Positions 1 to 64,000 of a DNA stretch of 64,000 nt are shown here, piece by piece. This DNA is from a virus. Taxonomy: Duplodnaviria; Caudoviricetes. How positions within the stretch are numbered: the first letter of the stretch is position 1; each line of letters starts with the position of its first letter. The position numbers were made by a program, and so were the translations under genes. The stretch is taken from positions 5,772 to 69,771 of the IMG/VR virus record IMGVR_UViG_3300012942_000002, one strand, 5' to 3'. Under the pieces are notes generated by a model. It searched no databases. It was not told the origin of the DNA and saw nothing but the letters and a program-made list of their open reading frames with translations.

Positions 1-1
1 C

Positions 2-166
2 GGCGGACTTTACTGGTGCGAATCTTGCCAGGCGTATTTCCATATCCATGCGTTCGAGGGATACTTCGGCGCGTACGACCGCGTCTGGCGGTACGCAACC
101 AAGCCACGGATGATCTGGTTCTGGGTCACCGGCCGAGTCCGATGGCGAGAGATCTGGAGGCAATAG
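2..166 (+). CDS. hypothetical protein, 5'-truncated by window edge
   Basis: Open frame GGLYWCESCQAYF...REIWRQ* ends at TAG 164-166, just before the next start. Confidence 0.5.
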   Translation, partial: GGLYWCESCQAYFHIHAFEGYFGAYDRVWRYATKPRMIWFWVTGRVRWREIWRQ

Positions 167-168
167 CA

Positions 169-636
169 ATGGAGCTCGACTACAACTGGGAGCCCGGACA
201 AAACGACAGTCGTGCCCGTCGCTGGGTTCGACGAGTGGCGTTCGTCCTGGGGCTCGTCATCATGGTCTGGGTCGTCGCGCTGATCAGCGGCGGAGACGCC
301 AACGCCGACAAGGGCGACGAGGAGGGGCAGCTGCCCCAGGCATCCTCGACCTATCGGCCCGAGAACCCGCTCAAGCCGATGGAGTGGAACGACGACCGTC
401 TGTACATGACTGCCGGCATCGTCGACCTCGGGTGGCGACACGCCATCAACGCGAAGCGCGACGACCTGTGCTCGCTGATGAAGACCGGCTATCACGAGAA
501 GGCGGCGCGCTCCATCCTTGAGGGCGAAGCGGCCGATGCGTACAAGAGGTCGTTCGAGCTGGACAAGATCGGCGAAGGTATCGACTGGTACTTCGCTGCG
601 GAACTCCTGGAGGTTAAGTGCTTGCGTCGACTCTGA
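169..636 (+). CDS. membrane-anchored hypothetical protein
   Basis: GGAGG at 156-160 then ATG 169; hydrophobic segment VAFVLGLVIMVWVVALI. Confidence 0.7.
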   Translation: MELDYNWEPGQNDSRARRWVRRVAFVLGLVIMVWVVALISGGDANADKGDEEGQLPQASSTYRPENPLKPMEWNDDRLYMTAGIVDLGWRHAINAKRDDLCSLMKTGYHEKAARSILEGEAADAYKRSFELDKIGEGIDWYFAAELLEVKCLRRL

Positions 637-758
637 GCGTGCTGATTGCTGCCGAGGACAGCAGCAAGAGCATCTCGGGCAAGAGCGTCGTCGTGATCGT
701 CATCGTCGCGGCCGTGCTCATCTGGGCCGGTTCCAGCGGATCTGGTCGCGGCCGGTGA
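618..758 (+). CDS. small membrane protein
   Basis: GGAGG 609-613, GTG 618; VVVIVIVAAVLIW; its TGA overlaps the next GTG. Confidence 0.5.
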   Translation: MLASTLSVLIAAEDSSKSISGKSVVVIVIVAAVLIWAGSSGSGRGR

Positions 759-955
759 GTCCGTCGATGACGTTCGGCGGAGAGCCGAACAAGAAGGGTC
801 CGGCCTTCAACGCCAACTATGGCGGAGCGTGCTCGCATTACGAGTGCATCGAGGGTCAGTTCGAAGAGGGCGACCTGATCCGTGCAGACGGAGAGGGCGG
901 CTGGGAGTGCGCTGAGCACAAGGACAACGAGGATGCTCGCAATGCAAAAGGGTGA
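755..955 (+). CDS. small Cys/His hypothetical protein
   Basis: GTGA overlap with upstream gene; CSHYEC...WECAEH. Confidence 0.55.
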   Translation: MSPSMTFGGEPNKKGPAFNANYGGACSHYECIEGQFEEGDLIRADGEGGWECAEHKDNEDARNAKG

Positions 956-1133
956 GTGCCGCACCTCAGGGTGCAAGCGCGTGGCGCAGCGCACCGGCAT
1001 CGTCAAGGGATTCTGCTGTTCCAACTGCAGCATGATCCCCAGCGAGCCGCATGCCGCGATCTGCAACATGATCGAGGAGGTCGGCAATGCAGAGGTCGAA
1101 CTCGGAGACAACATCGTCCTCGGATACAACTGA
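942..1133 (+). CDS. small Cys-rich hypothetical protein
   Basis: MQKGECRTSGC...FCCSNC; GAGG upstream. Confidence 0.5.
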   Translation: MQKGECRTSGCKRVAQRTGIVKGFCCSNCSMIPSEPHAAICNMIEEVGNAEVELGDNIVLGYN

Positions 1134-1347
1134 GCATCCGGGCGACCTCGTGATCTCGGGTGCACCGGGACGCAAGGGTACCTATCTGTACATACAACGG
1201 GGATCGGTTATGCATGCGATCTCTCGATTCATGAACGAGGACGCCGTTGAGGAGTTCCGCAATTGGATCAGAGCGGTCGAGGCTGCCGGCATGAGGATCA
1301 AATGGGTTGGTGATGGCGAAGAAGGGGATAGCGAAGAACAGACGTAA
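1087..1347 (+). CDS. hypothetical protein
   Basis: GAGGAGG 1074-1080 then ATG 1087. Confidence 0.5.
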   Translation: MQRSNSETTSSSDTTEHPGDLVISGAPGRKGTYLYIQRGSVMHAISRFMNEDAVEEFRNWIRAVEAAGMRIKWVGDGEEGDSEEQT

Positions 1348-1819
1348 ACTCGTAGCGCGAGACGGTCTGGTCTGCAAAGGATGCAAGAAGGAATTCCCGA
1401 ATGACCAATTGACCGTGGACCACATTCGCCCTCTGTCCAAGGGCGGACACCCGCGAGCGCTCGGCAATCTCCAGCTCATGTGCGAACCCTGCAACAACGA
1501 CAAGGGCGACGACTGGGATGGCAAGTCGGGCCTCGGAGTCGACGACTGCAACAGGCGGAAGATGACCATCGAGGAACAGGCGCTCAAGTGCCTGGAGGAC
1601 GCGTACGAGTCGGTCGCCACGGCCATGCTGGAAACCCGTGGCACCAAGTCGCTGCCCGAGCTGATCGCGCTCGGCGTGGCGGCAGCAGTGGAAGCAATGC
1701 CGAATGGCTATGTCGGCAACGCTGAACTGGCTGCCCGCATACGGGCGGAGGGATCCACAACGGAGATCTTCGCTCGTGCGGTGGAAGAGAACGACAGCCG
1801 CCTCTTCGGCGGAGAGTAG
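1313..1819 (+). CDS. HNH endonuclease
   Basis: CKGC...VDHIRPLSKGG...NLQLMCEPCN, a canonical HNH motif. Confidence 0.9.
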   Translation: MAKKGIAKNRRKLVARDGLVCKGCKKEFPNDQLTVDHIRPLSKGGHPRALGNLQLMCEPCNNDKGDDWDGKSGLGVDDCNRRKMTIEEQALKCLEDAYESVATAMLETRGTKSLPELIALGVAAAVEAMPNGYVGNAELAARIRAEGSTTEIFARAVEENDSRLFGGE

Positions 1820-1828
1820 GAGCAACAC

Positions 1829-2035
1829 ATGCAGTGGCGAAACGACCGTGAGAAGGCCGTGGGCGTGGGGCTCGGCTTCATCATCACCGGATCCGGCCGA
1901 GACGCGCGGGTCGTCAATCTCGTGTTCGACGAGAAGGACGAGAACCACAACAGCCCGCGACAGGGGCACGTCCGCCCGGCCTCGATGGCCGAGCTGAGCA
2001 TGTGGCAGGTGCTCGTCGGGAACAAGGCTCTGTGA
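1829..2035 (+). CDS. hypothetical protein
   Basis: AGGAG RBS; high GC at third codon positions (GC3). Confidence 0.65.
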   Translation: MQWRNDREKAVGVGLGFIITGSGRDARVVNLVFDEKDENHNSPRQGHVRPASMAELSMWQVLVGNKAL

Positions 2036-2286
2036 GGCCCGTGGCCGACGCGACCAACGCACCGGTCCGCATCTGGGACGGCGGCATCTGGGACTTCGAC
2101 GAGGGCGAGGACTTCGACGAGGGCGAGTGGCCGAAGCTGGCCACCGAGCTCAGGGCTATCGCTCAGATGCTTGGAGGTCACGGCTCTGCGGTCGAGATCA
2201 TCCACCGCAACAAGGACCTATCCATCAAGAGCAAGACATTCCGCTGGCGCTACATCGCCCGCTCCGGATGGAGAGGAGTTCTCTGA
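2032..2286 (+). CDS. hypothetical protein
   Basis: GTGA overlap with upstream stop; coding-like codon usage. Confidence 0.55.
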   Translation: MRPVADATNAPVRIWDGGIWDFDEGEDFDEGEWPKLATELRAIAQMLGGHGSAVEIIHRNKDLSIKSKTFRWRYIARSGWRGVL

Positions 2287-2889
2287 GTGGACTGGGCATG
2301 GGCCACTAGGGAGCCCTCAGGCGGATCCTCCAACGGGATCCAGCGCCTGAGGGCAGAGGAGGATGACGACTTGCACCCGTTCTCCTCCATCACGGCCGTC
2401 GACCCCGGAGGATCGACCGGCATCTGCACGATCTGGTACTGGGAGCAGGGGTTGGCCCAGAAGACGACCCCTCTGCAGAAGTGTCTCCTGGCCTGGCAGG
2501 CAGACTGTCTCAACGGCACGGAGAACGAGCAGACGTTGGCGATCCTGCGCTGGTTCGCCAACCGGTCGTTCAGCCCGGAGCGATCGGACATGGTGATCGA
2601 GGACTTCATCCTCCGGTCCGCCATCAAGGGGCGCGAGCTCCTGTCTCCTGTTCGCATCGGGCACAAGGTGGACTACCAGTTGTGGCGCGGCCTGAAGCTG
2701 GCGAGCGGAGAGCGGGCTCAGTTCGAGCCGTACTGGCAGTCGCCTGGAGACGCGAAGTCCGTCATGACGGACGAGCGACTCAAGCTGATGGCGATGTACA
2801 CACCGGGGCCTGATCACGCACGGGACGCAACCCGTCACGCGATCATGTGGCTCCGCAAGCACAGGGTTGACCTGCTCAAGGCAGCCTAA
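2287..2889 (+). CDS. RuvC-like Holliday junction resolvase
   Basis: AVDPGGSTG, VIEDF and DHARDA acidic catalytic motifs of the RNase H/RuvC fold. Confidence 0.8.
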   Translation: MDWAWATREPSGGSSNGIQRLRAEEDDDLHPFSSITAVDPGGSTGICTIWYWEQGLAQKTTPLQKCLLAWQADCLNGTENEQTLAILRWFANRSFSPERSDMVIEDFILRSAIKGRELLSPVRIGHKVDYQLWRGLKLASGERAQFEPYWQSPGDAKSVMTDERLKLMAMYTPGPDHARDATRHAIMWLRKHRVDLLKAA

Positions 2890-2915
2890 CCGGCCGAGCC
2901 CGCCCGTCTGGTCAT

Positions 2916-2944
2916 TTGCCGGGCGGGCTCTGGCAGGGTAAACT
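2916..2944 (+). promoter_or_regulatory. sigma70-type promoter for the helicase gene, overlapping a hairpin (2896-2930)
   Basis: TTGCCG-17bp-TAAACT; GAGCCCGCCCG/CGGGCGGGCTC inverted repeat. Confidence 0.5.
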
Positions 2945-2995
2945 CTCGAGGTCAGTAAGAACCCGATGAAGAATGCAGAACAGGGAGACAGGGCA

Positions 2996-4831
2996 ATGAC
3001 CCAAGGCGTCTACGAGACCGCAGTCGAGCTCATGAAGGCTGCCGGCATCACGCCTCGTCCGCGACAGCTGGACCTCCTCCAGTTCCTGAGCGACGGAGGC
3101 GCTCGATACGTCCAGGCTCCGACCGGTGTCGGCAAGTCCTTCGCGGCCATCGCTCACGCGGCGGCGAATGCGGAGCTGACGGGCGACCACAGCATCATCA
3201 TCGCCGCCGACAACACCCTGCTGGACCAGTACGCGATGAAGGACCTGCCGCGCATGGCGGAGTCCGGCCTGTTCACGTACGCGGTCGTCAAGGGGCGTCG
3301 CCACTACGCGTGCGCGTCGGCCAACAACGAGGACAGCAAGCCTTACAGGGCCATGCTGGACCTCTGCTTCAGCGTCGACAGGATGCGTGGCCCGGAGCAG
3401 GCCAAGCCGATCGACGGCGTGATCAACCCCTGCAACGGTGGTGGTCGCTGCGTCTCGTGCGCTGGCGACGGTGTGTGCATGCGCGATGACTGCGCTCACG
3501 ACGGCGGCATCTGCTGGGCCAAGCGGGCTCGCCTGCTCTCGCACGAGGCCGACGTTGTCCTCACCAACACCTCCATGTGGCTCGTCAACTCCAAGCTGTA
3601 CGACCAGACCGACGGAGCGGTCCAGCTCATCCCGTTCGGACAGCCGTACGTGGACGAGGCGCAGCAGCTCCCCGAGACCGTACGCAGCTCGCTCGGCTGG
3701 GAGCTGACGCCGACCTCCGGCCGCGTGCTCGGCCCCGACCTGTCCAAGGTCCTCCAGGAGGGCATGAAGGAGGTCGTGGACAAGTACATCGAGAGCGAGA
3801 TCGCCGATGGCCGGTCGGCAGACGCCAAGTCGCCCATGAAGCGCTTCAAGGACCGAGCGCTGAGCGACCAGGAGCGGGCCGAGGTGGTCGCCATCCTGCG
3901 CGGCCTGGAGCACGAGGTCAAGAACGATCCGCGACTGTCCGAGGTCGAGGACCTGGACCCCGACGAGACGGAGACCGCGCTGGGATTCCTCCAGAAGCGC
4001 ATCGACGCGATGCAGGTCTCGGCCAAGGAGGAGTGGGACAAGGGTGCAGCCCTGACCTGGATCGACCCGGCTGGCATCCACTGGGATGTGCTCAACGTCG
4101 GACTCCACGTCCAGGACGCGTGCCGTCGCTGGCAGCCCCGGATGATCTCCGCCACGGTCCCGGCGTCCCTGCCGCGTCGTACCGGGTATCCCGCAGCCAA
4201 GCCGGACTTCATCCCGCAGATGTTCGACTGGAAGAACAGCTGCGAGGGCATCGTGGTGGACGCCGGCATGGACCCCGGCGACTGGCAGAACCGTGGCTGG
4301 TTCGACCAGCGCTGGGAGGTGCTCGCCGAGCACATCGACGCGACCGACGGCGGCGTGCTGATCCTGGCCACGTCCAACGTGGACGCCGACCGTCTGTACA
4401 ACCTGGCCGCCAAGCGGTACCAGGGTCGGCGTCTCGTGCTGTGCCAGGAGCCCGGTAACACGTCCGCGAACCCCGGTCTGGTGAAGGCGTTCAAGGAGGA
4501 CGGCAACGCCATCCTCGTGGGCGTCGAGAGCTTCTGGAAGGGTGTCGACGTGCCGGGCAAGGCGCTCAGCCTGGTCGCCATCTGGAAGCTGCCCTACTCC
4601 GTGCCGACGCTCCTGCACAACGCGATCGGCGGGAAGACGCGAGACATGCAGTTCTCGTACAGCAACGAGTGCATGCACACCAGGCTCGCGCAGGGCATCG
4701 GTCGGCTCCTCCGCAGCGAGACGGACACCGGGAAGATCGTCGTCTGCGACGGCCGGTTCCGACGCGTGCTGCTGCGGGGTCCGATCCCTCAGATGTCCAA
4801 GCACCTGCCGCTCGCCTTCAAGAACGGCTGA
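2996..4831 (+). CDS. DinG/YoaA-like SF2 helicase
   Basis: QAPTGVGKS Walker A, DEAQQL, SAT, Cys cluster, C-terminal SFWKGVDVPGKALSLVAIWKLPY and QGIGRLLRSETDTG. Confidence 0.9.
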   Translation: MTQGVYETAVELMKAAGITPRPRQLDLLQFLSDGGARYVQAPTGVGKSFAAIAHAAANAELTGDHSIIIAADNTLLDQYAMKDLPRMAESGLFTYAVVKGRRHYACASANNEDSKPYRAMLDLCFSVDRMRGPEQAKPIDGVINPCNGGGRCVSCAGDGVCMRDDCAHDGGICWAKRARLLSHEADVVLTNTSMWLVNSKLYDQTDGAVQLIPFGQPYVDEAQQLPETVRSSLGWELTPTSGRVLGPDLSKVLQEGMKEVVDKYIESEIADGRSADAKSPMKRFKDRALSDQERAEVVAILRGLEHEVKNDPRLSEVEDLDPDETETALGFLQKRIDAMQVSAKEEWDKGAALTWIDPAGIHWDVLNVGLHVQDACRRWQPRMISATVPASLPRRTGYPAAKPDFIPQMFDWKNSCEGIVVDAGMDPGDWQNRGWFDQRWEVLAEHIDATDGGVLILATSNVDADRLYNLAAKRYQGRRLVLCQEPGNTSANPGLVKAFKEDGNAILVGVESFWKGVDVPGKALSLVAIWKLPYSVPTLLHNAIGGKTRDMQFSYSNECMHTRLAQGIGRLLRSETDTGKIVVCDGRFRRVLLRGPIPQMSKHLPLAFKNG

Positions 4832-4946
4832 GAAGCCGTAGGAGCCCGCGTAACGAGCGAACTCCGACGGGGTGGGCCAAGGTACCGGACCCACCCCGTT
4901 CGGCCGTTACGCGGCCAGCTAGCCCTCATGCCGGCATCGTAACGGC

Positions 4947-4986
4947 GAAGAGCCCCACTTCCCTTCCGGGAGGCGGGGCTCTTCTT
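4947..4986. terminator. bidirectional hairpin terminator between convergent transcription units
   Basis: GAAGAGCCCC...GGGGCTCTTC inverted repeat followed by TT. Confidence 0.75.
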
Positions 4987-4998
4987 GTTGGTTCGTGA

Positions 4999-5532
4999 CT
5001 ACAGCTCGAAGGTCTCGCTGTACTCCAGCAGCTCGGCCATCTTGCCGAACTTGTCGCCCTGGCGAGCCTTGCGCTTGTCAGTGATGGCGACGTTGCCCTT
5101 GACGAAGGAGCCGAAGAGCATCCGGATCTGGGGCACCCAGGTGTAGGTGTCCAGCATCACGTAGTCCTCCAGGCGAGCCTCCAGCCAGCCGACCGTGGCG
5201 GCGAGCCGGGTCAGAATCTCGTGGGCGTCCTTGGTGCCGGAGACGTTGACCGTCCTCCAGCCCTTGTCGGTGCGGACCGCGAGGCGCAGGCTCTTCGGCT
5301 TGCCGCCGAAGGAGCGATTGTACATGTCGCACTGCTCCTGGGTCGGCCGGAACTCGGTGTCGTTGTACCGAGTGAAGTCCTCCGGGGCGACCGGGAGGCG
5401 GAGGCGCATGGCGTCGACGAAGGCGTTGCGGTCGATCGGGTGGAACCAGCCGTCCGTGTCGCCGATGCCCCGGCTGACGTAGCCGGAGTACGCGGCGGCC
5501 TCGAACTCAGCGGCGGTGGTGATGGCGTTCAT
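4999..5532 (-). CDS. hypothetical protein (orphan early-type cassette)
   Basis: CCCCAAGGAGG RBS and its own early-type promoter. Confidence 0.85.
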   Translation of the reverse strand: MNAITTAAEFEAAAYSGYVSRGIGDTDGWFHPIDRNAFVDAMRLRLPVAPEDFTRYNDTEFRPTQEQCDMYNRSFGGKPKSLRLAVRTDKGWRTVNVSGTKDAHEILTRLAATVGWLEARLEDYVMLDTYTWVPQIRMLFGSFVKGNVAITDKRKARQGDKFGKMAELLEYSETFEL

Positions 5533-5573
5533 GGGGTGCCTCCTTGGGGCTTCCTGTTGTCCTTACAAGAAGA

Positions 5574-5602
5574 ACTTTACCCCATGTCCATGCAGATGGA
5601 AA
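5574..5602 (-). promoter_or_regulatory. early-type promoter
   Basis: TTTCCA-17-TAAAGT with ATGGGG before the -10, near-identical to 40368-40396. Confidence 0.75.
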
Positions 5603-5621
5603 CCTCGATCTGCAAGATTTC

Positions 5622-6275
5622 TTACTCTGGCTCGCCGGGCACGAACGCCGCGTCGTACACCGAGCCGTCGCCCCGGTGGAAGCGAGCCTTGGTTCCGCGC
5701 GACCACTTGTTGATCCACTGGTAGTCGCGCGACCACTTGTTGACCTCGCGGAAGCCGACGCTCGCCATGAACTCGACCATGGCGTCGTAGCCCACGGCGA
5801 TGGTCGGGTCGTCCTTGGTGCAGCACTCGGCGATCACAAGGTCGAACTTGCTCATGTCGGCCGCACCCAGGACTTCGAGCTCCAGCCCTTGCGCGTCGAT
5901 CACGGCCACGTTCGCGTCGCCCTGGATGGAGTCGAGCCGGACCACGCTGACGTCGATGATCCTGTCGAGCCGGTCAGATCGCTGCGGCTCGTGCAGTGTT
6001 GACAGGTTCGTCTTCTGCATGATGTTGAGCGTGGCTGTGGTCGGAGCGGCTCCGCACGCGGCCTCGACGATCGTGATCGACAGGTCGTCCTCGTACCTGT
6101 CGCGCAGGAGCTCTGCCAGCTCGGGGATCGGCTCGACGAGCGTGATGCGCTCGGCTCCGGCCTGCTTGTAGAAGTCGACCTCCTCACCCCGGTGTGCACC
6201 TACGTGGATGATGTGCGTCGGCGTCACATCCAGATTGGTGATCAGACTCGGGAAGTCCACGAACACGCTGCCCAT
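5622..6275 (-). CDS. FkbM-family SAM methyltransferase
   Basis: IIHVGAHRGEE, LVEP, VRLDS, IDAQGLELEVL motifs. Confidence 0.85.
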   Translation of the reverse strand: MGSVFVDFPSLITNLDVTPTHIIHVGAHRGEEVDFYKQAGAERITLVEPIPELAELLRDRYEDDLSITIVEAACGAAPTTATLNIMQKTNLSTLHEPQRSDRLDRIIDVSVVRLDSIQGDANVAVIDAQGLELEVLGAADMSKFDLVIAECCTKDDPTIAVGYDAMVEFMASVGFREVNKWSRDYQWINKWSRGTKARFHRGDGSVYDAAFVPGEPE

Positions 6276-6925
6276 CAGTTGCTCCTTGTTGCCGGGTGAC
6301 GGTCGTAGTCGGCCGGGAAGTCGATGTCGTCCGTCTCGTCGTTTATCTCGATGAAGTACTTCCGCTGCACCTTGTGCCTGTTCAGCGGAGTTCGCTGCCA
6401 GGACCTCAGGAGCATCCAGCCCGGCGGACGAGTGATGGTGCCTTCTGCGCGGAGCTTGTGCACATTGGCGAGGTACTGGTCCATCTGTATGTGGTGCTCT
6501 CCGTACCAGCTGGCAGCGAAGATCTCCCCATACGGAGTGCCGGTGATGCGACTGGGTCCGAACCTTCCGAACACCATGAACTGCCGCTTGGTGAACAGCA
6601 TGATGCGGTCGAGAGCCTGGTCTGTGAAGTACACATCGCCGAGGAGGAGGATGGTTCGCCCCTCGTCGTCCCAGAGATGCCGGCATGCAGCGTACTCGCT
6701 TGGGCGTGGTCCCTGGATGACGTGCCTGGTTGCCGGCAGAACCTGGTATGCGGGGTCGCTGGGTATCAGCACATTGACCTCGTGCCCGTACCGGTTGAGC
6801 TGCTCGATGGTCCGCATGATGAGCGGCTGACCACCGTGGCGAGTGAGCGGGGCGAAGTGCGACGACACACCCAGATGTCGACCCCACTTGCTCTGGCTGC
6901 CGCTGGCAGCGAGGATGACCCTCAT
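6275..6925 (-). CDS. GT-A fold nucleotidyltransferase/glycosyltransferase-like protein
   Basis: VILAASGSQSKWG N-terminus, ILLLGDVYF, DETDDID. Confidence 0.65.
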   Translation of the reverse strand: MRVILAASGSQSKWGRHLGVSSHFAPLTRHGGQPLIMRTIEQLNRYGHEVNVLIPSDPAYQVLPATRHVIQGPRPSEYAACRHLWDDEGRTILLLGDVYFTDQALDRIMLFTKRQFMVFGRFGPSRITGTPYGEIFAASWYGEHHIQMDQYLANVHKLRAEGTITRPPGWMLLRSWQRTPLNRHKVQRKYFIEINDETDDIDFPADYDRHPATRSN

Positions 6926-7860
6926 CCCAGAACCTCTTCCTTGATCTGCAGCAGCCTGTGCCGCCACATGTGTCGTTCAGCCGTCACTGTGAGCGCTGCT
7001 TCACGCATGTCGGCTATGTCTGAGTTGGACAGGCTGTCGATCTTCTCTCCTAGCGAATCGAAGTCGTACCTGTCGAACAGGATCATGTTGTTGTCGTTGT
7101 AGCCGTGCTCCTCCAGGCCAATGGTCCTGGGATATGCGAGCACTCCTCCTCGACCCATGGTTGTCGGAATCCGATCCGACCAGTAGTAGTCCGCAGGCGC
7201 AGAGTCTCCTATCACGACCCTGGCTGCTGCATACAACTGGCTCAGGTCTTCTCCGTAGATCTTGTTGTGTGCACCGTATCGCTGGAATCCGCCTGCGTAT
7301 CTCTTGCTCGCCCATTTCAGGAGCATGGTGCGATGGTCGCCGTGAATCCCTCGGCTGTTGCTTCCCACGAAGACATAGCGCTTCTTGAATCTGCAACGAC
7401 GTGGCAGGGTCGCGAGTCCGAACCAGCGGTCGCCGAATCCAGGCGGCATCCAGAAGTGATTGATACCCCGTTCGGCAAACTCGGACTGGTGTCCTCCGTC
7501 AGCCGTGTAGACGCGCTGGCACGACCACCAAGGATTCTGCTGGATGTTCACCAGCGGCTCTCGCTGCGGAAGGTTCCAGTACAGGTCCATGTGCATCCCG
7601 ACCGTAGGGACTCCGCAGTCCTCGATGCGCCTCAGCATTGCATATGCATCGCCGTGCGGATCGTTGCGATGCGTTCGCAGCCACAGGAAGAGGTCCGCGT
7701 CCTTGGCCTGACGCAGGACCTCTTCCGGATCGGCGGCTTGAGCCGCCTCGTGCACAACGTTCCATCCGAGGCCGACTGCCGACTCCTCAACTTCCCGCTT
7801 CCAGTGGTTGCCACGGAACTCTCTCGGGAAGCCGAGGATGTACAGCTTCAGTTCGGACAT
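6922..7860 (-). CDS. GT-B glycosyltransferase (CgeB/Glyco_trans_1_2-like)
   Basis: YVFVGS...IYGEDLSQLYAAARVVIGDS...YWSDRIPTTMGRGG; ERHMWRHRL. Confidence 0.8.
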   Translation of the reverse strand: MSELKLYILGFPREFRGNHWKREVEESAVGLGWNVVHEAAQAADPEEVLRQAKDADLFLWLRTHRNDPHGDAYAMLRRIEDCGVPTVGMHMDLYWNLPQREPLVNIQQNPWWSCQRVYTADGGHQSEFAERGINHFWMPPGFGDRWFGLATLPRRCRFKKRYVFVGSNSRGIHGDHRTMLLKWASKRYAGGFQRYGAHNKIYGEDLSQLYAAARVVIGDSAPADYYWSDRIPTTMGRGGVLAYPRTIGLEEHGYNDNNMILFDRYDFDSLGEKIDSLSNSDIADMREAALTVTAERHMWRHRLLQIKEEVLG

Positions 7861-7902
7861 AATCGCTCCATTCCCAGGCGGACACCCATCCGCCGTGGGC
7901 TT

Positions 7903-10900
7903 CTATGCTACCCGACGGAGCCAGAGCGAGGAGTGCTCGTTGAGGACGGTCGCAGTCGCGTCAGAGATGCGCTGAGCCCACCTGAGCGTGAGATTGCCAG
8001 AGGTTCCAGCAGTGACCAGCGTGCCTCCGATCGTTGCACCGGTCGTCACGTTGAAGGTGAGGCTGTCAGAGATCAGCAGGGACGATCCGCTGTCGTTGTC
8101 GATGAAGATCATCTCTGCGCCAGAAGGGCCGGTGAAGCCAACAGCAAAACCACCCGAACCAGACGGCCTCCATACGAGCTGGGCTATCACGTTGTAGGTG
8201 GCGTTCGCCTCGACAGCCACAACGAGATGTGGGTCGGCTGCGAGAGTCGTCGTGCTCGCTCGTGACGTGTTAGCGGTCTTCCTGGCGAAGCGGTCCGAGC
8301 CGAGACCGGCCGTGACGTTGATGCCGCTGGAGAAGGTCTTGACACCTGATATGGACTGGTTGCCAGTGAGCTTCACGTTGGCACCGTCGAGCGTGTCGAC
8401 GTAGGACTTGCGCGTGAGCTGGTTCGCGGTCGTGGGGTCGGAGGCCGGTCCGACCGGGATGCTGGAGAAGGTCTTGATGCCGGCAACCGACTGGTCGCCA
8501 GTCAGCTTGACGACCGCACCGTCGAGCGCTGCGAGGTCGGCTACGACGTCGTCAACGTTGCCCTGAACAACCGCGATGCCGGAGTCGACATACAGCTTCC
8601 TGGTGAGCTGGTTGTCGGTCGTCGGGTCGCTGGCAGGCCCAACGGGGATGGATGAGAAGGTCTTGATCCCAGCGACGCTCTGATCGCCAGTGAGCTTGAC
8701 CACCTCTCCGTCAAGCGTGGAGATGGCTGTCGCGTTGGTCAAGTCCCCGGCATCCACGTAGGTCTTACGCGTCAGCTGGTTGCCTGTGGTCGGGTCCGAG
8801 GCCGGACCAACCGGAATGGACGAGAACGTCTTGACGCCTGCGACCGTCTGCGCTCCGGTGAGCTTGACGTTCTGTGCATCGAGCGTGTCCACGTAGCTCT
8901 TGCGGGTCGCCTGATTGGTCGTCGTCGGGTCCGACGCGGGGAGCACGGGGATGGACGAGAACGTCTTGATGCCAGCCACGGTCTGGTCGCCGGTCAGCTT
9001 CACAGCCGTGGCGTCGCCCGCGTCGACATACTGCTTCGTGGCGGCCTCAAGGGGCTGGTCCGGGTCGGCGGCGAGGACCAAGTCGCCCGTCATGGTGCCG
9101 CCCGTGAGGAGCAGAGCGAGCGAGAGGCTGTCGCCCGAACCGGCGGAGTTACCGCTCAGCCTGGCAGCCTGGATCACGCGGGCGTCCGCAGCGATCGAGA
9201 GATCGGTGCAGCTCTTCTTGGCAACCACATATCCGAGGAGCGTGGCGTCGGCCAGACTGGGGTTCTTGACGAACGTCTGGTTGCCGATCGCTGCGATGGC
9301 AGCATCCAGACTGGCGTACACCGTCTGTCCGTACTGGATGACGACCTGCTGCGTGACATCGTTGAGCGGCGTGATGTAGACGCGCTGGATTGTGGACGCG
9401 CCGGATCCGCCAGGCACGGCCGTGATCGTCCCGGCAACGTCGTACATCGTCGGATCCACGACGGTGACAGGAGCGACAGGGCTCGCCTGGACCTGCGTGA
9501 CATATCGCATCGAGACAGGATTCTGCGCAGCCGTAGTCGAGATGTGCGGATCGGAGGTGAGCGTCGATCCGGCGAAGTGGTTGAAGCCTCGGTTGAAGAC
9601 GGTGCCGGCAGTCTTGGCGAGCTGGAGGTTCGCTCCTGCGGGCTGGAGCAGGTTGCCTGACACGTTGAACGGTCCGAGCGCGTCCATCAGGTCGTACAGC
9701 TGGTTGAGCATCTGCGGCGGATAGTTCGGCAGGCTCTGATCCTGGATGATCCCGCCACCAGCGATCAGGACTCCGCCGAGCACCAGATGCGTGCGCCGCT
9801 GGGAGTTGGTCGGACGCGTCGTCTGCTGCGACAGCGTGCCCGTGCTGTCGATCAGGAGCCACGTGATGGGCTCCACCAGGTCCGTGATCGTTACGGTCGT
9901 AGCTGCGAACGTCACCTTGGTCACGGTCGGAGACGAGGGCGTCGTGACGTAGTCCACGATGACGCCGTACGTGTATCCGATGTCGACCTGTGTGTCGTCG
10001 ATCGCGTTGACGTTCAGCTCGCCACCGAGCAGGATGCCCGTCGACAGACCGAGCTGGGCCAGAAGCTCGGCATCGATCGTGTTGTCGACATACTGCTTGG
10101 GTGCAGCTTCGAGGTCCGTGGCCGGGTCGCCGGGCAGGACGAGCGGTCCGGTCATCGTGTCGCCAGTGATGGACACAGACTCGGCTGCGGCCGTCGCCTC
10201 GGCTGCGGACTGAGCGGCGTCGGCCTGCTGGTCTACATACTGCTGGGTGGCGGCGTGCAGCGGATCTGTCGGGTCAGCGTTGAGCGTCAGGAAGCCCGTC
10301 ATGGTGTCGCCCGCGACGGCGACCCTGGCGTCGTCTCCGTCGTCCACGTACTGCTTGCGCGTCGCCTCGTTGGCGGAGGTCGGGCTGCTAGCAGGCAGAA
10401 CAGGTATCGAGGAGAACGTCTTCACACCGGCAACAGTCTGGTTGCCGGTCAGCTTCACATTGGCCGAGTCCAGCGAGTCGACGTATGCCTTGCGAACAGC
10501 CTCGTTGGCAGCGATCGGGTCGATTCCCGGAAGCACAGGGATGGAGCTGAACGTCTTGATTCCGGCGATCGTCTGGTCGCCAGTGAGCTTGACGTTGGCG
10601 GAGTCGAGATTGTCGACATACCCCTTCGTGGCTGCCCCGAGAGCCACGGCCGGAGCGCCGCTGAGGATCAGCGGACCGGTCATGGTGTCGCCGTTCAGAG
10701 AAACAGATTCTGCAGCAGCCGTGGCCTCAGCGGCGGCCTGCGCAGCAGCAGCCTCGCTCTCCACGAACTGCTTCGTAGCAGCACCAAGAGCAGCGCTCGG
10801 ATCAGCGTTCAGGATGAGAGGCCCCGTCATGGTGTCTCCGCTGAGCGAGACCGACTCCGCAGCCGCCGTCGCTTCGGCGTCTGCCTGGGCCTGGTCGACG

Positions 10901-12141
10901 TACTGCTTCGTTGCAGCTCCGAGCGACACAACGGGGTCGGCGCTCAGGACGAGAGGACCAGTCATCGTGTCTCCGTCAAGAGACACGCTCTCTGCGTCGG
11001 CAGCAGCGATGGCGCTCGCTTCTGCTGCATCAACATACTGCTTCGTGGCCGCTCCGAGCGCGACAGAGGGGTCGGCGTTGAGGACCAGAGGGCCGGTCAT
11101 GGTGTCGCCAGACAGCGACACGCTCTCTGCGGCAGCAGCTGCCTCTGCATCAGCTTGGGCCTGGTCGACATACTGCTTGGTCGCTGCACCCAGAGCTGCT
11201 GTCGGGTCTGCGTTCAGCAGCAGCGGACCCGTCATAGTGTCGCCTGAGATCGACACCGACTCAGCCTCGGCCGCAGCCTGTGCTGCGGCAGCCTGTGCAT
11301 CGACATACTGCTTCGGAGCCGCTCCGAGTGCAGTGTTCGGGTCTCCGAAGAGAACCAGCTGTCCGGTCATGGTGTCACCCGCGACTGCGACGCGCGCCTC
11401 GTCGGCGGTGTCAACGTAGTCCTTCGTCGCGGCTCCGAGGCCCGTTGCCGGGGCTCCGCTCAGGATTAGCGGGCCTGTCATCGTGTCGCCGGACAAACTC
11501 ACCGACTCGGCTGCCGCAGCCGCCGTAGCGGCCGTTACGGCGTCCGCCTCCGCCTGGTCTACGTACTGCTTGGGAGCGGCCCCGAGCGCGACCGTGGGGT
11601 CGCCGAAGAGGACGAGCTCTCCGAGCATCGTGTCGCCACCGCGCTGCACGAAGTCCGTCGTGTCGGGGATGTGGTCGTCCACATACTTCTTGGTGGCCGC
11701 GTGCAGGTCTGCGGTCGGAGCACCCGGCAGCGTGAGAGCACCCGTCATGGTGTCGCCTGCCTTGCGGACGAACACAGTGTCGGGGTTGGTGATGTCGCCA
11801 GGCGTGAGGACGATCACGTCGTCCAGGAAGACGTTCGGGTTGTCCTTGGTGATGTCGATGTATCGCGTCCAGCCGGGCGCGTTGACGAACTCCGCGACGA
11901 CCGTGTAGGTCCATCCGGTCGGAGTGATGCCAGTCGCGTCCGGCGGAACGAGCGTGATGCTGAACTCGCCGTGGCAGAGCTCAGCCGGAGACTCACCACC
12001 GAAGATGTAGTCCTCGTCGCCGATGACGTTGAGGTCCGGGGCGATGAAGCGTAGGTGTCCACGGATGAGAGTGCCGTCGGGCAGCGTCATGGGAACGCCG
12101 CTGCTGACGGTTACTGTCTCGACTCCTTCGGGGATGGCCAC
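7903..12141 (-). CDS. repetitive tail fibre / receptor-binding protein
   Basis: 1412 aa; many GDTMTGxLxLxxDPxxxLxAATKxYVD and VKLTGxQxVAGxKTFSSIPV repeats typical of fibre shafts. Confidence 0.8.
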   Translation of the reverse strand: MAIPEGVETVTVSSGVPMTLPDGTLIRGHLRFIAPDLNVIGDEDYIFGGESPAELCHGEFSITLVPPDATGITPTGWTYTVVAEFVNAPGWTRYIDITKDNPNVFLDDVIVLTPGDITNPDTVFVRKAGDTMTGALTLPGAPTADLHAATKKYVDDHIPDTTDFVQRGGDTMLGELVLFGDPTVALGAAPKQYVDQAEADAVTAATAAAAAESVSLSGDTMTGPLILSGAPATGLGAATKDYVDTADEARVAVAGDTMTGQLVLFGDPNTALGAAPKQYVDAQAAAAQAAAEAESVSISGDTMTGPLLLNADPTAALGAATKQYVDQAQADAEAAAAAESVSLSGDTMTGPLVLNADPSVALGAATKQYVDAAEASAIAAADAESVSLDGDTMTGPLVLSADPVVSLGAATKQYVDQAQADAEATAAAESVSLSGDTMTGPLILNADPSAALGAATKQFVESEAAAAQAAAEATAAAESVSLNGDTMTGPLILSGAPAVALGAATKGYVDNLDSANVKLTGDQTIAGIKTFSSIPVLPGIDPIAANEAVRKAYVDSLDSANVKLTGNQTVAGVKTFSSIPVLPASSPTSANEATRKQYVDDGDDARVAVAGDTMTGFLTLNADPTDPLHAATQQYVDQQADAAQSAAEATAAAESVSITGDTMTGPLVLPGDPATDLEAAPKQYVDNTIDAELLAQLGLSTGILLGGELNVNAIDDTQVDIGYTYGVIVDYVTTPSSPTVTKVTFAATTVTITDLVEPITWLLIDSTGTLSQQTTRPTNSQRRTHLVLGGVLIAGGGIIQDQSLPNYPPQMLNQLYDLMDALGPFNVSGNLLQPAGANLQLAKTAGTVFNRGFNHFAGSTLTSDPHISTTAAQNPVSMRYVTQVQASPVAPVTVVDPTMYDVAGTITAVPGGSGASTIQRVYITPLNDVTQQVVIQYGQTVYASLDAAIAAIGNQTFVKNPSLADATLLGYVVAKKSCTDLSIAADARVIQAARLSGNSAGSGDSLSLALLLTGGTMTGDLVLAADPDQPLEAATKQYVDAGDATAVKLTGDQTVAGIKTFSSIPVLPASDPTTTNQATRKSYVDTLDAQNVKLTGAQTVAGVKTFSSIPVGPASDPTTGNQLTRKTYVDAGDLTNATAISTLDGEVVKLTGDQSVAGIKTFSSIPVGPASDPTTDNQLTRKLYVDSGIAVVQGNVDDVVADLAALDGAVVKLTGDQSVAGIKTFSSIPVGPASDPTTANQLTRKSYVDTLDGANVKLTGNQSISGVKTFSSGINVTAGLGSDRFARKTANTSRASTTTLAADPHLVVAVEANATYNVIAQLVWRPSGSGGFAVGFTGPSGAEMIFIDNDSGSSLLISDSLTFNVTTGATIGGTLVTAGTSGNLTLRWAQRISDATATVLNEHSSLWLRRVA

Positions 12142-12160
12142 GGCTGAGCTCCTCCAGGTT

Positions 12161-12394
12161 CTACTTCGTGTCGGTCTCGTCGGCGGTGTTGAGGAAGCCC
12201 ATCAGCTTCTGGCCGATCTCGGACGCCATGAAGCGCGTCACGACACCGGCCACAGCGACGACGCCAGCGAGCCAGCCCGCCGCCTCAGTCCCGCCGACCT
12301 GGTCGACGAGGATCGGAGCGACGACCGCCAGGCCGACGATCGTCTGGATGATGGTTCTGATGGTGACCTTGCTCTTGGTCGAGAGTCTGACCAT
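12161..12394 (-). CDS. holin
   Basis: Two predicted TM segments, directly downstream of the endolysin. Confidence 0.75.
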   Translation of the reverse strand: MVRLSTKSKVTIRTIIQTIVGLAVVAPILVDQVGGTEAAGWLAGVVAVAGVVTRFMASEIGQKLMGFLNTADETDTK

Positions 12395-12403
12395 GCTGCC
12401 TCC

Positions 12404-13336
12404 TCAGGCGACGACGTCGAAGCCGTACTTGGCTCCGAGCTTCTTGAGCGAGTCCATGCCGGGGATGCCGTCGGCGTCTCCGCCCGGCTTGGTGCTCGCA
12501 CCGGGGTACAGCTTGAGCTGCCACCGGCTGTAGGCGGCCACGGTGGTCGAGCCGAACGAGCCGTCGCCCGCGTAGGTCTTCGACATGAGCCCCTCGCGGA
12601 CGAGGGCGTTCTCGACCAGGTTGGTGCCCGCCATGTACGTGACGTGGCCCTGAGCGGCACCAGGGTCGGTCTTGGCGGCCGTGACGAGACGGCTCAGGTC
12701 GACCTTCGGCTTGCTCGGCGTGGGAGCCGGAGCCGGGGCGGAGCCGGGCTTGGTGGCGAGCTGCACCTTGACGGCGGCACGGAAGTCGTCCATGTCGAAC
12801 GTCGGGTCGATCTTGCCGGGCTGAACCTCCTTGTGGCCCGCGACCGACTTCTCGGTCCAGCCGTGCTTGCGGCACAGCGCGGCGGCCCACTTGACGGCGA
12901 TGGCGTACTGCGACGCGGGCCACGGGTCCTTGCCGTCGCCGTAGTTCTCCATCTCCAGTCCGTACAGGAGGTCGTTGCCGTCCATGTCGGCGTAGTCGTC
13001 CCTGGGCAGCGTGGTCTCGGCGATGAGCGCGTCGATCACGTCGCTGTCGACCAGACCGGCGTGGTTCGCCCGTCCGTGCCCGATCATCCAGAGACCTGCG
13101 GTCTTGCCGAGCCAGGAGTGGCAGAGCGGACCGGGGAGTGCGCTGCTACCCCGATAGCAGTACTCCATGTCGTCGTGTCCGGCGGTGTGGTGGATGAGCA
13201 CGCCGTGCACCGGGCCGAACGTCTTGCCCGTGGCCGCATCGCGGTTGTGCGTCCGCCAGCCGCTGTGCTCGTGCACATCGATCCCCTCGGCCCGAAGGAC
13301 CGTGAGGATGGTGTCTGCACTCAGTGGAGTGGCCAT
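12404..13336 (-). CDS. endolysin, N-acetylmuramoyl-L-alanine amidase with C-terminal cell-wall-binding domain
   Basis: VLIHHTAG, GRANHAG, GLEMEN, GHKE...KIDP; PAPAP linker; DGSFG and DGIPG repeats. Confidence 0.9.
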   Translation of the reverse strand: MATPLSADTILTVLRAEGIDVHEHSGWRTHNRDAATGKTFGPVHGVLIHHTAGHDDMEYCYRGSSALPGPLCHSWLGKTAGLWMIGHGRANHAGLVDSDVIDALIAETTLPRDDYADMDGNDLLYGLEMENYGDGKDPWPASQYAIAVKWAAALCRKHGWTEKSVAGHKEVQPGKIDPTFDMDDFRAAVKVQLATKPGSAPAPAPTPSKPKVDLSRLVTAAKTDPGAAQGHVTYMAGTNLVENALVREGLMSKTYAGDGSFGSTTVAAYSRWQLKLYPGASTKPGGDADGIPGMDSLKKLGAKYGFDVVA

Positions 13337-13502
13337 ACTTGCTCCCTGCTTTCTCCCCCGTCGTGTGTTCCGACGCCAATCATACCCGAACATGGCCGCC
13401 GGAGAGCATCCGTAAAACGGCGTAGAGGCCCGCGTAGCGGCCCCGTAGCTCAGGGTCGGTACGCGGGCCTCAGCGGCAGCCGTTCGGGCCTTACGCGGGC
13501 TC

Positions 13503-13706
13503 TCAGCCCTTCGGGGTCGAACCCGGAATCAGGTTGACCACGGAAGCGATCACCGCCGCTCCTGTCCCGTACCGCCAGTACTCCAGCGCTCTGATCCTCG
13601 ACCGGAAGTCGGTCCGGTCCTCGCGCGTCCTCTCCAAGATCTGGTCGACCTTGGTTTCGATCCGGGCCAACCGCTCCGGGATCGAGTCGTCAGAGGGGGT
13701 AGACAT
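13503..13706 (-). CDS. small coiled-coil membrane protein (lysis-associated)
   Basis: ERLARIETKVD...RIRALE followed by a C-terminal TM segment. Confidence 0.7.
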   Translation of the reverse strand: MSTPSDDSIPERLARIETKVDQILERTREDRTDFRSRIRALEYWRYGTGAAVIASVVNLIPGSTPKG

Positions 13707-13772
13707 CGCGTAGGCTCCTTTCAGCTGACCCCGTGAATCCTACCCATCGGACGGAAAGCGCGTTCTGCTGGG

Positions 13773-14066
13773 CTACGACATCGGGTCGACGATCGGAAAG
13801 GACTCGTCGTACCTGCAGATGAACTGCCTCGTCATGTTGACCTCGCAGAGCGGGAAAAGCTCCTCGAACTTGGACTTGTACGCCTCCATTGCAGCGTACA
13901 TCGCCTCGACCTCTGCCTCGACCTGTGGGCTGGCAGGCTGCCCCGATTCGCTGGTTGATATGTCGTAGTGCAGCCTGCTCGAAACCTCAAGGGTCGGCCC
14001 CAGCCCTCCCGAGACAGAGATGATGAAGTCGAGCCCGTATGCACCGTCGGGGATTTCAACACTCAT
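13773..14066 (-). CDS. hypothetical protein
   Basis: GGAGG RBS; continues the operon. Confidence 0.65.
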   Translation of the reverse strand: MSVEIPDGAYGLDFIISVSGGLGPTLEVSSRLHYDISTSESGQPASPQVEAEVEAMYAAMEAYKSKFEELFPLCEVNMTRQFICRYDESFPIVDPMS

Positions 14067-14081
14067 ATGCGATTCCTCCTG

Positions 14082-14513
14082 CTAGTCGTTCTCGCTGATC
14101 CATTCGGCAAAGAAGTTCACAGTGTTGTTGTCGCTCATCGCAGAGTTGGGCGACATCGTCTTGATGGTGCATGTTCCGTTTGACAGGATCGTGATCGATC
14201 CGTCGCGGGTTCCGCTGCTGTCGAACGACGTCGTAACGGTTTCCGGAGGACGCCATCCCACCGGGAGAGTGCAGCACAGCACGTCCGGAGTGATGTTCCC
14301 AGCAGACGTGGCGGTGACCTCGGCGATGTTTGCGTTGCCAGGGTCGTTACGGAGAACTGTGACGTTCACCGTCGTCACTCCGTTGACCTTCTTCCCGTTG
14401 AAGGTCGGACCGTCGAACCTCGTGGCGGTAACAAGGCCAGCCGTCGTGGTCTCGTCGGCCGTGTTGTCGTTCAGGCGGTCCTCTGTTATGCGCATGCCGG
14501 CAAGCCACTGCAC
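14082..14513 (-). CDS. small minor tail protein (paralog 2)
   Basis: WLAGMRIT N-terminus, LPVGWRP motif. Confidence 0.7.
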   Translation of the reverse strand: MQWLAGMRITEDRLNDNTADETTTAGLVTATRFDGPTFNGKKVNGVTTVNVTVLRNDPGNANIAEVTATSAGNITPDVLCCTLPVGWRPPETVTTSFDSSGTRDGSITILSNGTCTIKTMSPNSAMSDNNTVNFFAEWISEND

Positions 14514-14522
14514 CGCGTCCTC

Positions 14523-14933
14523 CTAGTTGTTCTGGCTGATCCAGCCGATGCTCATGCTGATCGTGTTGTTGAACGTCATGGTTCTCGTCGCGCTGAGAGT
14601 CTGGAGTCGAACGAGACCAGAGCTCAGAACTCCGACGGCTCCCTTAGCGACTCCTGCGAGGTCGAACACTCCTATCACGGTCTCGTCGGGACGCCATTCT
14701 TCAGGCAGGAATCCTACCTGTTGATCTGCAATGTTCCCCGCAGAGTTTGCGGTGACATCGCTCCCGGCCCATCCCAGGACCAGATAGATCATCGTCTTGC
14801 CGCTGACCTTCTCGCCGAGGAAGCTTCGGACTACGGCGTTGTCTGTCGGAGCGAATCCAGAGCTGATTCTGGCATCGACAGTGTAGTCGCGCATCATGTC
14901 CGGCGTGAGGCGCATACCTGCAAGCTTACGCAT
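14523..14933 (-). CDS. small minor tail protein (paralog 1)
   Basis: KLAGMRLT N-terminus, LPEEWRP motif. Confidence 0.7.
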   Translation of the reverse strand: MRKLAGMRLTPDMMRDYTVDARISSGFAPTDNAVVRSFLGEKVSGKTMIYLVLGWAGSDVTANSAGNIADQQVGFLPEEWRPDETVIGVFDLAGVAKGAVGVLSSGLVRLQTLSATRTMTFNNTISMSIGWISQNN

Positions 14934-14944
14934 TGCCCTCCCTC

Positions 14945-17900
14945 CTACATCTGTACATAGCTCGGAATGGCAAGCCTAGCGTCCTCGCCCGTCGCATGCG
15001 ACTTGATGACGTTGTTCTCCGACCTCGTCACGTTGAACCTCTGATTGCGCACAGTCTCGAAGTTGTCGTACGAGAACACCGTGTTCGAGTTGGTGCTTCC
15101 GGATCCGAGGATCGTCCTTACGCCAACGCTTCCAGCGGCCGTGAGAGAGGTGTCCGTCACCTCGGCGTGCCATTGGCGAGGCTCTGTCGTTGTGGCGACA
15201 GGCCACGCCTTCGCCTTGAGAGTCGACCCCTGGATGAGCAGCCTGATCCCGAACACCCTGTCAACCGCGTGCTCCCATGGAAGCGTAACGCTGATGAGGT
15301 CGCTTTGCGATCCTCCGACCCGCTTCTGGATAACGAGCGACACAGCCTGGTTCGTCTGGAATGCTATGCGGGCATAGTAGCTGTTGTTGGCATCGGTCCA
15401 TCGGCCTACAACTCCGCAGAACTGCGACGCACCCGTGGCCAGCGCCGACGACGACACGTGCGCTCGGATGTCCTGATCGGTGTGGTTTGCAGGCGTCGTG
15501 CTGTAGCGCGACACGTTGACGCTCGTCATGGTGTGAGTTCCAGCCGAGCCGGTCGTGTCGTAGTCAGTGCTCGCGCCACCCGTGTTGGTCCACGCAGCGC
15601 CGCTCTCACTGGTCCCCCAGCTGTCTGAGAGCGTCCTGGAGAACGTGTCTCGAATGGCAGACGCGCTCACGCTGGTGAGCCTGGCAGCCCAGATGTAGTA
15701 CACATCGTCAGCATCTGCAGCTGCACCGTAGCGAATGCGAATCCTGTAGCGATCGGCGTTCGCAGGAGCCGTCGGAGTGGCGCTGACCCATACCCATGTG
15801 CGAGCAGGAGCAACGACTGCAGTTGCACCAGACGTCGACAGATAGGTACCAGCCGAGTCGTACCAGTCGGCCACGGCTCGGAAGTCGCTGAAACCGTTGG
15901 GCGAGTAGACCCAGGCACCGATCGCGTACACGACGCCGGGCTCGATCGATCCAACGGGCGACAACTCTGACAGAGGGCCTCCAGCGCTGAAGCCTCCGGA
16001 TGGCGTGAACTTGAGGGAGCCTCGTGCACGAGGATCGGGATGCACGACCTCCTGGCTCCATACGGACGCCCCGTTCTGAGCGACCCATGGACCGATGCTC
16101 GTGTCGAACAGGACCTCGTCGTTGATGGGGCCACGAGGTCCGAGCACCGTCACGACCTCTCCGCCAACGCGAACGTCATACGGGCTGTCGAACAAGTCCG
16201 AAGTCCATTCGAATTCGGACGTGGTGAAGAGCTCGATCTCGGAGTCGGTAGTCGTGGCGGTAGCCCCGGTCACGCATCCTGCGGTGTCAAGCCTCGCTTG
16301 CGTGTTGGTCTCGCCATTCAGGAATACCTGTCCAGCCGTCCACGGCTCTCCGGGGATGCAGTTGAACGTGATGCTCCACTCGTCAGGTCCGATGGTCTCT
16401 GAGTACCCCTGGACGATTACGTCAACGGGTCCAGGACCATGGTCCTTGGGGATGTTCAGAAGCCTGATCTTGTCACCGACGTCCGCGCGCAGGATCTTGT
16501 GCAGCATCGCGTAGACGCGCTTGTTCGCGAGGTCCAGCGTGATGCGCGTGTACCTGACGCCGTTGTACGTGCCGAGGTGCAGTCGCATGTACGCAGCGCT
16601 GCTAATCCCTTCGTTGGTGTCGAGGATGTAGTCGTACTCGACGTCGTATCGCCCGACTCCGTTCGGCGGGTCCTGGACTGAAAGGTCTCCCTCCTCCAGG
16701 ACATACCTGATCGGAGACCCGGTGCGAGTCCCGCTGACAGTGACGTCGTTCTCGGTGAGCTTGTCGTCGTCGACCGGCTTGAAGGGTGATCCGATGACTC
16801 CGTTGGTGAAGTCCAGCTCGAACACGGGAGCCTGGTTCCAGAGCGTGCTCTGTCCTCGATGGTAGATTTCGAGAGCGTCTCGTCGCTCCAGCAGGTATCC
16901 GAAGTTGGCGTCTGAAGCCGACTGGAGAAGCTCAAGCAGCTTCTTGCGCTCCTGGAGACTCAGCGTTGCTTCATCGCCGGGATCGCCAGAGATGGATACC
17001 GTGTATCCGCTCTCGTTGCAGAGACGCTCGATTCGCTCGCTCGTCAGCTCTCCAGGGAACCCCTGATACGCCTCATAGAACTCTGCCGCCGTCGGACCGC
17101 CGCTCCCTGCCCAAAACGTCAGATAGCCGCAACCCTGGTTGACGTTGTCTGTTCCGTCAGGACCGGTCGTGTAAATCATTGCATACTGGACGGTGCGCAG
17201 CGGCTTCATCGTGAACGGAACGGTTCCAGACTCCCGAAACTCGCCGTCCAGATAGAGGTCGATCGCGACAGATCCGCCAAGATCTGTTCCTTTGATCCTG
17301 ATGTGATGCGACTCACCATCGAAGATTTCGGGGCACGGGAAGTTGGGGCTCCAGATCTGCCCCTGGGACGAGGAGTCGTCCTCTCGATATTCCCACAAGG
17401 CTGCTATCCAGAGGCCTGATGTTCCACTCTGACTGATGAGTCCGAATGACAGCTCCACCTGAGGGCTTGCGTTACTTCCCGCCCCTTCGTCTGTGAAGAC
17501 GAGTTGGTTGAACGGCTGGTACTTGCCGGACAGATTGAAGATCATGTCGACAGACCAGTCGCCACTGGTGTCTCGCGGCACGAGGCCGGTGAGGACGTTG
17601 TCCTGCTCCTTCACCGTCTGGAATGTGGGCTCCAACCAGTCTGTCTGCTGAGCCTTTCCAAACGAGCCGAACGTCGTACCGTCACCAGCAAGCGAAAGTG
17701 AGATGGGTGTTCCACCGACGAGCGAGTAGCCCTCCTGGAGCCCAGAGCCATCCGTCATGGGCCAGCACTCGGTGGGCTGCTGCTGCGTGAGCCAGCGAAG
17801 CAGGGCCGAGTCGATCGGCTTGTTGCCGGCATCCATGCGACGCGTAATGCCGGTCGGAGCGATCGACGTGTAAACCGCATTGCCAGTCAGGTCACGAGTC

Positions 17901-18871
17901 GGAGGCCACGACGGAACCTCACCAACAGCCCTGTAGTACTGGTTGGACAACGTGGCGACGCCCGAGCGAGTCCATGTGAAGCCGGTCGAGTCCACGACGG
18001 TGTTCCCGCCGACCGCGTCGTCTCCGCCGTCACGAGCGATGTCGAGGTCAACGACGAGCTGGTCGTTGACGCCGTCCCAGACCTGGAGTCCGTAGAACTC
18101 GCCCTCGAAGTTGTCGAAGCCGGACGAGCCGTCTGGCAGCAGGCCGCTCGGACCGCTGTCGCCAATGAGGATGGGCGCGGTCGCGTTGAACAGAGAGGTC
18201 GTGCCCGATCCGGTGATGGGGTCGCCGATCAGCGTCCACTCGTCACCGTCGAGAGACTTTCCGTGCCAGAACCTGCACGTCCATCCGCCGTTGTCGTTGT
18301 CAACGTCGAGCGTCGCACGCAGCACGGCGCGCTCGCCATTGGCGAAATTGAACGGAGTCTCCTGGTGCGCCTCTATCTGCGCAGCAGAGAGGCCTGTCGG
18401 AGACCACCAGAACCACAGCTCGCGATCCTGGCCGATGACGAAGAACCAGCGGATGTTGCCGGAGTCGAAGCTGATGGCCAGAGACTGCGGGCTGCTCCAG
18501 TTGTCCGGCCTGCAATCGACCCGGACGTCGATGTCGCCGGTGATGTCAAAGGCGTTGTTGTCCGGGGTCGAGAACTCCCATGCGCTGGAGGTCGGAGTCT
18601 TGAGGTACGGACCACCGGCCTCCAGCGAGAGGCGGAACGGGGTGTTCCTACCGATCTTGCCGAACAGCGGGCTCTCCGGGTTCCGGGGCGCGTACAGCAT
18701 GTCGCGCCCCGACTCCAGGTCGCACTCGCACGACATCGGTTCGGCCGAAGTGTCCGACTCAGAGGTCAGACCGCGCGTGATCTCGATGTCGGAGGTCGTG
18801 CGGACAGATGCCGAGTTCCACACGCCGTCATAGAACAGCTCGCCCTTGATCGGGGGTGGCAGACTCGGCAT
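14945..18871 (-). CDS. large minor tail / baseplate hub protein with probable carbohydrate-binding domains
   Basis: 1308 aa, directly after the tape measure; beta-rich, Trp/Thr/Ser-rich. Confidence 0.75.
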   Translation of the reverse strand: MPSLPPPIKGELFYDGVWNSASVRTTSDIEITRGLTSESDTSAEPMSCECDLESGRDMLYAPRNPESPLFGKIGRNTPFRLSLEAGGPYLKTPTSSAWEFSTPDNNAFDITGDIDVRVDCRPDNWSSPQSLAISFDSGNIRWFFVIGQDRELWFWWSPTGLSAAQIEAHQETPFNFANGERAVLRATLDVDNDNGGWTCRFWHGKSLDGDEWTLIGDPITGSGTTSLFNATAPILIGDSGPSGLLPDGSSGFDNFEGEFYGLQVWDGVNDQLVVDLDIARDGGDDAVGGNTVVDSTGFTWTRSGVATLSNQYYRAVGEVPSWPPTRDLTGNAVYTSIAPTGITRRMDAGNKPIDSALLRWLTQQQPTECWPMTDGSGLQEGYSLVGGTPISLSLAGDGTTFGSFGKAQQTDWLEPTFQTVKEQDNVLTGLVPRDTSGDWSVDMIFNLSGKYQPFNQLVFTDEGAGSNASPQVELSFGLISQSGTSGLWIAALWEYREDDSSSQGQIWSPNFPCPEIFDGESHHIRIKGTDLGGSVAIDLYLDGEFRESGTVPFTMKPLRTVQYAMIYTTGPDGTDNVNQGCGYLTFWAGSGGPTAAEFYEAYQGFPGELTSERIERLCNESGYTVSISGDPGDEATLSLQERKKLLELLQSASDANFGYLLERRDALEIYHRGQSTLWNQAPVFELDFTNGVIGSPFKPVDDDKLTENDVTVSGTRTGSPIRYVLEEGDLSVQDPPNGVGRYDVEYDYILDTNEGISSAAYMRLHLGTYNGVRYTRITLDLANKRVYAMLHKILRADVGDKIRLLNIPKDHGPGPVDVIVQGYSETIGPDEWSITFNCIPGEPWTAGQVFLNGETNTQARLDTAGCVTGATATTTDSEIELFTTSEFEWTSDLFDSPYDVRVGGEVVTVLGPRGPINDEVLFDTSIGPWVAQNGASVWSQEVVHPDPRARGSLKFTPSGGFSAGGPLSELSPVGSIEPGVVYAIGAWVYSPNGFSDFRAVADWYDSAGTYLSTSGATAVVAPARTWVWVSATPTAPANADRYRIRIRYGAAADADDVYYIWAARLTSVSASAIRDTFSRTLSDSWGTSESGAAWTNTGGASTDYDTTGSAGTHTMTSVNVSRYSTTPANHTDQDIRAHVSSSALATGASQFCGVVGRWTDANNSYYARIAFQTNQAVSLVIQKRVGGSQSDLISVTLPWEHAVDRVFGIRLLIQGSTLKAKAWPVATTTEPRQWHAEVTDTSLTAAGSVGVRTILGSGSTNSNTVFSYDNFETVRNQRFNVTRSENNVIKSHATGEDARLAIPSYVQM

Positions 18872-18874
18872 CTC

Positions 18875-20464
18875 TCATCCTCCTGCGTACTTGGTGATGC
18901 TTCCGCCGGACGTCGTCCTGACGGATTCCTGCATGAACTCTCGGAAGGCTCGGTTGCCGCCACGGAACTCGATCACCACAGCGCTCGTCCCGTTGTTCCC
19001 GGCCATGTTAAGCATACCCTGAAGCTTGCTCAACGGGAGGACGGCTTCCTGTTCCTGGCCCTCACCGATCATGGCCAGCGTCGGCCCCGTGGTAACACCA
19101 CCCGCTGCCAGATAGGGAATGTACGGGATGAAGCCGATGTTGACGCCGGGGATTCGGTTGGCTCCGGAGATCAGGACGTTGACGCCGTAGATGCCGTCGT
19201 TCAGCAGTCCGATGATTCCGTTGAGAGCCGACTTCAGGCCCGACACAACTCCGTTCCACATGCCGGAGAAGAACCCCTTGATGCGGCCGACCCAGGTCGA
19301 GATGGTGTTTCCGATATTACTCCACTGCTTGGAGATCCAGCCTGTGATGGCACCCCAGTTCTTGATGATGATGCCCAGCGGGGTGAAGTTGAAGAAGATG
19401 GTCTTCACCATTCCGACGGCCCAGTTGAACAGACCGATGATGTCGTCCCACAGGCCCTTGAGCCAGTTCCACACGGCGTTGAAGATCTTGATCGTCCACG
19501 TTTTGATCTCATCCCAGTAGATGATGATCAGCGCGACGAGACCAGCGACGGCCGCAATGATGAGGGCGATGGGCCAGATCGACAGGAGCCAGGCAGCCGC
19601 CATCGAGGCCGCGCTCGCAAGCGCGCTGGCAGCCATCAGGACCCAGCTCGACACCCAGGCGAACGCAGTCGTGGCAGCAGTGGCAACCGCCGTGGCGGCA
19701 GTGCCGACCCAAGCCGTGCCCAGCAGAGCGAACGTGCCGACCAGACCGAACACGACCGTGCCCAGTTGCGAGATGACGCCGAACCATCCGTCCATGATCG
19801 TCGACGACTGCACATTGCGCTGAGCCTCGTTGAGGTCCAGCTGTGCATTCTTCGCATCGATCGTGGACTGCTTGCCGTCGATCTGGGCCTGGCTGTAGTC
19901 CTCTGTCGCCTGCTTGCTGTCAAGCTTGGCCTGCTTGGCGTCGGCGTCTGCCTGCTTCAGGTCGATCGCGGCCTGCTGAGCCTCCAGCGAATCTGCGCCG
20001 TACTCCTTGACCGCGTCGTTGTAGTCCTTCTGCGCGGTCTTCTGGTCGAGCAGAGCCTGCTCCAGGTCGATGCCCGCCTGTGTGCCGTCGATCTGTGCCT
20101 GGTTGGCGTCGAGCTGTGCCTGGCGTCCGTCCTGGTTCGCCTGCTTGAGATCGAGCGCTGCCTGGGCTACGTCGTTCTGTGCACGAGCCAGGTTGTCTGC
20201 AGCGCGGTCTCCGATGTTCCAGAGATCCACAGCCTGTCCGACGATGTCGGTCATCTGGCTGAAGCCTGCGCTGGCAGCGATGGCACCGGCTCCTACTCGG
20301 CTGATGCCTCCCTCTGCATTCTGTGCCGAGTTGCCAACTCCGTCGAGGTCTGACCCCGCCGTGTTCGCGGCGTTGCCGAGATCGTCGAGGCTGTTGGCCG
20401 CCTGATCGATGGTGGACGATGTACTGCCCAAGTTGGCATCGATGTCAATCGTCACGTCGGCCAT
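18875..20464 (-). CDS. tape measure protein (short, 529 aa)
   Basis: Position after the chaperones; Ala/Gln coiled coil, TM-like segment, Trp-periodic repeats, YLAAGG...MIGEGQEQEAVLPL. Confidence 0.85.
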   Translation of the reverse strand: MADVTIDIDANLGSTSSTIDQAANSLDDLGNAANTAGSDLDGVGNSAQNAEGGISRVGAGAIAASAGFSQMTDIVGQAVDLWNIGDRAADNLARAQNDVAQAALDLKQANQDGRQAQLDANQAQIDGTQAGIDLEQALLDQKTAQKDYNDAVKEYGADSLEAQQAAIDLKQADADAKQAKLDSKQATEDYSQAQIDGKQSTIDAKNAQLDLNEAQRNVQSSTIMDGWFGVISQLGTVVFGLVGTFALLGTAWVGTAATAVATAATTAFAWVSSWVLMAASALASAASMAAAWLLSIWPIALIIAAVAGLVALIIIYWDEIKTWTIKIFNAVWNWLKGLWDDIIGLFNWAVGMVKTIFFNFTPLGIIIKNWGAITGWISKQWSNIGNTISTWVGRIKGFFSGMWNGVVSGLKSALNGIIGLLNDGIYGVNVLISGANRIPGVNIGFIPYIPYLAAGGVTTGPTLAMIGEGQEQEAVLPLSKLQGMLNMAGNNGTSAVVIEFRGGNRAFREFMQESVRTTSGGSITKYAGG

Positions 20465-20798
20465 GCTCTGCACCTCCCATCGACCTGTTGAGACTCTTGA
20501 TCGCCGCAAGCATCTGCTCCGGCGTCTTCCTTGCCGCCCTGCCGTACTCGACTAGGAAGTCCGCGATCTTGAACTTCCTGCCGCCCTTACCCCGGTTGGA
20601 GTTCGCAACGGTAGCCGCAATGGTGGCCGCCTGGATATCTCCACGACGCCGACCGAGTGGACCGGTCATCTTCTCGAATGCCATCCACTCGGTCAGCTCG
20701 TAGGAGCCCATGCGGTAGTCCAGCTCGGCCACCGTCATCCCGAGGTGCTCCGCTAGGCGGAAGCGGAAGAGTCGCTCGGGGCGGCGTCGGAGTTTCCC
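20445..20798 (-). CDS. tail assembly chaperone, -1 frameshift extension
   Basis: The -1 frame reads GKLRRRPERLFRFRLAEHLGMTVAEL... from the slippery site GGGAAAC at 20792-20798. Confidence 0.85.
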   Translation of the reverse strand, partial: GKLRRRPERLFRFRLAEHLGMTVAELDYRMGSYELTEWMAFEKMTGPLGRRRGDIQAATIAATVANSNRGKGGRKFKIADFLVEYGRAARKTPEQMLAAIKSLNRSMGGAEHGRRDD

Positions 20799-21163
20799 TC
20801 CGCTTCCTTCACCGCGTACCGGCCCATGCCGGACATCTCCTGGACCTTGGCCGCGAGGCGCTCGATCACGGCACCGGACTTGACGCCCAGCGCTCCGGCC
20901 GAGATCTCCTTGTTGGAGTAGATGCGCTGGAAGTTCTCGTCGACCATCGCCATGCCCACGAGCTTCTCGCGATACACCTTGAGCGACTCGACGCGGAGCT
21001 GGGGCGTCTGCCCGTTCGCCACGACCGAACCGGCCTCGATGTATCCCCGGTCGGCCGCCGACAGCTCCATGAGTCGGACGTCGCCGCCCCACTCGGGGAC
21101 CGGGACGTCCTCCCACTTGCGGTCGACAGCGTCGGAGATCTGCTGCTTCGTTACCAGTGCCAT
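20753..21163 (-). CDS. tail assembly chaperone
   Basis: EDVPVPEWGGDVRL motif; lies between tail tube and tape measure. Confidence 0.85.
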   Translation of the reverse strand: MALVTKQQISDAVDRKWEDVPVPEWGGDVRLMELSAADRGYIEAGSVVANGQTPQLRVESLKVYREKLVGMAMVDENFQRIYSNKEISAGALGVKSGAVIERLAAKVQEMSGMGRYAVKEAEGNSDAAPSDSSASA

Positions 21164-21182
21164 GATGCTCTGTTCCTCGTCC

Positions 21183-21620
21183 TCAGCTGCCGGCAGTGTG
21201 GGTCAGCTCCGGCTTGCCGGAGATCTTCACGGTGACGGTCCGCTCCATCTTGTCGTCGTGCGGGAACTCGTCGCCGTTCGCGGTGATCAGACCCTCGAAG
21301 TCCCACGTCCACTCGTCGGCCGTGTCGGGGAAGATCACCAGCTGGTAGTTGCGGTTGTCCCGCTCCTCGAAGTCGTCGTCGAGCGCCTGGATGCTCGCGA
21401 CGTTGGGGTCGTAGTTGAGCGTGAGCTCGACCTCGCCGCCGTCCTTCAGGCCCTTGACGAACTCGCGGTACTGGTCCGGCGAGTCGTGCGCGGTGACCTC
21501 GATGGCCTCCCGCTCACGGCTCGGGCCGGAGATGTCCGTGCAGTTCGCGACCGTCATGAACGTGCCGGGCGTGTCGGTCTCGCGGCGGAACTGAGTTCCC
21601 CACGCGTCCTGTCCTGCCAT
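21183..21620 (-). CDS. major tail tube protein
   Basis: ISGPSREREAIEVT...GLKDGGEVELTLNYDP...VKISGKP. Confidence 0.9.
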   Translation of the reverse strand: MAGQDAWGTQFRRETDTPGTFMTVANCTDISGPSREREAIEVTAHDSPDQYREFVKGLKDGGEVELTLNYDPNVASIQALDDDFEERDNRNYQLVIFPDTADEWTWDFEGLITANGDEFPHDDKMERTVTVKISGKPELTHTAGS

Positions 21621-21624
21621 TGGG

Positions 21625-22041
21625 TCACACCTCCTGGTGAATCACTATCCGGAATTGTACCGGAACGTGGCGGATCTCGGGATCCGGATCGCGCAGCGTT
21701 TGGAGTTGCACGAATCGGATGGAAACGACTGACCATGAATCCGGCAAGTCAATCGCCAGACGCTTGTGGTCGAGAAGAGCGATGATCTCGTTGGCGATAT
21801 CGATCGCCGACTTGAATCCTCGCGCCTTTGTCCACACATGGGTTGTGAACAGAATGTCCCACCCGAATCCGCCGTGCCAGTTGTCGGGGATGGAGAACAT
21901 CTCGCCCATCGTGACGTATGGCTTGGTGATTCGCTCAGGAACGTCGTCGTACACACCGGCCGAATCCAGGCCGGTATCCAGCGTGGCGTAAAGCCCCGCC
22001 AGAAGCTCGTTGAACGGCCCCGCAGCCGTGGGAGTAGACAT
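21625..22041 (-). CDS. tail terminator (DUF3168-like)
   Basis: VYDDVP...PYVTMGE...HVWT; gene order. Confidence 0.8.
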   Translation of the reverse strand: MSTPTAAGPFNELLAGLYATLDTGLDSAGVYDDVPERITKPYVTMGEMFSIPDNWHGGFGWDILFTTHVWTKARGFKSAIDIANEIIALLDHKRLAIDLPDSWSVVSIRFVQLQTLRDPDPEIRHVPVQFRIVIHQEV

Positions 22042-22388
22042 CAGCTGATCTCCCCCTCGATGCGGCGCGCGATGCGCTTGGGTCCGTTGGCTCGCGCCCA
22101 CTGGATCGTCGGCGCTACGTAGGGCTGAGCCGGTGAGCGGCTTGTTCCGTTCTCGACATACTCGGCGTACTCCACGCCGCGCGGTCCGACGGTGTAGCTG
22201 TCTCCGGCCTTCTCCTTGGAGATGGAGTCACGCAGCCTGCCAGTGTCCACGGGCACGACGCCCTTCATGTGGTTGGTGACATCGTCTGCGAACTCGCTGA
22301 TCGCCTCGTCGGTCACACCGGCCAGCCGGTCGGACAGACGCCTGAGGCGCTGTTGTGCACCACGGATGCCGCGTGCGTTAATGCCCAC
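22041..22388 (-). CDS. HK97 gp10-like tail completion protein
   Basis: PVDTGRLRDSI, YAEYVENGT, AQPYVAP. Confidence 0.85.
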   Translation of the reverse strand: MGINARGIRGAQQRLRRLSDRLAGVTDEAISEFADDVTNHMKGVVPVDTGRLRDSISKEKAGDSYTVGPRGVEYAEYVENGTSRSPAQPYVAPTIQWARANGPKRIARRIEGEIS

Positions 22389-22554
22389 GTCGACCTCCTC
22401 CTGTGTTTCGCCGCTCCAGAGCGAGCAGGCCGAGCAGTGACCACGCAGTGGACTCGTCCCACTTGCCGGCACGGGCAGCAGCCTCAGCCCGCTCTCGTGC
22501 CTCGGTGGGACCGATCGGCTTCGCCTCCTGAGAGGGCCTCTCTGCATCCGTCAT
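22378..22554 (-). CDS. small hypothetical protein
   Basis: 58-aa ORF MTDAERPSQE...GH* exactly filling the gap between head-tail genes. Confidence 0.5.
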   Translation of the reverse strand: MTDAERPSQEAKPIGPTEARERAEAAARAGKWDESTAWSLLGLLALERRNTGGGRRGH

Positions 22555-22556
22555 GA

Positions 22557-22898
22557 TCAGCTCTCCTGCTCGCTCTGGATGAACTCGACGTCGGCACGCA
22601 GGTACACGCCGGGCGTCGAGGGCTTGACGACGTTCATCACACGGAAACGATCCGAGCCCTGGCGAAACTCATCGCCGCGCTGGATGTCGTCGTCATGGTT
22701 CTGGTACACCTTGTGGGTCAAGGATGCACCAGCCTGCTCCGCCTCGAACTGCTCCCTGGCGGACGCTTGGTCAATCTTGACTCTGCGTCCGCTCTCAAGC
22801 AGGGCATAGGAGTAATCCACTCCACCTTGCCCGTCCGACACTTCAGTCCGCCGATAGACATCGGCAGTCTGCTTGAGCAGGTGTGACACCAGGCTCAT
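22557..22898 (-). CDS. head-closure / stopper protein (SPP1 gp16-like)
   Basis: SDGQGG, IQRGD motifs; gene order. Confidence 0.8.
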   Translation of the reverse strand: MSLVSHLLKQTADVYRRTEVSDGQGGVDYSYALLESGRRVKIDQASAREQFEAEQAGASLTHKVYQNHDDDIQRGDEFRQGSDRFRVMNVVKPSTPGVYLRADVEFIQSEQES

Positions 22899-23383
22899 CC
22901 GAGATCACCTCGCGGGATCCAGGGGAAGACACCCTCCAGGTCACCGTTCTCGACGAGCACCTTCTCGCTCGGAGTCAGCGGATCGATGGTGCGAGTGCGC
23001 TTCCAGTTGAGCTTGGTGATCCAGCGCTGCGCGATCGGTGCAAGCATCGCGGAATCCTCCGAGCTGCCGCCCGACCCCGAACCGCCGGAGCCATTGGAGT
23101 AACTGTAGTCGCCCAGCGTCTCGCTGGACTTCTCGGAGCCGGTGCCGAAGTCCTCGGCACCCTGCTCCTTCTGCCACTTGGCCTGCCAGGACACAGCCTG
23201 CTTCAGGATGCGCAGCGTGCGCGGCTGGAGGCTGTCCTTCAGTCCGTAGTGGATGTCCGTGAACAGGTCGATGATGGACTGGGCCGTGTTCAGGTCCGCC
23301 TGGTACAGCGTCACGCCAGTGATGGCGCTTGCCTCAGCCGGAGTCGCCCAGGTGTCGGCGCATTCCTCTGCCGGGGTAGACAC
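22895..23383 (-). CDS. head-tail adaptor
   Basis: SETLGDYSYS motif; follows the capsid gene. Confidence 0.75.
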   Translation of the reverse strand: MSTPAEECADTWATPAEASAITGVTLYQADLNTAQSIIDLFTDIHYGLKDSLQPRTLRILKQAVSWQAKWQKEQGAEDFGTGSEKSSETLGDYSYSNGSGGSGSGGSSEDSAMLAPIAQRWITKLNWKRTRTIDPLTPSEKVLVENGDLEGVFPWIPRGDLG

Positions 23384-23509
23384 GGCCGCCCTCCTCGGGT
23401 CCGTAAAGGGGTCTACGTGGGCGCGTAACGAACGAACGGCCCGGTCCCGGTGAAACGGGCCGGGCCGTCGCTCGCAGGCCGCCTACGGGGCGTACGCGGC
23501 CTTCGCGGA

Positions 23510-24583
23510 TCAGCTCAGGGCGGAGCCGTCGTCCACGAGGACGGCGAACGCCTTCTCGTGACCGATGGCGAAGCCCTTGCGGACGCGGATCTTGACGTTC
23601 GCCTCGTCCGTCGTGGAGATCGCGGCCGGGATCGGCTGGGTCTCGACGGTGGAGCGGTCGCCGACGATCAGGAAGTCCCGGTTGCCGAAGACCATGATCG
23701 GCGCACCCGTGGGCGCGGCGCTCGCGGTGGCGGACAGGCGGCAGCCGTTCGACCAGCGGACGGGGATGTCGAAGACGGTGTCCGGCGTACCGGCGTCACC
23801 ACCCTGACCCCGCACGAAGATCGGCTGGCCCTGGTCGTCCTTGATCTGTCGGAGCTGCTTGCGGAAGACCGGGTGCGCGATGACGACCGACATCGACTCG
23901 TCGAAGTAGTCGCCGTCCTCGTACCGGCCCAGGGCCTCCGAGAGCTCGTCGTAGGTGACCTCGCCCGCCGTGACCGTGCCGACGATGTTGTCGTTGGCGG
24001 TGTAGCCGGTCGTGGCGTTGGTCTGGGTCAGCGCGTAGTACACCGACGTGTACGGGACGGTCGGCGCGTTCTCCGCAGCGGAGGTCGCGAGCGTCGCGTT
24101 GTCGAAGTACTTCGCGTAGCTGGTGGCCCAGTCCCGCTCCTTGGCCGCGATGATGTCGGCCGCCGAGTCGTTGAGGTCCTCCTCGGCCACGGTCAGGAGG
24201 CCGGTGTGCTTGCGGGCGGTGAGCAGGACGTCGTCGTTCTCGTCGTTGGACGAGGTGTACGCCTCGGCCTTGCCGAGCGTCTTGATCGCCATGCCCGAGG
24301 AGCGCGGCTCCTTCTTGGTGGCGGTGGACATCGGCGTGTGCCGACCCCACGCCTCGACGGCCGAGACCTGCGCGACGCGCTGGATGACGGCGGAGTCGGT
24401 CTCCTCCGGGATCCAGTCGTCGAAGTTGTCCGCCGCGCCACCGACCATGAAGTAGATCGGCTGGCCGTTCTTGCGGTAGCCGACGATGTCGCCGGGCTCG
24501 AACTCGGTCCACACGACCTTCGCCGCGCGCTCCGCCGCGAACGCGGCCTTGCGTGCCGCCCAGTCGTCCATGGAGTAGTCCAT
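23510..24583 (-). CDS. major capsid protein (HK97 fold)
   Basis: LTARKHTGLLTVAEEDLNDS, LRQIKDDQGQPIF, RVRKGFAIGHEKAFAVL. Confidence 0.9.
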   Translation of the reverse strand: MDYSMDDWAARKAAFAAERAAKVVWTEFEPGDIVGYRKNGQPIYFMVGGAADNFDDWIPEETDSAVIQRVAQVSAVEAWGRHTPMSTATKKEPRSSGMAIKTLGKAEAYTSSNDENDDVLLTARKHTGLLTVAEEDLNDSAADIIAAKERDWATSYAKYFDNATLATSAAENAPTVPYTSVYYALTQTNATTGYTANDNIVGTVTAGEVTYDELSEALGRYEDGDYFDESMSVVIAHPVFRKQLRQIKDDQGQPIFVRGQGGDAGTPDTVFDIPVRWSNGCRLSATASAAPTGAPIMVFGNRDFLIVGDRSTVETQPIPAAISTTDEANVKIRVRKGFAIGHEKAFAVLVDDGSALS

Positions 24584-24718
24584 GTGGGCTCCCTTCAGGG
24601 ATCGTGATCTGGTAAATGCAAACAGCCCCAGGTGAGGGGTGCCCCACCCAGGGCTGCTGCATCCGGCACAAGGCCAGACATGCTCGCCGCAATGATACCT
24701 CATGCAGCGGGTTCTCGC

Positions 24719-25603
24719 TTACAGGCCTCGCAGCCTGTTGGCGACCTTCTGTGCGGCGGTGAGCTTCTCCTCACCGGCACCCTCGTCGCTGCCACCGGCT
24801 CCACCGGCCTTGCGAGCGGAGCCCTTGCCGGAGCCACCGCCCTCGCCGCCGGAGCCGCCGGAGGTGGTCTTGCGGGTCCGCTTGGTGGTGGCGCGCTTCG
24901 GCCCGAACATCTCGGGCATGTCCTTCTTGAGGGCGTCCACCTGGTCGGTGACGTCGATGGTGCCGTCCTCGTCGTCGATGTCGACCTCGTTGACGTCGAT
25001 CATCCGGACGAGCCGGTCCACCAGGGCCGGACGGGCACCAGCCGCCATGAGCTCGGCACGGGCGGCCATGCGGATGACGGTCGGCTTGAACGCCTCACGC
25101 CCCTCCTCCTTGGCCTTCTCCACGAGCTCGTTGATGCGGCGCTGCGCGGCCTCGGAGTCGACCTCCTTGCCCGCCGTCTTCTTGAGCTCGTCGAGCTGCT
25201 CCTGGAGCGTGGCGAGGTCGCCCTCCAGCTTGGCCTTGGCGGTCTCCGCCTCGCGCAGCCGGGTGCCACGGTTCTTGGAGTTCTTTAGCTTCTTGAGGTA
25301 GGCGGCACGGAGACGCTTGACCTCGGCGGCGAGTTCCTCGGGCGACTTGCCCTTGTCCTCGTCGTCATCGTCGTCTTCGTCGTCCTCCTCGTCGCCCTTG
25401 TCGGCGTCCTCCTCGTCCTCGTCACCCTCGTCGTCGTCCTCGTCCCCGCCGTCGGCGTAGAACACGGGCGAGAAGGGGTCCGTGGCGTAGGGGTGAGCCC
25501 ACCCAGGCTCGTATCCGTCCACACCGGCCGCAGTCAGCAGGTCCAGGTCCGCACCGGCGGACTTGGCGGCCGACAGGCCAGGACGGAGAAGGTTGGTCAT
25601 CAT
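24719..25603 (-). CDS. capsid scaffolding protein
   Basis: Acidic tract, coiled coil, LKKDMPEMF; precedes the capsid gene. Confidence 0.8.
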   Translation of the reverse strand: MMTNLLRPGLSAAKSAGADLDLLTAAGVDGYEPGWAHPYATDPFSPVFYADGGDEDDDEGDEDEEDADKGDEEDDEDDDDDEDKGKSPEELAAEVKRLRAAYLKKLKNSKNRGTRLREAETAKAKLEGDLATLQEQLDELKKTAGKEVDSEAAQRRINELVEKAKEEGREAFKPTVIRMAARAELMAAGARPALVDRLVRMIDVNEVDIDDEDGTIDVTDQVDALKKDMPEMFGPKRATTKRTRKTTSGGSGGEGGGSGKGSARKAGGAGGSDEGAGEEKLTAAQKVANRLRGL

Positions 25604-25614
25604 GCTTCAGTACC

Positions 25615-26661
25615 TCACGGGTTCGATGTAGGAACGCTCCTGCCCCGAGCGAACTCGCCCTTCTTCAAATCGCGACGAGCCCGTTCGAGCACGGTCTTGG
25701 GGAGATCAGGATTGCCCTTCAGCAATTCCTTGAGCGCTCGGATCCTGCTGGCGTTGGATTCGGATGGTAGTGAGAATCCACGAGCAATGGATCTTTGCGC
25801 TTCCCGGCTGACCGCCTCTGGCAAGCTTACCTCGCCATCCCGAGCCCACGCTGGATCCCACGGAACGGGTCGGCATCGGCAATGTGGATGGAGAGGAGGG
25901 CGGACGCCCTTTGCCTTGGAGTCCCTCTGCTTGGGATCCCAGGAGAGTCCACCGGGAAAGTCCTCTCCCTTCTTCACGATGCGGCCTGCATATGCGAGGC
26001 AGTTCACACAGGCATCGCGCTCTGCCACCCACACCTCGTACTTGGCCTTGTTAGCTGTGGCTGTTGCCTGCATCGTCTTGGTCACGTTCTCGTTGACAGA
26101 TGACGTGATCGTGGACTTGGCGCGCCCCAGGACATTGCGAGCCTGTCGGAGCCCAGCCAGGATGCCACGCAGTCCGAGCCGCTCGATGACCGGCCGACGC
26201 AGCAGCCTCTTGAAGGCGGACTCGCCCTCGGACACTGCCGCCTTCACGGCCGCGCGTTCGGCCTTCAGATCGGGCGTAGGGACGTCTACGCGCTTGGCTG
26301 CGGCCTTGCCGCTGGCTCCCTCAACGAACGCCGCACCCTGCTCGGTTGCGGCCGTTACGGCGCTGCCTACGGCTTCGGACAGGGCGGAGATGACCGAGCC
26401 CTCCAGCCCCTTGAGCGCTCCATTGCTCGCAGACAGCGCCGATCGGATCATCTCGTTCAACGGCGCACCCTCACCGGGTGCACTCATCGAGCCGAATGTC
26501 TTGACCCAGTCGGACGTGGCCGAGCGCAGGGCATCGTCGATCGCAGCATATCGCTTCTCGGTCGCCGCCTTGATCGCCTTGTCCTCGATCTTGGAGATCG
26601 CCTCGATCTGCTTCTGCTGCACAAGCTCCAGCAGCGCCTCGGGGTCTATGCGCTCAGCCAT
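25615..26661 (-). CDS. MuF-like head morphogenesis / minor capsid protein
   Basis: WVAERDACVNC and PPLHPHCRC. Confidence 0.85.
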   Translation of the reverse strand: MAERIDPEALLELVQQKQIEAISKIEDKAIKAATEKRYAAIDDALRSATSDWVKTFGSMSAPGEGAPLNEMIRSALSASNGALKGLEGSVISALSEAVGSAVTAATEQGAAFVEGASGKAAAKRVDVPTPDLKAERAAVKAAVSEGESAFKRLLRRPVIERLGLRGILAGLRQARNVLGRAKSTITSSVNENVTKTMQATATANKAKYEVWVAERDACVNCLAYAGRIVKKGEDFPGGLSWDPKQRDSKAKGVRPPLHPHCRCRPVPWDPAWARDGEVSLPEAVSREAQRSIARGFSLPSESNASRIRALKELLKGNPDLPKTVLERARRDLKKGEFARGRSVPTSNP

Positions 26662-26674
26662 GTCGGACCACCTC

Positions 26675-26899
26675 TCAGACGGTCTGGTTGACCAGCAGCT
26701 GGAAGAGCGACGACGCGACCACGATGTTGTACGCGTCGATCGAGTAGGACGGCGCACCGATCTTGGTGAGAGCCCGCGTCAGATCGCTGACCTGCTGGCT
26801 GGACATGTTCTGCGTGTTGATCGTGGTCGAGGGAGTCCCGTTGATCGCTGCGTTCTGCAGCGCAAGGATCTCGTTCTCGGACATAGCAGGTACGGACAT
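26675..26899 (-). CDS. hypothetical protein
   Basis: AAGGAG RBS; continues the operon. Confidence 0.65.
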   Translation of the reverse strand: MSVPAMSENEILALQNAAINGTPSTTINTQNMSSQQVSDLTRALTKIGAPSYSIDAYNIVVASSLFQLLVNQTV

Positions 26900-26909
26900 C
26901 GTTCTCCTT

Positions 26910-27290
26910 CTAGATCTGCACACCGAAGTGCGCGGCGAGGCGGCCCACGAGATCCGCCTTGAGCTTGAGGTCGCTCACGTCGAGCTCCTCCTTGGCGGCC
27001 AGGTCCCGCAGCTGCGCCACGGTCAGACCCTCCAGGTCCGAGAGCGTCGGCTCGTCGCCCTTGGGCCCGACCGGGTTGGTGGTCGGGTCCTCGTCGAGCT
27101 CCTGCTCCTCATCGAAGTCGCCGACCGGCTCGGGCTCGTCCGGCACCTCCAGGAACCAGACACCAGCGGAACCCTCCGGACCGAACCGGGCGCGCACCTC
27201 CTCCTTCTCCTCGCGTGTGAGCCAGTCCTTCTCCAGGATCAGGCCCTTCTTCCCCTTGGCCAGGAAGATGTCGATCGCCGACATGGTCAC
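26910..27290 (-). CDS. protein with C-terminal Rho-N/HeH-like nucleic-acid-binding domain
   Basis: LEGLTVAQLRDLAAKEELDVSDLKLKADLVGRL. Confidence 0.65.
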   Translation of the reverse strand: MTMSAIDIFLAKGKKGLILEKDWLTREEKEEVRARFGPEGSAGVWFLEVPDEPEPVGDFDEEQELDEDPTTNPVGPKGDEPTLSDLEGLTVAQLRDLAAKEELDVSDLKLKADLVGRLAAHFGVQI

Positions 27291-28837
27291 TCCTCTTCCA
27301 CGTTGGTCTCACGCAGCCCGGCGATGTCGCCGAACAGGTCTGCTATCAGCTCGTTGGCCTGGCTGAGGTCGATGCCCAGCGCAGCCGCCGTGCCGATCTT
27401 CTGCACCGCGTCACCCATGGTGTTGAGCAGCGTCACTCGGCGCAGGAGCTCTGTGTCGTTCGGCTTGCCCGTCAGCCACTGGCGCACGGTCTCCTCGTCG
27501 TAGCCCGCCTCAGCGAACGCGATCTCCGGCGGAACCCCGAGCTCGATCTTCTTCTGGACGAGGTCCAGCTTCTCCGTCTCGGAGACGTACTCGATCGGCT
27601 TCCACTTGATGCTCAGCGAGAAGTCATCGGGCAGCTCCTCGAACGCCAGCTCAAGCGCCATGTACAGCATCTCGTCGAACTGGGAGTCCAGGAGCTTCTG
27701 CTGCCACTCGGTCTTGGTGTTGAGCCGGGCGTCACGCTGCCTGATCGACTCACCAGTGGGCGTGCCTCCGCCCGTGGAGTCTGCCGTGAAGTAGTACACA
27801 GGCGTGTTCGTGGCGGCAGCCATGAGCTGCACAGCCTTCTCCAACGGCTTGAGGTACTGCTCCACGTCGGCGCTGGAGAACTGGCCCACCGAGTCGAAGC
27901 CCGACAGGTCCCAGATGCGCCCCGGTCCCGACACCAGCTTGCTCACGACGTTCTCGTCCTGGTCCGGAACGGTGTCGTCCTGCCCCGACCAGTCGATGTC
28001 GTCGCCGCCCTGCCCCGTTGAGCGCGTCTTGGCCAGCGCGTACCGCTGGGGGAAGGCGTTGAAGTCCGAGCCCGACACCTCGTTCACGAGGAACTTGGTG
28101 ATCTGGTTCTGCGGCCCGTAAGCGTTCTTGTGCAGCGGGCAGCCGTACGGGAGATCGTTGCGGAGGTGGATGAACGGGATCTGCCCGGTCGGGTTGTCCA
28201 CGTCCTCCACGTACTCGAAGTCGTCGATCCCGCACTTGTTGAGCGGCGTCTCGTAGAGCTCGATGGTGCCGTCGGCGAGGTACAGCCACGCCCGCTCCTG
28301 CTTGCCCTTGCCGGTCTTGAGCCGCTTGACGGCGTGCGTCTTGCGAGCCGGGTTGAGGTCGTCATAGAAGACGCGCACCTTCATGGGCGACTGGTAGCAC
28401 GCGATGATGCCGGTCATCACCTGCTGAGGCTCGTCCGCGCCGGGCGCACCCTCTTCGGTGACGACCTGCTCTTCGTCGTCGTACTCCGGCCACATGAAGA
28501 TGTAGGCGTCGCCGAACTTCTCGGCCGCCAGGATCGCCGTCTTGTGCACGAACTGGAGCTGGTTCGCCTTCCAGACCTCGTCCTGGACGAAGGCAGTCAT
28601 CTCCTCGTCGTTGGTCTGGATGTCGACAATCTCCAGCTTCTCCACAACGGCGTCAACCGGGACCGCGCTGAGCACGGCCTTGTAGTTGACCTCCTTGCGG
28701 ACCAACAGGCGCTGCATCACCAGCGACTGAAAGGGCTCCACGAATGTGCCCTTGTAGAACTTGTCGGCCTCGACATAACCGGGCCTGGCGTGGTCGAGCT
28801 CCTTCAGGGAGTCTCGCAGGATCTGCTTGTGCGGCAC
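27287..28837 (-). CDS. portal protein (SPP1 gp6-like)
   Basis: AAGGAGG 6 nt before GTG 28837; follows TerL; NPTGQIPFIHL, TGESIR motifs. Confidence 0.88.
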   Translation of the reverse strand: MPHKQILRDSLKELDHARPGYVEADKFYKGTFVEPFQSLVMQRLLVRKEVNYKAVLSAVPVDAVVEKLEIVDIQTNDEEMTAFVQDEVWKANQLQFVHKTAILAAEKFGDAYIFMWPEYDDEEQVVTEEGAPGADEPQQVMTGIIACYQSPMKVRVFYDDLNPARKTHAVKRLKTGKGKQERAWLYLADGTIELYETPLNKCGIDDFEYVEDVDNPTGQIPFIHLRNDLPYGCPLHKNAYGPQNQITKFLVNEVSGSDFNAFPQRYALAKTRSTGQGGDDIDWSGQDDTVPDQDENVVSKLVSGPGRIWDLSGFDSVGQFSSADVEQYLKPLEKAVQLMAAATNTPVYYFTADSTGGGTPTGESIRQRDARLNTKTEWQQKLLDSQFDEMLYMALELAFEELPDDFSLSIKWKPIEYVSETEKLDLVQKKIELGVPPEIAFAEAGYDEETVRQWLTGKPNDTELLRRVTLLNTMGDAVQKIGTAAALGIDLSQANELIADLFGDIAGLRETNVEEE

Positions 28838-28968
28838 AATTGGCCTCCTTCCCGTAAACGAATCCAGACGCAATTCAGCCGGGGTCAGAGGCTCCATTCA
28901 GAACCGAATCCTGCATCGCCCCAGCCAGGGCATCGAGGCCAATCAGCCGCAATGCGGGAAGTATACCC

Positions 28969-30576
28969 TCACGCATATGCTCCGCTGGAGACCTTGCGCC
29001 GCTGAACCTTGGGAGCGCCCAACAGCTTGAGGACGGCATTGCCCACGGCGTCAACAATGTCGTCGTGCTTGAGCTTGGGGAAGCCGACCATGTTCTCCTC
29101 GGCCTGCTGAAGGCGCTGCGTGTGCAGGACACGGGTCGGAATCCTCTGGTACATGGCGTGCACCTTTCCGGCTCGGACCTCCTTGGGCTCGCTGTTGTGG
29201 ATGAGCACGACCTTGACCGGCATGTCGTGCATGACCTCTCGCCAGAGCTCGCCGCCCTGGTTCGACTCCACCAGGATCACCTTGATCTCGGGGTACATCT
29301 CGAGGATGTGCAGGATCTTCTGGCGCAGCGCCTTGCCCAGGAGCTTGACGCCCACGGCGTACTTGACCTCGCAGCGTCGACGCGGATCGCCAGGCATGTG
29401 AGCCGTGGCCCCAACAACGGCCAGCCCTGTGAAGTCCGACTTCTTCTTGTCCGTGACTGCACCGTCAACGCTGAGGATGGTGATGGCGCACGGCAGCGAG
29501 CCATAGGTGAAGTCGTCCCGAGTCCAGTACTGGCCATCGATCGCGAGCGGGTCGTTCTCGTAGTTCTTGGCGAACGACCGGGTGTGGCGCACCGAGTTGA
29601 GCCAGTCCATCGGCCACTTCTCCGGCCACAGGCTGGTCTCGTTGCCGTCGTCGTCGATGTTGATCGGCTTGTAGTGGTGCACACGGAACTTCTCAGTCTT
29701 GATCCACTCCTCGACCTCGTCCTCGGGGATCTCGCCTCGCTGCGCCGCAGCAGCCTTGACCATCTGGTGCGTGATCGAGCCGGGCATGGTGACGGTGCCA
29801 GCCAGGATGACGCGGGCTCGGATGTTGAGCGGCAGGATGGCGTCGGTCAGAGTGCCCAGGCGCTGCTGCATCTGGTAGTCCGAGTAGCTGGCCTCATCGG
29901 GCTCCAGGTCGTCCAGGATCAGGAGGTCCGGACGCTTGTCCTCGACCTTCATACCCAGGACAGAGACGTCTGCGCCTCCAGCAGCGAACACGAACCCCGA
30001 TTGCGCCTGGTACAGGTCCTGGGTGTCGGACACGTTCACGTTGCCACGCCTCTTGAGCGGCATGCACAGGTCTGGGAAGTCAGCCTGAAGCAGGTCGTTG
30101 GTCTCCAGCTCTCGCTTGAACGACGACAGGTGCTTCTTGGCCTGGGGTCCAGAGTCGGCGAACGCAGCGACGAACGACACGTGCTGATGCGCAGCAGCCC
30201 ACATGGGCAGGATCTTGAACAGCCAGGTGGACTTGCCGGCATCTCGGGGTGCGATGAAGGCGTCGCGCATCTCGCCAGGGCCGAACTGGCTGGCGGGCTT
30301 CTCAGCCCACTCACGAGCCTTCTCGCAGAGGTCCCAGTGGAACTCCGACATCGAGATGACGCCCACCTCTGAGTCGGCTCCCTCAGCGATGTCCTCCATC
30401 GGTGCCGGCATCTTGAGCGAGTGCGGCATGTAGGTCAAGGCGAACAGGAGCGGCTCGTCCACAGTGAGGTATCGCCTGCCGACCGACTGGCCCAGCAGCA
30501 TGCGCAGCGCCTCAACGGAGCCGTCGCACATGGCGTCTGCCACGTCCTGGAAGTAGTCAGCCAGCGTCGTCGTCAT
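28969..30576 (-). CDS. terL: terminase large subunit
   Basis: APRDAGKST Walker A, LLILDD Walker B, SVDGA...DFTG, FPKLKHDDIVDA nuclease motif. Confidence 0.93.
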   Translation of the reverse strand: MTTTLADYFQDVADAMCDGSVEALRMLLGQSVGRRYLTVDEPLLFALTYMPHSLKMPAPMEDIAEGADSEVGVISMSEFHWDLCEKAREWAEKPASQFGPGEMRDAFIAPRDAGKSTWLFKILPMWAAAHQHVSFVAAFADSGPQAKKHLSSFKRELETNDLLQADFPDLCMPLKRRGNVNVSDTQDLYQAQSGFVFAAGGADVSVLGMKVEDKRPDLLILDDLEPDEASYSDYQMQQRLGTLTDAILPLNIRARVILAGTVTMPGSITHQMVKAAAAQRGEIPEDEVEEWIKTEKFRVHHYKPINIDDDGNETSLWPEKWPMDWLNSVRHTRSFAKNYENDPLAIDGQYWTRDDFTYGSLPCAITILSVDGAVTDKKKSDFTGLAVVGATAHMPGDPRRRCEVKYAVGVKLLGKALRQKILHILEMYPEIKVILVESNQGGELWREVMHDMPVKVVLIHNSEPKEVRAGKVHAMYQRIPTRVLHTQRLQQAEENMVGFPKLKHDDIVDAVGNAVLKLLGAPKVQRRKVSSGAYA

Positions 30577-30853
30577 CGTCCGTCCCCATCTCGTTACGCG
30601 CCACCTCAGCGCGCAGTACGGTATGCGTGTAGTCCAGCAGCCCCATGACTCTGTGGTATGGCAGCCCACCTCCCATGGGCAGCACCATCATGACCGAGCC
30701 CGCTGTGTCGCCCTCGTCGTCGATGGACTGGACTGCGCACAGCGTCACGTACTCGGTCAGCATGCCTGTGGCCCCACGAAGCCGGAGCACTCGCTCAATG
30801 GCGCGCTCCAGCTCCGCATAGGCTTCCTTCTGTTCTGGGTTGAGCCGGGGCAT
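30557..30853 (-). CDS. hypothetical protein
   Basis: Continues the operon; coding-like GC3. Confidence 0.7.
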   Translation of the reverse strand: MPRLNPEQKEAYAELERAIERVLRLRGATGMLTEYVTLCAVQSIDDEGDTAGSVMMVLPMGGGLPYHRVMGLLDYTHTVLRAEVARNEMGTDDDDDAG

Positions 30854-30854
30854 G

Positions 30855-31349
30855 TCAGCAGTCGCAGTCCACCGCAGCCAGAGCCTCGACGTTCACATCG
30901 AGGTTGCGCAGCATCTCGTCCACTCGCTCCGGGTTCGACACCTCGTTCATGAGGTCTCGCCTGAGCCGTGCCGCCCTGTGACGCATCGCCTCAGCCCCGC
31001 TCATGGCGCGCAGCGGACGGGCCGCAGGGAGCGCCTCCTCCACCTCTGCGATGTCGGACATCACGCTGAGCTCCATGGGGAGCGGGTCGTAGTCGTCGTC
31101 CTCCTCGACACCGATCCCCTGCTGCTCCTCCAGGAACGCCGACATGTCGACGCCGAAGTACTCCAGCAGCTTGAGCAGCCTGTCGTTTGGCGGGTCCAGC
31201 TCGGACAGCAGCTGCATGTACAGCCGCTGCGCCGCGCCCTTGTCTCCCGTGGGCGGACGAGTCCATCCCTGGGACTCCAGCCAGACGGCCGTGCTCTCGT
31301 CGACGCTGAGCGCCACCTGGACGCCCACGGTCAGTTGTGCGTCAGCCAT
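30855..31349 (-). CDS. hypothetical protein
   Basis: GAGGAG RBS; coding-like GC3. Confidence 0.7.
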   Translation of the reverse strand: MADAQLTVGVQVALSVDESTAVWLESQGWTRPPTGDKGAAQRLYMQLLSELDPPNDRLLKLLEYFGVDMSAFLEEQQGIGVEEDDDYDPLPMELSVMSDIAEVEEALPAARPLRAMSGAEAMRHRAARLRRDLMNEVSNPERVDEMLRNLDVNVEALAAVDCDC

Positions 31350-32091
31350 TGTCCGTCTCCTCGTTCTTCACCTTGTCGAGGCCACACTGCTGGTGGCGCT
31401 TGGCGTATCCGATCGTGGTGCCGTCGCCCAGCAACAGAGCGGCAGGCTTGCCACATGTCGGGCATGCCACATGGCGCGCGATCAGGATGTCGTCTCCGTT
31501 GGGCATGCGGAACGCGACAGCCTCCTCGATGCGCTGCCACTCCTGCGTGTCCCTGTTGATCGTGTCCTGCGGCATGCCCAGCATGTTCTTGCTCTCCTCA
31601 TCTCGGCACACCCAGCAGGCGCACCGTCGGTTGTCAACGCAGTTGTGCGAGTCCATCCAGCACGACGTGCAGACTAGACGCGCTTGCGCTCCTTGCCCTT
31701 CTTCGCGGGCCACCTCAGGGCGTACGAGGCCTTGCTCGCCTCGATCGCTGCGCCCTGCGTCTCCGCCTGCTTCCTCGTCGGGTACACCGTCCCGCTCGGA
31801 CCCCAGCGGTATCCGGAACTCACCTTCTGCACCGGCATGGTCATCACCTCCCACGACTATCTTACGCAGTCCGGCCACCGGCATTCTGTAGATGACGTGG
31901 CCCAGCGCGAGCGCCTCATCCAGCTCGATGGTCGTGCCGATGCCGTCCCAGGGAATGTCGTCCCATCGCATCTCAGGATTGCGCACCTTCGCCATGGCGC
32001 GCCCCTGCTCCAGCGTGGCCGTCGACATAGCCACCACACGACCCGGCTCCTCGGACTCGACATCGATCCGCAGCATCGCCCGGCCCATCAT
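31342..32091 (-). CDS. hypothetical protein with Zn-finger-like Cys motifs
   Basis: CTSC..C..CACWVC and CPTC; overlaps both neighbours. Confidence 0.6.
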   Translation of the reverse strand: MMGRAMLRIDVESEEPGRVVAMSTATLEQGRAMAKVRNPEMRWDDIPWDGIGTTIELDEALALGHVIYRMPVAGLRKIVVGGDDHAGAEGEFRIPLGSERDGVPDEEAGGDAGRSDRGEQGLVRPEVAREEGQGAQARLVCTSCWMDSHNCVDNRRCACWVCRDEESKNMLGMPQDTINRDTQEWQRIEEAVAFRMPNGDDILIARHVACPTCGKPAALLLGDGTTIGYAKRHQQCGLDKVKNEETDNG

Positions 32092-32354
32092 GCGTCATCG
32101 ACCCCTGCCAGCTGAAGCAGCTCGGCGAAGTGGCTCTGGAGCTCTGCCGGCATCTTGCTCCTCAGCTCCACAATGAGCCATGCCCGACGCGCAGCCGGAT
32201 CGAACCGATAGCCAGACGCCCACAGCACCTTGGCCATGGCCTTGTAGTCGACACCGTCCTGCTCCTGGCACGAGTGCTCATCCGTGGCCGACAGGCCCGC
32301 AGACACAGCGCTCACGAACTCCTGATATCCAACGACCAACCTGTCGCCGCTCAT
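32088..32354 (-). CDS. hypothetical protein
   Basis: ATGA overlaps on both sides. Confidence 0.65.
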   Translation of the reverse strand: MSGDRLVVGYQEFVSAVSAGLSATDEHSCQEQDGVDYKAMAKVLWASGYRFDPAARRAWLIVELRSKMPAELQSHFAELLQLAGVDDA

Positions 32355-32662
32355 GCCGCCTTCTCCATCCCCCTCTGTCGCTGCGCCCTCGCACAGCTAT
32401 GAACGTCCTTGCACTCCATGCGGCCAGACCAGCGCCTCATCCTGTCCGACCTACGAACCCGTCCGCACCATGCGCACTCGTAGCGCTTGTGCTTCGAGGA
32501 CGAGTCCGCGAGCGAGCAGTAGCCGTTCCGATGCATCACAGCATGGACCGTCGTACCGTGGCCGCAGCGCGGGCAGGCCAGCACAACACCTGTCTTCCTA
32601 CGACCCGACCATCCACACCGTCCGCAACGATGCCTCTTGCACTCCTTGCAGCGGACCGACAC
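32351..32662 (-). CDS. Cys-rich zinc-finger protein
   Basis: Four CxxC pairs; GGAGG RBS. Confidence 0.65.
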   Translation of the reverse strand: MSVRCKECKRHRCGRCGWSGRRKTGVVLACPRCGHGTTVHAVMHRNGYCSLADSSSKHKRYECAWCGRVRRSDRMRRWSGRMECKDVHSCARAQRQRGMEKAA

Positions 32663-32809
32663 GCCGTCACCTCCGATCGAACCCCCGAGCCGCGCCCAGG
32701 GATGCCCCGTAAACCGATTCTTTGGGGCCTACGGCGAGCCGCTACCCCATCCCCCTCCCCCGGTCCCACCCGACCCGTAAAAGGCCCGCAGAACCCAACG
32801 CTGTGATTC

Positions 32810-33325
32810 TCACTGCTCTCGGTTCACGACCTCGCCCTGTATGACGTGGCCCTCACCGGCAGGGGCAACGCCGAAGAACTGGTCCAGCAGTCGCTGCGCC
32901 TCGTTGGCATCTCCCTCACGACTGTTCACGTTCATGTCGACCTTGATCGGCTTCTCGACACCAGTGAGCCGCATCTCGCGGTCCAGCAATCGCGTCCAGG
33001 CTGCCACTGCCTTCTCGTCACCCATCATCACTCGCTTGGACAGCGCTCGTTTTGCGATGGCGATCTGGTCAAGCAAATGCTGACGATACTCGTCGGCCTT
33101 CTCCTCCAGCTCCGGCTTGATGCGGTCCTGTATCCACCGCCTCACCGTCTCGAACGCCAGAGAGTCCCCGAACTCCTCGTTGACGATCTCCACCGTCTCA
33201 CGCAATGTGTAGGACTCACGCCTGAGCTCAATGGCACGTGTGGTGACGAGATCCCTGAACTCATTGGTGATATCCGTGGGCCTCCCTCCTCGCCGCCGCC
33301 CCGTCCTCTTCTGAAGCCTGCCCAT
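32810..33325 (-). CDS. terS: probable terminase small subunit
   Basis: N-terminal GRP plus HTH (AIELRRESYTLRET...ETVRRWI), helical core, first gene of the packaging operon. Confidence 0.65.
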   Translation of the reverse strand: MGRLQKRTGRRRGGRPTDITNEFRDLVTTRAIELRRESYTLRETVEIVNEEFGDSLAFETVRRWIQDRIKPELEEKADEYRQHLLDQIAIAKRALSKRVMMGDEKAVAAWTRLLDREMRLTGVEKPIKVDMNVNSREGDANEAQRLLDQFFGVAPAGEGHVIQGEVVNREQ

Positions 33326-33344
33326 GCACATCCACCCCATATCG

Positions 33345-33880
33345 ACTCGTTACTTCCGCCTCTCCAAGCCTACCCCCAGCGACTCGTTTCCCGCTCTCCA
33401 CACACTCTCCACCTCATCCGGAGGGCAAATCCCTCCGACCCCTCCGCACTTCCCTCCCTGAATCCCTCCCTCTCAAACACATCCCTACCTGCTCATACTC
33501 TTCCTAAGGAGGGAAAGAGGGATTTGAAAGCGCAAAAGTTCGCGTAAAGGGTAGGTAGGACTAAACCCATTTTATCAACATATTTCACCTCTCGGCCTTA
33601 GCCCCGAGACCCAGACCTAACGGGATAGTTTTTCAGTTAAGAGGGTCCCTCTTCCCTCCTCGGACGATCCCCTCCGACATTCCCGCAGGTCACACACACT
33701 TTCAACACGGAGGGCTCTGAGGGGGGATCTGAATCCCTCCGCCCCCTCCTAACCCCTCCCGGTCTCCACATCACGCATAATTCACACATTTCATCCACAC
33801 CCAGAGCGCCGAAACGCGCGGTAGAGTATACTGAACCTCGGCCCTATAGCCGAACCCGAGACCAGCAGACAAGGACAACC
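33345..33880. other. C-rich noncoding region between divergent units; candidate replication origin or packaging region
   Basis: AATCCCTCC at 33428, 33461 and 33732, many CCCTCC, AT-rich core ~33520-33640; next to TerS and the primase operon. Confidence 0.5.
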
Positions 33881-33882
33881 AG

Positions 33883-34371
33883 ATGGCCAAGAAGGTCGCC
33901 TCTCCCGAGCTCCAGGCTCGAATGAGGAGCGCAATCGCCATGATCGGGCGTGGCGTCAACCAGAACAAGCCCGAAATGGAGCTGGAGGGGCGTCGTCTCC
34001 TGGCAGCCGCTCGCATCGAGAACGAGATCCTGATACACGCGGAGTTCCTGCGTAAGGAGGACCTGCGCCCTCTGGCGTCCATCCTCTTCGGAACCCCGGT
34101 TGACGACCTCGATGACGAGGACTACACCGCAGACGCGGTCGAGACCAACTCCGAGGCCCTCGCTCGCAGCAAGGCTCTGGATGAGCGGGCCAAGGAGCTG
34201 GAGGACTACCCGCTCACGGCTCTCGACGTCCCCGACGACGCCCGCGCGCTCGCTCCTCCGCTCCGCCCCACCAAGGAAGAGCGGATCGCAGCCATGCGCA
34301 GTGGATACGAGCGCGAGCGGGCCCAGTACCCCCAGCCCGAGCTGCTGGACGACCCCGATGACATCGAGTAG
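33883..34371 (+). CDS. hypothetical protein
   Basis: AAGGA RBS, coding-like GC3; TATACT -10 near 33827. Confidence 0.75.
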   Translation: MAKKVASPELQARMRSAIAMIGRGVNQNKPEMELEGRRLLAAARIENEILIHAEFLRKEDLRPLASILFGTPVDDLDDEDYTADAVETNSEALARSKALDERAKELEDYPLTALDVPDDARALAPPLRPTKEERIAAMRSGYERERAQYPQPELLDDPDDIE

Positions 34372-34407
34372 CCCCGCCTCTGAGCAGTACCCTTACCAGC
34401 ACCAAGC

Positions 34408-37224
34408 ATGAACGGAGGCAGGGCCATAAACACCAGGCCACAGCGCGAGAAGTACAGGCCGAAGCCGAAGCCAGAGGACCTGTGCAAGTGCACGCCGCAG
34501 TCGGACGGTATCAGCGTCCAGTGGGGCACTGTCACGCACCAGTTCCCCTACTTCGACAAGAGTAACACGCGGCTGTTCTCGCGATTCCGCTACGTCATCG
34601 ATATCGATGGGCACAGCGCAGGTCCACAGGGCGACAAGACGTTCCGCTACTGCCCGTGCTACAACAAGACGTTCGCTCAGCACAAGTTTGTGTTGTACGG
34701 CGCACCGCGCATTGCGGAGGCTGTCAAGAACAATGCGCCCTACATCTATCTCGTGGAGGGCGAGAAGGACGCAGAGGCCATCTGGGAGTTCGCCGACCAG
34801 TACGCCACGACCTCGCATCTGGGTGTCTCCTTCTACCCCGAGATCGCGGAGCACTTCCGTGGTTATCAGGGATACGTCATCATCGTTATTGACAGGGACC
34901 ACCTGGACCCCAGGCACCAGGCGGACTTCAATCACGAGGATCCGAAGAAGCGCAAGGACTACCCCGGCTCTGCACGTGCCATTCGCGTGGCGCGAGCGCT
35001 GAAGAGCGTCGGGGTCAAGTACAAGTTCCGCGAGGCCAACCGCAAGGGTGCTAAGGACGCCTATGACCAGTTGGCGAAGAAGGGCAAGGTATTTCCGCCC
35101 GACGAGATGCGGACGATACGCACGGCAACCCTTCAGGAGCGTGCCCCTCGCGAGTGGAGCCGCAAGGGCAACGTCAAGGCGACGCTGTCCGGCGGCGACA
35201 TGCCCGAGGGTCCGGCGCTGAAGCGGGTTGTTGCGGCGTTCGAGGCCAAGGGCTACAGCCTGGACAAGATCGGACCGAGCAGGTACAAGACCAACTGCCC
35301 GCACCCCGAGCACGACGACCGCAACCCCAGCTTCGAGTTCGACCAGGGCGACGAGGGCGCAGTTCTCACGTGCGAGTCCAGGCCATACGAGACAGAGGAC
35401 ATCGCGGAGAAGGAGAAGATCCTCCAGGAGCTGGGCCTCACCTGGCAGGACCTCTTCGACAAGCGCAAGCCGACCACGCGCAAGGTCAAGCTCCAGGCCG
35501 ACCCCAGCAAGCAGGTCGAGGCGCACGAGTGGCCCGCGTTCCACGACGCGTTCAAGGGGCACATCGGCACCACCACCAACAACGAGCCCAACGACAAGGG
35601 CAACGGCAAGCGGATGCTGGAGCTCTACGGCAAGGTGTTCCGCAAGGTCAACACCGGCCCCGAGACCGGCTGGCGCGTCTGGACGGGCACCCACTGGGGC
35701 ATGGACACATCGGGGCTCGCTATGGCCGCAACGGCCGACCTCACCAGCTACATGGAGGCAGTAGAGGTCTTCGACTACGAGGACCAGGACTGCCCCGCGT
35801 TCCCGAGCGACTGGGACGTCCTCAACGCCTCAGGGAAGCCCTACAAGGCGCTCCTCGGGCGCTACGGAGCGTTCGCTCAGGCCCCGGCCCAGACGATGGC
35901 CTACGCGGCCAAGGGAGCCGAGCAGGCGGACTTCCTGGGTGAGCGTCTGGCGTGGGAGCAGAGCGACAACATCTTCCAGCGCACGCTCCAGTGGATCGAG
36001 AAGTGCAAGGATGGCGCGCGCATGCGTGAAGCCGTCAAGCAGCTGGAGCACCAGCCCGGCATCTCCGTCACGGACGAGGAGTTCGACAATGTGCGCGGCA
36101 CCTTCTGCGTGCAGAACGGCGAGATCGACACGCACACACTGGAGCTGGGTCCGCACAAGCTGGAGGACATGAACACGCGCATCTCGCCCGTGGCGTACCG
36201 GCCGAATGCCCAGGCACCCATCTGGGAGGCGTACCTCGCCACGAACCAGCCCAACGAGGACACGCGCCGTTACCTCCAGAAGCTGGCCGGATACGCCATG
36301 TCCGGCGACGGTGACCAGAAGCTGATCGCCTTCATGTACAGCCGTCTCGGAGACACGGGCAAGTCGCTGTTCCTCAAGGTGATCGAGCGGGTCCTGGGCT
36401 CGACCTACAGCGCCACCCTGGCCGAGGGAGCGCTCAGCAAGCGTCGGTTCGACACGGGAGGTCGTGACCCCGACCGCGACGCCATCCGGGGCAAGCGCTT
36501 CGTCGTCAGCAGCGAGCTCGCACCCAACGAGCCTCTGGACGAGCGCTTTGTCAAGCAGCTCACGGGCGGCGACGGTGTCTCCACGCGAGGCAACTACTCC
36601 AGGGAAGGCAACACCCGCTGGCAGCCCGAGTGCCTCGTGCTCGTGGCCACGAACCACCTCAGCCGCATCAACGCCGAGGACGAGGCCATCTGGAACCGCA
36701 TCCAGGTTGTGCCGTGGAACGTGGCGTTCCCCAAGGGACACCCCGACCGTGACGAGAAGCTGGCTGACAAGATCCTCGGCGACGGCGGGTTCCCCGGCGA
36801 GCAGGAGGGCGTTCTGGCCTGGATCGTCGAGGGGCTCCGCCTGTACCGCGAGGAGGGGCTGTTCCCGCCGGAGGAGGTCCAGGACGCATCGATGGGTTAC
36901 AGGACCAACGCAGACATCGTGCAGCGCTGGCTTGTGCACGCGAGCTCTGAGGGCGACATCGAGATCGGCGAGCACTCCGAGGAGAAGGACGGCGAGCGCT
37001 ATGTGTGCCAGGTCACTCCTCTGCACAGCGCATTCGAGGCGTGGTCCAAGAAGGAGCACGCTCGCGACATCCCCGGCCTCCAGGCGTTCGGTCGCAGGCT
37101 CGAAGAGCTGGGCTACGAGAAGATCGCCAAGTACAGGCGCGACCCATACAAGGGGCGCGCGGTGATCGTCGGCATCCGCATGTCAGCAGAGGGCTCGTTC
37201 AGGTTGGAGCTGAACAAGGAATGA
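34408..37224 (+). CDS. primase-helicase (TOPRIM + Zn-binding + D5/P4-type SF3 helicase)
   Basis: VEGEKDA, IDRD, CPHPEHDDRNPS, GDTGKS, VKQLTGGD, ATNHL, AIWNRI. Confidence 0.92.
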   Translation: MNGGRAINTRPQREKYRPKPKPEDLCKCTPQSDGISVQWGTVTHQFPYFDKSNTRLFSRFRYVIDIDGHSAGPQGDKTFRYCPCYNKTFAQHKFVLYGAPRIAEAVKNNAPYIYLVEGEKDAEAIWEFADQYATTSHLGVSFYPEIAEHFRGYQGYVIIVIDRDHLDPRHQADFNHEDPKKRKDYPGSARAIRVARALKSVGVKYKFREANRKGAKDAYDQLAKKGKVFPPDEMRTIRTATLQERAPREWSRKGNVKATLSGGDMPEGPALKRVVAAFEAKGYSLDKIGPSRYKTNCPHPEHDDRNPSFEFDQGDEGAVLTCESRPYETEDIAEKEKILQELGLTWQDLFDKRKPTTRKVKLQADPSKQVEAHEWPAFHDAFKGHIGTTTNNEPNDKGNGKRMLELYGKVFRKVNTGPETGWRVWTGTHWGMDTSGLAMAATADLTSYMEAVEVFDYEDQDCPAFPSDWDVLNASGKPYKALLGRYGAFAQAPAQTMAYAAKGAEQADFLGERLAWEQSDNIFQRTLQWIEKCKDGARMREAVKQLEHQPGISVTDEEFDNVRGTFCVQNGEIDTHTLELGPHKLEDMNTRISPVAYRPNAQAPIWEAYLATNQPNEDTRRYLQKLAGYAMSGDGDQKLIAFMYSRLGDTGKSLFLKVIERVLGSTYSATLAEGALSKRRFDTGGRDPDRDAIRGKRFVVSSELAPNEPLDERFVKQLTGGDGVSTRGNYSREGNTRWQPECLVLVATNHLSRINAEDEAIWNRIQVVPWNVAFPKGHPDRDEKLADKILGDGGFPGEQEGVLAWIVEGLRLYREEGLFPPEEVQDASMGYRTNADIVQRWLVHASSEGDIEIGEHSEEKDGERYVCQVTPLHSAFEAWSKKEHARDIPGLQAFGRRLEELGYEKIAKYRRDPYKGRAVIVGIRMSAEGSFRLELNKE

Positions 37225-37445
37225 GCAAGGGCCAGTGTGCATGGTGTCCGTGGGACTGTCCGAGCCCTGAGACAGCGGCATGCCGGCAGCCACAAGCGCC
37301 GGTGCCTCCGGTGCTGGCTGGGGTTTGCGAGCCAGCGTGGCGGGTATCCGGTCGGGAAGTGAAGCGGAAGCGTGGGACGGTGGACGTCATCCGAGACCTG
37401 TCGGACTGGCCACAGCCAACTGCAGAGGCTGTAGAGAGCCCGTAG
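37221..37445 (+). CDS. small Cys-containing hypothetical protein
   Basis: ATGA overlap with the primase stop. Confidence 0.55.
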   Translation: MSKGQCAWCPWDCPSPETAACRQPQAPVPPVLAGVCEPAWRVSGREVKRKRGTVDVIRDLSDWPQPTAEAVESP

Positions 37446-37532
37446 GCGAGAGATGCACATCTCCAGCATCCGTTAAAGCCCACCCATGAGGCCGGCATGT
37501 GCAGGCGGCCATATGCACAGGAAGGACAAGCA

Positions 37533-37685
37533 ATGCTGGAAGCTCTCTGCTACACCGCAGCGTTCATCCTCTTCGCCCTGGCAGCCGTCCTGCCGCCGAC
37601 CGTCCCTCGGCGGTGGATGCTGACCAACGCAGGACTCGCTCTGGCCGTCCTGCCCAGCGCGGTGGAGGCCTTCAAGGCCGCGTAG
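37533..37685 (+). CDS. small membrane protein
   Basis: AAGGA RBS; two hydrophobic segments. Confidence 0.6.
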   Translation: MLEALCYTAAFILFALAAVLPPTVPRRWMLTNAGLALAVLPSAVEAFKAA

Positions 37686-37695
37686 CACCAAAGAC

Positions 37696-37737
37696 GAGAG
37701 GCCCGTCCCCTGCGATCCCAGGGAGCGGGCCTCTCTT
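37696..37737. terminator. bidirectional terminator
   Basis: GAGAGGCCCG...CGGGCCTCTC hairpin between convergent genes. Confidence 0.7.
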
Positions 37738-37748
37738 GTGCATGTCGA

Positions 37749-38081
37749 TCAGCACATGTCGAGTCCAGCGTCCTCGCCGCAGCCCGCGTGGCACCACACG
37801 ACCTCGGTCCGGTCAGAGTCCTGGAACTGCCCCATCTCGCCGTCGGCCGGTTCGCCGCACAGCTCGCACTCGTCCGTGTCCATCAGCGACACCTGCACGG
37901 CCTCTGCCTCGGCGTTCCAGTGGCCCTCGGCCTTGAGCCGCGCGACCACACCCGGCATCTCGCGGGCCTGCACCTCCAGGTCGGCCAGCGGGAGGGCCTG
38001 GTACGCCGCGATGGTCGCGTCGTCGTTGGGCCGACCCAGGGCCGCCGCCACCTGCATGGCCAGCTCGTGCTTGGTTGCCAT
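37749..38081 (-). CDS. early hypothetical protein with C-terminal Zn finger
   Basis: CCCCAAGGAGG RBS; CELC...HAGC. Confidence 0.8.
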   Translation of the reverse strand: MATKHELAMQVAAALGRPNDDATIAAYQALPLADLEVQAREMPGVVARLKAEGHWNAEAEAVQVSLMDTDECELCGEPADGEMGQFQDSDRTEVVWCHAGCGEDAGLDMC

Positions 38082-38127
38082 CTCGTCCTCCTTGGGGACC
38101 GGGGCGGACCACCCGCCCACAACACCA

Positions 38128-38198
38128 ACTATACCCCATCTCGACATGGAAGGCAACACATCTGCAGACTTGCTTTTTGCCGGCATGTGGAGTAGAGT
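38128..38198. promoter_or_regulatory. back-to-back divergent early promoters
   Basis: Minus: TTGCCT-17-TATAGT (38156-38128); plus: TTGCTT-17-TAGAGT (38170-38198). Confidence 0.8.
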
Positions 38199-38229
38199 TG
38201 ACCTCGTCAACGACCCCAAGGAGGTCCAA

Positions 38230-38448
38230 ATGTCCGCTCCCGTCTTCGTCCCGCTCTCCGGTCTCTACGTCCGGCTGCTGGCCGCTACGGCGCTCGCTAC
38301 CTACGGCTGCGCCGACTGCGTCCTGCTGCCTGCCGGCAAGTTCTGCCTGTCCCACGTCTGCCTGGACTGCGGCCGTATGGCGCACCCGCACTCGATGGCC
38401 TGCGTCCGTCGCGCCTGCTTCTCGCACCCCGGCTGCGACGGCTGCTGA
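38230..38448 (+). CDS. small Cys-rich early protein
   Basis: CCCCAAGGAGG RBS; nine Cys. Confidence 0.75.
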   Translation: MSAPVFVPLSGLYVRLLAATALATYGCADCVLLPAGKFCLSHVCLDCGRMAHPHSMACVRRACFSHPGCDGC

Positions 38449-38460
38449 TCGCCGGTCGGC

Positions 38461-38485
38461 CGCCCCGGTCCTCGCGACCGGGGCG
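38461..38485 (+). terminator. hairpin terminator
   Basis: CGCCCCGGTC/GACCGGGGCG. Confidence 0.65.
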
Positions 38486-38519
38486 TGCCGGCATGTCCAA
38501 AGAATCTTGGCGCAACCCC

Positions 38520-38548
38520 TTGCCTTCCATGTGGACATGGAGTAGACT
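38520..38548 (+). promoter_or_regulatory. early promoter
   Basis: TTGCCT-17-TAGACT with ATGGAG before the -10. Confidence 0.7.
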
Positions 38549-38616
38549 TGGTTTGATGCCCAAAATCGAAGCCGGCATGCCTGCAGAAGAATCTTCAAGA
38601 AAGTTGCACAAAGGGG

Positions 38617-38645
38617 TAGCGGAGGACTGCAGTCTGGAGTATAGT
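38617..38645 (+). promoter_or_regulatory. early promoter
   Basis: TAGCGG-17-TATAGT. Confidence 0.75.
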
Positions 38646-38684
38646 TCTTACTGTAAGCGAGAGAACGCCCCAAGGAGGCACCAG

Positions 38685-38924
38685 ATGACCGAGAACCAGC
38701 TCCCCGCGATCCGCATCGAGTACCGCAACCAGCGCAACGGCTGGGCGACCGCCACCTTCAAGACCGGCTACGGCGCGGAGCGCGAGACGCTGGAGGTCCG
38801 CAAGGTTCGCAACAACGAGGACGCCCTGCTCAACCTCTCCAACGAGATGAAGGCCAAGGGTTACCGGGGCGTCAGCTGGGCCGCGATGGGCACCGGCTAC
38901 TGGATGGGCGAGACCTGGATCTGA
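38685..38924 (+). CDS. early hypothetical protein
   Basis: CCCCAAGGAGG RBS. Confidence 0.85.
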   Translation: MTENQLPAIRIEYRNQRNGWATATFKTGYGAERETLEVRKVRNNEDALLNLSNEMKAKGYRGVSWAAMGTGYWMGETWI

Positions 38925-38947
38925 TCCAAGAAAGTCGGGGTGGAGGG

Positions 38948-38976
38948 TAGCGCCTCCACCCCGGCTGGAGTATAGT
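38948..38976 (+). promoter_or_regulatory. early promoter
   Basis: TAGCGC-17-TATAGT. Confidence 0.75.
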
Positions 38977-39011
38977 AGTTCTCGTAAGCAAGAGAGCCCC
39001 AAGGAGGCCAG

Positions 39012-39284
39012 ATGTTCGACGCGGAGAACACCAACGAGGACCTGCTCAACCGGGTCCGCGCGACCCAGGAGCTGCCGGGCACGGTTGAGGCGACCGGCCG
39101 GATCCGTGGCCAGTGGCACGAGATCGTCGAGACCTTCGACGGCGAGGGTGAGGCCTACGCCTACTGGGTCGCGCTGGACGACACCAACTCGGTCGGCTAC
39201 AAGCAGGCCGACACGCTCGACACCGACCCCGACGCGATCGACCTGGACTACGTCCACCTGGTCGAGCACGACGGCGAGCTCTGA
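39012..39284 (+). CDS. acidic early hypothetical protein
   Basis: CCCCAAGGAGG RBS; followed by hairpin 39293-39329. Confidence 0.85.
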   Translation: MFDAENTNEDLLNRVRATQELPGTVEATGRIRGQWHEIVETFDGEGEAYAYWVALDDTNSVGYKQADTLDTDPDAIDLDYVHLVEHDGEL

Positions 39285-39450
39285 CCGAGCCGGGAGCCCC
39301 GCACCTCCAACCGGAGGGAGCGGGGCTCCTGCATGTGCAGACGGCTCTCTGCCGGCCTCCAGCACATCGGGCTGTAGGTTAAAGCCCATCTGCACCCTCC
39401 AAGCCGGCATACAGCCATCTGCAGCTTTCCAAAATAGTTGCTGTGCAGAG

Positions 39451-39480
39451 TAGCCAACCCATGTCGACATGGGGTATAGT
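39451..39480 (+). promoter_or_regulatory. early promoter
   Basis: TAGCCA-18-TATAGT. Confidence 0.7.
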
Positions 39481-39523
39481 TACTCTCGTAAGGCCAACCG
39501 AGAGAGTCCCCCAGGAGGACGAC

Positions 39524-40240
39524 ATGAGCTACTCCATCCGCTACAACCGAGCCACCAACCACATCGCCGGGATCGCTTGCAAGACCACCAGCAACCAGAC
39601 CGACGAGGACATCAACCGGACCGGCGTCGTGGCCTACTACGCGGAGAACGCCTGTGGCGTCCTGACCCGTGGCCGTCTGGCCCAGGGAGCCTCGTACGAC
39701 AGCCTGGAGGAGGCGCTCAAGGCCGCGCGCATCACCGGCGGCCGCAAGGTCTGCAAGACCTGCGAGAAGGCCGCGCTGGCCGCTCTCGAGGCCGAGGCGG
39801 AGGCCGCCGCCAACGCCCCGGTCGAGGAGCCCAAGCCGGAGATCGTCGAGGGTGCCGAGCACCAGGTCGGCGACAAGCTGTACTTCATCCCGCTGGAGCG
39901 CCCGCACGGGTACGCCTGCCCCGCCGGAGAGGTCGAGGTCGTCCGGGTGGTTGACCACGGCGAGCCGACCCTGTACAGCCCGCGCTTCACCTACGTCGTC
40001 CAGGTGCCCGGCGTGCCGGCAAGCAGCCAGGGAACGGACCACCGCGAGCTGCACAAGATCGGTGAGGTGCCCGTGGACTACCGGTTCGAGTGGACGTACC
40101 TGACGGCCATCTGCTCCGACTGCCGGCAGAACGTCACCTTCGCCAACTCCAAGATCGTGGAGGAGCCCATCCTCCGCGAGGGTCCGGTCTACCCCGGCAT
40201 GGCGACGGTCAAGGCGAAGCGGGTGTGCGCCCACCACTGA
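39524..40240 (+). CDS. early hypothetical protein with CxxC motifs
   Basis: CCCCCAGGAGG RBS; CKTC, CSDC. Confidence 0.85.
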   Translation: MSYSIRYNRATNHIAGIACKTTSNQTDEDINRTGVVAYYAENACGVLTRGRLAQGASYDSLEEALKAARITGGRKVCKTCEKAALAALEAEAEAAANAPVEEPKPEIVEGAEHQVGDKLYFIPLERPHGYACPAGEVEVVRVVDHGEPTLYSPRFTYVVQVPGVPASSQGTDHRELHKIGEVPVDYRFEWTYLTAICSDCRQNVTFANSKIVEEPILREGPVYPGMATVKAKRVCAHH

Positions 40241-40367
40241 CCTCAGAGCGACCCGTAGAGGCCCTCTCCAGCCCCGGAGAGGGCCTCTCGGCTACCCGGC
40301 TCACGGCGCATGCCGGCATGTCGGCAAACGGCCACCTACTGATTTTCAACAATCTTCAAGGTGCAGG

Positions 40368-40396
40368 TTTCCATCCATCTGCACATGGGGTATAGT
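40368..40396 (+). promoter_or_regulatory. early promoter
   Basis: TTTCCA-17-TATAGT. Confidence 0.7.
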
Positions 40397-40450
40397 TCTT
40401 AGTGTAAGGCCGACCGCAAGGGTCGGCCCCGAGGCCCCAAGGAGGCCCCG

Positions 40451-40771
40451 ATGGACGAGAACACCAACACCGAGCACGACAAGTACGAGCTCGCCGTCCA
40501 GATCTCCGTCCTGAGCTACGACCTCAACGTCGCCAACCCGACGGTGCCGACGCTGCTCAAGGAGAACACCGAGGACCAGCTGATCGCCAAGCGGGACAGC
40601 CTCCTGGCGATGATCGACGAGCAGGTCTCGCTGGACGGCTTCTACGAGGTGCCCGCCCACATGGACGCCACGTGGCTGTGCACGCTGCTCCAGACCGAGC
40701 TCGGCGCGTACGTCGACGTCGACCCGGAGGCCGAGCAGGGCAAGTGCATCGTCCTGGTCGACCCCAGCTGA
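40451..40771 (+). CDS. early hypothetical protein
   Basis: CCCCAAGGAGG RBS; followed by hairpin 40787-40817. Confidence 0.85.
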   Translation: MDENTNTEHDKYELAVQISVLSYDLNVANPTVPTLLKENTEDQLIAKRDSLLAMIDEQVSLDGFYEVPAHMDATWLCTLLQTELGAYVDVDPEAEQGKCIVLVDPS

Positions 40772-40859
40772 ACCCCGCGCCAAGGCGAGCCCCGGTTCCC
40801 CAGCGGAGCCGGGGCTCTGCCCTTGCCGGCATGCCGGCAAAAGTTTCTGCACAAAGGGG

Positions 40860-40889
40860 TAGCGCGCAGGTGTGCACATGGAGTAAAGT
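40860..40889 (+). promoter_or_regulatory. early promoter
   Basis: TAGCGC-18-TAAAGT. Confidence 0.7.
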
Positions 40890-40929
40890 TCTATCAACAG
40901 CCCGAACGAGGAGCCCCAAGGAGGCCGAC

Positions 40930-41184
40930 ATGAACAGCTACAAGGTTACGATGCGGATGGGCCAGGACACCTGCAACACAACCACGGTCGTCGAGGCGGA
41001 GAGCGCGGAGGACGCGCCCCTGGTCGCGGAGATGAAGTGGACTGGGATCACGGTTCGGGTGCTGGACGTCGAGCGGGCGGACGACAGCAAGTACGGGTTC
41101 TGCGACGTCCACAAGGACCAGGAGCTGGAGGACCACTGCACCAGCTGCAACGCGGTCTACTGCGAGGCGTGCGAGTACGAGTAG
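40930..41184 (+). CDS. early protein with B-box-like Cys/His C-terminus
   Basis: CDVH...HCTSCNAVYCEAC; RBS; followed by hairpin 41202-41230. Confidence 0.8.
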   Translation: MNSYKVTMRMGQDTCNTTTVVEAESAEDAPLVAEMKWTGITVRVLDVERADDSKYGFCDVHKDQELEDHCTSCNAVYCEACEYE

Positions 41185-41261
41185 CGCACATGCCGGCAAC
41201 CGGCCCGCACCCCGGTGTGGGGTGCGGGCCTGAGGCAGTAGAAAGAATCTTCGATCTGGAG

Positions 41262-41290
41262 TAGCGCGAACCTCCAGATTGGAGTATAGT
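41262..41290 (+). promoter_or_regulatory. early promoter
   Basis: TAGCGC-17-TATAGT. Confidence 0.75.
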
Positions 41291-41335
41291 AGTTCTCGTA
41301 AGGCCAACCGGAACGAAGCCCCAAGGAGGCTCCCG

Positions 41336-41695
41336 ATGATGAACTCCGAGCGTACCGCCACCACCGTCGCCAAGCTGGCCCAGTCCGCCGCGCAGACCCT
41401 GCTCACCGCTCAGGCCCGCATCACCGACCAGTTCGCGGCCGGTGTGATGGTGTCCTCCTCCACCCTGGACTCCCTGATCGAGGCGCAGGCGGCGGCTCAC
41501 CTGACTGCCGGCCTGCAGACCCGCTGGAACCGGGGCGGGATGGCCGCCATCGAGTCCTGGCTGGAGGACGCGGCCGACCAGCTGATCACCGGCAACGCGG
41601 GCAGCTCCAGCAGCCCGGTCCACAACGCGATGGAGGTTGCCGAGCGCAAGGCGATGCAGGCGGCCTACCGGGCGCTGGCTCGCTGCCGCGACTGA
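41336..41695 (+). CDS. early hypothetical protein
   Basis: CCCCAAGGAGG RBS; followed by hairpin 41712-41739. Confidence 0.85.
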   Translation: MMNSERTATTVAKLAQSAAQTLLTAQARITDQFAAGVMVSSSTLDSLIEAQAAAHLTAGLQTRWNRGGMAAIESWLEDAADQLITGNAGSSSSPVHNAMEVAERKAMQAAYRALARCRD

Positions 41696-41744
41696 CCAAC
41701 CCCGCCCCGTCGGCCCGCATCCTGCAAAGGGTGCGGGCCTGGGG

Positions 41745-41773
41745 TAGTGAAAGAGCTCCACATGGAGTATAGT
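41745..41773 (+). promoter_or_regulatory. early promoter
   Basis: TAGTGA-17-TATAGT. Confidence 0.7.
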
Positions 41774-41810
41774 TACTCTCGTCAGCAAGCGAGTCCCCAA
41801 GGAGGACCCC

Positions 41811-42185
41811 ATGTACCAGTCCCTCGCGAACGCCGTCCAGATCGAGGCCGCCAAGGCCAACACCCGCCTGGAGCAGGCCAAGGCCGAGCTCACCAAGGCG
41901 CTGGCCACCCCGGTTGACGTTCCGGTCGGCCGGATGGAGGACCTCTGCAAGGCGCAGGCCGCGCTGCAGCTCTGGACCAAGCTGTACCTGGTCGCCGCCA
42001 AGTACCAGGGCGACTCGGCCGAGCAGAGCCGGATGCTGGTCCGCCGGGTCCGCGCTCTCCGCGACGAGCTGGTCGAGGAGTACGAGGTCCAGTCGACCAG
42101 CCCCTGGGTCAACGCCGAGGCCCGCACCGCCCGGAAGGTCAAGGTGGAGGTGTACGCGGTCCTCCGCGAGTTCGTCGAGGACTGA
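41811..42185 (+). CDS. early hypothetical protein
   Basis: GTCCCCAAGGAGG RBS; followed by hairpin 42204-42236. Confidence 0.85.
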   Translation: MYQSLANAVQIEAAKANTRLEQAKAELTKALATPVDVPVGRMEDLCKAQAALQLWTKLYLVAAKYQGDSAEQSRMLVRRVRALRDELVEEYEVQSTSPWVNAEARTARKVKVEVYAVLREFVED

Positions 42186-42595
42186 CAGCCCGGCCAACCG
42201 GCCCGAGCCCCGTTCCCCAAGTGGGAGCGGGGCTCTCTCGCGTTCCGGGGTCGCCGTGGCCCGTAGCGGCCCCGTAGGCGAGCGAACGCCCCGTGCGAGC
42301 CCCGTTGCCCCGCCAAGCCCGCGCGGAGCCGCCTACGAGCCTCCTACGGCTTCCGGCCGGACGTAACGGCGAGCCCGCGACCCGGCCACGCTGCGCCCCG
42401 GAGGGGCGAGTCCATGCCGGCTGCAAGCCGGCAGATGGCCCGATTCGACCCGATTTACCCTGAGGCGCGGTGAATCGCCGTAGACGCCCGGCACTCACTC
42501 CTACCTGGTCAAACAGAAGTTCTGGAAAAATCTTGAAGAAAGTTCGCGAGCCTCCTACCAGGGCATTCATCATGAATGACCAGGTAGACGCCGTG

Positions 42596-42624
42596 TTGCC
42601 TTCTGCGTGGATATGGAGCATGAT
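42596..42624 (+). promoter_or_regulatory. promoter for structured RNA A
   Basis: TTGCCT-17-CATGAT, preceded by palindrome 42554-42587. Confidence 0.6.
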
Positions 42625-42630
42625 AGTTCC

Positions 42631-42997
42631 TGTAAGCGAGAGGGCGGCGAGCGAAGCTCCCGGGACGGCGACTCCAGCCGACGGTCGAGGCTCCACCCGA
42701 AGAACGCGAACACCGAGCAAGGCGGCCAGGCGACAGGTCGGTAGCAGGAAATGCAGCGTCGGAGACTGGGCACCATCCCACCACAAGAAAACTGGTAGCG
42801 AGGGTAGTAGCGCGCAACGCTCCGGGGACGGACTTGCGGCTGGTCAGGGAGACACGGAACCGGCCACCGCAAGAGAGAACATCCGGAGAGTTGGCAAGGC
42901 GCAAGGGCCGAGCGAGCGGGCGGAGCGGCTGGTAGGTCCCACCGACGCCCGTGCAACACACAAGACGAAACAGCCCCGTCGGGAGACGCTGGCTGTA
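42631..42997 (+). ncRNA. putative structured ncRNA A ending at a hammerhead cleavage site
   Basis: No credible ORF; 5' domain covaries with 47249-47328; long-range stems 42756-62/42942-48 and 42833-39/42867-73. Confidence 0.55.
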
Positions 42998-43026
42998 GGC
43001 CGCTGAACGGCGGTCCTGAGGAGTCT
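42963..43026 (+). ncRNA. type II hammerhead ribozyme 1 (GUA site, cut after 42997)
   Basis: AGAC-GAAA-CAGCC..GGCTG-TA-GGCCGCT gaac GGCGGTC-CTGAGGA-GTCT. Confidence 0.88.
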
Positions 43027-43040
43027 CAAGGAGGAACACG

Positions 43041-43241
43041 ATGGGCATCCTGCCGAAGCGCGTCCCGCAGGCGAGCAACCCGCCGAACGGAACGCAGCAC
43101 GAGGGCCAGGGCGGTCAGTCCAACACGACGGGCTCCGGCCCGATCACGGACCGGCCGCTGCCCACCGAGGCCGACGGGCGCGACCTGATCCAGGTCGAGA
43201 ACCCGCTCGGCACGCCCGGCCCGGACGAGATCCAGCGCTGA
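43041..43241 (+). CDS. small Pro/Gly-rich protein
   Basis: AAGGAGG RBS joined to the ribozyme; followed by hairpin 43251-43279. Confidence 0.75.
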   Translation: MGILPKRVPQASNPPNGTQHEGQGGQSNTTGSGPITDRPLPTEADGRDLIQVENPLGTPGPDEIQR

Positions 43242-43315
43242 GCGGACGGCCAGCCGGGGAGCCCCCAGCTCCCCGGCTGTGCCGGCAACACCCGAAAGAA
43301 AGTTGCACTCCAGAG

Positions 43316-43344
43316 TAGCCATGCCGGCTGCAATGGAGTATAGT
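43316..43344 (+). promoter_or_regulatory. early promoter
   Basis: TAGCCA-17-TATAGT. Confidence 0.75.
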
Positions 43345-43388
43345 AGTTACTGTAAGGCCAACCCGACGAAGTCCCCAAGGAGGACCCC

Positions 43389-43991
43389 ATGGCCCGCAAC
43401 GAGAACAAGACCCAGAAGAACTTCGAAGCCCTCGCCGCCAAGGCTCCGACCCAGCTGCACGAGGACTTCGCCGAGTGGCTGTACATCCAGACCGGCATCA
43501 AGGTGGACGTCAAGACCGTCCAGCTGGCCGTCTCCTTCCGGATGGACTTCCAGGCCTCCCCCGAGAACCAGGCCAAGCTGGCCGAGCGCAAGGCAGCGGC
43601 TGCGGCCCGCAAGAAGGCGTCGGCCGAGCGCAAGAAGGCCAAGCTGGAGGCCGAGCTGGCGAAGCTCAAGGGAGATGCCGGCAAGGCCGAGGAGCCCAAG
43701 CAGGAGGCCGCCCCGGTCGTCGAGGAGACCAAGACCGAGGAGCCGGGGCCGGTCCAGAAGCTGACGGTGGTCTACGGCAACGGCGAGCCCGAGGTGCACA
43801 AGTTCGGCTGCGCCGACCTCAAGAAGATGACCAAGGCCAAGGGCTTCTCCAAGGAGACCGCGAACGTCCGGAGCCACACCGAGCTGACCCACCTGATCTA
43901 CTCGGACATGATCGACTCCGGCGAGTCCAGCCTGCAGGACAACTACATGGCCTACAACGCCAAGCCCTGCTGCCCCGCGCTGGACAGCTGA
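43389..43991 (+). CDS. Lys/Ala-rich paralog family protein 1
   Basis: PTQLHEDFAEWL...KTVQLAVSFRMDFQASPENQ, shared with 47743 and 54597. Confidence 0.85.
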   Translation: MARNENKTQKNFEALAAKAPTQLHEDFAEWLYIQTGIKVDVKTVQLAVSFRMDFQASPENQAKLAERKAAAAARKKASAERKKAKLEAELAKLKGDAGKAEEPKQEAAPVVEETKTEEPGPVQKLTVVYGNGEPEVHKFGCADLKKMTKAKGFSKETANVRSHTELTHLIYSDMIDSGESSLQDNYMAYNAKPCCPALDS

Positions 43992-44000
43992 CCAACCCCA

Positions 44001-44070
44001 GGACGAAACCGCCCGGTCTCCCGAGAGGAGGCCGGGCGGTCTGCGGCTGAGTGGCCGTACTGACGAGTCC
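44001..44070 (+). ncRNA. type II hammerhead ribozyme 2 (GUC, cut after 44041)
   Basis: GGAC-GAAA-CCGCCCGG..CCGGGCGG-TC-TGCGGCT gagt GGCCGTA-CTGACGA-GTCC. Confidence 0.93.
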
Positions 44071-44084
44071 CCAAGGAGGATCGC

Positions 44085-44366
44085 ATGACCGGCGAATCCG
44101 TCATCACCGACGAGCAGCTCGACGAGTGGGAGGCGCAGAACGTGCACCGTGGCAACAAGGCGGCTGCACCCATCCTCCGCGAGCTCACGCCTGAACAGCG
44201 CACCGTGGCCGTTGCTGAGGCCCACACGCGCATGAACCTGAGCGCGGGCTGGAACTACTCCGGCGCTGTCTGGCAGGCCGTGCAGGACTTGAAGGCGGGT
44301 CGTACGCCGTGCCTGGACGCGGCAGCCGACTATCGCAAGCGCGAGAACGAGCGCACCGGCCGCTGA
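44085..44366 (+). CDS. hypothetical protein flanked by two hammerheads
   Basis: CCAAGGAGG RBS. Confidence 0.85.
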   Translation: MTGESVITDEQLDEWEAQNVHRGNKAAAPILRELTPEQRTVAVAEAHTRMNLSAGWNYSGAVWQAVQDLKAGRTPCLDAAADYRKRENERTGR

Positions 44367-44377
44367 CATGCCGGCAA

Positions 44378-44433
44378 GGACGAAACCCGGCACCCAGCCG
44401 GGTCGGGCACTGGATGGTGCCCCTGACGAGTCC
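44378..44433 (+). ncRNA. type II hammerhead ribozyme 3 (GUC, cut after 44404)
   Basis: GGAC-GAAA-CCCGGC accca GCCGGG-TC-GGGCACT ggat GGTGCCC-CTGACGA-GTCC. Confidence 0.93.
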
Positions 44434-44447
44434 CCCAGGAGGATGTC

Positions 44448-44765
44448 ATGGGTCTGGTTCCGCTGCCGAGCGACGACGAGGTCGTCAAGGCGTGGCGTGA
44501 GCACGGCAAGAACAACTCGGCGACGGCCCGAGCGTTGGGCGTCAACGAGAGCACGATCCGCAAGGTGATCGTGCGAGCAACCGGCCGGACGCCTCGCCCC
44601 TACAAGAGGCTCCCGCTGGCCGGTGCACAGCTCTACGGAGCGTACCTGAAGGAAGGCGGCGACTGCCACTCCGTAGGCCGCCTAGCACGCCGCTACGGCG
44701 TCAAGCCCCAGTCGGTGCGCGCTGCGCTCCGTCGCTATCTGGACCGGGTCGACCCGGTCAACTGA
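44448..44765 (+). CDS. double HTH DNA-binding protein
   Basis: NNSATARALGVNESTIRK and SVGRLARRYGVKPQSVR. Confidence 0.8.
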   Translation: MGLVPLPSDDEVVKAWREHGKNNSATARALGVNESTIRKVIVRATGRTPRPYKRLPLAGAQLYGAYLKEGGDCHSVGRLARRYGVKPQSVRAALRRYLDRVDPVN

Positions 44766-44783
44766 GTCCCCAAGGAGGACAAC

Positions 44784-45008
44784 ATGGACAACGACCGCCG
44801 CGCGGTGTACGAGTACCTGATGAACAGCGGGTCGCAGATCAAGATGTCGACCTACGCGATCTTCGACGGCGTCGTCAACCACGACTACGTCGTCGTGCAC
44901 AGCGCCCCTCCCCGCGTCGTGCGGGAGCTCGTCGGCTTCTGCAAGATGGTGTCGATGAGCGAGCAGGGGCTCCTCATCCCGGTGACCAAGAAGGAGACCA
45001 GCAAGTGA
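44784..45008 (+). CDS. hypothetical protein
   Basis: GTCCCCAAGGAGG RBS. Confidence 0.8.
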   Translation: MDNDRRAVYEYLMNSGSQIKMSTYAIFDGVVNHDYVVVHSAPPRVVRELVGFCKMVSMSEQGLLIPVTKKETSK

Positions 45009-45163
45009 GCATCCCCAAGCCGCACGGCGGACACGAGCCCGCGCCTCCGCCGGAGGCCGACCCGGTCGTTCAGGCCGAGACGCGCGGCCACACCCCGGCG
45101 GAGCAGGTCCAGCCGCCCGAGGCCGACGCTCAGGACCTGTACGGTCCGCCCTCGGGGCAGTGA
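45005..45163 (+). CDS. small Pro-rich protein
   Basis: GTGA overlaps at both ends; AAGGAG upstream. Confidence 0.5.
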   Translation: MSIPKPHGGHEPAPPPEADPVVQAETRGHTPAEQVQPPEADAQDLYGPPSGQ

Positions 45164-45354
45164 TGCTGGATGTTCTTCATCGAGCTGCTCGCAGCCTTCT
45201 TCGAGGGGCTGATCGATGCGCTGAGGCCGAGCCGGTCGAGCCGCCGCAGGAAGCGGCGCTGAGCCAGGACCAGAGGCTGCTGTTCGACGCCATCAAGCGG
45301 GAGTTCCCGTTCATGAGCGACGAGTGCATCCTGCAGGTCATGTCAGAGATGTAG
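45160..45354 (+). CDS. hypothetical protein
   Basis: GTGA overlap; ends just before hammerhead 4. Confidence 0.55.
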   Translation: MMLDVLHRAARSLLRGADRCAEAEPVEPPQEAALSQDQRLLFDAIKREFPFMSDECILQVMSEM

Positions 45355-45358
45355 ACAA

Positions 45359-45411
45359 GGACGAAACCTCCGGAAGGAGGTCGGGCGTTGGATGACGCTC
45401 CTGAAGAGTCC
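45359..45411 (+). ncRNA. type II hammerhead ribozyme 4 (GUC, cut after 45382)
   Basis: GGAC-GAAA-CCTCC ggaa GGAGG-TC-GGGCGTT ggat GACGCTC-CTGAAGA-GTCC. Confidence 0.93.
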
Positions 45412-45425
45412 CGAAGGAGGACCAA

Positions 45426-45837
45426 GTGTACGACCGCAAGCATAGGATCCAGGTGGCGTTCGACGCCGAGACTGTTGCCGAGGCGACGGGCATCAAGCTC
45501 GACCCCGACACGTTCGAGGAGCACCTGGCGTTCGCCACGGAGTACCAGCTGGCGATGTACCGGCTCGGATCCAAGGCGAAGCGCGAGCAGACCCGTCCGC
45601 ACGTTCGGCAGTCGCTCGGCTACAGCTCGCTGATGCAGCTCCGAGCGCTACCTGTTCGCGATGGCCGAGCACCAGCACGAGATCGCCAAGGGTGGCCGCC
45701 TCAACGAGATGGAGCGCGCGGCTGTCTGGCGGATGCTGGAGCACGAGGGCAAGGTCGAGTTCGGACCCGCCCGGATGTACCACGCGACCGACCCGCAGAA
45801 CACCACGCTCCGTAAGCACATCGAGAACAACAAGTAA
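45426..45837 (+). CDS. hypothetical protein, apparently broken by a +1 frame change near 45639
   Basis: High-GC3 frame switches from MYDRK...SSLMQ to SERYLFAM...IENNK* (TAA 45835-37). Confidence 0.55.
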
Positions 45838-45860
45838 CTGTCCCCAAGGAGGACTGCACA

Positions 45861-46217
45861 ATGGCACAGAGCAACCGTCCCCGCATGTCTGTCGAGCCCA
45901 AGGTCGTGGAGCACCTGCTCGCGAGTCGTGGCCGCATCGTCACCCTGGCCGAGCTCGTCAAGGCGCTCCCGCGTGGAGCCAACGAGTCCTCCGTCCGAGC
46001 GGCCATGCGCCGCCTCTCGGAGCGGATGGACATCACGGTCATCTCCAAGGGGAACAGCTGGAGGCTTGAGGCCGAGTCCAGCCCCGACCTCACCGAGAAG
46101 GCCAACCCGGATGCCGGCAAGTCCCTCGGCAGCTTCGAGCAGGTCGGCGAGATGCAGGATGGAAGCCTGGTCGTGCGCGACGAGCAGAACCGGCTGTACG
46201 CGCTGAAGGCGCTCTAG
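45861..46217 (+). CDS. winged-helix DNA-binding protein
   Basis: GRIVTLAELVKAL...ESSVRAAMRRL...GNSWRL. Confidence 0.75.
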   Translation: MAQSNRPRMSVEPKVVEHLLASRGRIVTLAELVKALPRGANESSVRAAMRRLSERMDITVISKGNSWRLEAESSPDLTEKANPDAGKSLGSFEQVGEMQDGSLVVRDEQNRLYALKAL

Positions 46218-46312
46218 CGGCCCTACGTGGCCACGTAACGAACGAACGCGCCCCGGTCGGGCCGAGTGCCTGACCGGGGCGTGCGAGGCCCGTAGAGGGC
46301 GGAAGGAGCACC

Positions 46313-46705
46313 ATGAGGATCAGGAACGTAGCGATCGCCGGAGCGCTCATGCTCGGCGTGGCGGCGTGCGCGAGTGACGGACCCAGCGAGGTCACCGGCA
46401 CTCGCGACGACGTGCGCAAGGTGGCGGCCGTCAAGGAGAAGAGCCACAGGGAGAAGACCAGCGAGCGCAAGTGCACGCGCAGGGTCAACGGCACGTGCAA
46501 GTCGTACAAGACCGTGACCAGCTGGAAGAAGGTCGTGGACCGTGCCGGCAAGCCCGCTGTGTACTGCGTCGAGCTCGACAACGTCAACGGCGACAAGGGC
46601 CGGGACGACGAGTGGTTCACGGTAACCAATCACGACTACACCAAGGCGCTCTTCAAGGCCGAGGACGAGGGGCTCAAGTTCACGCCCCTGAGGACGGGCT
46701 GCTGA
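46313..46705 (+). CDS. putative lipoprotein
   Basis: Signal peptide with lipobox-like VAAC. Confidence 0.75.
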   Translation: MRIRNVAIAGALMLGVAACASDGPSEVTGTRDDVRKVAAVKEKSHREKTSERKCTRRVNGTCKSYKTVTSWKKVVDRAGKPAVYCVELDNVNGDKGRDDEWFTVTNHDYTKALFKAEDEGLKFTPLRTGC

Positions 46706-47034
46706 TGCGCACGCGCAGGGTTCTGCTCATCGGCGGTCTCATGGATGGCAAGTGGCACACGCACCTGAGCACGGACAGCAGGGTGTATATCGCGAAGCCC
46801 ATGCAGGTCACCGTCCTCCGCGAGGAGGACAGGCGTGCTCGGGTAGACATGCCAGAGCACGAGGTGTATCACCTGCAGCACGTGGCCCTGTACGGGCATG
46901 GGCTGTGGGTCGGCCTGCACGAGAGCACGCTGGACCGCCTCAGCATGGAGCGCCCCGGTCCGACTGAGGCGCACACCGGGATGATCCTGAGGGCGATCCT
47001 CCAGCGGGATGTGGCGACGGAGCTCGGCCTCTGA
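46705..47034 (+). CDS. hypothetical protein
   Basis: TGATG overlap; LIGGLMDG N-terminus. Confidence 0.75.
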   Translation: MRTRRVLLIGGLMDGKWHTHLSTDSRVYIAKPMQVTVLREEDRRARVDMPEHEVYHLQHVALYGHGLWVGLHESTLDRLSMERPGPTEAHTGMILRAILQRDVATELGL

Positions 47035-47202
47035 GCCGGAGGCCGGGTGAATCGCCGTTGACGATAGGGTTCGCCCGATTCGCCCCATGACGCGTCGCAC
47101 TCATGCCGGCCTGCGGATATAGAAAAAGTCGAAAAAAGTTCCACGAAAGTTGCACATGCCCCTACCTGCGCATTCATCGCGAATGACCAGGTAGGGGCTG
47201 AG

Positions 47203-47231
47203 TTGCCTCGGAGCCGGATATGGCGCATAGT
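47203..47231 (+). promoter_or_regulatory. promoter for structured RNA B
   Basis: TTGCCT-17-CATAGT, preceded by palindrome 47161-47196. Confidence 0.65.
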
Positions 47232-47237
47232 TCTACT

Positions 47238-47697
47238 CAGGAAGCGACGAGGGCAAGGAACGAACTCCCCGGATGGCCGGTCTGGCCGAGGGTCGAGGTT
47301 CCGCCTGAAGACCGCGAACCCGAGCAGGACAGCCAAGAGAGACGGCTGCGATCGCGCACAGGACTTCGGTCCTGGCCGCTGACTCTAGACAGGAGCCGGA
47401 CTCCCCAAAACCGGTATGTTGCGAGCGACGCGACTGGACTTCCCGAGGACGGGCAGCCAACCTCCACTGCGGACGTTGGAAGCGCACACAGTCGGGCGGT
47501 ACTGAAAGCTGCTAGCGAGCAACGGACTCCACCTCTTCAAGCCTGGGTCAAGTGAGACACCCCGCTCGGGGCACCTCTGGCTAGGAAGTCGAAAGGTGGA
47601 CGGTCTGCCGGCAACCGCAACCCTCAACAAGCTGAGGAGATGCCGGCACTCATCAACAACAAGGACGAAACGAGCCCGCTGGGAAGCGCTGCTCGTC
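47238..47697 (+). ncRNA. putative structured ncRNA B ending at a hammerhead cleavage site
   Basis: Homolog of the ncRNA A 5' domain; CAGGAC-UUCG-GUCCUG 47359-74; stems 47418-23/47616-21 and 47528-34/47594-600. Confidence 0.55.
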
Positions 47698-47726
47698 CGC
47701 CGGTGGATGCCGGTGCCGATGAGTCC
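47663..47726 (+). ncRNA. type II hammerhead ribozyme 5 (U4C core variant, cut after 47697)
   Basis: GGAC-GAAA-CGAGC..GCTCG-TC-CGCCGGT ggat GCCGGTG-CCGATGA-GTCC. Confidence 0.82.
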
Positions 47727-47742
47727 CCAAGGAGGAAACACC

Positions 47743-48207
47743 ATGGCCGAGAACACCACCCCCAGCAAGAAGACCTTCGCTGAGCGTGCGGCCGCTGAGC
47801 CCACCGAGCTCCACAAGGCGTTCGCCAAGTGGATCGAGGAGAAGACGGGCGTCACCCCGGACCTGAAGACGGTCCAGCTCGCCGTCACCATGCGGATGGA
47901 CTTCCAGTCCAGCGAGGAGAACCAGAAGGCTCTCGCCGAGCGCAAGGCTGAGGCCGCCAAGAAGGCGGAGGAGGCCAAGGCCCGGAAGCTGGCCAAGCTG
48001 GAGGCGGAGCTCGCCAAGCTCAAGGGCGGCGAGCAGAAGGACGAGGCGAAGCCCGAGGAGCCCGCTGAGGCCCCGAAGGACGACGCTGAGCCCGCCGCTG
48101 AGGGCGACGGCGAGAACGGCGCGGAGGCGGCCACGGAGGCCGCTCCCGAGCCCAAGAAGGCGACCACCGCCCGGCGCACCCGGCGGACGGCGGCCACCAA
48201 GAAGTAA
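47743..48207 (+). CDS. Lys/Ala-rich paralog family protein 2
   Basis: PTELHKAFAKWI...KTVQLAVTMRMDFQSSEENQ; basic C-terminal tail. Confidence 0.85.
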   Translation: MAENTTPSKKTFAERAAAEPTELHKAFAKWIEEKTGVTPDLKTVQLAVTMRMDFQSSEENQKALAERKAEAAKKAEEAKARKLAKLEAELAKLKGGEQKDEAKPEEPAEAPKDDAEPAAEGDGENGAEAATEAAPEPKKATTARRTRRTAATKK

Positions 48208-48266
48208 CACCCCATGAGCGCCCCCGGTCGAGGTGACCCCCACCCTCGACCGGGGTGCCAGGGCGA

Positions 48267-48331
48267 GGACGAAACGCTCCGGCTCATGCCGGCTGGAGCG
48301 TCCGGCGCTGGATGGCGCTGCTGAGGAGTCC
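48267..48331 (+). ncRNA. type II hammerhead ribozyme 6 (GUC, cut after 48302)
   Basis: GGAC-GAAA-CGCTCCGGC..GCTGGAGCG-TC-CGGCGCT ggat GGCGCTG-CTGAGGA-GTCC. Confidence 0.93.
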
Positions 48332-48344
48332 CCAAGGAGGATGC

Positions 48345-48818
48345 ATGGACCAGGTGTGGATCATCTGGAAGGTTCTGGTCGAGGAGGACCGCGAGGAATG
48401 CACTGCGGTGTTCACCGACGAGGACAAGGCCAACGACGCGATCAACCGGCTCCGGCTGCGCGACGTTGACAACGACGAGGTTGACTACAACCTCCGGCCG
48501 TGCTCGGTCGACCCGACCCCCGAGATGCTGGAGCTCCCCAAGACGCTCCGCGAGATGGGGTGCGACGAACTGCTCAACTCGGCTCGCATCGAGCTCTGCA
48601 ACGAGGGCAAGATGTACGTGCCCCTGTGGATCAACCCGGCGTGGCTGGTGCACGAGCTCAAGGCCAAGTACGGGCTCGGCATCGACTTCAAGGGTCGCCA
48701 GATGACGCTGGTCTCTCCCGACGAGGTCCAGCGTCGCCGAGAGTTCGGCATCCAGGATGAGAATGCTCCGAGCGACTTCGGGTACGAGGACGCCGGGTTC
48801 ACCGAGACGAGGGACTGA
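48345..48818 (+). CDS. hypothetical protein
   Basis: CCAAGGAGG RBS joined to the ribozyme. Confidence 0.85.
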   Translation: MDQVWIIWKVLVEEDREECTAVFTDEDKANDAINRLRLRDVDNDEVDYNLRPCSVDPTPEMLELPKTLREMGCDELLNSARIELCNEGKMYVPLWINPAWLVHELKAKYGLGIDFKGRQMTLVSPDEVQRRREFGIQDENAPSDFGYEDAGFTETRD

Positions 48819-48822
48819 GGAC

Positions 48823-48918
48823 GTGAACCACAGACAGAAGCCGGATCACTCAGGAGCGTGGTTCTGGTTATTAACCATCGCCCTCCTCGTGGCCTACGCT
48901 AGGTCGCAAGGCGGGTGA
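48823..48918 (+). CDS. possible 31-aa membrane peptide with tandem TTA codons
   Basis: GTG...WFWLLTIALLVAYA; TTA TTA at 48868-73. Confidence 0.3.
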   Translation: MNHRQKPDHSGAWFWLLTIALLVAYARSQGG

Positions 48919-49021
48919 CCTCCGCAGCCAGATCGAAACGCCCGCAACGCGACCGCCAGTCGTGGAGCGGGCGTCCGGCGGTAAGGCACCGCTGCTGACG
49001 AGATCGTGGAGGATCTTGCAC

Positions 49022-49306
49022 ATGAAGCTGGACAGACTGATCGAAGACCTCCTGGCCATCCAGGAGGAGCTCAAGGAGCAGGACGTCGACACGAGCGAGG
49101 TCGACGTGCTTGCCGGCATCCAGCCGAGCTACCCGCTCACCGGAGTCGTCCTGGGAGCCATCTCGGGCGAGACCCTCGCCGAGCACGTGGACGGCGAGCT
49201 CGACGACAACATGCGACGCGCGGTCTGGGTCGCCACGGACCAGGTCAGCTCGTACAGCGACTACCGGCCGTACGCGCCCCGTCCGCTGTGGGAGGCTGTC
49301 CGATGA
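49022..49306 (+). CDS. hypothetical protein
   Basis: GGAGG RBS; QPSYPL...YAPRPLW. Confidence 0.8.
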   Translation: MKLDRLIEDLLAIQEELKEQDVDTSEVDVLAGIQPSYPLTGVVLGAISGETLAEHVDGELDDNMRRAVWVATDQVSSYSDYRPYAPRPLWEAVR

Positions 49307-49620
49307 AGCCCGAGGTGTGCGTCGCCCCGGCTGACAGGGGCTCCAACTGCTACCTGTGCCAGTCGAAGGCGGCTGTCTGCTGCATCCCGCGTGACCTGGA
49401 CGACCCGGAGATCACGCCGGAAGCGGGCGAGTGGTACCCCATGGGGCTGCTGTCCTGCTGGGGGTGCATCCGCAAGATCCTGACGATGCTCATGTCGGAC
49501 CCCAAGCTCCCCGAGCGAGAGGCCGACGCCCTGGAGGAAGACGTGAGGGCGCTGCGCCCGAGCCGCCTGGAGGAGCTTGAGCACAAGCTCGACGAGATCG
49601 ACGAGGAGCTCGGTCACTGA
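49303..49620 (+). CDS. hypothetical protein with CxxC motifs
   Basis: ATGA overlap; GGAGG RBS. Confidence 0.75.
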   Translation: MKPEVCVAPADRGSNCYLCQSKAAVCCIPRDLDDPEITPEAGEWYPMGLLSCWGCIRKILTMLMSDPKLPEREADALEEDVRALRPSRLEELEHKLDEIDEELGH

Positions 49621-49775
49621 TGGCAAGCTTCATGCAGAACTGGTGGACCAAGCACGACATGGACCGCGACGGCAAGGGCTGCTTCTTCATGATGCTCGGA
49701 TGCCTCGGGATCGTGTTCGTGGCTGGTGTCGGGGCCACGCTCGTCGGCGTGTACCTGCTCGGCAAGTACTCCTGA
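49620..49775 (+). CDS. small membrane protein
   Basis: TGATG overlap; FFMMLGCLGIVFVAGVGATLVGVYLL. Confidence 0.65.
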   Translation: MASFMQNWWTKHDMDRDGKGCFFMMLGCLGIVFVAGVGATLVGVYLLGKYS

Positions 49776-49789
49776 ACAACCTCAGCCTA

Positions 49790-49843
49790 GGACGAAACCT
49801 CCGAGAGGAGGTCCGCCGGTACGGTGCCGGTGCTGACGAGTCC
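49790..49843 (+). ncRNA. type II hammerhead ribozyme 7 (GUC, cut after 49813)
   Basis: GGAC-GAAA-CCTCC gaga GGAGG-TC-CGCCGGTA cgg TGCCGGTG-CTGACGA-GTCC. Confidence 0.93.
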
Positions 49844-49858
49844 TGAGGAGATTCGCAC

Positions 49859-50830
49859 ATGTCTGACAAGCAGAACCCGATGCTGGCCAAAATCCAGGGC
49901 CTGCTCGACACGTACCAGTCGCTGGCCGACACCAACCCCGAGGGTGCGCAGTCGTACCTCGACAAGGCCGAGCAGCTCATGCAGAAGTACGCGGTGGACG
50001 AGGCGATGCTGTCCGCCGCGCGCCAGCTGGCCGGTGGGCTCGTGGAGGAGCCCGAGCAGCGCATCATCACGTTCATGCCGGCAAACGACAAGCTCGGCAA
50101 CCAGTGGTACAACCTGATCATCGCGGTCGCCAAGCACTACGACTGCGAGTTTTTCGGCTGGACCTCCGGCACGGGTTACCTGGTCGGGTTCCCGTCCAAC
50201 ATGGACCTGGTCGAGATGGTGTACACCTCGCTGCGCCTTCAGGCGCTGGCCAAGCTCGACCCCAAGCCCAACAAGCAGCTCTCGTTCGACGAGAACGTGT
50301 ACATCCTGCACGAGGCCGGGATCAAGTGGCAGCGCATCGCCTTCCTCATGAACCAGGCGTGGCACGAGGCCAAGGAGCTCGGGGTCGTCATCGACTCCAA
50401 CTGGGAGCAGGTCCCCTGGGAGATCGACGACAGGGGCAATGGCAAGAAGGACGGCGGTCGACTGATCCGGGCGGCCAAGCGCTGGTGCAAGGACATCGGC
50501 GAGCCGTACCGCGCGGTGTCCTCGCCGGTCACCTTCCAGCGCTCCTACGCGCAGGGCTTCCTCAACGAGGTGCGCGACAGGTTCGCCCGGCTCCGCAAGT
50601 ACCGCGAGGACCAGATCAAGTCCACCAACGGAGCGGAGCTCGTGCTGTTCGACCGCAACAAGCTGGTCCGGGACGCGATGGACGCGCTCAAGGCCAGCAT
50701 GGGGCACAAGGACGGCAAGGGGTACAGGCAGCGCATCGTCGGCGAGGCGTACTACCGAGGCCAGGCCGACGGTCGCACGGCGGACATCGGTCAGGACCGG
50801 ATGGGCGGCGGACGGAAGGCGATCGGCTGA
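49859..50830 (+). CDS. DUF2786-like domain protein
   Basis: N-terminal KIQGLL...KAEQLMQKYAVD; C-terminal AYYRGQADG. Confidence 0.75.
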   Translation: MSDKQNPMLAKIQGLLDTYQSLADTNPEGAQSYLDKAEQLMQKYAVDEAMLSAARQLAGGLVEEPEQRIITFMPANDKLGNQWYNLIIAVAKHYDCEFFGWTSGTGYLVGFPSNMDLVEMVYTSLRLQALAKLDPKPNKQLSFDENVYILHEAGIKWQRIAFLMNQAWHEAKELGVVIDSNWEQVPWEIDDRGNGKKDGGRLIRAAKRWCKDIGEPYRAVSSPVTFQRSYAQGFLNEVRDRFARLRKYREDQIKSTNGAELVLFDRNKLVRDAMDALKASMGHKDGKGYRQRIVGEAYYRGQADGRTADIGQDRMGGGRKAIG

Positions 50831-51402
50831 TGAGGTGTGGCAACTGCAAGGGTGAGCACGCCAGCGTGGCTCAGGTCCGGTCTTGCTTCTCCAGCAAGCC
50901 GGGCCAGCCCAGCGCCAAGCAGATGTCGCTGGCGCAGGCTCTGGGTCGCGAGAAGGTTCGCCTCCCGGAGCACAAGGACCTGAGCGACGAGGAATACCAC
51001 CTCATGATCGCCGGGCTCAGCCGGGAGGACATGGGCGTCTTCCTGACGAAGATGCTCAAGCAGCCGAACGAGGGGCCCTCCAGGGAAGAGCTCTTCGAGA
51101 AGGTGGACAACGGGAAGTACGCGCTGCGGAACGAGGAAGACGACGACATCCGGTTCTACGCCATCGGCGGGACGCGACACCGCGTCCTGTGGGAGCTGAC
51201 CGGAGCGCCTGGCGACTTCAAGATGCAGCGCATCTACCGACCCGAGAAGATCCTCAAGAGGATCGCTGCCGACCCGGTCGCTGCGTTCGCCCTGTTCGGA
51301 CTCAACGTCGGAACGTGTGGAAGGTGCGGCTCGCCGCTGACCCAGAAGCACACCCGAGAGCGCGGCATCGGCGACACCTGCTACGCCAAGCTCACGACAT
51401 GA
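50830..51402 (+). CDS. Zn-finger protein (DUF6011-like C-terminus)
   Basis: CGNC..H; CGRCGSPLT...RERGIGDTC. Confidence 0.75.
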   Translation: MRCGNCKGEHASVAQVRSCFSSKPGQPSAKQMSLAQALGREKVRLPEHKDLSDEEYHLMIAGLSREDMGVFLTKMLKQPNEGPSREELFEKVDNGKYALRNEEDDDIRFYAIGGTRHRVLWELTGAPGDFKMQRIYRPEKILKRIAADPVAAFALFGLNVGTCGRCGSPLTQKHTRERGIGDTCYAKLTT

Positions 51403-51621
51403 CGAGGCACGAGTTCCTCAGGTGCATACTCTGGGGCATAGTCCTGGGGTGCGCAGCCCGCGCGGCGGTGATCATCGCCCAGAGCCTGTAAATGGCCGCG
51501 TAACGGCTCGGCGCGACCGCGTCGGGCAAAGGTACTCAGGGACGGCCCCGGAGCCGCCTACGACCCCGTAGGATCGCTCCTCGGGCCGTCCCTGCGTCTG
51601 TCCTCGGCTCGGAGGCCGAAG

Positions 51622-51840
51622 ATGCGTTGGAATGACATCCCCGAAGGCACCTCGTTCGCCATGTCCCAGAAGGGCGTGGACGAGCTGCGTGCCGGCAAGC
51701 CCAAGGCGTTCGGTTACGGCATCATCTGCGGAGCGGTCCTCACGCTCGTATTGCAGAGCTGCGCGTCCGACGACAGCAAGGCGGACGACAGCCCGAAGCC
51801 GGGTCCGTCCGTCAGCAGCACCCACAAGCCCGGCAACTAG
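51622..51840 (+). CDS. small membrane/lipoprotein-like protein
   Basis: GGAGG RBS; hydrophobic segment followed by LQSC. Confidence 0.65.
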   Translation: MRWNDIPEGTSFAMSQKGVDELRAGKPKAFGYGIICGAVLTLVLQSCASDDSKADDSPKPGPSVSSTHKPGN

Positions 51841-51863
51841 CAAGAGAGCGAGCAGCATCACTC

Positions 51864-52070
51864 ATGGAGCACATCGGACTCGTCGGAGCACTGGTGATCG
51901 TCGGCCACGTCGTGGTCGGTCTGGGCACGGGGGCTCTCGGCCTCTGGATGCAGCGCCGGTTCTTCCTCCACGCCGACGAGGACCAGTCGTTCGCCGTGCC
52001 CGGCACGGTAGCGTTCTTCACCTCCCTGACCTACTTCTGGGTGGTGATCCAGCTTGACACATGGACGTGA
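51864..52070 (+). CDS. small membrane protein
   Basis: Two hydrophobic segments. Confidence 0.6.
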   Translation: MEHIGLVGALVIVGHVVVGLGTGALGLWMQRRFFLHADEDQSFAVPGTVAFFTSLTYFWVVIQLDTWT

Positions 52071-52470
52071 CAGAGCCAACTGGCGAACGGTATGGCTCGG
52101 CGTGGCGCAGTCAGTGGCCATGCGGAGCTCGTGCTTGCGTGACCAAGTGGGTGCGGTCCTTGTAGTCAACGACTACTGGACATTCGTCGGCTACAACGGA
52201 CCGAGGTCCGGTCGGCCCAACTGCGACATCGGAGGCTGTCCGCGAGGACTGCTGACGGCAGAGCAGCTGCCGCACGGAGCCCGGTTCGAAGGTGCGGGCC
52301 TCTGCGAGGCGGTCCACGCCGAGATCAACGCGGTGATGAAGTATCTGCGCTACCACAGGCAGGTCACGCCCGACGTCATGCTGTACACGACGCGGGAGCC
52401 GTGTGAGAAGTGCTGGGACGAGCTCATCGAGCTCGGCTTCATGCGAGACCAAGTGATCTGGAGCAACTGA
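52054..52470 (+). CDS. deoxycytidylate deaminase-like protein
   Basis: RSSC..QVGAVLV, GYNG, HAEINA, PCEKC. Confidence 0.88.
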   Translation: MTHGRDRANWRTVWLGVAQSVAMRSSCLRDQVGAVLVVNDYWTFVGYNGPRSGRPNCDIGGCPRGLLTAEQLPHGARFEGAGLCEAVHAEINAVMKYLRYHRQVTPDVMLYTTREPCEKCWDELIELGFMRDQVIWSN

Positions 52471-54356
52471 TGCCGGCACCGAAGGTGCACATCGAGCTCG
52501 ACGAGAAGGGTGACCGGATCGTCCTGCGAAGCCCGTTCTTCCCTGGCGTGAGCGAGATGTGCCAGGAGGTGCCGGGCCACAACTGGTCCAAGACCAAGCG
52601 TTACTGGACCTACCCGCTTTCGCTTCACACCTGCCGCCTGCTGCGCCACGTCTTCACGGACATGCTCGTCATCGGCAAGCGGCTGTCTTCCTGGGCTCGG
52701 GCAGCCCGCGCTGAGGAAGAGGCGATGCGGTCGCTCGGACAGATGCGAGACACCGAGCTGGACCGCCTGCACGAGATCCTGCCTCGGCTGGCAGGAGCTA
52801 TGGATACGAGGACCTACCAGCGCGTGGGCGCTTCGTTCCTCGCTCAGCAGCCGCAAGGCGGGGTCCTGCTGGCGGACCAGCCCGGTCTGGGCAAGTCCAT
52901 CCAGACGCTCGGAGGCATCGTTGAGCGCGGGCTTGAGGTCGGGCTTCACCTGATCGCGTGCCCTGCCACGGCCATCAAGATCGTGTGGGAGAAGGAGGTT
53001 CGCAAGTGGACCGACTTCCGCGTGTTCCCGGTGACCGGTAGCGCGCTCCAGAAGAAGCGAGCGATCAACGCCGCGCTGGAGGCTCCGGACGACGAACCCC
53101 GATTCGTCGTCATCAATCCGGAGACGACCCGCATCAAGATGGGTCGCTGGTGTCAGAAGTGCAAGTCGTTCGTCGAGGACTTCAGCACGCCCGACGAGGA
53201 CATCTACCACAGAGAGGAGGGGCACAAGACTGCACCTCGTCCGTACGTGATCCAGTTCCCGGAGTTCTTCGATCCGACATGGACGACCATCACGGTCGAC
53301 GAGTCGCACCGATTCCTGTCTGGCATCAAGGGTGCACACGCCAAGACGCAGATGGCCGAGGGGCTGTGTCGCCTGCGGATCGACGAGGACGGGCTGAAGG
53401 TCGCTCTGAGTGGGACGCCCATCAAGGGCAACCCGGTCAACTTCTGGGGCGTGCTCCACTGGCTAGACCCCAAGACCTATTCGTCCAAGTGGACTTGGGC
53501 GTCTCAGTACTTGGAGGTCCAGGAGACCAGGTTCGGACAGAGCATCGGCGGGCTGAACCCGGCTCGTGCGGAGGCGCTGTACCGATCGCTGGACTACGTG
53601 ATGCTCAGGCGAACGAAGGCCGAGGTTGCACAGGACCTTCCTCCCAAGCAGTACATCGAGCACTGGTGCGATCCGTCGCCTCAGCAGCAGAAGCAGTACG
53701 ATGAGATGCGGGAGATGGGTGAGGCGATGTTCGGCGAGGAGGCTGTCTCCGTAACGGGAGTCCTCGCCGAACTCACCCGGCTGCGCCAGATCGCAACGGC
53801 GTACCAGGGAGCCGACGGCCCGGTCATGTCCAAGAGCTGCAAGTGGACATTCCTCCTTGAGCTGTTGGAGGAACGTGGCCTGGTCGGGAGCAACAGGTAC
53901 GACAACGGCACCAAGTACGTCATCGCCTCGCAGTTCACACAGGTGATCGACGCCATGGAGGCGGAGTTCAAGAAGCTGAAGGTGCCGACGCTCAAGATCA
54001 CGGGCAGCGTCACTCCGGCCAACCGGCTCAAGGCGCAGAACATCTTCCAGGCCGCTGGCGGACCACGCATCATGCTCATCAACACGATGGCTGGTGGCGT
54101 CGCGATCGACCTGGACCAGCACTGCGACGAGCTGTTCTTCATGGACGAGACGTTCATCCCGGACGACCAAGAGCAGGTCGAAGACCGCATCCACCGGGTG
54201 TCCCGTATCCACCGAGTAACAATCCACTACCTTTACGCCAGGGGGAGCATAGACGAGAGCATCGCCCACTCGAACGTCGGCAAGGACGAGATCCAGAAGA
54301 AGATCCTGGACGGACGACGAGGGGTGAAGTTCGCGCTTCGACTGCTGAAGGAGTAG
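52470..54356 (+). CDS. SNF2-family helicase/translocase
   Basis: LADQPGLGKS, DESH, LSGTP, LRRTKAEV, QVEDRIHR. Confidence 0.92.
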   Translation: MPAPKVHIELDEKGDRIVLRSPFFPGVSEMCQEVPGHNWSKTKRYWTYPLSLHTCRLLRHVFTDMLVIGKRLSSWARAARAEEEAMRSLGQMRDTELDRLHEILPRLAGAMDTRTYQRVGASFLAQQPQGGVLLADQPGLGKSIQTLGGIVERGLEVGLHLIACPATAIKIVWEKEVRKWTDFRVFPVTGSALQKKRAINAALEAPDDEPRFVVINPETTRIKMGRWCQKCKSFVEDFSTPDEDIYHREEGHKTAPRPYVIQFPEFFDPTWTTITVDESHRFLSGIKGAHAKTQMAEGLCRLRIDEDGLKVALSGTPIKGNPVNFWGVLHWLDPKTYSSKWTWASQYLEVQETRFGQSIGGLNPARAEALYRSLDYVMLRRTKAEVAQDLPPKQYIEHWCDPSPQQQKQYDEMREMGEAMFGEEAVSVTGVLAELTRLRQIATAYQGADGPVMSKSCKWTFLLELLEERGLVGSNRYDNGTKYVIASQFTQVIDAMEAEFKKLKVPTLKITGSVTPANRLKAQNIFQAAGGPRIMLINTMAGGVAIDLDQHCDELFFMDETFIPDDQEQVEDRIHRVSRIHRVTIHYLYARGSIDESIAHSNVGKDEIQKKILDGRRGVKFALRLLKE

Positions 54357-54596
54357 CTGTGGATCTGATGGATATTCTGTTCGTCATAACGCTCACGCTG
54401 GTCCCATCTGGAATGGCTTGGCGCGCATATCGCGTCGGCTACCAGGCGGGACAGGCGGAATGTGAAAGGCGACACAGAATCAAGGACCGATACTCCAGGC
54501 GTAACAATCGCGAGACACGTTCCTGAAACAGTCGAGCACGGGCGATATGAGGTATAGTTGTCCGTGCCAACCCGATCCGATATGGAGCAACTCCCC

Positions 54597-55160
54597 ATGA
54601 GTGAAGACAACGCGCGCTTCGAGAAGCTGGTCGACAAGGACCCGTCCGAGCTGCACGAGCGGTTCGCCGAGTGGATCGCCGACAAGACCGGCTACGAGGA
54701 CGTGGACGTCAAGTCCGTCCAGATGGCCTGCGCCCTCCGCATCGAGTTCCAGAAGTCGCCGGAGAACCAGGCCGTGCTCGCCGAGAAGCGCGCGGCGGCC
54801 GAGAAGGCGGAGGCGGAGCGCGAGGAGAAGCGCGAGGCCCGCGAGCAGCGCAAGCGCGAGGAGGCCGAGGCCAAGGCCAAGAAGGCGGCCACCAAGTCCA
54901 AGGCGAAGGCCGAGGAGGCCGACGAGGACGAGGACGCCGAGGAGCCGAAGGCCAAGCCCGCGATCCGCCGTCGCCGGGGTGGTGCCGCCGCGACCACCGC
55001 CGCCGCGAAGAAGGCCGCCGCCAAGGCGGAGCCGGAGGACGAGGACGAGGCCGAGGAGCCCGCCGCCAAGCCGGTCTCGCGTCGCCGTCGCCGTCCCGCC
55101 GCCGCCAAGGCCAAGCCCGCGCCGGTCGAGGACGACTTCGACGAGGACGACCTCGGCTGA
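54597..55160 (+). CDS. Lys/Ala-rich paralog family protein 3
   Basis: PSELHERFAEWI...KSVQMACALRIEFQKSPENQ; TATAGT -10 at 54553. Confidence 0.85.
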   Translation: MSEDNARFEKLVDKDPSELHERFAEWIADKTGYEDVDVKSVQMACALRIEFQKSPENQAVLAEKRAAAEKAEAEREEKREAREQRKREEAEAKAKKAATKSKAKAEEADEDEDAEEPKAKPAIRRRRGGAAATTAAAKKAAAKAEPEDEDEAEEPAAKPVSRRRRRPAAAKAKPAPVEDDFDEDDLG

Positions 55161-55249
55161 TCTCGCTGCCGGCACCAGCACCAACCGCACAACCCGAGGG
55201 GGACCGCGCCACCACCGGCCGGTCCCCCTCGTCATCCCCGGAGAGCAAC

Positions 55250-55495
55250 ATGCAGATCTTCCTCCTGATCCAGGACCCCGAAGGACCGCGCACCAGAGTC
55301 CGTGGCGTGTTCACGACGGCCGACAAGGCCAAGAACCACGACAAGGAGCTCAAGGGCGGATGGAGCACCGGCCCGAGCATGGGTTGGTTCGACATCAACC
55401 GAGGCAGTCTGACGGGTGCGCACCACATCGTCCGTCCGGCACACGCCAACGAGGAGCTGGAGCTCTATGCCCATACAGATGCTGCGGACCTCTGA
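55250..55495 (+). CDS. hypothetical protein
   Basis: GGAG RBS; coding-like GC3. Confidence 0.7.
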   Translation: MQIFLLIQDPEGPRTRVRGVFTTADKAKNHDKELKGGWSTGPSMGWFDINRGSLTGAHHIVRPAHANEELELYAHTDAADL

Positions 55496-56465
55496 GCGAG
55501 GGACCTTCAAGGAGTGTCCTCAGAAGTGGCAGTGGTCCACCAACGAGGGCCTGGCAGCCAAGCGGGACTCGAACCCGCTCTGGTTCGGTCAGGGGATCCA
55601 CATCGCTCTGGCCGAGTGGTATCGCAAGGGCAAGGAACGCGGTCCGCACCCGGCTGACACCTGGGAGGACTTCTGCGCCGACGAGGAGCGCTACATCCCG
55701 ACCGAGTACGACGAGGATGGAGCGAAGTTCGTCGAGGCCAAGGAGCTCGGCATCGCGATGATGGAGGGCTACGTCGACAAGTACGGCGAGGACGAGCACT
55801 GGGACGTCATCGCCACGGAGCAGACGTTCCGCCTCCTCATCGCCGACCCCCGGATCGACCGCCTGCCCAACGGCAAGCGCAAGGCGCTCGTGCGCTACGT
55901 CGGAACGTTCGACGGGGTGTACAGGGACACGGGGACGGGCGAGATCTTCCTCATGGAGCACAAGACGGCTGCCGGCATCTCGACCGCGCATCTGCCGCTG
56001 GACGACCAGGCTGGCTCGTACTGGTACGTGGCCACGAGGGTGCTCCGCAAGCAGGGCCTGATCGGGCCACGCGAGGAGATCGCTGGCATCCAGTACAACT
56101 TCATGCGCAAGGGTCTGCCGGACGACAGGCCGACCAACGAGCGCGGTGAGGCGCTCAACAAGAACGGTTCGGTCAGCAAGAACCAACCGGCTCCGCTGTT
56201 CGTTCGAGAGATCGACTGGAAGTCGGAGGCCAACCGTCGGAACATGGAGCGTCGCATTCAGGACGAGGCGCTCCACATGGAGGCGATGCGTAACGGCACG
56301 CTTCCGATCTACAAGAGGCCGCAGAGGGACTGCTCCTGGCGATGCGAGTTCTACAAGATGTGCATGCTCGACGAAGCAGGTGCGGACGTAGAGGAGTACA
56401 AGGAGGCGGTCTACAAGAAGCGGGACCCGTACGGGGACCACCGAGACATGAGGAAGGCAGCATGA
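55467..56465 (+). CDS. PD-(D/E)XK RecB/Cas4-like exonuclease
   Basis: ECPQKW, GQGIH, GTFDG...EHKT, CSWRCEFYKMC. Confidence 0.88.
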   Translation: MPIQMLRTSERGTFKECPQKWQWSTNEGLAAKRDSNPLWFGQGIHIALAEWYRKGKERGPHPADTWEDFCADEERYIPTEYDEDGAKFVEAKELGIAMMEGYVDKYGEDEHWDVIATEQTFRLLIADPRIDRLPNGKRKALVRYVGTFDGVYRDTGTGEIFLMEHKTAAGISTAHLPLDDQAGSYWYVATRVLRKQGLIGPREEIAGIQYNFMRKGLPDDRPTNERGEALNKNGSVSKNQPAPLFVREIDWKSEANRRNMERRIQDEALHMEAMRNGTLPIYKRPQRDCSWRCEFYKMCMLDEAGADVEEYKEAVYKKRDPYGDHRDMRKAA

Positions 56466-56638
56466 GGAGCGTCAAGGACGCTGGCCCCGGCGAGGTTGAC
56501 CGGCTGAGGCGTAGGATCGGACGGGCGCTCGGCGCTCAGGCGATCACCGCCGAGGATCACGAGTTCATCCGCACGCGGCTCGACGAGATCGACCAGCGGA
56601 TCGCGGAGATGGAAGAGGAGGACGATGGCACGGCCTAA
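56462..56638 (+). CDS. small hypothetical protein
   Basis: ATGA overlap; coiled coil. Confidence 0.65.
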   Translation: MRSVKDAGPGEVDRLRRRIGRALGAQAITAEDHEFIRTRLDEIDQRIAEMEEEDDGTA

Positions 56639-57407
56639 AGCCATCAGGTCCATCAAGGACCAGAAGGCATTCATCCACATGACGCTCGTGGCGGATGCTG
56701 GGTGGGGCAAGACGGTGTTCGGCGGATCGGACGAGGACGTGCTGTTCCTCACGTGCGACCCCGAGGGCACCATCTCCGCTGCCGCGATGGGCAGCTCCGC
56801 CGAAGAGTGGCCCATCAAGACCTACAAGGACCTGGACGAGGCGTACCGCTGGCTCCGTGACGAGGGTCACAAGGAGTTCAAGTGGGCCTGCGTGGACACG
56901 GTCGGAGGAGCCCAGCGCATCCTCCAGCGTTCCGCGCTCGACGCCTCGTACGCGGCCAACCCCGGCAAGCGTGACCCGGACGTTCCGTCCATGGATGTGC
57001 ACCAGAAGGCGCAGATCCAGACCATCAAGTTCATCATGCAGTTCAACGACCTGCCGATGAACACGCTGTACACCGCGCATCCGTACAACCTGGAGGACGC
57101 TGAGGGCGAGCCCTACATCCTCCCGTACGTGCACGGTGGCAGGGGCGAAGTCGCCCAGCAGGCTCTCGGCCACATGAACGTGGCCGGGTTCGGGGTCATG
57201 GCGGAGGACGACAACGGGCGCGAAGTCCGTCGTGTGTACTTCCGCAACACGGGTCCGTACAGGGGCAAGGACCGCTTCGGCAAGCTGCCTCGATACATGG
57301 ACAAGCCGACCCTCAAGCAGGTCCGCGAGACCATCGAGGCTCCGGCCTCTCGACCCGTCCGTAAGACCGCAGCCAAGAAGACGGCTGTCCGTCGCGCCAC
57401 GGCGTAA
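56625..57407 (+). CDS. AAA_24 / Sak4-like ATPase recombinase
   Basis: ADAGWGKT, VDT, YTAH, GKDR; lies between the exonuclease and SSB. Confidence 0.82.
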   Translation: MARPKAIRSIKDQKAFIHMTLVADAGWGKTVFGGSDEDVLFLTCDPEGTISAAAMGSSAEEWPIKTYKDLDEAYRWLRDEGHKEFKWACVDTVGGAQRILQRSALDASYAANPGKRDPDVPSMDVHQKAQIQTIKFIMQFNDLPMNTLYTAHPYNLEDAEGEPYILPYVHGGRGEVAQQALGHMNVAGFGVMAEDDNGREVRRVYFRNTGPYRGKDRFGKLPRYMDKPTLKQVRETIEAPASRPVRKTAAKKTAVRRATA

Positions 57408-57427
57408 CAACAAGGAGAACCCAGCAC

Positions 57428-58303
57428 ATGGCCAAGATGAAGTTCGGCGTTGGCAACAACGTCTCCACGGACTCCGGCTTCACCCCCTACGAGGGTCCGC
57501 TGCCGAAGCCGGGCGTGATCTACCCGGTCGTCCAGAAGTCGGCGTCCATCCGGCTGACCGGCGAGAACTCCAAGAACCCCGGCACCCCCTACATCAACAC
57601 GATGTGGGAGATCGAGTCCGGCGAGTGCAAGGGCTTCACCGCCTGGCACCGCCTGATCCCCGGCGAGCACGAGATCCAGCAGACCCGGATCGCCCAGTAC
57701 ATGCAGGCGGTCTGCGGCAAGAACATGGCGGACGTCGTGCACGACGAGGTCGAGGACGGCGGCAAGGTCACCCGCATCGGCGGTCGCAAGCCCGAGGGCG
57801 TCAAGGCGGGCATGACCTTCCAGCGCAAGAAGGACACGCGCAACGCCATCGAGGGCGAGGAGACGCCCTGGATCGCGGAGTCGGCCGACATCATCCCCGG
57901 CTGGAAGCCGAAGTCCAAGGTCGAGGCCGAGGACGAGGCGGAGCCCGAGGAGGACGACGTCGAGGACGAGGTGGAGGACGACGAGGACGTCGACGACACC
58001 GAGGCCGACGAGGAGCAGGACGAGCCCGAGGACGACGAGGACTCCGACGACGAGGAGGAGGACGACTCGGAGGACGAGGAGGACGACGAGGACGACTCCG
58101 ACGAGGAGGAGGCCGAGGGCGTCGCCTACGAGGAGGCCGCGAAGATGTCCCTCGTCCAGCTGAAGAAGCTGGCGAAGGACAACGACTACGAGGACTCCGA
58201 CCTCACGCAGTACAAGGGGCCGAAGGGCAAGAAGGCGCTCCTGGCCCAGCTCGTCGAGGACGAGATCGTCACCGCCGACGGCGACGACGAGCCGCCGTTC
58301 TAA
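57428..58303 (+). CDS. ssDNA-binding protein-like, acidic tail
   Basis: Long D/E tract, C-terminal DDEPPF; recombination-module gene order. Confidence 0.7.
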   Translation: MAKMKFGVGNNVSTDSGFTPYEGPLPKPGVIYPVVQKSASIRLTGENSKNPGTPYINTMWEIESGECKGFTAWHRLIPGEHEIQQTRIAQYMQAVCGKNMADVVHDEVEDGGKVTRIGGRKPEGVKAGMTFQRKKDTRNAIEGEETPWIAESADIIPGWKPKSKVEAEDEAEPEEDDVEDEVEDDEDVDDTEADEEQDEPEDDEDSDDEEEDDSEDEEDDEDDSDEEEAEGVAYEEAAKMSLVQLKKLAKDNDYEDSDLTQYKGPKGKKALLAQLVEDEIVTADGDDEPPF

Positions 58304-58472
58304 CCGGCGCGCGTCCGTCCCACCCAGAGAGGCCCCAAGGCGACCCGCTACGGGGCCTCTCGCACGTCGTAACCCTGGGGTCGGTCAAAGGGGCCGACCC
58401 CGTCCCCCGGAGCCCTTACGCGGGCTCCTACTGATTCCGGTCTGAGTGGACCGGGTAAGGAGCTGGATTCAG

Positions 58473-59189
58473 ATGGCATCGCTCAGCAAGGAACCGTACG
58501 TCACGCAGGTCGTGGACGTCGACCACTCCCAGCTCGACACCATCACGCCGGACGACGGCTGGACCCCGCTCGACAACGTCGAGGAGTTCGAGATGGGCCT
58601 GGGCTGGGACAAGTCCACGGGCGGAGCCGGTGGCGCGCTCGGCTGGCTGAACCGCAAGGTCGGCTCCGACCTGGACGGCGTCGCCACCTTCTACGCGGGC
58701 AACAAGCCGGTCAAGTACCTCGGCTGGGACGAGCTGGACTCCTTCGCCGACGAGGGCCAGGCCGCCGGTTCCGCCACGCACACCGGCGACAACCAGACCG
58801 GCGAGGGAGCGGGCGACGACGAGACGATGAAGCTGGTGTTCGGGCGCATCCCGCTCCGCATCACCGACATCGTCCTCAACGCTGCCGCGTTCAAGCGGGG
58901 CTCGGACATGAAGCGGGCCAAGTCCATCCGCGTCACGCTGTACGACTCCACTGGCGGCAGCAAGACCCCCGTGGCGTGGGTCGAGCCCAGCCTGTACAAG
59001 CCGAAGAACCTGATCGGCGTCGCCCACATCCGCCGCAAGCGCGACGCGGAGGGCAAGGTCATCAAGGGCGAGGGAGCGGGCTGGGAGCTCAAGGTCGTCG
59101 ACCGCTCCATCGACATCAAGCAGGGCGACCGCGACGACTTCCTCGTCAAGAGCGCCTCGCTGATCGGCATCACGGTCCAGGCGGGCTGA
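58473..59189 (+). CDS. terD: TerD-domain protein
   Basis: MGLGWD, SDLD, HTGDNQTGEGAGDDET. Confidence 0.85.
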   Translation: MASLSKEPYVTQVVDVDHSQLDTITPDDGWTPLDNVEEFEMGLGWDKSTGGAGGALGWLNRKVGSDLDGVATFYAGNKPVKYLGWDELDSFADEGQAAGSATHTGDNQTGEGAGDDETMKLVFGRIPLRITDIVLNAAAFKRGSDMKRAKSIRVTLYDSTGGSKTPVAWVEPSLYKPKNLIGVAHIRRKRDAEGKVIKGEGAGWELKVVDRSIDIKQGDRDDFLVKSASLIGITVQAG

Positions 59190-59280
59190 TTCCCGCTCCT
59201 TGAACGTCGCGCTCCGGTCACTTCTCTGCATCCGAGCAGGGGAGCTGGACGGGCCGGAGCGCGGCCTTGAGGGAGGTGGA

Positions 59281-59622
59281 ATGGATATCTACTACAAGAT
59301 CGACCCTCGTGAGGAGCGCCTGCCCAAGTGGGCGCAGGACCACCTGAACTCCTTGCGAGCCTCAATCCGACAGATGCAGAAGGCACTTGAGCAGGACGTC
59401 AACGACACAAACACCTTCCTCCAGTGCTCGCATCCGATCGAGGACGAGGCGCTGCCGCGAGACGCACGCATCATCTTCAAGACGGGCGACAAGCGGGGCT
59501 GGGCCGACCAGTTCCAAGTGCACATCGAGAACGACACGCTGAAGATCTACGCGGCCACGACCGTGCTGATCAAGCCGACGTCCTCGAACCTGATCGAGAT
59601 CCGCATGGAGGACAGGCGGTGA
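59281..59622 (+). CDS. hypothetical protein
   Basis: GGAGG RBS; LPKWAQ...IKPTSSN. Confidence 0.75.
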   Translation: MDIYYKIDPREERLPKWAQDHLNSLRASIRQMQKALEQDVNDTNTFLQCSHPIEDEALPRDARIIFKTGDKRGWADQFQVHIENDTLKIYAATTVLIKPTSSNLIEIRMEDRR

Positions 59623-59819
59623 AGAAGTCAACATATCGCTGCTTCAAGCCCGTGTGGTACAACGAACGTGGCGAGGTCACGGCATCGGTCGTCTCGTACA
59701 GCGAGGACGGTGCCAACGACCGGGCCGACGAGCTGGAGGACCAGGGCTTCGAGATCATCGACGTCGTAGAGCACAAGCCGGGCGTCTCGGCTGAAGAAGT
59801 GGAAGGATGGTTCAAGTGA
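59619..59819 (+). CDS. hypothetical protein
   Basis: GTGA overlap; GGAGG upstream. Confidence 0.65.
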   Translation: MKKSTYRCFKPVWYNERGEVTASVVSYSEDGANDRADELEDQGFEIIDVVEHKPGVSAEEVEGWFK

Positions 59820-60370
59820 GCGACGCGCCACGAGTGACATGGTGGCTCGACCCGCGTCCGACGATGACGCTCGACTGCCTCATGGACGATGCGCTGGAGG
59901 ATCTGGTCAAGCTGCTCGGCGGCATACACAGTCGCATGGACGACGGCGAGGAGCGACTGCCTCCGGCCGGACAGGGATGGCGAGAGCGTCACCTCGCCGT
60001 GTGCGTCTACGGGGCGCTGGCCTGCCAGGAGATGCGGCTCAACCGATACAACGACCCCGGCTGGTTCTGGATGTTTGCGAACGCCGGACGCGACCTCGTC
60101 CGTGACAATCATGTGTTCGAGATGCCGGCATGGTTCGAGGACGAGCACATCATGCAGTCGCACTGGTCGGCTGGCATCCGCCACAAGGCGATCGTGGCCG
60201 ACCTCAAGGTACCGTGGAGGGAGGTGGACGAGTACTGGCCCATCCTCTGGCCCGTTCCCGCTGAAGGTGGCGGCTACGAGCTCAGGGTGAACAAGTCGGA
60301 CAAGGCAGCGATGGAGGTTGACGACCTCTGGCTGCCGGACGACATCAGACGCAGGGTGGTGAATCTGTAG
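59816..60370 (+). CDS. divergent pyrimidine-dimer glycosylase (MSMEG_6728)-like protein
   Basis: GWR...VYGALACQE...MPAWFEDEHIMQSH...ILWP resembles the family C-terminal pattern (recalled, not searched). Confidence 0.5.
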   Translation: MSDAPRVTWWLDPRPTMTLDCLMDDALEDLVKLLGGIHSRMDDGEERLPPAGQGWRERHLAVCVYGALACQEMRLNRYNDPGWFWMFANAGRDLVRDNHVFEMPAWFEDEHIMQSHWSAGIRHKAIVADLKVPWREVDEYWPILWPVPAEGGGYELRVNKSDKAAMEVDDLWLPDDIRRRVVNL

Positions 60371-60609
60371 TGACCGGTATCAGACCCGAGGCTGCCAGAT
60401 ACATCGGCGAGAGGATCACACTCGCCAAGCAGAACAACAACCTGGATTTGGTCGACGCCCTTCTCGACCTCTGGATCGACCATCAGAAGATGGCTGACGA
60501 CTCGGACGCCGAAGCATGGGGCATCAACCCCAAGCTGTGGGGCGCTCCCACCGACCTCAAGCGCTTCTACAAGATGCCGCATCCCAACCTGTCGAGGCTG
60601 AGGCGGTGA
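60370..60609 (+). CDS. hypothetical protein
   Basis: TAGTG overlap; coding-like GC3. Confidence 0.65.
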   Translation: MTGIRPEAARYIGERITLAKQNNNLDLVDALLDLWIDHQKMADDSDAEAWGINPKLWGAPTDLKRFYKMPHPNLSRLRR

Positions 60610-60984
60610 GCCTCGTTTGCTGCCTCCCTGACGAGTCGGGATGCATCTGCGAGAAGGTCAAGGCGTGCGGCGGCATCCACTTCATCAATTCGCAATGCGA
60701 GCCACACGCAAGAGCAGGAGCAATACGATCTCGAATCCACGAGATCGGCGTGAAGCCGATCGCTACAGTCGAGCTCGCGTCCGGCGATGGGGACCTTTCT
60801 CCATCACTGTGAAGCAGCACCCCAAACATCGCTGTGTGTACGGTCCGATCGCCCCGATGTACGCTGCTCGGGGCGGCGGACCCATCCTCAAGACGCAGCG
60901 GTTCAAGTGGATGTACTTCAATGGCCTGCTCGTTCACACCCGCCACGGTCATGTGGTGTTCATGTTCAGAAGGAGTCTGCTCAA

Positions 60985-61779
60985 GTGAAGCTGTTGATCC
61001 TGGGCTGTGGCCCGGCAGGCCTCATCGCTGCGCATGCGGCGTACAGCCGAGGCGTCGACTTCGTCGTCGTCTCCAAGGCTCGCAAGTCGTTCATGAACGG
61101 AGCCCAGTACCTGCACGCGCCGATCCCTGGCGTGTCGCTGGCCGACCCGTTCCTGATCAACTACGAGATCTCGGGGAGCGTGGCCGGGTACAGGGACAAG
61201 GTGTACGGGCCGGACGCCAAGGTCGAGGTCAGCCCCGAGACGCTCGTGGGTCGGCATCTCGCCTGGGACATCCGCGAGGCGTACGACAGCCTGTGGTCGC
61301 TGTACGGCTCTGACGTGCACGACGTCGACATCACTCCGACCATCCTGTCGAAGCTGATCAAGGACTGGAAGCCGAACGCCGTCATCTCGACGATCCCGGC
61401 CAACATCCTCTGCTACGACGGACGCCACAAGTTCCTGTCGGAGCAGATCTGGGCCACGAACGAGCTGGAGTGCCAGCTGTCGGACAACACGGTTCTCTGC
61501 AACGGAGAGCCGGGGTTCGACTGGTACCGAGCCAGCAAGATCCTCGGCTTCACCAACACCGAGTGGCCTCACGACAAGTACCCGCTGACCTACAACGGCC
61601 AGATCTGGCGCGTCATCAAGCCCATCAGCACGAGCTGCCGGTGCTTCCCCGACGTCCACCGGATGGGCCGGTACGGTAAGTGGACCAAGGGCGTCCTCTC
61701 GCACGAGGCCTGGGAGGAGGCCAACAAGATCATGGACGGAGTACAGACGGGTGTATCGCTCGACACGACCGGGGCCTAG
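60985..61779 (+). CDS. FAD/NAD-dependent oxidoreductase
   Basis: AAGGAG RBS; LILGCGPAGLIAA Rossmann motif; GRYGKW. Confidence 0.85.
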   Translation: MKLLILGCGPAGLIAAHAAYSRGVDFVVVSKARKSFMNGAQYLHAPIPGVSLADPFLINYEISGSVAGYRDKVYGPDAKVEVSPETLVGRHLAWDIREAYDSLWSLYGSDVHDVDITPTILSKLIKDWKPNAVISTIPANILCYDGRHKFLSEQIWATNELECQLSDNTVLCNGEPGFDWYRASKILGFTNTEWPHDKYPLTYNGQIWRVIKPISTSCRCFPDVHRMGRYGKWTKGVLSHEAWEEANKIMDGVQTGVSLDTTGA

Positions 61780-62386
61780 CGCTCCGCTGGTAGCGCTGGA
61801 CCTCGACGGGACGCTCGGGGACTACCACAGGCACTTCGAACGGTTTGCGCAGATGTGGACCGGGCGAGAGATCGTGTGGGACCCCGAGATCGTCGGTCCG
61901 TTCTACAGGCAGCTCGGCATGAGCCGGGCGGTGTACAGGCAGTGCAAGCTCGCATACAGGATGGGCGGCATGAAGCGCTCCATCCCCGTGTTCGACGGAG
62001 CGGCCGACATGGTCCGCGCGATCCGTGGCGCGGGTGTGGGCGTCGCCGCCTGTACGACGCGGCCTTACCTCGCCATGAGCACCATCGACCTCGACACCCA
62101 GCACTGGCTCAAGCGCAACGGGATCAAGGTGGACCACATCCTGTACGGCGAGCACAAGTACAGGGACCTCGTCAAGTCGGTAGGCCGCGACCGTGTGGTC
62201 TGCGCACTGGACGACGACCTCAGCCAGCTGAGTGTGGCGCAGAAGCTCGGTGTCACACCGATCCTGCGGCGCAACGAGGCCAACAAGGGGTACGAGCAGG
62301 AGCTCGGGCGTTGGTTCGTGTCCGATCTCCACCAGGCGCAGGAAGTCATCCTGCATCTCATCGAACAGCACAAGAAGAAGGACTGA
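61751..62386 (+). CDS. HAD-superfamily phosphatase (nucleotidase-like)
   Basis: ALDLDGTL motif I, CTTR, K, LDD. Confidence 0.85.
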   Translation: MYRSTRPGPSAPLVALDLDGTLGDYHRHFERFAQMWTGREIVWDPEIVGPFYRQLGMSRAVYRQCKLAYRMGGMKRSIPVFDGAADMVRAIRGAGVGVAACTTRPYLAMSTIDLDTQHWLKRNGIKVDHILYGEHKYRDLVKSVGRDRVVCALDDDLSQLSVAQKLGVTPILRRNEANKGYEQELGRWFVSDLHQAQEVILHLIEQHKKKD

Positions 62387-62390
62387 GCAT

Positions 62391-63434
62391 ATGCGGATCG
62401 CTGACACCTCGACCGGGCAGGGCGTCCTCGTGGAGCGCGAGGAGGGCGACAGCCAGGAGCTGGTCGTCATCGCCCAGCGGATCATGCCCGAGTGGCTGGA
62501 GCTCTTCGCCCGGAAGAACCGGGACTACGGCTCCGGCTCGGCGTACGAGCTCGGTGTGCGCGGGCAGTACTCCGACATCCACCGCAAGATGATCAAGCTC
62601 AAGCGAGCCATGTGGGACGGCGAGCAGCTGGACTTCGAGGACACCGACGAGATCATCAAGGACCTCATCAGCCACCTCTTCCTCACGCTGCACATGTTCG
62701 GCCTCCAGCGTGAGGCAGAGCAGGCGTACGTCTACACCGAGGACGACGCCGCCGTGGACGCCTTCTTCCGGATGGTCGGAGGCGACGCGGAGAACGCGCT
62801 CAAGATGTCCGGCGTCCTGACGGAGCCGTTCCGCACGCTGGTTCGCGACCGGGCCACGACCATGCTCGGCGAGCAGCAGGCCGAAGCGGAGTACGCCGCG
62901 TCCATGAGCGACGGCGAGGACCGCAAGCCCTCGATGCACGACTGGGCCGCCAAGCAGCAGGCCGAGATGGCCGAGCGGCTGAAGCGCGGCACGGACGAGC
63001 GCATCGCCTGGGGGCTGTCCGACGGGAAGCTCGTGGGAGAGGCCCGTAACGGGGCGCGGGAGGCCCGTAGGCGAGCGCGGGAGGCCGACGGGTCGCCGGG
63101 TAAGGCCACGCTCCGGGCGATGGCTGAGAACGGCGCGTACGGCTTCCGGGCCGACGGCGGCGACTTCGCATCCGAGGAGTTCGCACAGGCGGACTTCGAG
63201 CAGAACCACTACCCCCACGGCGCGGAGCTCAATGTCGGTCCGCCCCGCATCATCACCGAGCAGGTGGACGGCCGGACGCGGTACTACCACGAGCCGTACC
63301 CCGGCGCGGACCGTGAGCCGCTGGCCCTCGTGCCCAAGGCGCTCATCGAGCGCGCCCAGAAGGACCAGCACGTCCTGAGCAAGGAGCAGGAGGCCGGGCT
63401 CCGCACGCTGGCCGACTGGGCCAACAACCAGTAA
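62391..63434 (+). CDS. DUF1599 / nucleotide-modification-associated domain 1 protein with C-terminal extension
   Basis: FARKNRDYG...LGVRG..SDIHRKMIKL...IKDLISH. Confidence 0.7.
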   Translation: MRIADTSTGQGVLVEREEGDSQELVVIAQRIMPEWLELFARKNRDYGSGSAYELGVRGQYSDIHRKMIKLKRAMWDGEQLDFEDTDEIIKDLISHLFLTLHMFGLQREAEQAYVYTEDDAAVDAFFRMVGGDAENALKMSGVLTEPFRTLVRDRATTMLGEQQAEAEYAASMSDGEDRKPSMHDWAAKQQAEMAERLKRGTDERIAWGLSDGKLVGEARNGAREARRRAREADGSPGKATLRAMAENGAYGFRADGGDFASEEFAQADFEQNHYPHGAELNVGPPRIITEQVDGRTRYYHEPYPGADREPLALVPKALIERAQKDQHVLSKEQEAGLRTLADWANNQ

Positions 63435-63506
63435 CACCCGCGAGACTGGGCCGACCGTCTGCCACCCCTCCGGCGGACGGTCGGCCCTCTGCACGAGAGG
63501 AACACG

Positions 63507-63770
63507 ATGTCGGGAGCCCCCAGCAGAGCAACGATCACATGGCTGCTGTCCGAAGTCTTGAGCGCGAAACGCGAGATGGATGCCGGCAACAAGGACCGGT
63601 ATATTCGAGGGCGTCACGTGGCGCTGTGCGAAGCGGCCAGTCGCATATGCCAGGTGTCGCGAAATGACCTGGACAAATACCTCGAATGGCTTCAGGAACA
63701 GGTGTCCGAAGGCAATCGGATCGGTGCTGTGCTGGAGCCTTCTCCGTGGGTGAGGATCAACTGCAAATGA
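63507..63770 (+). CDS. hypothetical protein
   Basis: GAGG RBS; ATGA overlap with dnaE. Confidence 0.65.
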   Translation: MSGAPSRATITWLLSEVLSAKREMDAGNKDRYIRGRHVALCEAASRICQVSRNDLDKYLEWLQEQVSEGNRIGAVLEPSPWVRINCK

Positions 63771-64000
63771 AGTATGTGTCGCTGCATCACCACTCAACGT
63801 ATTCGTACATGGACGGGTACGGTTCGCCCGACACGCATGCCAAGCGCGCGGCGGACCTCGGCATGTCGGCTCTCGCACTGACCGAGCACGGCAACATCTC
63901 GTCGCACGTGAAGCACATGCTGTCGTGCCAGAAGTACGGCGTGCGACCGCTATTCGGACTGGAGGCGTATACCGCTCCGGCCAACATGCGAGAGATGGAA
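63767..64000 (+). CDS. dnaE: DNA polymerase III alpha subunit, PHP domain (3'-truncated by window)
   Basis: MKYVSLHHHSTYSYMDG...ALALTEHGN...PLFGLEAY. Confidence 0.92.
   Translation, partial: MKYVSLHHHSTYSYMDGYGSPDTHAKRAADLGMSALALTEHGNISSHVKHMLSCQKYGVRPLFGLEAYTAPANMREME

Follow-up and report, generated by a model that had tools for sequence, protein, structure and literature searches.

An array of eight type II hammerhead motifs predicted to process early mRNAs in Streptomyces phages

On the coding (+) strand of a 64,000-nt stretch of phage DNA (the window) lie eight hammerhead motifs of type II, for which mRNA processing by predicted cleavage is our best reading. The array probably cleaves early mRNAs into gene- or block-sized, hairpin-ended pieces, releases two leader RNAs and stabilizes the downstream genes. 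The motifs would cut themselves during transcription, directly before ribosome-binding sites, so that three putative early transcripts would be divided into mRNAs of one gene or a gene block, and the cuts at HH1 and HH5 would free two conserved non-coding leaders (Table 1). Each upstream piece would end in an intact stem III carrying a 2',3'-cyclic phosphate, and each downstream piece would start with stem I from its very first, 5'-OH base, giving the downstream genes a uniform hairpin-capped 5' end of 42-46 nt. This cap would likely stabilize the mRNA and make it independent of the RNA upstream, as a natural form of the RiboJ insulator; RiboJ, in the available part of its description, raised mRNA about twofold, possibly via its 5' hairpin (PMC6206723).

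Table 1. Features of the array region (window positions; H17, nucleotide 5' of the predicted cut)
Feature	Coordinates	Strand	Details
Promoter-like site 1	42596..42624	+	Putative; TTGCCT, 17 nt, CATGAT; paired motif recurs before leaders in named relatives
Leader RNA 1	42633..42961	+	Non-coding, U-poor (9% U), conserved; P1 42723-42740, double-pseudoknot core 42758-42796; putative start
HH1	42963..43026	+	Stem II AGAC/GUCU; H17 = A42997; ends leader 1; upstream of 66-aa gene at 43041
Strong hairpin after first gene	43251..43279	+	Likely terminator, without U tract; kept in relatives
Promoter-like site 2	43316..43344	+	Putative; upstream of 200-aa gene 43389-43991
HH2	44001..44070	+	H17 = C44041; upstream of gene 44085
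HH3	44378..44433	+	H17 = C44404; upstream of HTH gene 44448 (Pfam HTH_28)
HH4	45359..45411	+	H17 = C45382; upstream of gene 45426
Promoter-like site 3	47203..47231	+	Putative; TTGCCT, 17 nt, CATAGT; paralog of site 1
Leader RNA 2	47241..47661	+	Leader 1 paralog, multi-helix; P1 47330-47348, core 47383-47415; putative start
HH5	47663..47726	+	Variant core CCGAUGA (U4C); H17 = C47697; ends leader 2; upstream of gene 47743
Strong hairpin adjoining HH6 upstream	48220..48258	+	Terminator-like or 3'-protective; kept in relatives
HH6	48267..48331	+	H17 = C48302; upstream of gene 48345
HH7	48931..49005	+	Stem II GAUC/GAUC; H17 = C48975; predicted 5'-OH end 48976; upstream of gene 49022
HH8	49790..49843	+	H17 = C49813; upstream of DUF2786/DUF7168 gene 49859-50830

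The original prediction had placed seven such elements on the + strand, arranged as stem II-GAAA-stem III-UH-stem I-core-stem II, the type II permutation. A structural scan recovered all seven where they had been placed, and the seven 5'-OH ends proposed for them correspond to H17+1. The count was one short, the eighth copy being HH7, which scored 23.6 bits with Rfam Hammerhead_II (RF02276). In its strict form the scan found seven elements in the window, compared with a mean of 0.02 (maximum 1) in 100 dinucleotide shuffles; the copy that it missed was HH5, the one among the original seven that does not read CUGANGA as had been claimed for all of them. The core (C3 U4 G5 A6 N7 G8 A9, G12 A13 A14, A15.1-U16.1, H17) was exact in the other seven of the eight copies, and in all eight stems I and III were closed by loops and stem II was open, i.e., the type II topology. 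Beyond these eight, the scan found no type I, II or III hammerheads in the 69,771-nt genome, nor any of types I and III in 15 array loci searched. The proposed check against Hammerhead_II gave matches under relaxed settings for six of the eight copies (22.1-31.1 bits, E 0.006-1.4), although none in the array reached the gathering score (GA, 37 bits). HH7, the U4C core and the two leader RNAs had been overlooked earlier.

Multiple sense-strand copies flank single genes or short gene blocks, each lying directly upstream of a ribosome-binding site. The distances from the predicted cut to the start codon were 43, 43, 43, 43, 45, 42, 46 and 45 nt for HH1 to HH8. Among IMG/VR copies, 140 of 185 had a Shine-Dalgarno (SD)-like word and a start codon within 41 nt, compared with 1051 of 9250 random windows.

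The stems had been described as diverging but always pairing, with stem II covarying, and this was upheld by 46 distinct copies in nine related phage sequences, which keep every stem with many pair types. The scan of the relatives demanded these stems, so that the evidence lies in the variety of pair types: stem II (4 bp) occurs as GGAC/GUCC, AGAC/GUCU, GAUC/GAUC and GAGC/GCUC, and the pairs of stem I (6 bp, the second being G-U in 41 of the 46) vary widely. In an 11-row subset stem I was 100% paired and both sides had changed in 21 cells, a result matched by 0 of 500 shuffles. The stem covariation bears out the earlier inference of selection as far as structure is concerned. The novelty that it implied did not survive; the idea of a hammerhead array is not new, clustered hammerheads in prophages having been reported, in the available text, by Perreault et al. 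(2011; PMC3088659), and unrelated IMG/VR contigs carry arrays of 8, 9 and 11.

Two bases that the scan did not demand, i.e., U at stem I position 7 (U1.7) and an A immediately 5' of stem II, were present in all 46 distinct copies. In IMG/VR, 154 of 157 copies matched by pattern had the A, and 23 of 28 copies found by structure alone had U1.7. A U1.7-A Hoogsteen contact has been reported for extended hammerheads, where loop II ends in the A, in a paper whose available part also describes U1.7 as non-essential in trans constructs (PMC11875169). The pseudoknot between loop I and the 3' tail (at least 4 pairs), a majority feature of the Perreault consensus, was rejected for this array: 4 pairs were seen in 1 of the 46 distinct copies, and summed pairing, at 96, showed no excess over the 94.2 obtained when partners were shuffled, 306 of 1000 shuffles reaching 96 or more. 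To judge from sequence, fast cleavage likely relies on one U1.7-A contact rather than on the usual type II pseudoknot. The copies thus share topology and core with RF02276 but differ in scoring below GA, in their stem I and II lengths, in the prevalent G-U second pair of stem I, and in having the invariant U1.7 and 5' A instead of the pseudoknot.

The U4C substitution in HH5 occurs in six of seven named relatives, with canonical U4 in Yara and one IMG/VR relative, and covariation persists in the stems of HH5 (phiRKBJ001). Among natural hammerheads U4C is a known variant, less active in vitro but still able to support viroid infectivity; HH5 is likely a slowed copy.

As isolated motifs, seven of the eight copies had the hammerhead as their minimum free energy fold, stem I being shifted in HH1. 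With equilibrium folding in context, the probability of stem II was 0.01, 0.47, 0.66, 0.00, 0.00, 0.12, 0.43 and 0.08 for HH1 to HH8. After the cut, stem I was predicted to persist in five of eight (outer pair at least 0.9) and the HH5 product to refold (stem I 0.04); the new 5' end would open with a 6-7-bp GC-rich hairpin without an unpaired lead. The unpaired probability of the SD before and after the cut was 0.40/0.27, 0.36/0.38, 0.61/0.57, 0.60/0.27, 0.52/0.53, 0.59/0.52, 0.38/0.82 and 0.54/0.58 for HH1 to HH8. Cleavage as a general translation switch was rejected, access being gained only in HH7.

The lack of a gain in the other seven, with clear drops in HH1 and HH4, would fit an unlikely alternative in which the ribozymes cut for decay or timing, the 5'-OH ends acting as RNase J entry points through which early mRNAs are cleared fast, as with glmS but without a ligand. 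Brief expression would also suit the array genes, because these are small, of unknown function and likely early: among 18 array proteins, Pfam and PHROGs identified two HTH-like proteins and otherwise DUFs and unknown families only. However, RNase J requires unpaired 5' bases, as is described for RppH too, and the hairpin predicted at the 5' end leaves no unpaired lead; a host endonuclease site would, in addition, be a cheaper decay signal. RNase J1 does attack the 5'-OH product of glmS and degrades that mRNA after self-cleavage, so that having a 5'-OH does not by itself protect an end, according to the available part of PMC3997798.

The window comes from a soil Streptomyces phage. Its array is 99% identical to those of the cultured phages ShakeNBake, Lizz and PHTowN, whose host is Streptomyces viridochromogenes DSM40736. 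The search of related phages suggested with the original prediction did reveal the same array, with covarying stems and six to eight copies in each of seven named, cultured Streptomyces phage relatives, and with seven copies in one IMG/VR relative. HH7 was also present in ShakeNBake, Dryad, Yara and one IMG/VR relative, and the gene that follows it was kept without a hammerhead in Gibson and Rooney, from whose sequences single copies appear dispensable.

Wentworth and phiRKBJ001 have the HH2 body joined to the HH3 tail, genes are swapped or deleted at the junction among relatives, and stem III modules have been traded between array positions. These exchanges, and a GUCCCCAAGGAGG junction that also stands before hammerhead-less genes (41793, 43371, 44766, 45840), are what one would expect if the hammerhead-SD cassette were mainly a recombination joint spreading with mobile gene cassettes, cleavage being tolerated rather than needed. 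We regard this as improbable: recombination favors sequence identity, but the stems have drifted apart without loss of pairing or of the core and tertiary bases, and unrelated phages show the same layout.

Processing into linear mRNAs has also to be weighed against re-ligation of the pieces between successive ribozymes into circular mRNAs, by chimeric hammerheads or a host RtcB-type ligase, which we consider very unlikely. The ends would be of the appropriate kind (5'-OH and 2',3'-cyclic phosphate), and the stem II halves of neighboring copies pair 4/4 in five of seven intervals. However, a 4-bp helix only would hold the ends, the pairing breaks down (2/4, 3/4) in the two intervals flanking HH7, two of the compatible intervals are interrupted by terminator-like hairpins and promoter-like sites, and no RNA ligase is annotated in ShakeNBake. 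In the available text of Perreault et al. (2011; PMC3088659), circles and spliced products were sought and none was found. Four of 21 public RNA runs were examined, as contigs only and mostly of relatives at <95% identity. Retrozymes and viroid-like RNAs form circles from a unit flanked by repeated hammerheads. Here no back-joint was among the joints listed for the RNA-labelled runs, and the array units are different genes rather than repeats. A joint of 42993 to 49811 in run X3 (30 letters on the short side) was dismissed as splicing, since it is explained by Gibson-type relatives with an HH1-like stem III in HH8. A 5.6-kb contig from RNA-labelled run X4 crosses promoters and several hammerheads, and X4 is therefore probably DNA.

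In the part of their report available, Perreault et al. (2011; PMC3088659) described prophage hammerheads on either side of single genes or blocks of genes, proposed processing to operon- or gene-length mRNAs, and showed cleavage of three triple arrays in vitro and of one in E. coli. Those triples (C. scindens, A. caulinodans, A. tumefaciens) resemble the present array in having several close hammerheads between small unknown phage genes, with polycistron processing proposed. Compared with what that text describes, here there are eight copies, all of type II, uniformly spaced from the start codon, in cultured phages without an annotated integrase, and two copies end long conserved leaders. The cultured setting and the leaders ended by HH1 and HH5 are the distinctive features. 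Most large hammerhead arrays are in uncultured contigs; because this one is in cultured phages, it is directly testable. Loss of HH7 and a likely slow HH5 (U4C versus U4) occur naturally among the relatives, so that the array can settle whether cleavage stabilizes, destabilizes or circularizes phage mRNA. According to the available part of PMC6765202, what self-cleaving ribozymes do in bacteria and phages is still largely elusive. Synthetic RiboJ, as partly available (PMC6206723), likewise removes upstream RNA and places a constant 5' hairpin before the ribosome-binding site; it was engineered from sTRSV with an added hairpin, whereas here, where cleavage is predicted, stem I would be the cap and stem III would stay on the upstream piece. 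The HHphage of haloviruses HF1/HF2, for which a transcript 5' end maps within 3 nt of the hammerhead cut, also lies just before an early gene of a lytic dsDNA virus, but is a single salt-adapted variant rather than an array. The T7 early polycistron is cut just before genes by RNase III, a host protein, giving separate mRNAs with 5'-phosphate ends; here RNA-only catalysis and 5'-OH ends are predicted.

The leaders are paralogous and non-coding, of about 340-430 nt, with HH1 and HH5 at their ends. Over 165 nt, leader 1 is identical to that of phage Yara at 145 positions, and 1- and 2-nt indels among relatives argue against open reading frames. The leader core (~60-110 nt) is compact and strongly conserved in sequence, shows covariation for two pseudoknots, and recurs in 15 further loci, one being a Streptomyces genome. 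Support for structure comes solely from distant copies and variable hairpins: folded one at a time, the leaders did not surpass shuffled sequences in stability (z -0.42 and +0.55), and the covariation energy that RNAalifold assigned to close relatives was small. Rfam 15 yielded no match at E ≤ 10 over the leaders (window 36000-52000) and no credible match at E ≤ 5 to the core in 14 outside loci. The exact 22-nt core was absent from 185,579 prokaryote genomes, in which a relaxed pattern gave one match, and the core had no match in 17 IMG/VR hammerhead-scan loci other than a close relative (L069). Such a profile, of two covarying pseudoknots outside any Rfam family, is what an aptamer, ribozyme or protein-binding RNA of a new kind would show. 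RAGATH-type motifs are among the RNAs found near ribozyme-associated genes. The leaders resemble such RNAs, as far as the concept is available in PMC6765202, in being structured and in lying among hammerhead-rich phage genes, and differ in that the core has no Rfam 15 match.

The hammerheads would release the leaders as free RNAs. We tentatively suggest that these may belong to an undescribed double-pseudoknot class of non-coding RNA in phages of actinobacteria; transcribed before other RNAs, from the strongest early promoters, they would be freed by a hammerhead (elsewhere a tRNA look-alike) and act in trans as ligand- or protein-binding RNAs in host takeover. If so, the hammerhead array would double as a maturation system for non-coding RNA, in cultured phages. 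It is possible, if doubtful, that they act only in cis during transcription, as regulatory aptamers or as antiterminators like put of HK022, and that the first ribozyme merely discards them afterwards. Both do lie directly behind paralogous promoter-like sites and head operons with terminator-like hairpins, and 5 of the 15 outside loci have neither a hammerhead nor a tRNA-like element within up to 450 nt downstream. However, leader 1 has little to antiterminate, because a strong hairpin and another promoter-like site come after the single 66-aa gene downstream of it. Relaxed ARAGORN called tRNAs in 6 of the 15 downstream stretches; the calls are weak because three lack a T-loop motif. In 7 of the 15 loci a hammerhead (4) or tRNA-like element (3) lies closely downstream, and would define the 3' end of the RNA.

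A structural scan found eight type II hammerheads (HH1-HH8, listed in the table), all on the coding strand, and none in the rest of the genome, when only 0.02 elements per window were expected from shuffled sequence. The original prediction had seven elements with cores that all read CUGANGA: the array is indeed present, but the copy at 48931 had been overlooked, and the core of HH5 carries a U4C change. In the Rfam check that it had proposed, none of the eight was detected at threshold, and six gave subthreshold scores of 22-31 bits. We conclude that the hammerhead array is genuine. A palindromic word, ATGCCGGC, recurs at 42414, 43320, 44367, 47101 and 47639, in intergenic stretches and one hammerhead loop.

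Hammerheads, leader RNAs and promoter-like sites of the array region (window coordinates)
Feature	Position	Remarks
Promoter-like site	42596	start of inferred unit with 1 ribozyme
Leader 1	42633-42961	paralogous to leader 2; conserved, non-coding; double-pseudoknot core; no Rfam match
HH1	42963	
Promoter-like site	43316	start of inferred unit with 3 ribozymes
HH2	44001	
HH3	44378	
HH4	45359	
Promoter-like site	47203	start of inferred unit with 4 ribozymes
Leader 2	47241-47661	paralogous to leader 1; conserved, non-coding; double-pseudoknot core; no Rfam match
HH5	47663	core CCGAUGA
HH6	48267	
HH7	48931	
HH8	49790	

The virus record is complete (69,771 nt). The window region is 98.9-99.3% identical to the Streptomyces phages ShakeNBake, Lizz and PHTowN, and 75-83% identical to Gibson, Rooney, Wentworth, phiRKBJ001, Dryad and Yara; PhagesDB labels these phages cluster BN. 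The search of related phages suggested with the original prediction found hammerheads there too. We scanned seven of the nine named relatives (all but Lizz and PHTowN) and one IMG/VR relative, and each named phage had six to eight copies (ShakeNBake 8, Gibson 7, Rooney 7, Wentworth 6, phiRKBJ001 6, Dryad 7, Yara 8), with seven in the IMG/VR relative. Including the window, there were 46 distinct sequences. Stem II was represented by four different helices among these, and in an 11-row subset 21 stem I cells had changed on both sides. The U seven bases past the cut and the A immediately 5' of stem II, neither of which was required by the scan, were invariant in 46/46. The pair corresponds to the U1.7-A Hoogsteen contact that PMC11875169 describes for extended hammerheads, although U1.7 was non-essential in the constructs reported there. 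The loop I/tail pseudoknot that PMC3088659 gives as typical of type II hammerheads was not present in the 46 distinct copies. The U4C change in HH5, a known natural variant that is slower, was common to six of the seven named relatives, with U4 instead in Yara and in the IMG/VR relative.

In the ShakeNBake annotation, the array neighbours are small hypothetical genes, with dCMP deaminase, helicase, Cas4 and RecA-like genes downstream. The position of the array and the repeated promoter-like sites suggest that its genes are early. Compared with gene 84 of ShakeNBake and with its counterparts in other relatives, the gene after HH4 (45426-45837) is frameshifted at about residue 74, through either a true change or an assembly error. 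Two Lys/Ala/Glu-rich paralogs (43389-43991 and 47743-48207; 53% identical, phrog_20596, weak DUF7194) lie behind a bare promoter and behind leader 2 plus HH5, respectively; by eye, the 54558-55160 product resembles them.

The predicted cut lies 42-46 nt upstream of a start codon in every copy. Cutting would leave an upstream piece ending in stem III and a downstream piece starting with stem I from its first base, so that, given the type II order, hairpins would form at both new ends. By analogy with RiboJ (PMC6206723) and with the processing of T7 early RNA by RNase III, the most probable reading is that the transcripts are processed into hairpin-capped, likely stabilised mRNAs, and we consider this rather probable. 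Against this reading, equilibrium folding that included the flanks gave stem II marginal probabilities (0.00-0.66), folding showed no general gain in SD access, and 5'-OH ends are open to RNase J1 attack (PMC3997798). That cutting serves mRNA clearance is unlikely. The ribozyme-SD junction is where relatives gain and lose genes, and in Gibson and Rooney HH7 is missing in front of a gene that is itself retained; even so, we think it improbable that the hammerhead-SD cassette is mainly a recombination joint. ShakeNBake has neither an integrase nor an RNA ligase annotated, and no RNA feature in the array region. Joining of the pieces into circular RNAs seems very improbable. Directly upstream of the array runs a series of single small genes, each with its own TGGAGTATAGT-type promoter-like site and no hammerhead (38635, 38966, 39470, 40386, 41280, 41763 and 43334). 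The TGGAGTATAGT-type promoter-like sites and the array may be two side-by-side means of supplying individual gene 5' ends. A tRNA-Pro called by ARAGORN at 43212-43298 (minus strand) overlaps a terminator-like hairpin and is likely spurious.

Arrays of this kind have been known since 2011. In IMG/VR, pattern scanning returned at least 146 stretches, and rescanning these with at least three stem II pairs gave at least 185 distinct copies outside the named phages, after removal of two weaker copies and including a few overlapping double calls. Among the matches listed, 140 of the 185 had an SD-like word and start codon within 41 nt downstream, compared with 1051 of 9250 random windows, and arrays occurred in unrelated contigs (11 copies in L064, 9 in L044, 8 in L025). 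In L064, stem II is mostly GGUC/GACC. Two points are distinctive here: cultured phages carry the array, and its two ribozyme-terminated leader RNAs are uncatalogued. The leaders deserve treatment as a separate finding.

What precedes HH1 and HH5 is no gene but a non-coding stretch (337 and 430 nt, respectively), and both leaders stand behind paralogous promoter-like sites. Over its first 165 nt, leader 1 is identical to Yara at 145 positions; for the gene after HH5 the figure is 342/465. Indels disrupt every reading frame of the leaders, which speaks against ORFs. Upstream of both leader promoters (42563-42587 and 47170-47194), a palindrome, TTCATCnnGAATGA, is followed by CCAGGTA, a possible operator.

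In the leader core, the loop of a hairpin is able to pair with a 4-mer that immediately precedes an invariant GAC; the second pseudoknot follows, is of the H type and has an A-rich linker. Covariation is seen in the first pseudoknot (CGAC/GUCG, CAAG/CUUG, CGAG/CUCG, CGGU/ACCG, CGGC/GCCG, CUGG/CCAG, CCUC/GAGG and AGAG/CUCU). In 30 of 32 distinct copies there was a 5-bp hairpin with a loop that pairs with the copy's own 4-mer, compared with 51/256 for foreign 4-mers, a comparison that is not a probability because the copies are related, include only nine different 4-mers, and in several close cases had another hairpin picked. The second pseudoknot of leader 1 in the window shows two compensatory changes (AGGG/CCCU to UGGG/CCCA and CCG/CGG to CCA/UGG), and leader 2 has additional hairpins with variable stems around a constant ACUGC loop. 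Folded as single sequences, the leaders were no more stable than shuffles.

Outside the window, pattern scans located the core in one Streptomyces genome and in contigs from IMG/VR and from metagenomes; among cultured phages, only close relatives matched. No Rfam family matched the leaders in the window or the core in 14 outside loci. In the open literature, a coverage that takes in few subscription papers, we found neither a report of the core nor an account of hammerheads in these Streptomyces phages; six supplement files of PMC10690425 gave no match to the leader motif, which three others may contain. In 15 loci that in our judgement fall outside the close group, the core was followed by a hammerhead before the first gene (4), a hammerhead after a short ORF (1), a tRNA-like element (3) or neither (5), or the sequence ended early (2). 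In two complete records of 84-88 kb that carry the core, there was no Rfam-level hammerhead. From this tally and these two records, we infer that leader release is common, not universal. The tRNA-like elements (L165, L189 and L200) lie 115-254 nt past the core, in the hammerhead's place, and have a T-loop motif; that of L200, a Streptomyces genome locus beside what by eye are a divergent repressor-like and an excisionase-like ORF, has a CCA end.

Follow-up and report, generated by a model that had tools for sequence, protein, structure and literature searches.

The window, a 64,000-nucleotide stretch of a viral genome that forms a single contig of 69,771 bases, is, judged by its relatives, from a soil-derived Streptomyces phage of cluster BN. 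Over 42480-43060 its sequence matches Streptomyces phage ShakeNBake at 100% identity and eight further phages at 81-99.8%, and these nine phages belong to the lytic BN cluster (PMC8852317). Within it lies a 366-base region, 42632-42997, that runs from a predicted transcription start to a predicted self-cleavage site and is unannotated in the phage and viral database records examined. We refer to its product as RNA A. The features at the locus, together with a second copy of the RNA further along the window, are as follows.

42555-42587, no strand: 33-bp palindromic DNA site about 61 bases before the predicted start, a candidate site for a dimeric regulator (half-site counts, homolog variation).
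42596-42624, plus strand: predicted promoter TTGCCT-17-CATGAT, one of nine related phage promoters, its spacing kept in homologs.
42632-42711, plus strand: 5' arm, a long hairpin of irregular pairing that closes at the first base and contains a kink-turn consensus, 42640-42641 with 42699-42703 (pair counts, 26 sequences).
42724-42761, plus strand: pseudoknot 1, in which the loop CGAC (42731-34) of hairpin 42724-27/42736-39 pairs with GUCG (42758-61) across a small hairpin (covariation).
42764-42796, plus strand: invariant GAC linker and H-type pseudoknot 2, UGGG 42767-70 with CCCA 42777-80 and ACCA 42772-75 with UGGU 42793-96 (covariation).
42810-42902, plus strand: 3' rod, containing a second kink-turn consensus (42830-32 with 42874-79) and, at 42849-59, a conserved apical loop of 11 bases (covariation).
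42913-42962, plus strand: exchangeable 3' hairpin and A/C-rich linker ahead of the ribozyme (predicted fold; several unrelated versions in homologs).
42963-43026, plus strand: type II hammerhead ribozyme, core and three stems in sequence, predicted to cut after GUA at 42997.
43041-43241, plus strand: first gene of the unit headed by RNA A (unit A), 66 amino acids, GC3 0.96, no Pfam or PHROG match and so no family.
47240-47697, plus strand: paralog RNA B, 458 bases to its predicted cut (covariance model), with its own palindrome (47162-47194), promoter and hammerhead (47664-47725).

RNA A does not read as a gene. The frame that is open across it (42470-43006) has a GC3 of 0.61 against 0.94-0.97 in five neighbouring genes, it does not stay open in homologs, and neither start codons nor open frames are kept across 28 copies of the RNA. 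The original prediction that the region holds no credible ORF is thus borne out, and we ruled out RNA A as coding sequence. Neither did it match a catalogued RNA. A covariance-model scan of 42632-42962 found no Rfam 15 family at E values up to 10, and homologs at six plus four further loci were likewise without an Rfam match. Short likenesses to T-box, cobalamin and c-di-AMP riboswitches, SRP RNA, RNase P and rRNA loops were dropped, as the scan matched none of them. ARAGORN called no tRNA or tmRNA over RNA A; its tRNA-Pro call at 43212-43298 on the minus strand sits on a gene end and a hairpin and is probably spurious. The folding energy of the single sequence was no better than that of shuffled sequences (z -0.61), so that the support for structure comes from covariation. 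Contigs of four RNA-labelled runs (24 listed) cross the RNA A promoter and are many kilobases long in two of the runs; they may therefore be DNA, and they carry no information on transcription.

The promoter elements that had been pointed out upstream of RNA A, TTGCCT (42596-42601) and CATGAT (42619-42624) separated by 17 nucleotides, are present in the sequence. Together they make up one of nine promoter-like sites, all similar, that fall between 38640 and 47226. A generic sigma-70 scan did not list the RNA A promoter. From its position we infer that transcription starts at G42632. Two of the promoters stand apart: full palindromes occur in the window only ahead of RNA A and RNA B and at no other promoter. 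Half-sites of the palindrome matched six times against 0.25 expected, and the two halves vary among homologs without pairing in RNA being maintained. An extra half-site lies at 42501-42514. The palindrome centres fall near -61 of both RNA promoters (42555-42587 and 47162-47194), a typical activator position, and helix-turn-helix genes at 44448 and 45861 are candidates for palindrome-binding proteins. Elsewhere in the window, a pyrimidine-rich non-coding stretch before the primase gene (33300-34400) contains a half-site at 33485 and is a possible replication origin.

At its other end, RNA A is predicted to be cut at 42997. The hammerhead has the full conserved core, three stems (6, 4 and at least 5 bp), an open stem II and GUA as its NUH site. 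It scores 17.6 bits against the Rfam model RF02276, below the gathering cut-off of 37, and the equivalent hammerhead of a distant phage genome (L066, below) scores 42.2 bits, above that cut-off. Among 117 distinct phage hammerheads that we parsed, the cleavage site is GUC in 109 and GUA in 8. The window holds seven type II hammerheads (at 42964, 44002, 44379, 45360, 47664, 48268 and 49791), and a ribosome-binding site follows immediately after every one of them. At 47664 the usual CUGANGA is replaced by CCGAUGA, as it is in 8 of the 117. This layout is familiar: clustered type II hammerheads (RF02276) that flank single genes or small gene blocks in phage operons are already known, and the accessible text of that report describes no conserved structured leader before the first hammerhead, such as is present here (PMC3088659).

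The original prediction had also aligned 42640-42722, in the 5' part of RNA A, with 47249-47328 and asked for a covariance model. The similarity, to sequence from 47240 onward, is real (blastn E 0.02 within the own genome), and the model, once built, found exactly two copies in the complete own genome, RNAs A and B. Pattern, protein and profile searches recovered further copies in viral and metagenome contigs, giving 28 BN-type copies with distinct sequences. Every one of them begins at a promoter +1 and reaches a hammerhead site after 253-471 bases. Two copies each are carried by Yara and by the contigs L001-L005, L007, L028, L032, L034, L035, L036, L037, L040 and L043, and domains are shuffled between copies of the RNA. 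In two C-type copies (L006 8063-8470 and L024 1780-2194), the 5' arm is swapped for a longer, different domain, and both pseudoknots and the apical loop are kept.

Comparison of these copies, and of four from distant phages introduced below (32 sequences together), indicates that RNA A is an uncatalogued structured non-coding RNA with a conserved double-pseudoknot core at 42724-42796. The first reading of the sequence had missed this tandem-pseudoknot core, which is flanked by the 5' arm and the 3' rod, each with a kink-turn consensus and so a putative kink-turn fold. RNAalifold also missed the pseudoknots. Pseudoknot 1 is 100% paired in 14 distinct rows of an unfitted MAFFT alignment, with two-sided changes at three of its four pairs. 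A permissive script found all four base pairs in 30 of the 32 sequences and three of four in both C-type copies, and nine different 4-bp pairings occur among the 32; in one copy (L043b) the script picked the wrong hairpin for pseudoknot 1, and the alignment displays the right one. Pseudoknot 2, whose third loop is A/C-rich, is 98.1% paired in 18 diverse rows. Its two-sided cells number 5 against 0.6 in shuffles, with changes at two pairs only (A-U 15, U-A 2, G-C 1 at one; C-G 15, G-C 2 at the other), a level reached by 42 of 500 shuffles. Its fold may resemble the luteoviral frameshift and preQ1-I pseudoknots. With the structure placed by eye on a MAFFT alignment, A-like cores (17, of which 14 distinct) are 97.2% paired, slid controls are at most 46% paired, and two-sided changed cells number 16 against 4.3 in shuffles, although such shuffles ignore relatedness and none of these counts is a P-value. 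In a joint alignment of A and B types pairing falls to 82.9%, because the register slips between classes.

Outside the core, the kink-turn pattern of the 5' arm occurs in 23 of the 32 sequences tested, all of them within the 26 A/B-type sequences; C-type copies and the distant phages have other folds in place of the arm. The 3' rod is 98.7% paired, with two-sided changes at 7 of 25 pairs (15 rows). Its kink-turn pattern is present in 16 and its apical loop in 17 of the 32 sequences, and the shortest copies lack the rod.

Covariation in homologs is present, including in both pseudoknots, and most of the compensatory changes first read from RNAs A and B held up. GAGC/GCTC versus GAAC/GTTC is two-sided over 26 rows (G-C 17, A-U 6), as is CCG/CGG versus CCC/GGG (G-C 16, C-G 8), and the proposed stem CTTGCGG/CCGCAAG is supported. 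Two proposals were not supported: the change from CGGC to TGGC is one-sided (C-G 15, U-G 8 of 26 rows), and the stem GCGTCGG/CCGACGC lacks its 3' half in several homologs, its 5' half pairing instead in pseudoknot 1. The wider claim, a new structured non-coding RNA motif that lies between a predicted promoter and a predicted hammerhead, draws good support from these comparisons; the part that made release of the RNA the ribozyme's purpose fared less well. That purpose is weakened because the seven hammerheads of the window precede ribosome-binding sites and three of four distant leaders have no hammerhead.

Those distant leaders came from a search of IMG/VR with the pseudoknot 2 pattern, which returned 11 stretches. 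Seven are of BN type, and the other four come from viruses with genomes of 47-85 kb (L066, L070, L071 and L073). Outside the core, the four have almost no DNA likeness to the own genome over the 9-20 kb compared, yet L066 shares all 38 of 38 core bases with phages Rooney and Wentworth, and three of the four contribute new pseudoknot 1 pairings. Each carries one exact core copy, within a non-coding leader that follows either a hairpin or a promoter-like site, and in all four the core precedes a same-strand gene run several kilobases long. The L066 leader ends in the hammerhead that exceeds the Rfam cut-off; none was found in the leaders of L070, L071 and L073. Because three of the four carry the core without a hammerhead, it is the pseudoknot core, not the ribozyme, that defines the element.

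The exact core pattern was found in none of 401 Actinomycetota genomes. Weak host matches of two core models (R1 in 1 of 151 genomes, R2 in 4 of 150) were dismissed as chance, as all five lacked the core on inspection. Plasmids gave no real match, 113 loci from a hammerhead scan held no new core, and a last pattern scan added no new contig. Some neighbouring elements were also seen. L066 (about 1780-1805, inside hammerhead stem III) and L070 (about 1745-1770, inside a leader hairpin) share a second motif of about 23 bases. L070 repeats a three-stem intergenic element (about 1780-1830 and 2225-2280) at the positions of other phages' hammerheads; it has no Rfam match and could be another processing RNA. 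In Arthrobacter phage Wollypog (L189, 1328-2620) a run of genes is preceded by 1.3 kb of non-coding sequence, a long portion of it rich in T, and the core was unmatched there.

The position of RNA A coincides with a change in how genes are arranged. Upstream, genes mostly stand singly between a promoter and a 9-15-bp hairpin and are without the RNA; between 38600 and 42300 they form an array of single-gene units with near-identical promoter endings, most closed by a 9-12-bp hairpin that lacks a U-tract. From the first RNA onward, genes lie in long operons divided by hammerheads. The 66-amino-acid gene is followed by a hairpin of 10 bp (43251-43279) and then by another promoter-like site, its -10 at 43339. 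Further downstream in the window, hairpins at 46247 and 48222 have no detected promoter behind them, and strong promoter-less hairpins lie downstream in five of six homolog regions scanned and in all four distant phages, by promoter scans that are crude and may miss internal promoters. Most of the downstream hairpins lack a U-tract.

Many copies of the RNA adjoin a gene for a small, basic, helical protein (phrog_20596), which has three paralogs in the window (43389-43991, 47743-48207 and a third match near 54600). Its structural model has a mean pLDDT of 71.5 and gave no fold match at E 0.001, no PDB sequence match and no Atlas match. Members of the family are present, too, in three Streptomyces genomes and in phages of Arthrobacter and Microbacterium, none of which yielded the core. 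Given that distribution and the lack of a fold or sequence match, we did not accept the protein as an obligate partner of the RNA. In one Streptomyces genome (L062), a relative lies directly before an integrase-like gene in an element that resembles a phage satellite.

Taken together, the fixed place at the head of long operons favours a role in cis. We lean, tentatively, towards RNA A being a cis-acting RNA antiterminator in the manner of put, EAR and conAn2. In this scheme the palindrome at about -61 would activate transcription from +1 at 42632, and the leader RNA, folding as it emerges from RNA polymerase, would remain attached and allow the polymerase to pass termination signals within the long operon that follows. 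The main task of the hammerhead would be to provide the following gene with a message end of its own, as is the case for the other six hammerheads, and cleavage at 42997 would leave the leader as a discrete RNA. An antiterminator fits the position at operon heads, the single copy per head and the occurrence in both cut and uncut contexts. It is favoured further because the RNA opens a multi-gene region, upstream single-gene units being without it, and because strong promoter-less hairpins lie downstream of the copies.

Known systems lend this reading some precedent. Phage HK022 likewise has two related, non-coding, structured RNAs, the put elements, behind two early promoters, and their activity persists over 10 kb without a tether (accessible text of PMC9378689). 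Since put needs no tether, a polymerase-binding RNA fits cut and uncut contexts alike, and a cut just behind it would be tolerated; antitermination is also favoured because every operon head retains a copy of the RNA, much as putL and putR are both retained in HK022. The put RNAs as presented there differ in having about 70 bases and two stems and in acting with E. coli polymerase, where the RNAs described here have 253-471 bases to the cut and two pseudoknots and come from actinobacterial phages. The conAn2 RNA and its partner ConAn1 in Gram-positive conjugative elements, and EAR in Bacillales, also offer a structured RNA, a few hundred bases long, close to where a long operon of a mobile element begins (accessible text of PMC8191782 and PMC8632103). 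The size of RNA A fits that of conAn2 RNAs, which have about 260-600 bases and act in cis; conAn2, however, is located after the gene for its protein and depends on ConAn1 to act over long distances, and we found no such partner here.

Several observations stand against antitermination. Unit A seems to end after its one 66-amino-acid gene, the plain promoter at 43339 driving the next operon without a leader RNA, and L040 has no strong internal hairpin behind either of its copies. The conserved 3' rod and apical loop exceed what put or EAR needs. RNA A resembles none of put, EAR and conAn2 in sequence or by Rfam, put and conAn2 having been compared through Rfam only and EAR giving no Rfam match. 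Moreover, the stops to be bypassed are only putative because most of the hairpins are U-poor, and sites without a U-tract did not halt purified mycobacterial polymerase in vitro (accessible text of PMC3993855).

The main rival, somewhat less probable, is a trans-acting role: two strong promoters would yield the RNA in bulk, the hammerhead or nucleases of the host would release it, and it would target a host protein as a decoy, inhibitor or scaffold. The defined ends of all 28 BN-type copies would suit such an RNA, as would the A/C-rich linker that sets it apart from the ribozyme and the conserved loops that lie outside the core, and RNA A heads a very short unit in its own genome. Cluster A mycobacteriophages provide a precedent in their Pleft RNAs, which are abundant and toxic: in L5, D29 and StarStuff, an ORF-free leader of several hundred bases lies behind an early actinophage promoter (accessible text of PMC5712189). 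Their expression and toxicity have been demonstrated and that text reports no hammerhead for them, whereas RNA A is predicted from sequence; and core model R2 found no match in the L5 Pleft region or in the right ends of L5 or Kugel. No stand-alone unit of promoter, RNA and terminator occurs among the 32 sequences, three of the four distant leaders have no ribozyme, and an antisense target in the own genome was not above chance. The original prediction had suggested a discrete RNA released as a decoy or sponge. The predicted ends are shared by the BN-type copies compared, and a decoy or sponge role might apply; the two sponge targets tested failed. CsrA (PF02599), the target of a Csr/Rsm sponge, was found in 0 of 101 host-genus genomes with 3 of 14 controls positive, and L7Ae (PF01248), the target of a kink-turn decoy, in 0 of 101 with 7 of 14 controls positive.

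We consider it improbable that the core binds a small molecule, either as a riboswitch-like sensor or as an RNA sponge for a nucleotide signal. Pseudoknots, kink-turns and near-invariant loops are typical aptamer traits, and the core and its flanks have pseudoknots, a kink-turn consensus and near-invariant loop bases across distant phages. Against this, no terminator or ribosome-site switch was seen behind the core in BN-type copies, cleavage would separate the core from its genes, the downstream genes have no common theme, and no riboswitch family matched. The sponge version, an aptamer made in bulk and freed by the ribozyme to soak up a host nucleotide signal, we regard as still more doubtful; if true, it would be an RNA-only counterpart of the protein sponges with which phages counter immune signalling, common to distant actinophages. 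There is similarly little to recommend the idea that the pseudoknots protect the 5' end of the transcript from exonuclease or boost translation of the first gene: the core of L071 does lie shortly before the first reading frame with no ribozyme between, but in the BN-type copies, all 28 of them, cleavage by the hammerhead would detach this shield from the genes it is meant to protect. That the core is a new self-cleaving or ligating RNA is very unlikely, since, for all the heavy ribozyme use in these phages and the invariant unpaired bases that connect the two pseudoknots, it occurs once per operon head, is never repeated between genes as hammerheads are, and matches no ribozyme family.

Whichever role applies, the double-pseudoknot leader core is a new motif, uncatalogued in Rfam 15, and the hammerhead layout around it was already known. 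The open-access literature holds no description of RNA A, most subscription papers and supplements lying outside that scope; large tables of candidate motifs could, we presume, list the RNA unnamed. It joins GOLLD, ROOL and OLE, as described in the accessible text of PMC12286853, among structured RNAs of bacteria and phages to which no function is assigned, and differs from those large RNAs in being smaller, fixed at operon heads and without an Rfam match to them.

A 2021 paper counts three RNA-based processive antiterminators, put, EAR and conAn2, none of them, in its accessible text, actinobacterial (PMC8191782). If RNA A is an antiterminator, it would add a fourth, unrelated fold to that set and could help to express long biosynthetic operons in Streptomyces. 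Whatever its function, an RNA motif with two covarying pseudoknots is carried by nine cultured phages with laboratory hosts, and the role of long leader RNAs in actinophages is therefore directly testable.

Follow-up and report, generated by a model that had tools for sequence, protein, structure and literature searches.

The window, i.e. the complete stretch of 64,000 nucleotides of viral DNA analysed here, belongs to a Streptomyces phage of cluster BN with a soil host and is 99% identical to phage ShakeNBake. A descriptor scan of both strands identified eight type II hammerhead ribozymes in the window, all on the + strand, and dinucleotide shuffles of the window gave descriptor hits in 0 of 200 cases. 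Along the DNA these are hammerhead 1 (42962..43043, predicted cut after 42997, ATG at 43041), hammerhead 2 with a long stem III (44000..44087, cut after 44041, ATG at 44085), hammerhead 3 in front of a gene for an HTH protein (44377..44450, cut after 44404, ATG at 44448), hammerhead 4 (45358..45428, cut after 45382, GTG at 45426), hammerhead 5 (47662..47745, cut after 47697, ATG at 47743), hammerhead 6 (48266..48347, cut after 48302, ATG at 48345), hammerhead 7 (48930..49024, cut after 48975, ATG at 49022) and hammerhead 8 in front of a gene for a DUF2786/DUF7168 protein (49789..49861, cut after 49813, ATG at 49859). In this order, the distances from cut to start codon are 43, 43, 43, 43, 45, 42, 46 and 45 nt, and all eight start codons match deposited ShakeNBake genes. 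The catalytic core (CUGANGA, GAAA and an NUH triplet, the latter GUA in hammerhead 1) is canonical in seven copies, while hammerhead 5 has the core CCGAUGA. This U4C exchange, which recurs in five relatives, is a known active variant with lowered in vitro activity (PMC3088659). The Rfam model RF02276 detects only hammerheads 8 and 3, with 31.1 and 25.2 bits, both below its membership threshold of 37 bits. Altogether 49 copies were found across seven genomes, six to eight per genome in this phage family, always on the coding strand and with the start codon 41-47 nt from the cut.

Six of the window hammerheads are intercistronic, and the other two are situated 365-460 nt downstream of a promoter-like site, where they would form the 3' ends of two conserved, predicted noncoding RNAs. 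Noncoding RNA 1 (42632..42997, + strand, about 365 nt) extends from the promoter-like site to the cut of hammerhead 1; noncoding RNA 2 (47239..47697, + strand, about 460 nt) has a 5' end paralogous to that of RNA 1 and ends at the cut of hammerhead 5. The predicted stability of the whole noncoding regions is no better than that of shuffles (z of -0.76 and +0.38). No pile-up of ends was seen in eight public read runs, which were searched as assembled contigs and several of which are probably DNA or come from related strains. In one of these runs, X19, two successive contigs, one finishing at 47666 and the other starting near 47710, flank the cut after 47697; the depth is about 3 and the run is only guessed to be RNA, hence we do not count this as evidence.

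Regarding their architecture, loops close stems I and III, stem II is open, and compensatory changes are present. In 18 chosen copies all 108 cells of stem I are paired, five of its six pairs show double changes and its covariation score was reached by none of 500 shuffles. Stem II occurs in four compensated types among the 49 copies, and in the window it reads GGAC/GUCC in six of the eight, AGAC/GUCU in hammerhead 1 and GAUC/GAUC in hammerhead 7. The U at position 1.7 and the A just 5' of stem II are invariant in 49 of 49 copies. A Hoogsteen contact of U1.7 with an A is reported for fast hammerheads in PMC11875169, and we infer that the two invariant residues may form the same stem I-stem II contact in the type II fold. 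A pseudoknot between loop I and the 3' tail, typical of most but not all known type II hammerheads, was rejected here, since only one of 27 loop-tail pairs reaches 4 bp, close to the permuted mean of 0.92; its absence leaves the tail available for the Shine-Dalgarno (SD) sequence.

The leader consists of stem I (18 or 19 nt long in every one of the 49 copies), 7 nt of core, 4 nt of stem II and a remainder of 11-18 nt with an ordinary SD and spacer. Its length of 42-46 nt is hence largely explained by the fixed ribozyme anatomy together with normal SD spacing, and uniform leader length as a separately selected trait was rejected, because the sizes of stem I, core and stem II largely account for it. 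A preliminary description of this DNA had listed seven leaders of 42-45 nt; these seven numbers are exact, but the copy cut after 48975, with 46 nt, had been omitted. Its statement that the 3' strand of stem II abuts the SD holds for all eight copies, in which stem II ends 1-3 nt ahead of the SD, and so does the proposal that each downstream product starts with the stem I hairpin: in all eight the first base is predicted to be paired, as part of a 6-bp stem with a folding energy between -7.6 and -11.1 kcal/mol. The suggested standardisation of the leaders applies to their length and fold, which are similar, but not to their sequence, because the eight stem I sequences all differ.

The ribozyme-led genes share their start site with genes that have their own promoters. 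Eight promoter-led early cassettes (38190..41813, + strand) each carry a -10-like box, TA(T/G/A)AGT, and a hairpin around the SD with the consensus NNCC-CNNAGGA-GGNN. Such a box was not found in the ribozyme modules. In the window, the flanking pair of the SD hairpin is of Watson-Crick type at all 18 sites; the same is true of 51 of 52 promoter leaders from six genomes, where all four pair types are seen, and of 16 of 16 cases in two further contigs; the six promoter leaders of Yara all lack the hairpin. The hairpin is restricted to early-type start sites, and its arm is located 17-19 nt from the start codon in promoter leaders and 17-20 nt in ribozyme leaders. In most, not all, of the eight ribozyme modules a strand is shared with the predicted SD hairpin. 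The new feature here is that the 3' strand of stem II doubles as the putative 5' arm of this covarying hairpin. The paralogous genes 43389 (promoter-led) and 47743 (ribozyme-led) have the same start-site motif. Gene 43389 is preceded by a promoter-like site and a leader with the GUCC-type SD hairpin (43316..43391, + strand), likely the start of the transcript carrying hammerheads 2-4. Moreover, homologous genes alternate among promoter, ribozyme and bare SD hairpin: internal SD hairpins with neither ribozyme nor promoter precede gene 44784 (44766..44780, + strand), whose Dryad homologue is ribozyme-led, and gene 45861 (45840..45854, + strand), whose Yara homologue is ribozyme-led.

The stem II strand pairs downstream in 25 of 30 distinct BN products compared to 10 of 33 hammerheads from other phages. 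A full 4-bp complement between stem II and the spacer behind the SD exists in 30 of 65 distinct contexts, which are related to each other, versus 22.2 +/- 2.4 after permutation, and it differs between stem II types (GACC 0/4, GAUC 1/5, GUCU 3/9). Hence, the covariation of stem II with the spacer is modest and not general. Pyrimidine-rich arms can pair with any nearby GGAG. An antisense RNA directed against the SD motif was also considered and rejected, because the exact complements on the + strand are either start sites of the reverse strand or lie outside the early region.

Folding predictions indicate how these elements might interact. The extended stem II reaches the SD in only two of the eight ribozyme folds, those of copies 7 and 8, and the ribozyme leaves the SD unpaired in the other six. 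After cleavage, the last GG of the SD is predicted to pair in the new hairpin; in copies 7 and 8 part of the SD is predicted to be covered in the precursor and to lie in a loop of the product. The earlier proposal that cleavage frees the ribosome-binding site is therefore weak, because the ribozyme fold for the most part leaves the SD unpaired anyway. According to Turner energies, which consider secondary structure alone, a non-ribozyme fold of the precursor is favoured by 1.2-3.9 kcal/mol in five of the eight copies, and the ribozyme and SD-hairpin folds are 0-4 kcal/mol apart. The start regions of products 1-3 are predicted to pair with their own coding sequences, therefore any insulation would at best be one from upstream sequences.

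Collectively, the explanation to which we give somewhat better than an even chance is that the ribozymes cut three read-through transcripts into pieces the size of a gene, that the freed strand refolds into the SD hairpin and that the module thereby replaces a fresh promoter. Its starting point is visible in the sequence itself: the core, three covarying stems, the position and the common SD hairpin. As known from the ribozyme family, the upstream piece would end after stem III in a 2',3'-cyclic phosphate once cut, and the downstream piece would begin at stem I with a 5'-OH, giving each new end a hairpin. The folding predictions suggest that GUCC would then leave the upstream GGAC for the GGA(C/U) behind the SD, whereby the upstream piece would be expelled and re-ligation disfavoured. 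Finally, decay and translation of each gene would be uncoupled from upstream sequence, and hammerheads 1 and 5 would set the 3' ends of the two noncoding RNAs. Through cutting, the genes would likely obtain a new, uniform start with no need for another promoter, and the hairpin-capped mRNAs would likely refold to the same start site as in the promoter-led genes. These data support the processing of transcripts into short or single-gene messages capped by a hairpin, as well as the idea, raised in the preliminary description, of a stand-in for promoters, given that promoter-led and ribozyme-led genes have one start-site motif, 43389 and 47743 included. Related systems behave accordingly in part: hammerheads arranged in tandem in prophages are cleaved both in vitro and in E. 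coli, and for a halovirus the 5' end of a transcript maps no more than 3 nt away from a hammerhead cleavage site that lies 13 nt ahead of a start codon (PMC3088659). Cleavage of a twister ribozyme in an E. coli 5'-UTR with accessible SD left protein and mRNA unchanged (PMC5052635), and RiboJ raised both (PMC6206723). Against this explanation we count the precursor energies, the modest covariation of stem II with the spacer, the promoter leaders of Yara, the start-region pairing of products 1-3, the twister result, the ability of RNase J to attack 5'-OH ends and phage Gibson, which expresses its homologue of gene 49022 although an upstream ribozyme is lacking.

It is conceivable, but rather improbable, that the ribozymes act as a gate or timer of translation, with the uncut three-way junction beside the SD blocking 30S entry until cleavage starts translation after a lag; the GUCC strand would be contested by the ribozyme fold, the SD hairpin and the ribosome, possibly under the control of a factor binding the SD hairpin. 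The small energy difference between the two folds, the SD of copies 7 and 8, which is partly covered in the precursors and lies in a loop in the products, the limitation of the hairpin to early-type start sites and the less active U4C variant behind noncoding RNA 2 are all consistent with a gate, and structure at a standby site is able to inhibit translation (PMC5052635). However, the ribozyme leaves the SD unpaired in most copies, pairing with loop I (19 of 23) accounts equally well for the CC found upstream of copies 7 and 8, and RNA-binding families are absent from the annotation and Pfam matches of the 68 scanned proteins, most of which have no assigned family. With a marginally smaller chance, the SD hairpin could be the operator of all early genes, through which a protein or a released noncoding RNA gates translation and self-cleavage together in trans; such joint control would be feasible because the 5' arm of the SD hairpin is the stem II strand. 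The hairpin may resemble CsrA-like or coat-protein-operator hairpins.

A function of cleavage as decay trigger, by which the exposed ends are degraded by host RNase J to shorten the life of early messages, appears unlikely. Streptomyces possesses RNase J, the B. subtilis enzyme works exonucleolytically from 5'-monophosphate or hydroxyl ends (PMC4652760), the M. smegmatis enzyme cut both kinds of 5' end alike while that of M. tuberculosis preferred the phosphate (bioRxiv 2026.04.06.716707), and cleavage of glmS is followed by degradation (PMC6765202). These findings also mean that the protection of a 5'-OH from RNase J, assumed in the preliminary description, is not established. Nevertheless, the downstream products start within the stable stem I and carry a strong SD, and the terminal hairpin of RiboJ accompanies more mRNA, not less (PMC6206723); it is more likely that any protection comes from the 5'-terminal hairpin than from the 5'-OH. 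Slightly less probable again is that the ribozyme-SD repeats persist mainly as junctions at which genes are gained and lost, as PeSLs do in T4-type phages (PMC2839356), and that cleavage is secondary. Alignment blocks of relatives do break at the repeats: in Wentworth and phiRKBJ001 hammerhead 2 is fused to the tail of hammerhead 3 together with its gene, and in Dryad to the gene at 44784. However, the stem sequences diverge while pairing and catalytic residues are kept. This reduces homology and suggests that selection acts on the function of the RNA, and recombination at the repeats is more probably a consequence of their presence than its cause. Very unlikely, finally, are circular mRNAs formed by re-ligation of a piece between two cuts, which bears both hammerhead halves. 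This idea was raised in PMC3088659, and the halves are interchangeable because of the common GGAC/GUCC stem II, but its authors detected no circles, neighbouring copies offer no pairing partner for the GAUC copy, the stem II strand is also claimed by the SD hairpin and an RNA ligase is absent from the ShakeNBake annotation and the Pfam matches of the 68 proteins. Among the joints listed for the eight public runs, none led from a cut site back to a different one.

The layout of a ribozyme before the ribosome-binding site is neither unique nor new, as 33 of the 45 phage type II hammerheads that were sampled are followed by a ribosome site. The closest systems are the prophage hammerhead clusters (Perreault et al. 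2011, PMC3088659, RF02276), which share the type II topology, the canonical core and the tandem arrangement between small phage genes and for which processing into single-gene mRNAs was proposed as well, and HHphage of haloviruses HF1/HF2, 13 nt upstream of the start codon. Unlike these, the copies described here come from a lytic Streptomyces phage, score below the Rfam cut-off, lack the loop I-3' tail pseudoknot, use their stem II strand also in the SD hairpin of promoter-led genes, and two of them end noncoding RNAs; the word Streptomyces is absent from the 11 text files in the supplement of PMC3088659. [quoted passage not shown] It does not extend to the identical 5' sequences and the promoter-junction placement of RiboJ, since the sites here are mostly intercistronic with differing sequences; moreover, the upstream product is also hairpin-ended and insulation is a prediction. 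Engineered hammerhead and twister switches (PMC5052635) likewise adjoin the SD and alter the partner of the neighbouring strand upon cleavage, but they lock the SD in a ribozyme stem, whereas here it is mostly outside and becomes partly paired after cleavage. PeSLs (PMC2839356) are also repeated regulatory cassettes in a variable early region with breakpoints at the repeats, but combine promoter and terminator instead of ribozyme and start site. RNA viruses of fungi and plants carry ribozymes in 5'-UTRs (PMC13725137), another natural case in which viral cleavage ahead of a coding region is tied to translation, but these ribozymes are mostly type I hammerheads serving eukaryotic cap-independent initiation without an SD.

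The purpose of phage hammerheads has been unsettled since 2011 and was called undefined in PMC6765202. In this regard, a culturable lytic phage family with several copies per genome, the same start site behind promoter, ribozyme or neither, and natural deletions makes the question of function directly testable. If true, the strand swap would explain how the ribozyme can adjoin the SD and how the cut is made final, and it could provide native insulator parts for Streptomyces engineering.

A descriptor scan of both strands of the window found seven hammerheads with a strict core and eight with one core mismatch allowed, all on the + strand (predicted cuts after 42997, 44041, 44404, 45382, 47697, 48302, 48975 and 49813), and none of 200 shuffled windows yielded any hammerhead match. 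Rfam detects just two of the eight, each under its cut-off. The array is real and was previously without annotation. The seven cut-to-start distances of the preliminary description are right, but the 46-nt copy at 48975 was overlooked; the full set is 43, 43, 43, 43, 45, 42, 46 and 45 nt. The region shares 99% identity with the Streptomyces phages ShakeNBake, Lizz and PHTowN; for six other phages the figure is 79-86%, and every one of these belongs to the lytic BN cluster (PMC8852317). The window and 26-28 kb stretches from six relatives (ShakeNBake was excluded as near-identical, Lizz and PHTowN were not included) together hold 49 copies, 6-8 per genome, with leaders of 41-47 nt (mean 43.7, sd 1.6); start codons in the relatives were script-picked, and the deposited ones differ for Dryad 81, Yara 79 and 88, and phiRKBJ001 91. 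Leader length is set by ribozyme anatomy, i.e. 18-19 + 7 + 4 nt plus Shine-Dalgarno (SD) spacing. Small early-type genes, the majority without family, surround the ribozymes. At about 45648 the window is two bases short of the run X1 contig, which splits gene 45426 (414 nt in ShakeNBake) and is likely an assembly error or strain variant. An ARAGORN tRNA-Pro call at 43212-43298 (-), overlapping a terminator-like hairpin, is probably spurious, because BN phages are reported without tRNAs.

Among BN copies stem I shows strong covariation and four compensated forms of stem II are present; U1.7, whose putative contact is cited second-hand from PMC11875169, and the A preceding stem II are invariant in all 49. 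Stem I pair 2 is a G-U wobble in 21/26 distinct stems, across all copies. The 3'-tail pseudoknot common in type II hammerheads was not found in BN copies; where the loop is 7 nt long, it is instead complementary to the 5' flank in 19/23 copies (flanks of the other class, 41%). We infer that the tertiary contacts would engage the upstream strand, so that the 3' tail stays available for the SD. In a comparison sample of 127 loci from one sixty-fourth of a viral collection, 40 contain 45 well-formed type II hammerheads, 38 of which have an SD-led start 27-124 nt away (40-50 nt in 10/45) and seven none. Such a start lies 8-50 nt past the core in 33/45 hammerheads vs 16/86 stemless pattern matches; therefore, phage type II hammerheads as a rule sit ahead of the ribosome-binding site, with the BN copies at the tight end. 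According to Perreault 2011, hammerhead clusters with demonstrated cleavage flank single prophage genes, HHphage lies 13 nt upstream of a start, and single-gene mRNAs were proposed to result (PMC3088659). For BN phages, ribozymes were not mentioned in the literature searched, which left out most subscription papers. Arrays of 6-10 SD-proximal type II hammerheads also occur in other phage contigs (L037-L040, L146-L149), and lone ones followed by SD-like sequence in uncultured Actinomycetota genomes (L166, L171, L173, L175). Stem III takes a variant form, just 3 bp followed by a recurring UA/GA(U/C) internal loop, at L003 14752, L004 14498, L006 14127, and L007 11079 and 14309.

Overlooked previously, ribozyme-free genes are also headed by the GUCC-CCAAGGA-GG motif, which forms a small predicted hairpin at the ribosome site (stem, bulged A, NNAG tetraloop). 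The outer letters of NCCC-NN-AGGAGG-N are Watson-Crick complementary at 18/18 window sites (three pair types), in 51/52 promoter leaders of six genomes (all four types; rows related), and in 16/16 sites of two additional contigs; among unique contexts of promoter leaders in fixed register 11/14 are paired (permutation p 0.0006; rows related). Yara promoter leaders lack the hairpin. This SD hairpin, with four-way covariation, occurs at early-type start sites (window 38212-48342, 38087-38099 (-), 5539-5551 (-)) and is rare at late genes. With -2 to -8 kcal/mol the hairpin is weak; the final GG of the SD is paired in the predicted fold, and the hairpin might be an operator for some factor. The 3' strand of stem II doubles as the 5' arm of the hairpin in most ribozyme modules, hence ribozyme fold and SD hairpin are mutually exclusive there. 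That strand is predicted to pair downstream in 25/30 distinct BN products and 10/33 of other phages. Spacer shuffles gave -129.5 +/- 9.0 vs the observed -150.2 kcal/mol, with -153.1 as best of 200; across stem II types the complement tracks only in part (30/65 vs 22.2 +/- 2.4; GACC 0/4). By secondary-structure energy another fold leads by 1.2-3.9 kcal/mol in 5/8 precursors and the ribozyme fold comes first in three.

Promoter leaders, with the start site taken as the eighth base past a -10-like box, measure 24 to 47 nt, and their arm-to-start distance is 17-19 nt vs 17-20 in ribozyme leaders. The paralogues 43389 and 47743 have an identical start site, one behind a promoter and the other behind a ribozyme; with about 54558 they form three paralogues of one phrog_20596-like family of unassigned role, whose 5' modules differ. 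Homologues of 44784 and 45861 carry ribozyme leaders in Dryad and Yara, and the Gibson homologue of 49022 has no ribozyme. On balance we lean towards the hammerhead module as a promoter substitute, which would cut read-through RNA ahead of an early gene, cap both new ends with hairpins and give the downstream gene a standard early start site. Public contigs yielded no RNA evidence that could be used here. The competing folds at the SD bring to mind a translation gate, which seems unlikely. A 2019 review (PMC6765202), which calls the purpose of phage hammerheads undefined, gives 5'-OH and cyclic phosphate as the ends that hammerhead cleavage produces. The premise that RNase E and RNase J both favour 5'-monophosphate over 5'-OH is supported for RNase E (bioRxiv 2026.04.06.716707) but is not general for RNase J, judging by B. 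subtilis and mycobacterial enzymes (PMC4652760 and that preprint). Cleavage as a decay trigger is quite improbable. The notion of natural RiboJ-like insulators survives in part: the architecture is that of RiboJ, any such effect of the BN modules is putative, and two defining tests, identical 5' sequences and promoter-junction placement, failed. RiboJ doubled mRNA and increased protein two- to tenfold (PMC6206723), but in E. coli twister cleavage with an accessible SD had no effect (PMC5052635). Wentworth, phiRKBJ001 and Dryad have lost genes, with breakpoints within the common core-SD sequence, much as happens at T4 PeSLs (PMC2839356). A recombination cassette would be compatible with the promoter-substitute reading, and as the explanation it is very improbable; circular mRNAs are hardly credible.

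Two paralogous regions, unannotated and about 365 and 460 nt long (42632..42997 and 47239..47697, both +), start at promoter-like sites and are terminated by hammerheads 1 and 5; for these two ribozymes 3'-end formation may be the main job. Identity of the regions in relatives is 87-100%, no open frame is common to them, and 11/30 consensus pairs show double changes; these noncoding RNAs are probably structured. Neither has an Rfam match, and neither was found beyond BN phages and related contigs. The cut lies 276-461 nt downstream of the RNA start in all rows but four, whose loci (L142, L154) stop too early. The hammerhead behind the second RNA carries U4C at 47716-47722, likewise in five relatives (canonical in Yara), or else, in two contigs (L137 9955; L145), a GUA triplet, variants hinting at a tuned cleavage rate.
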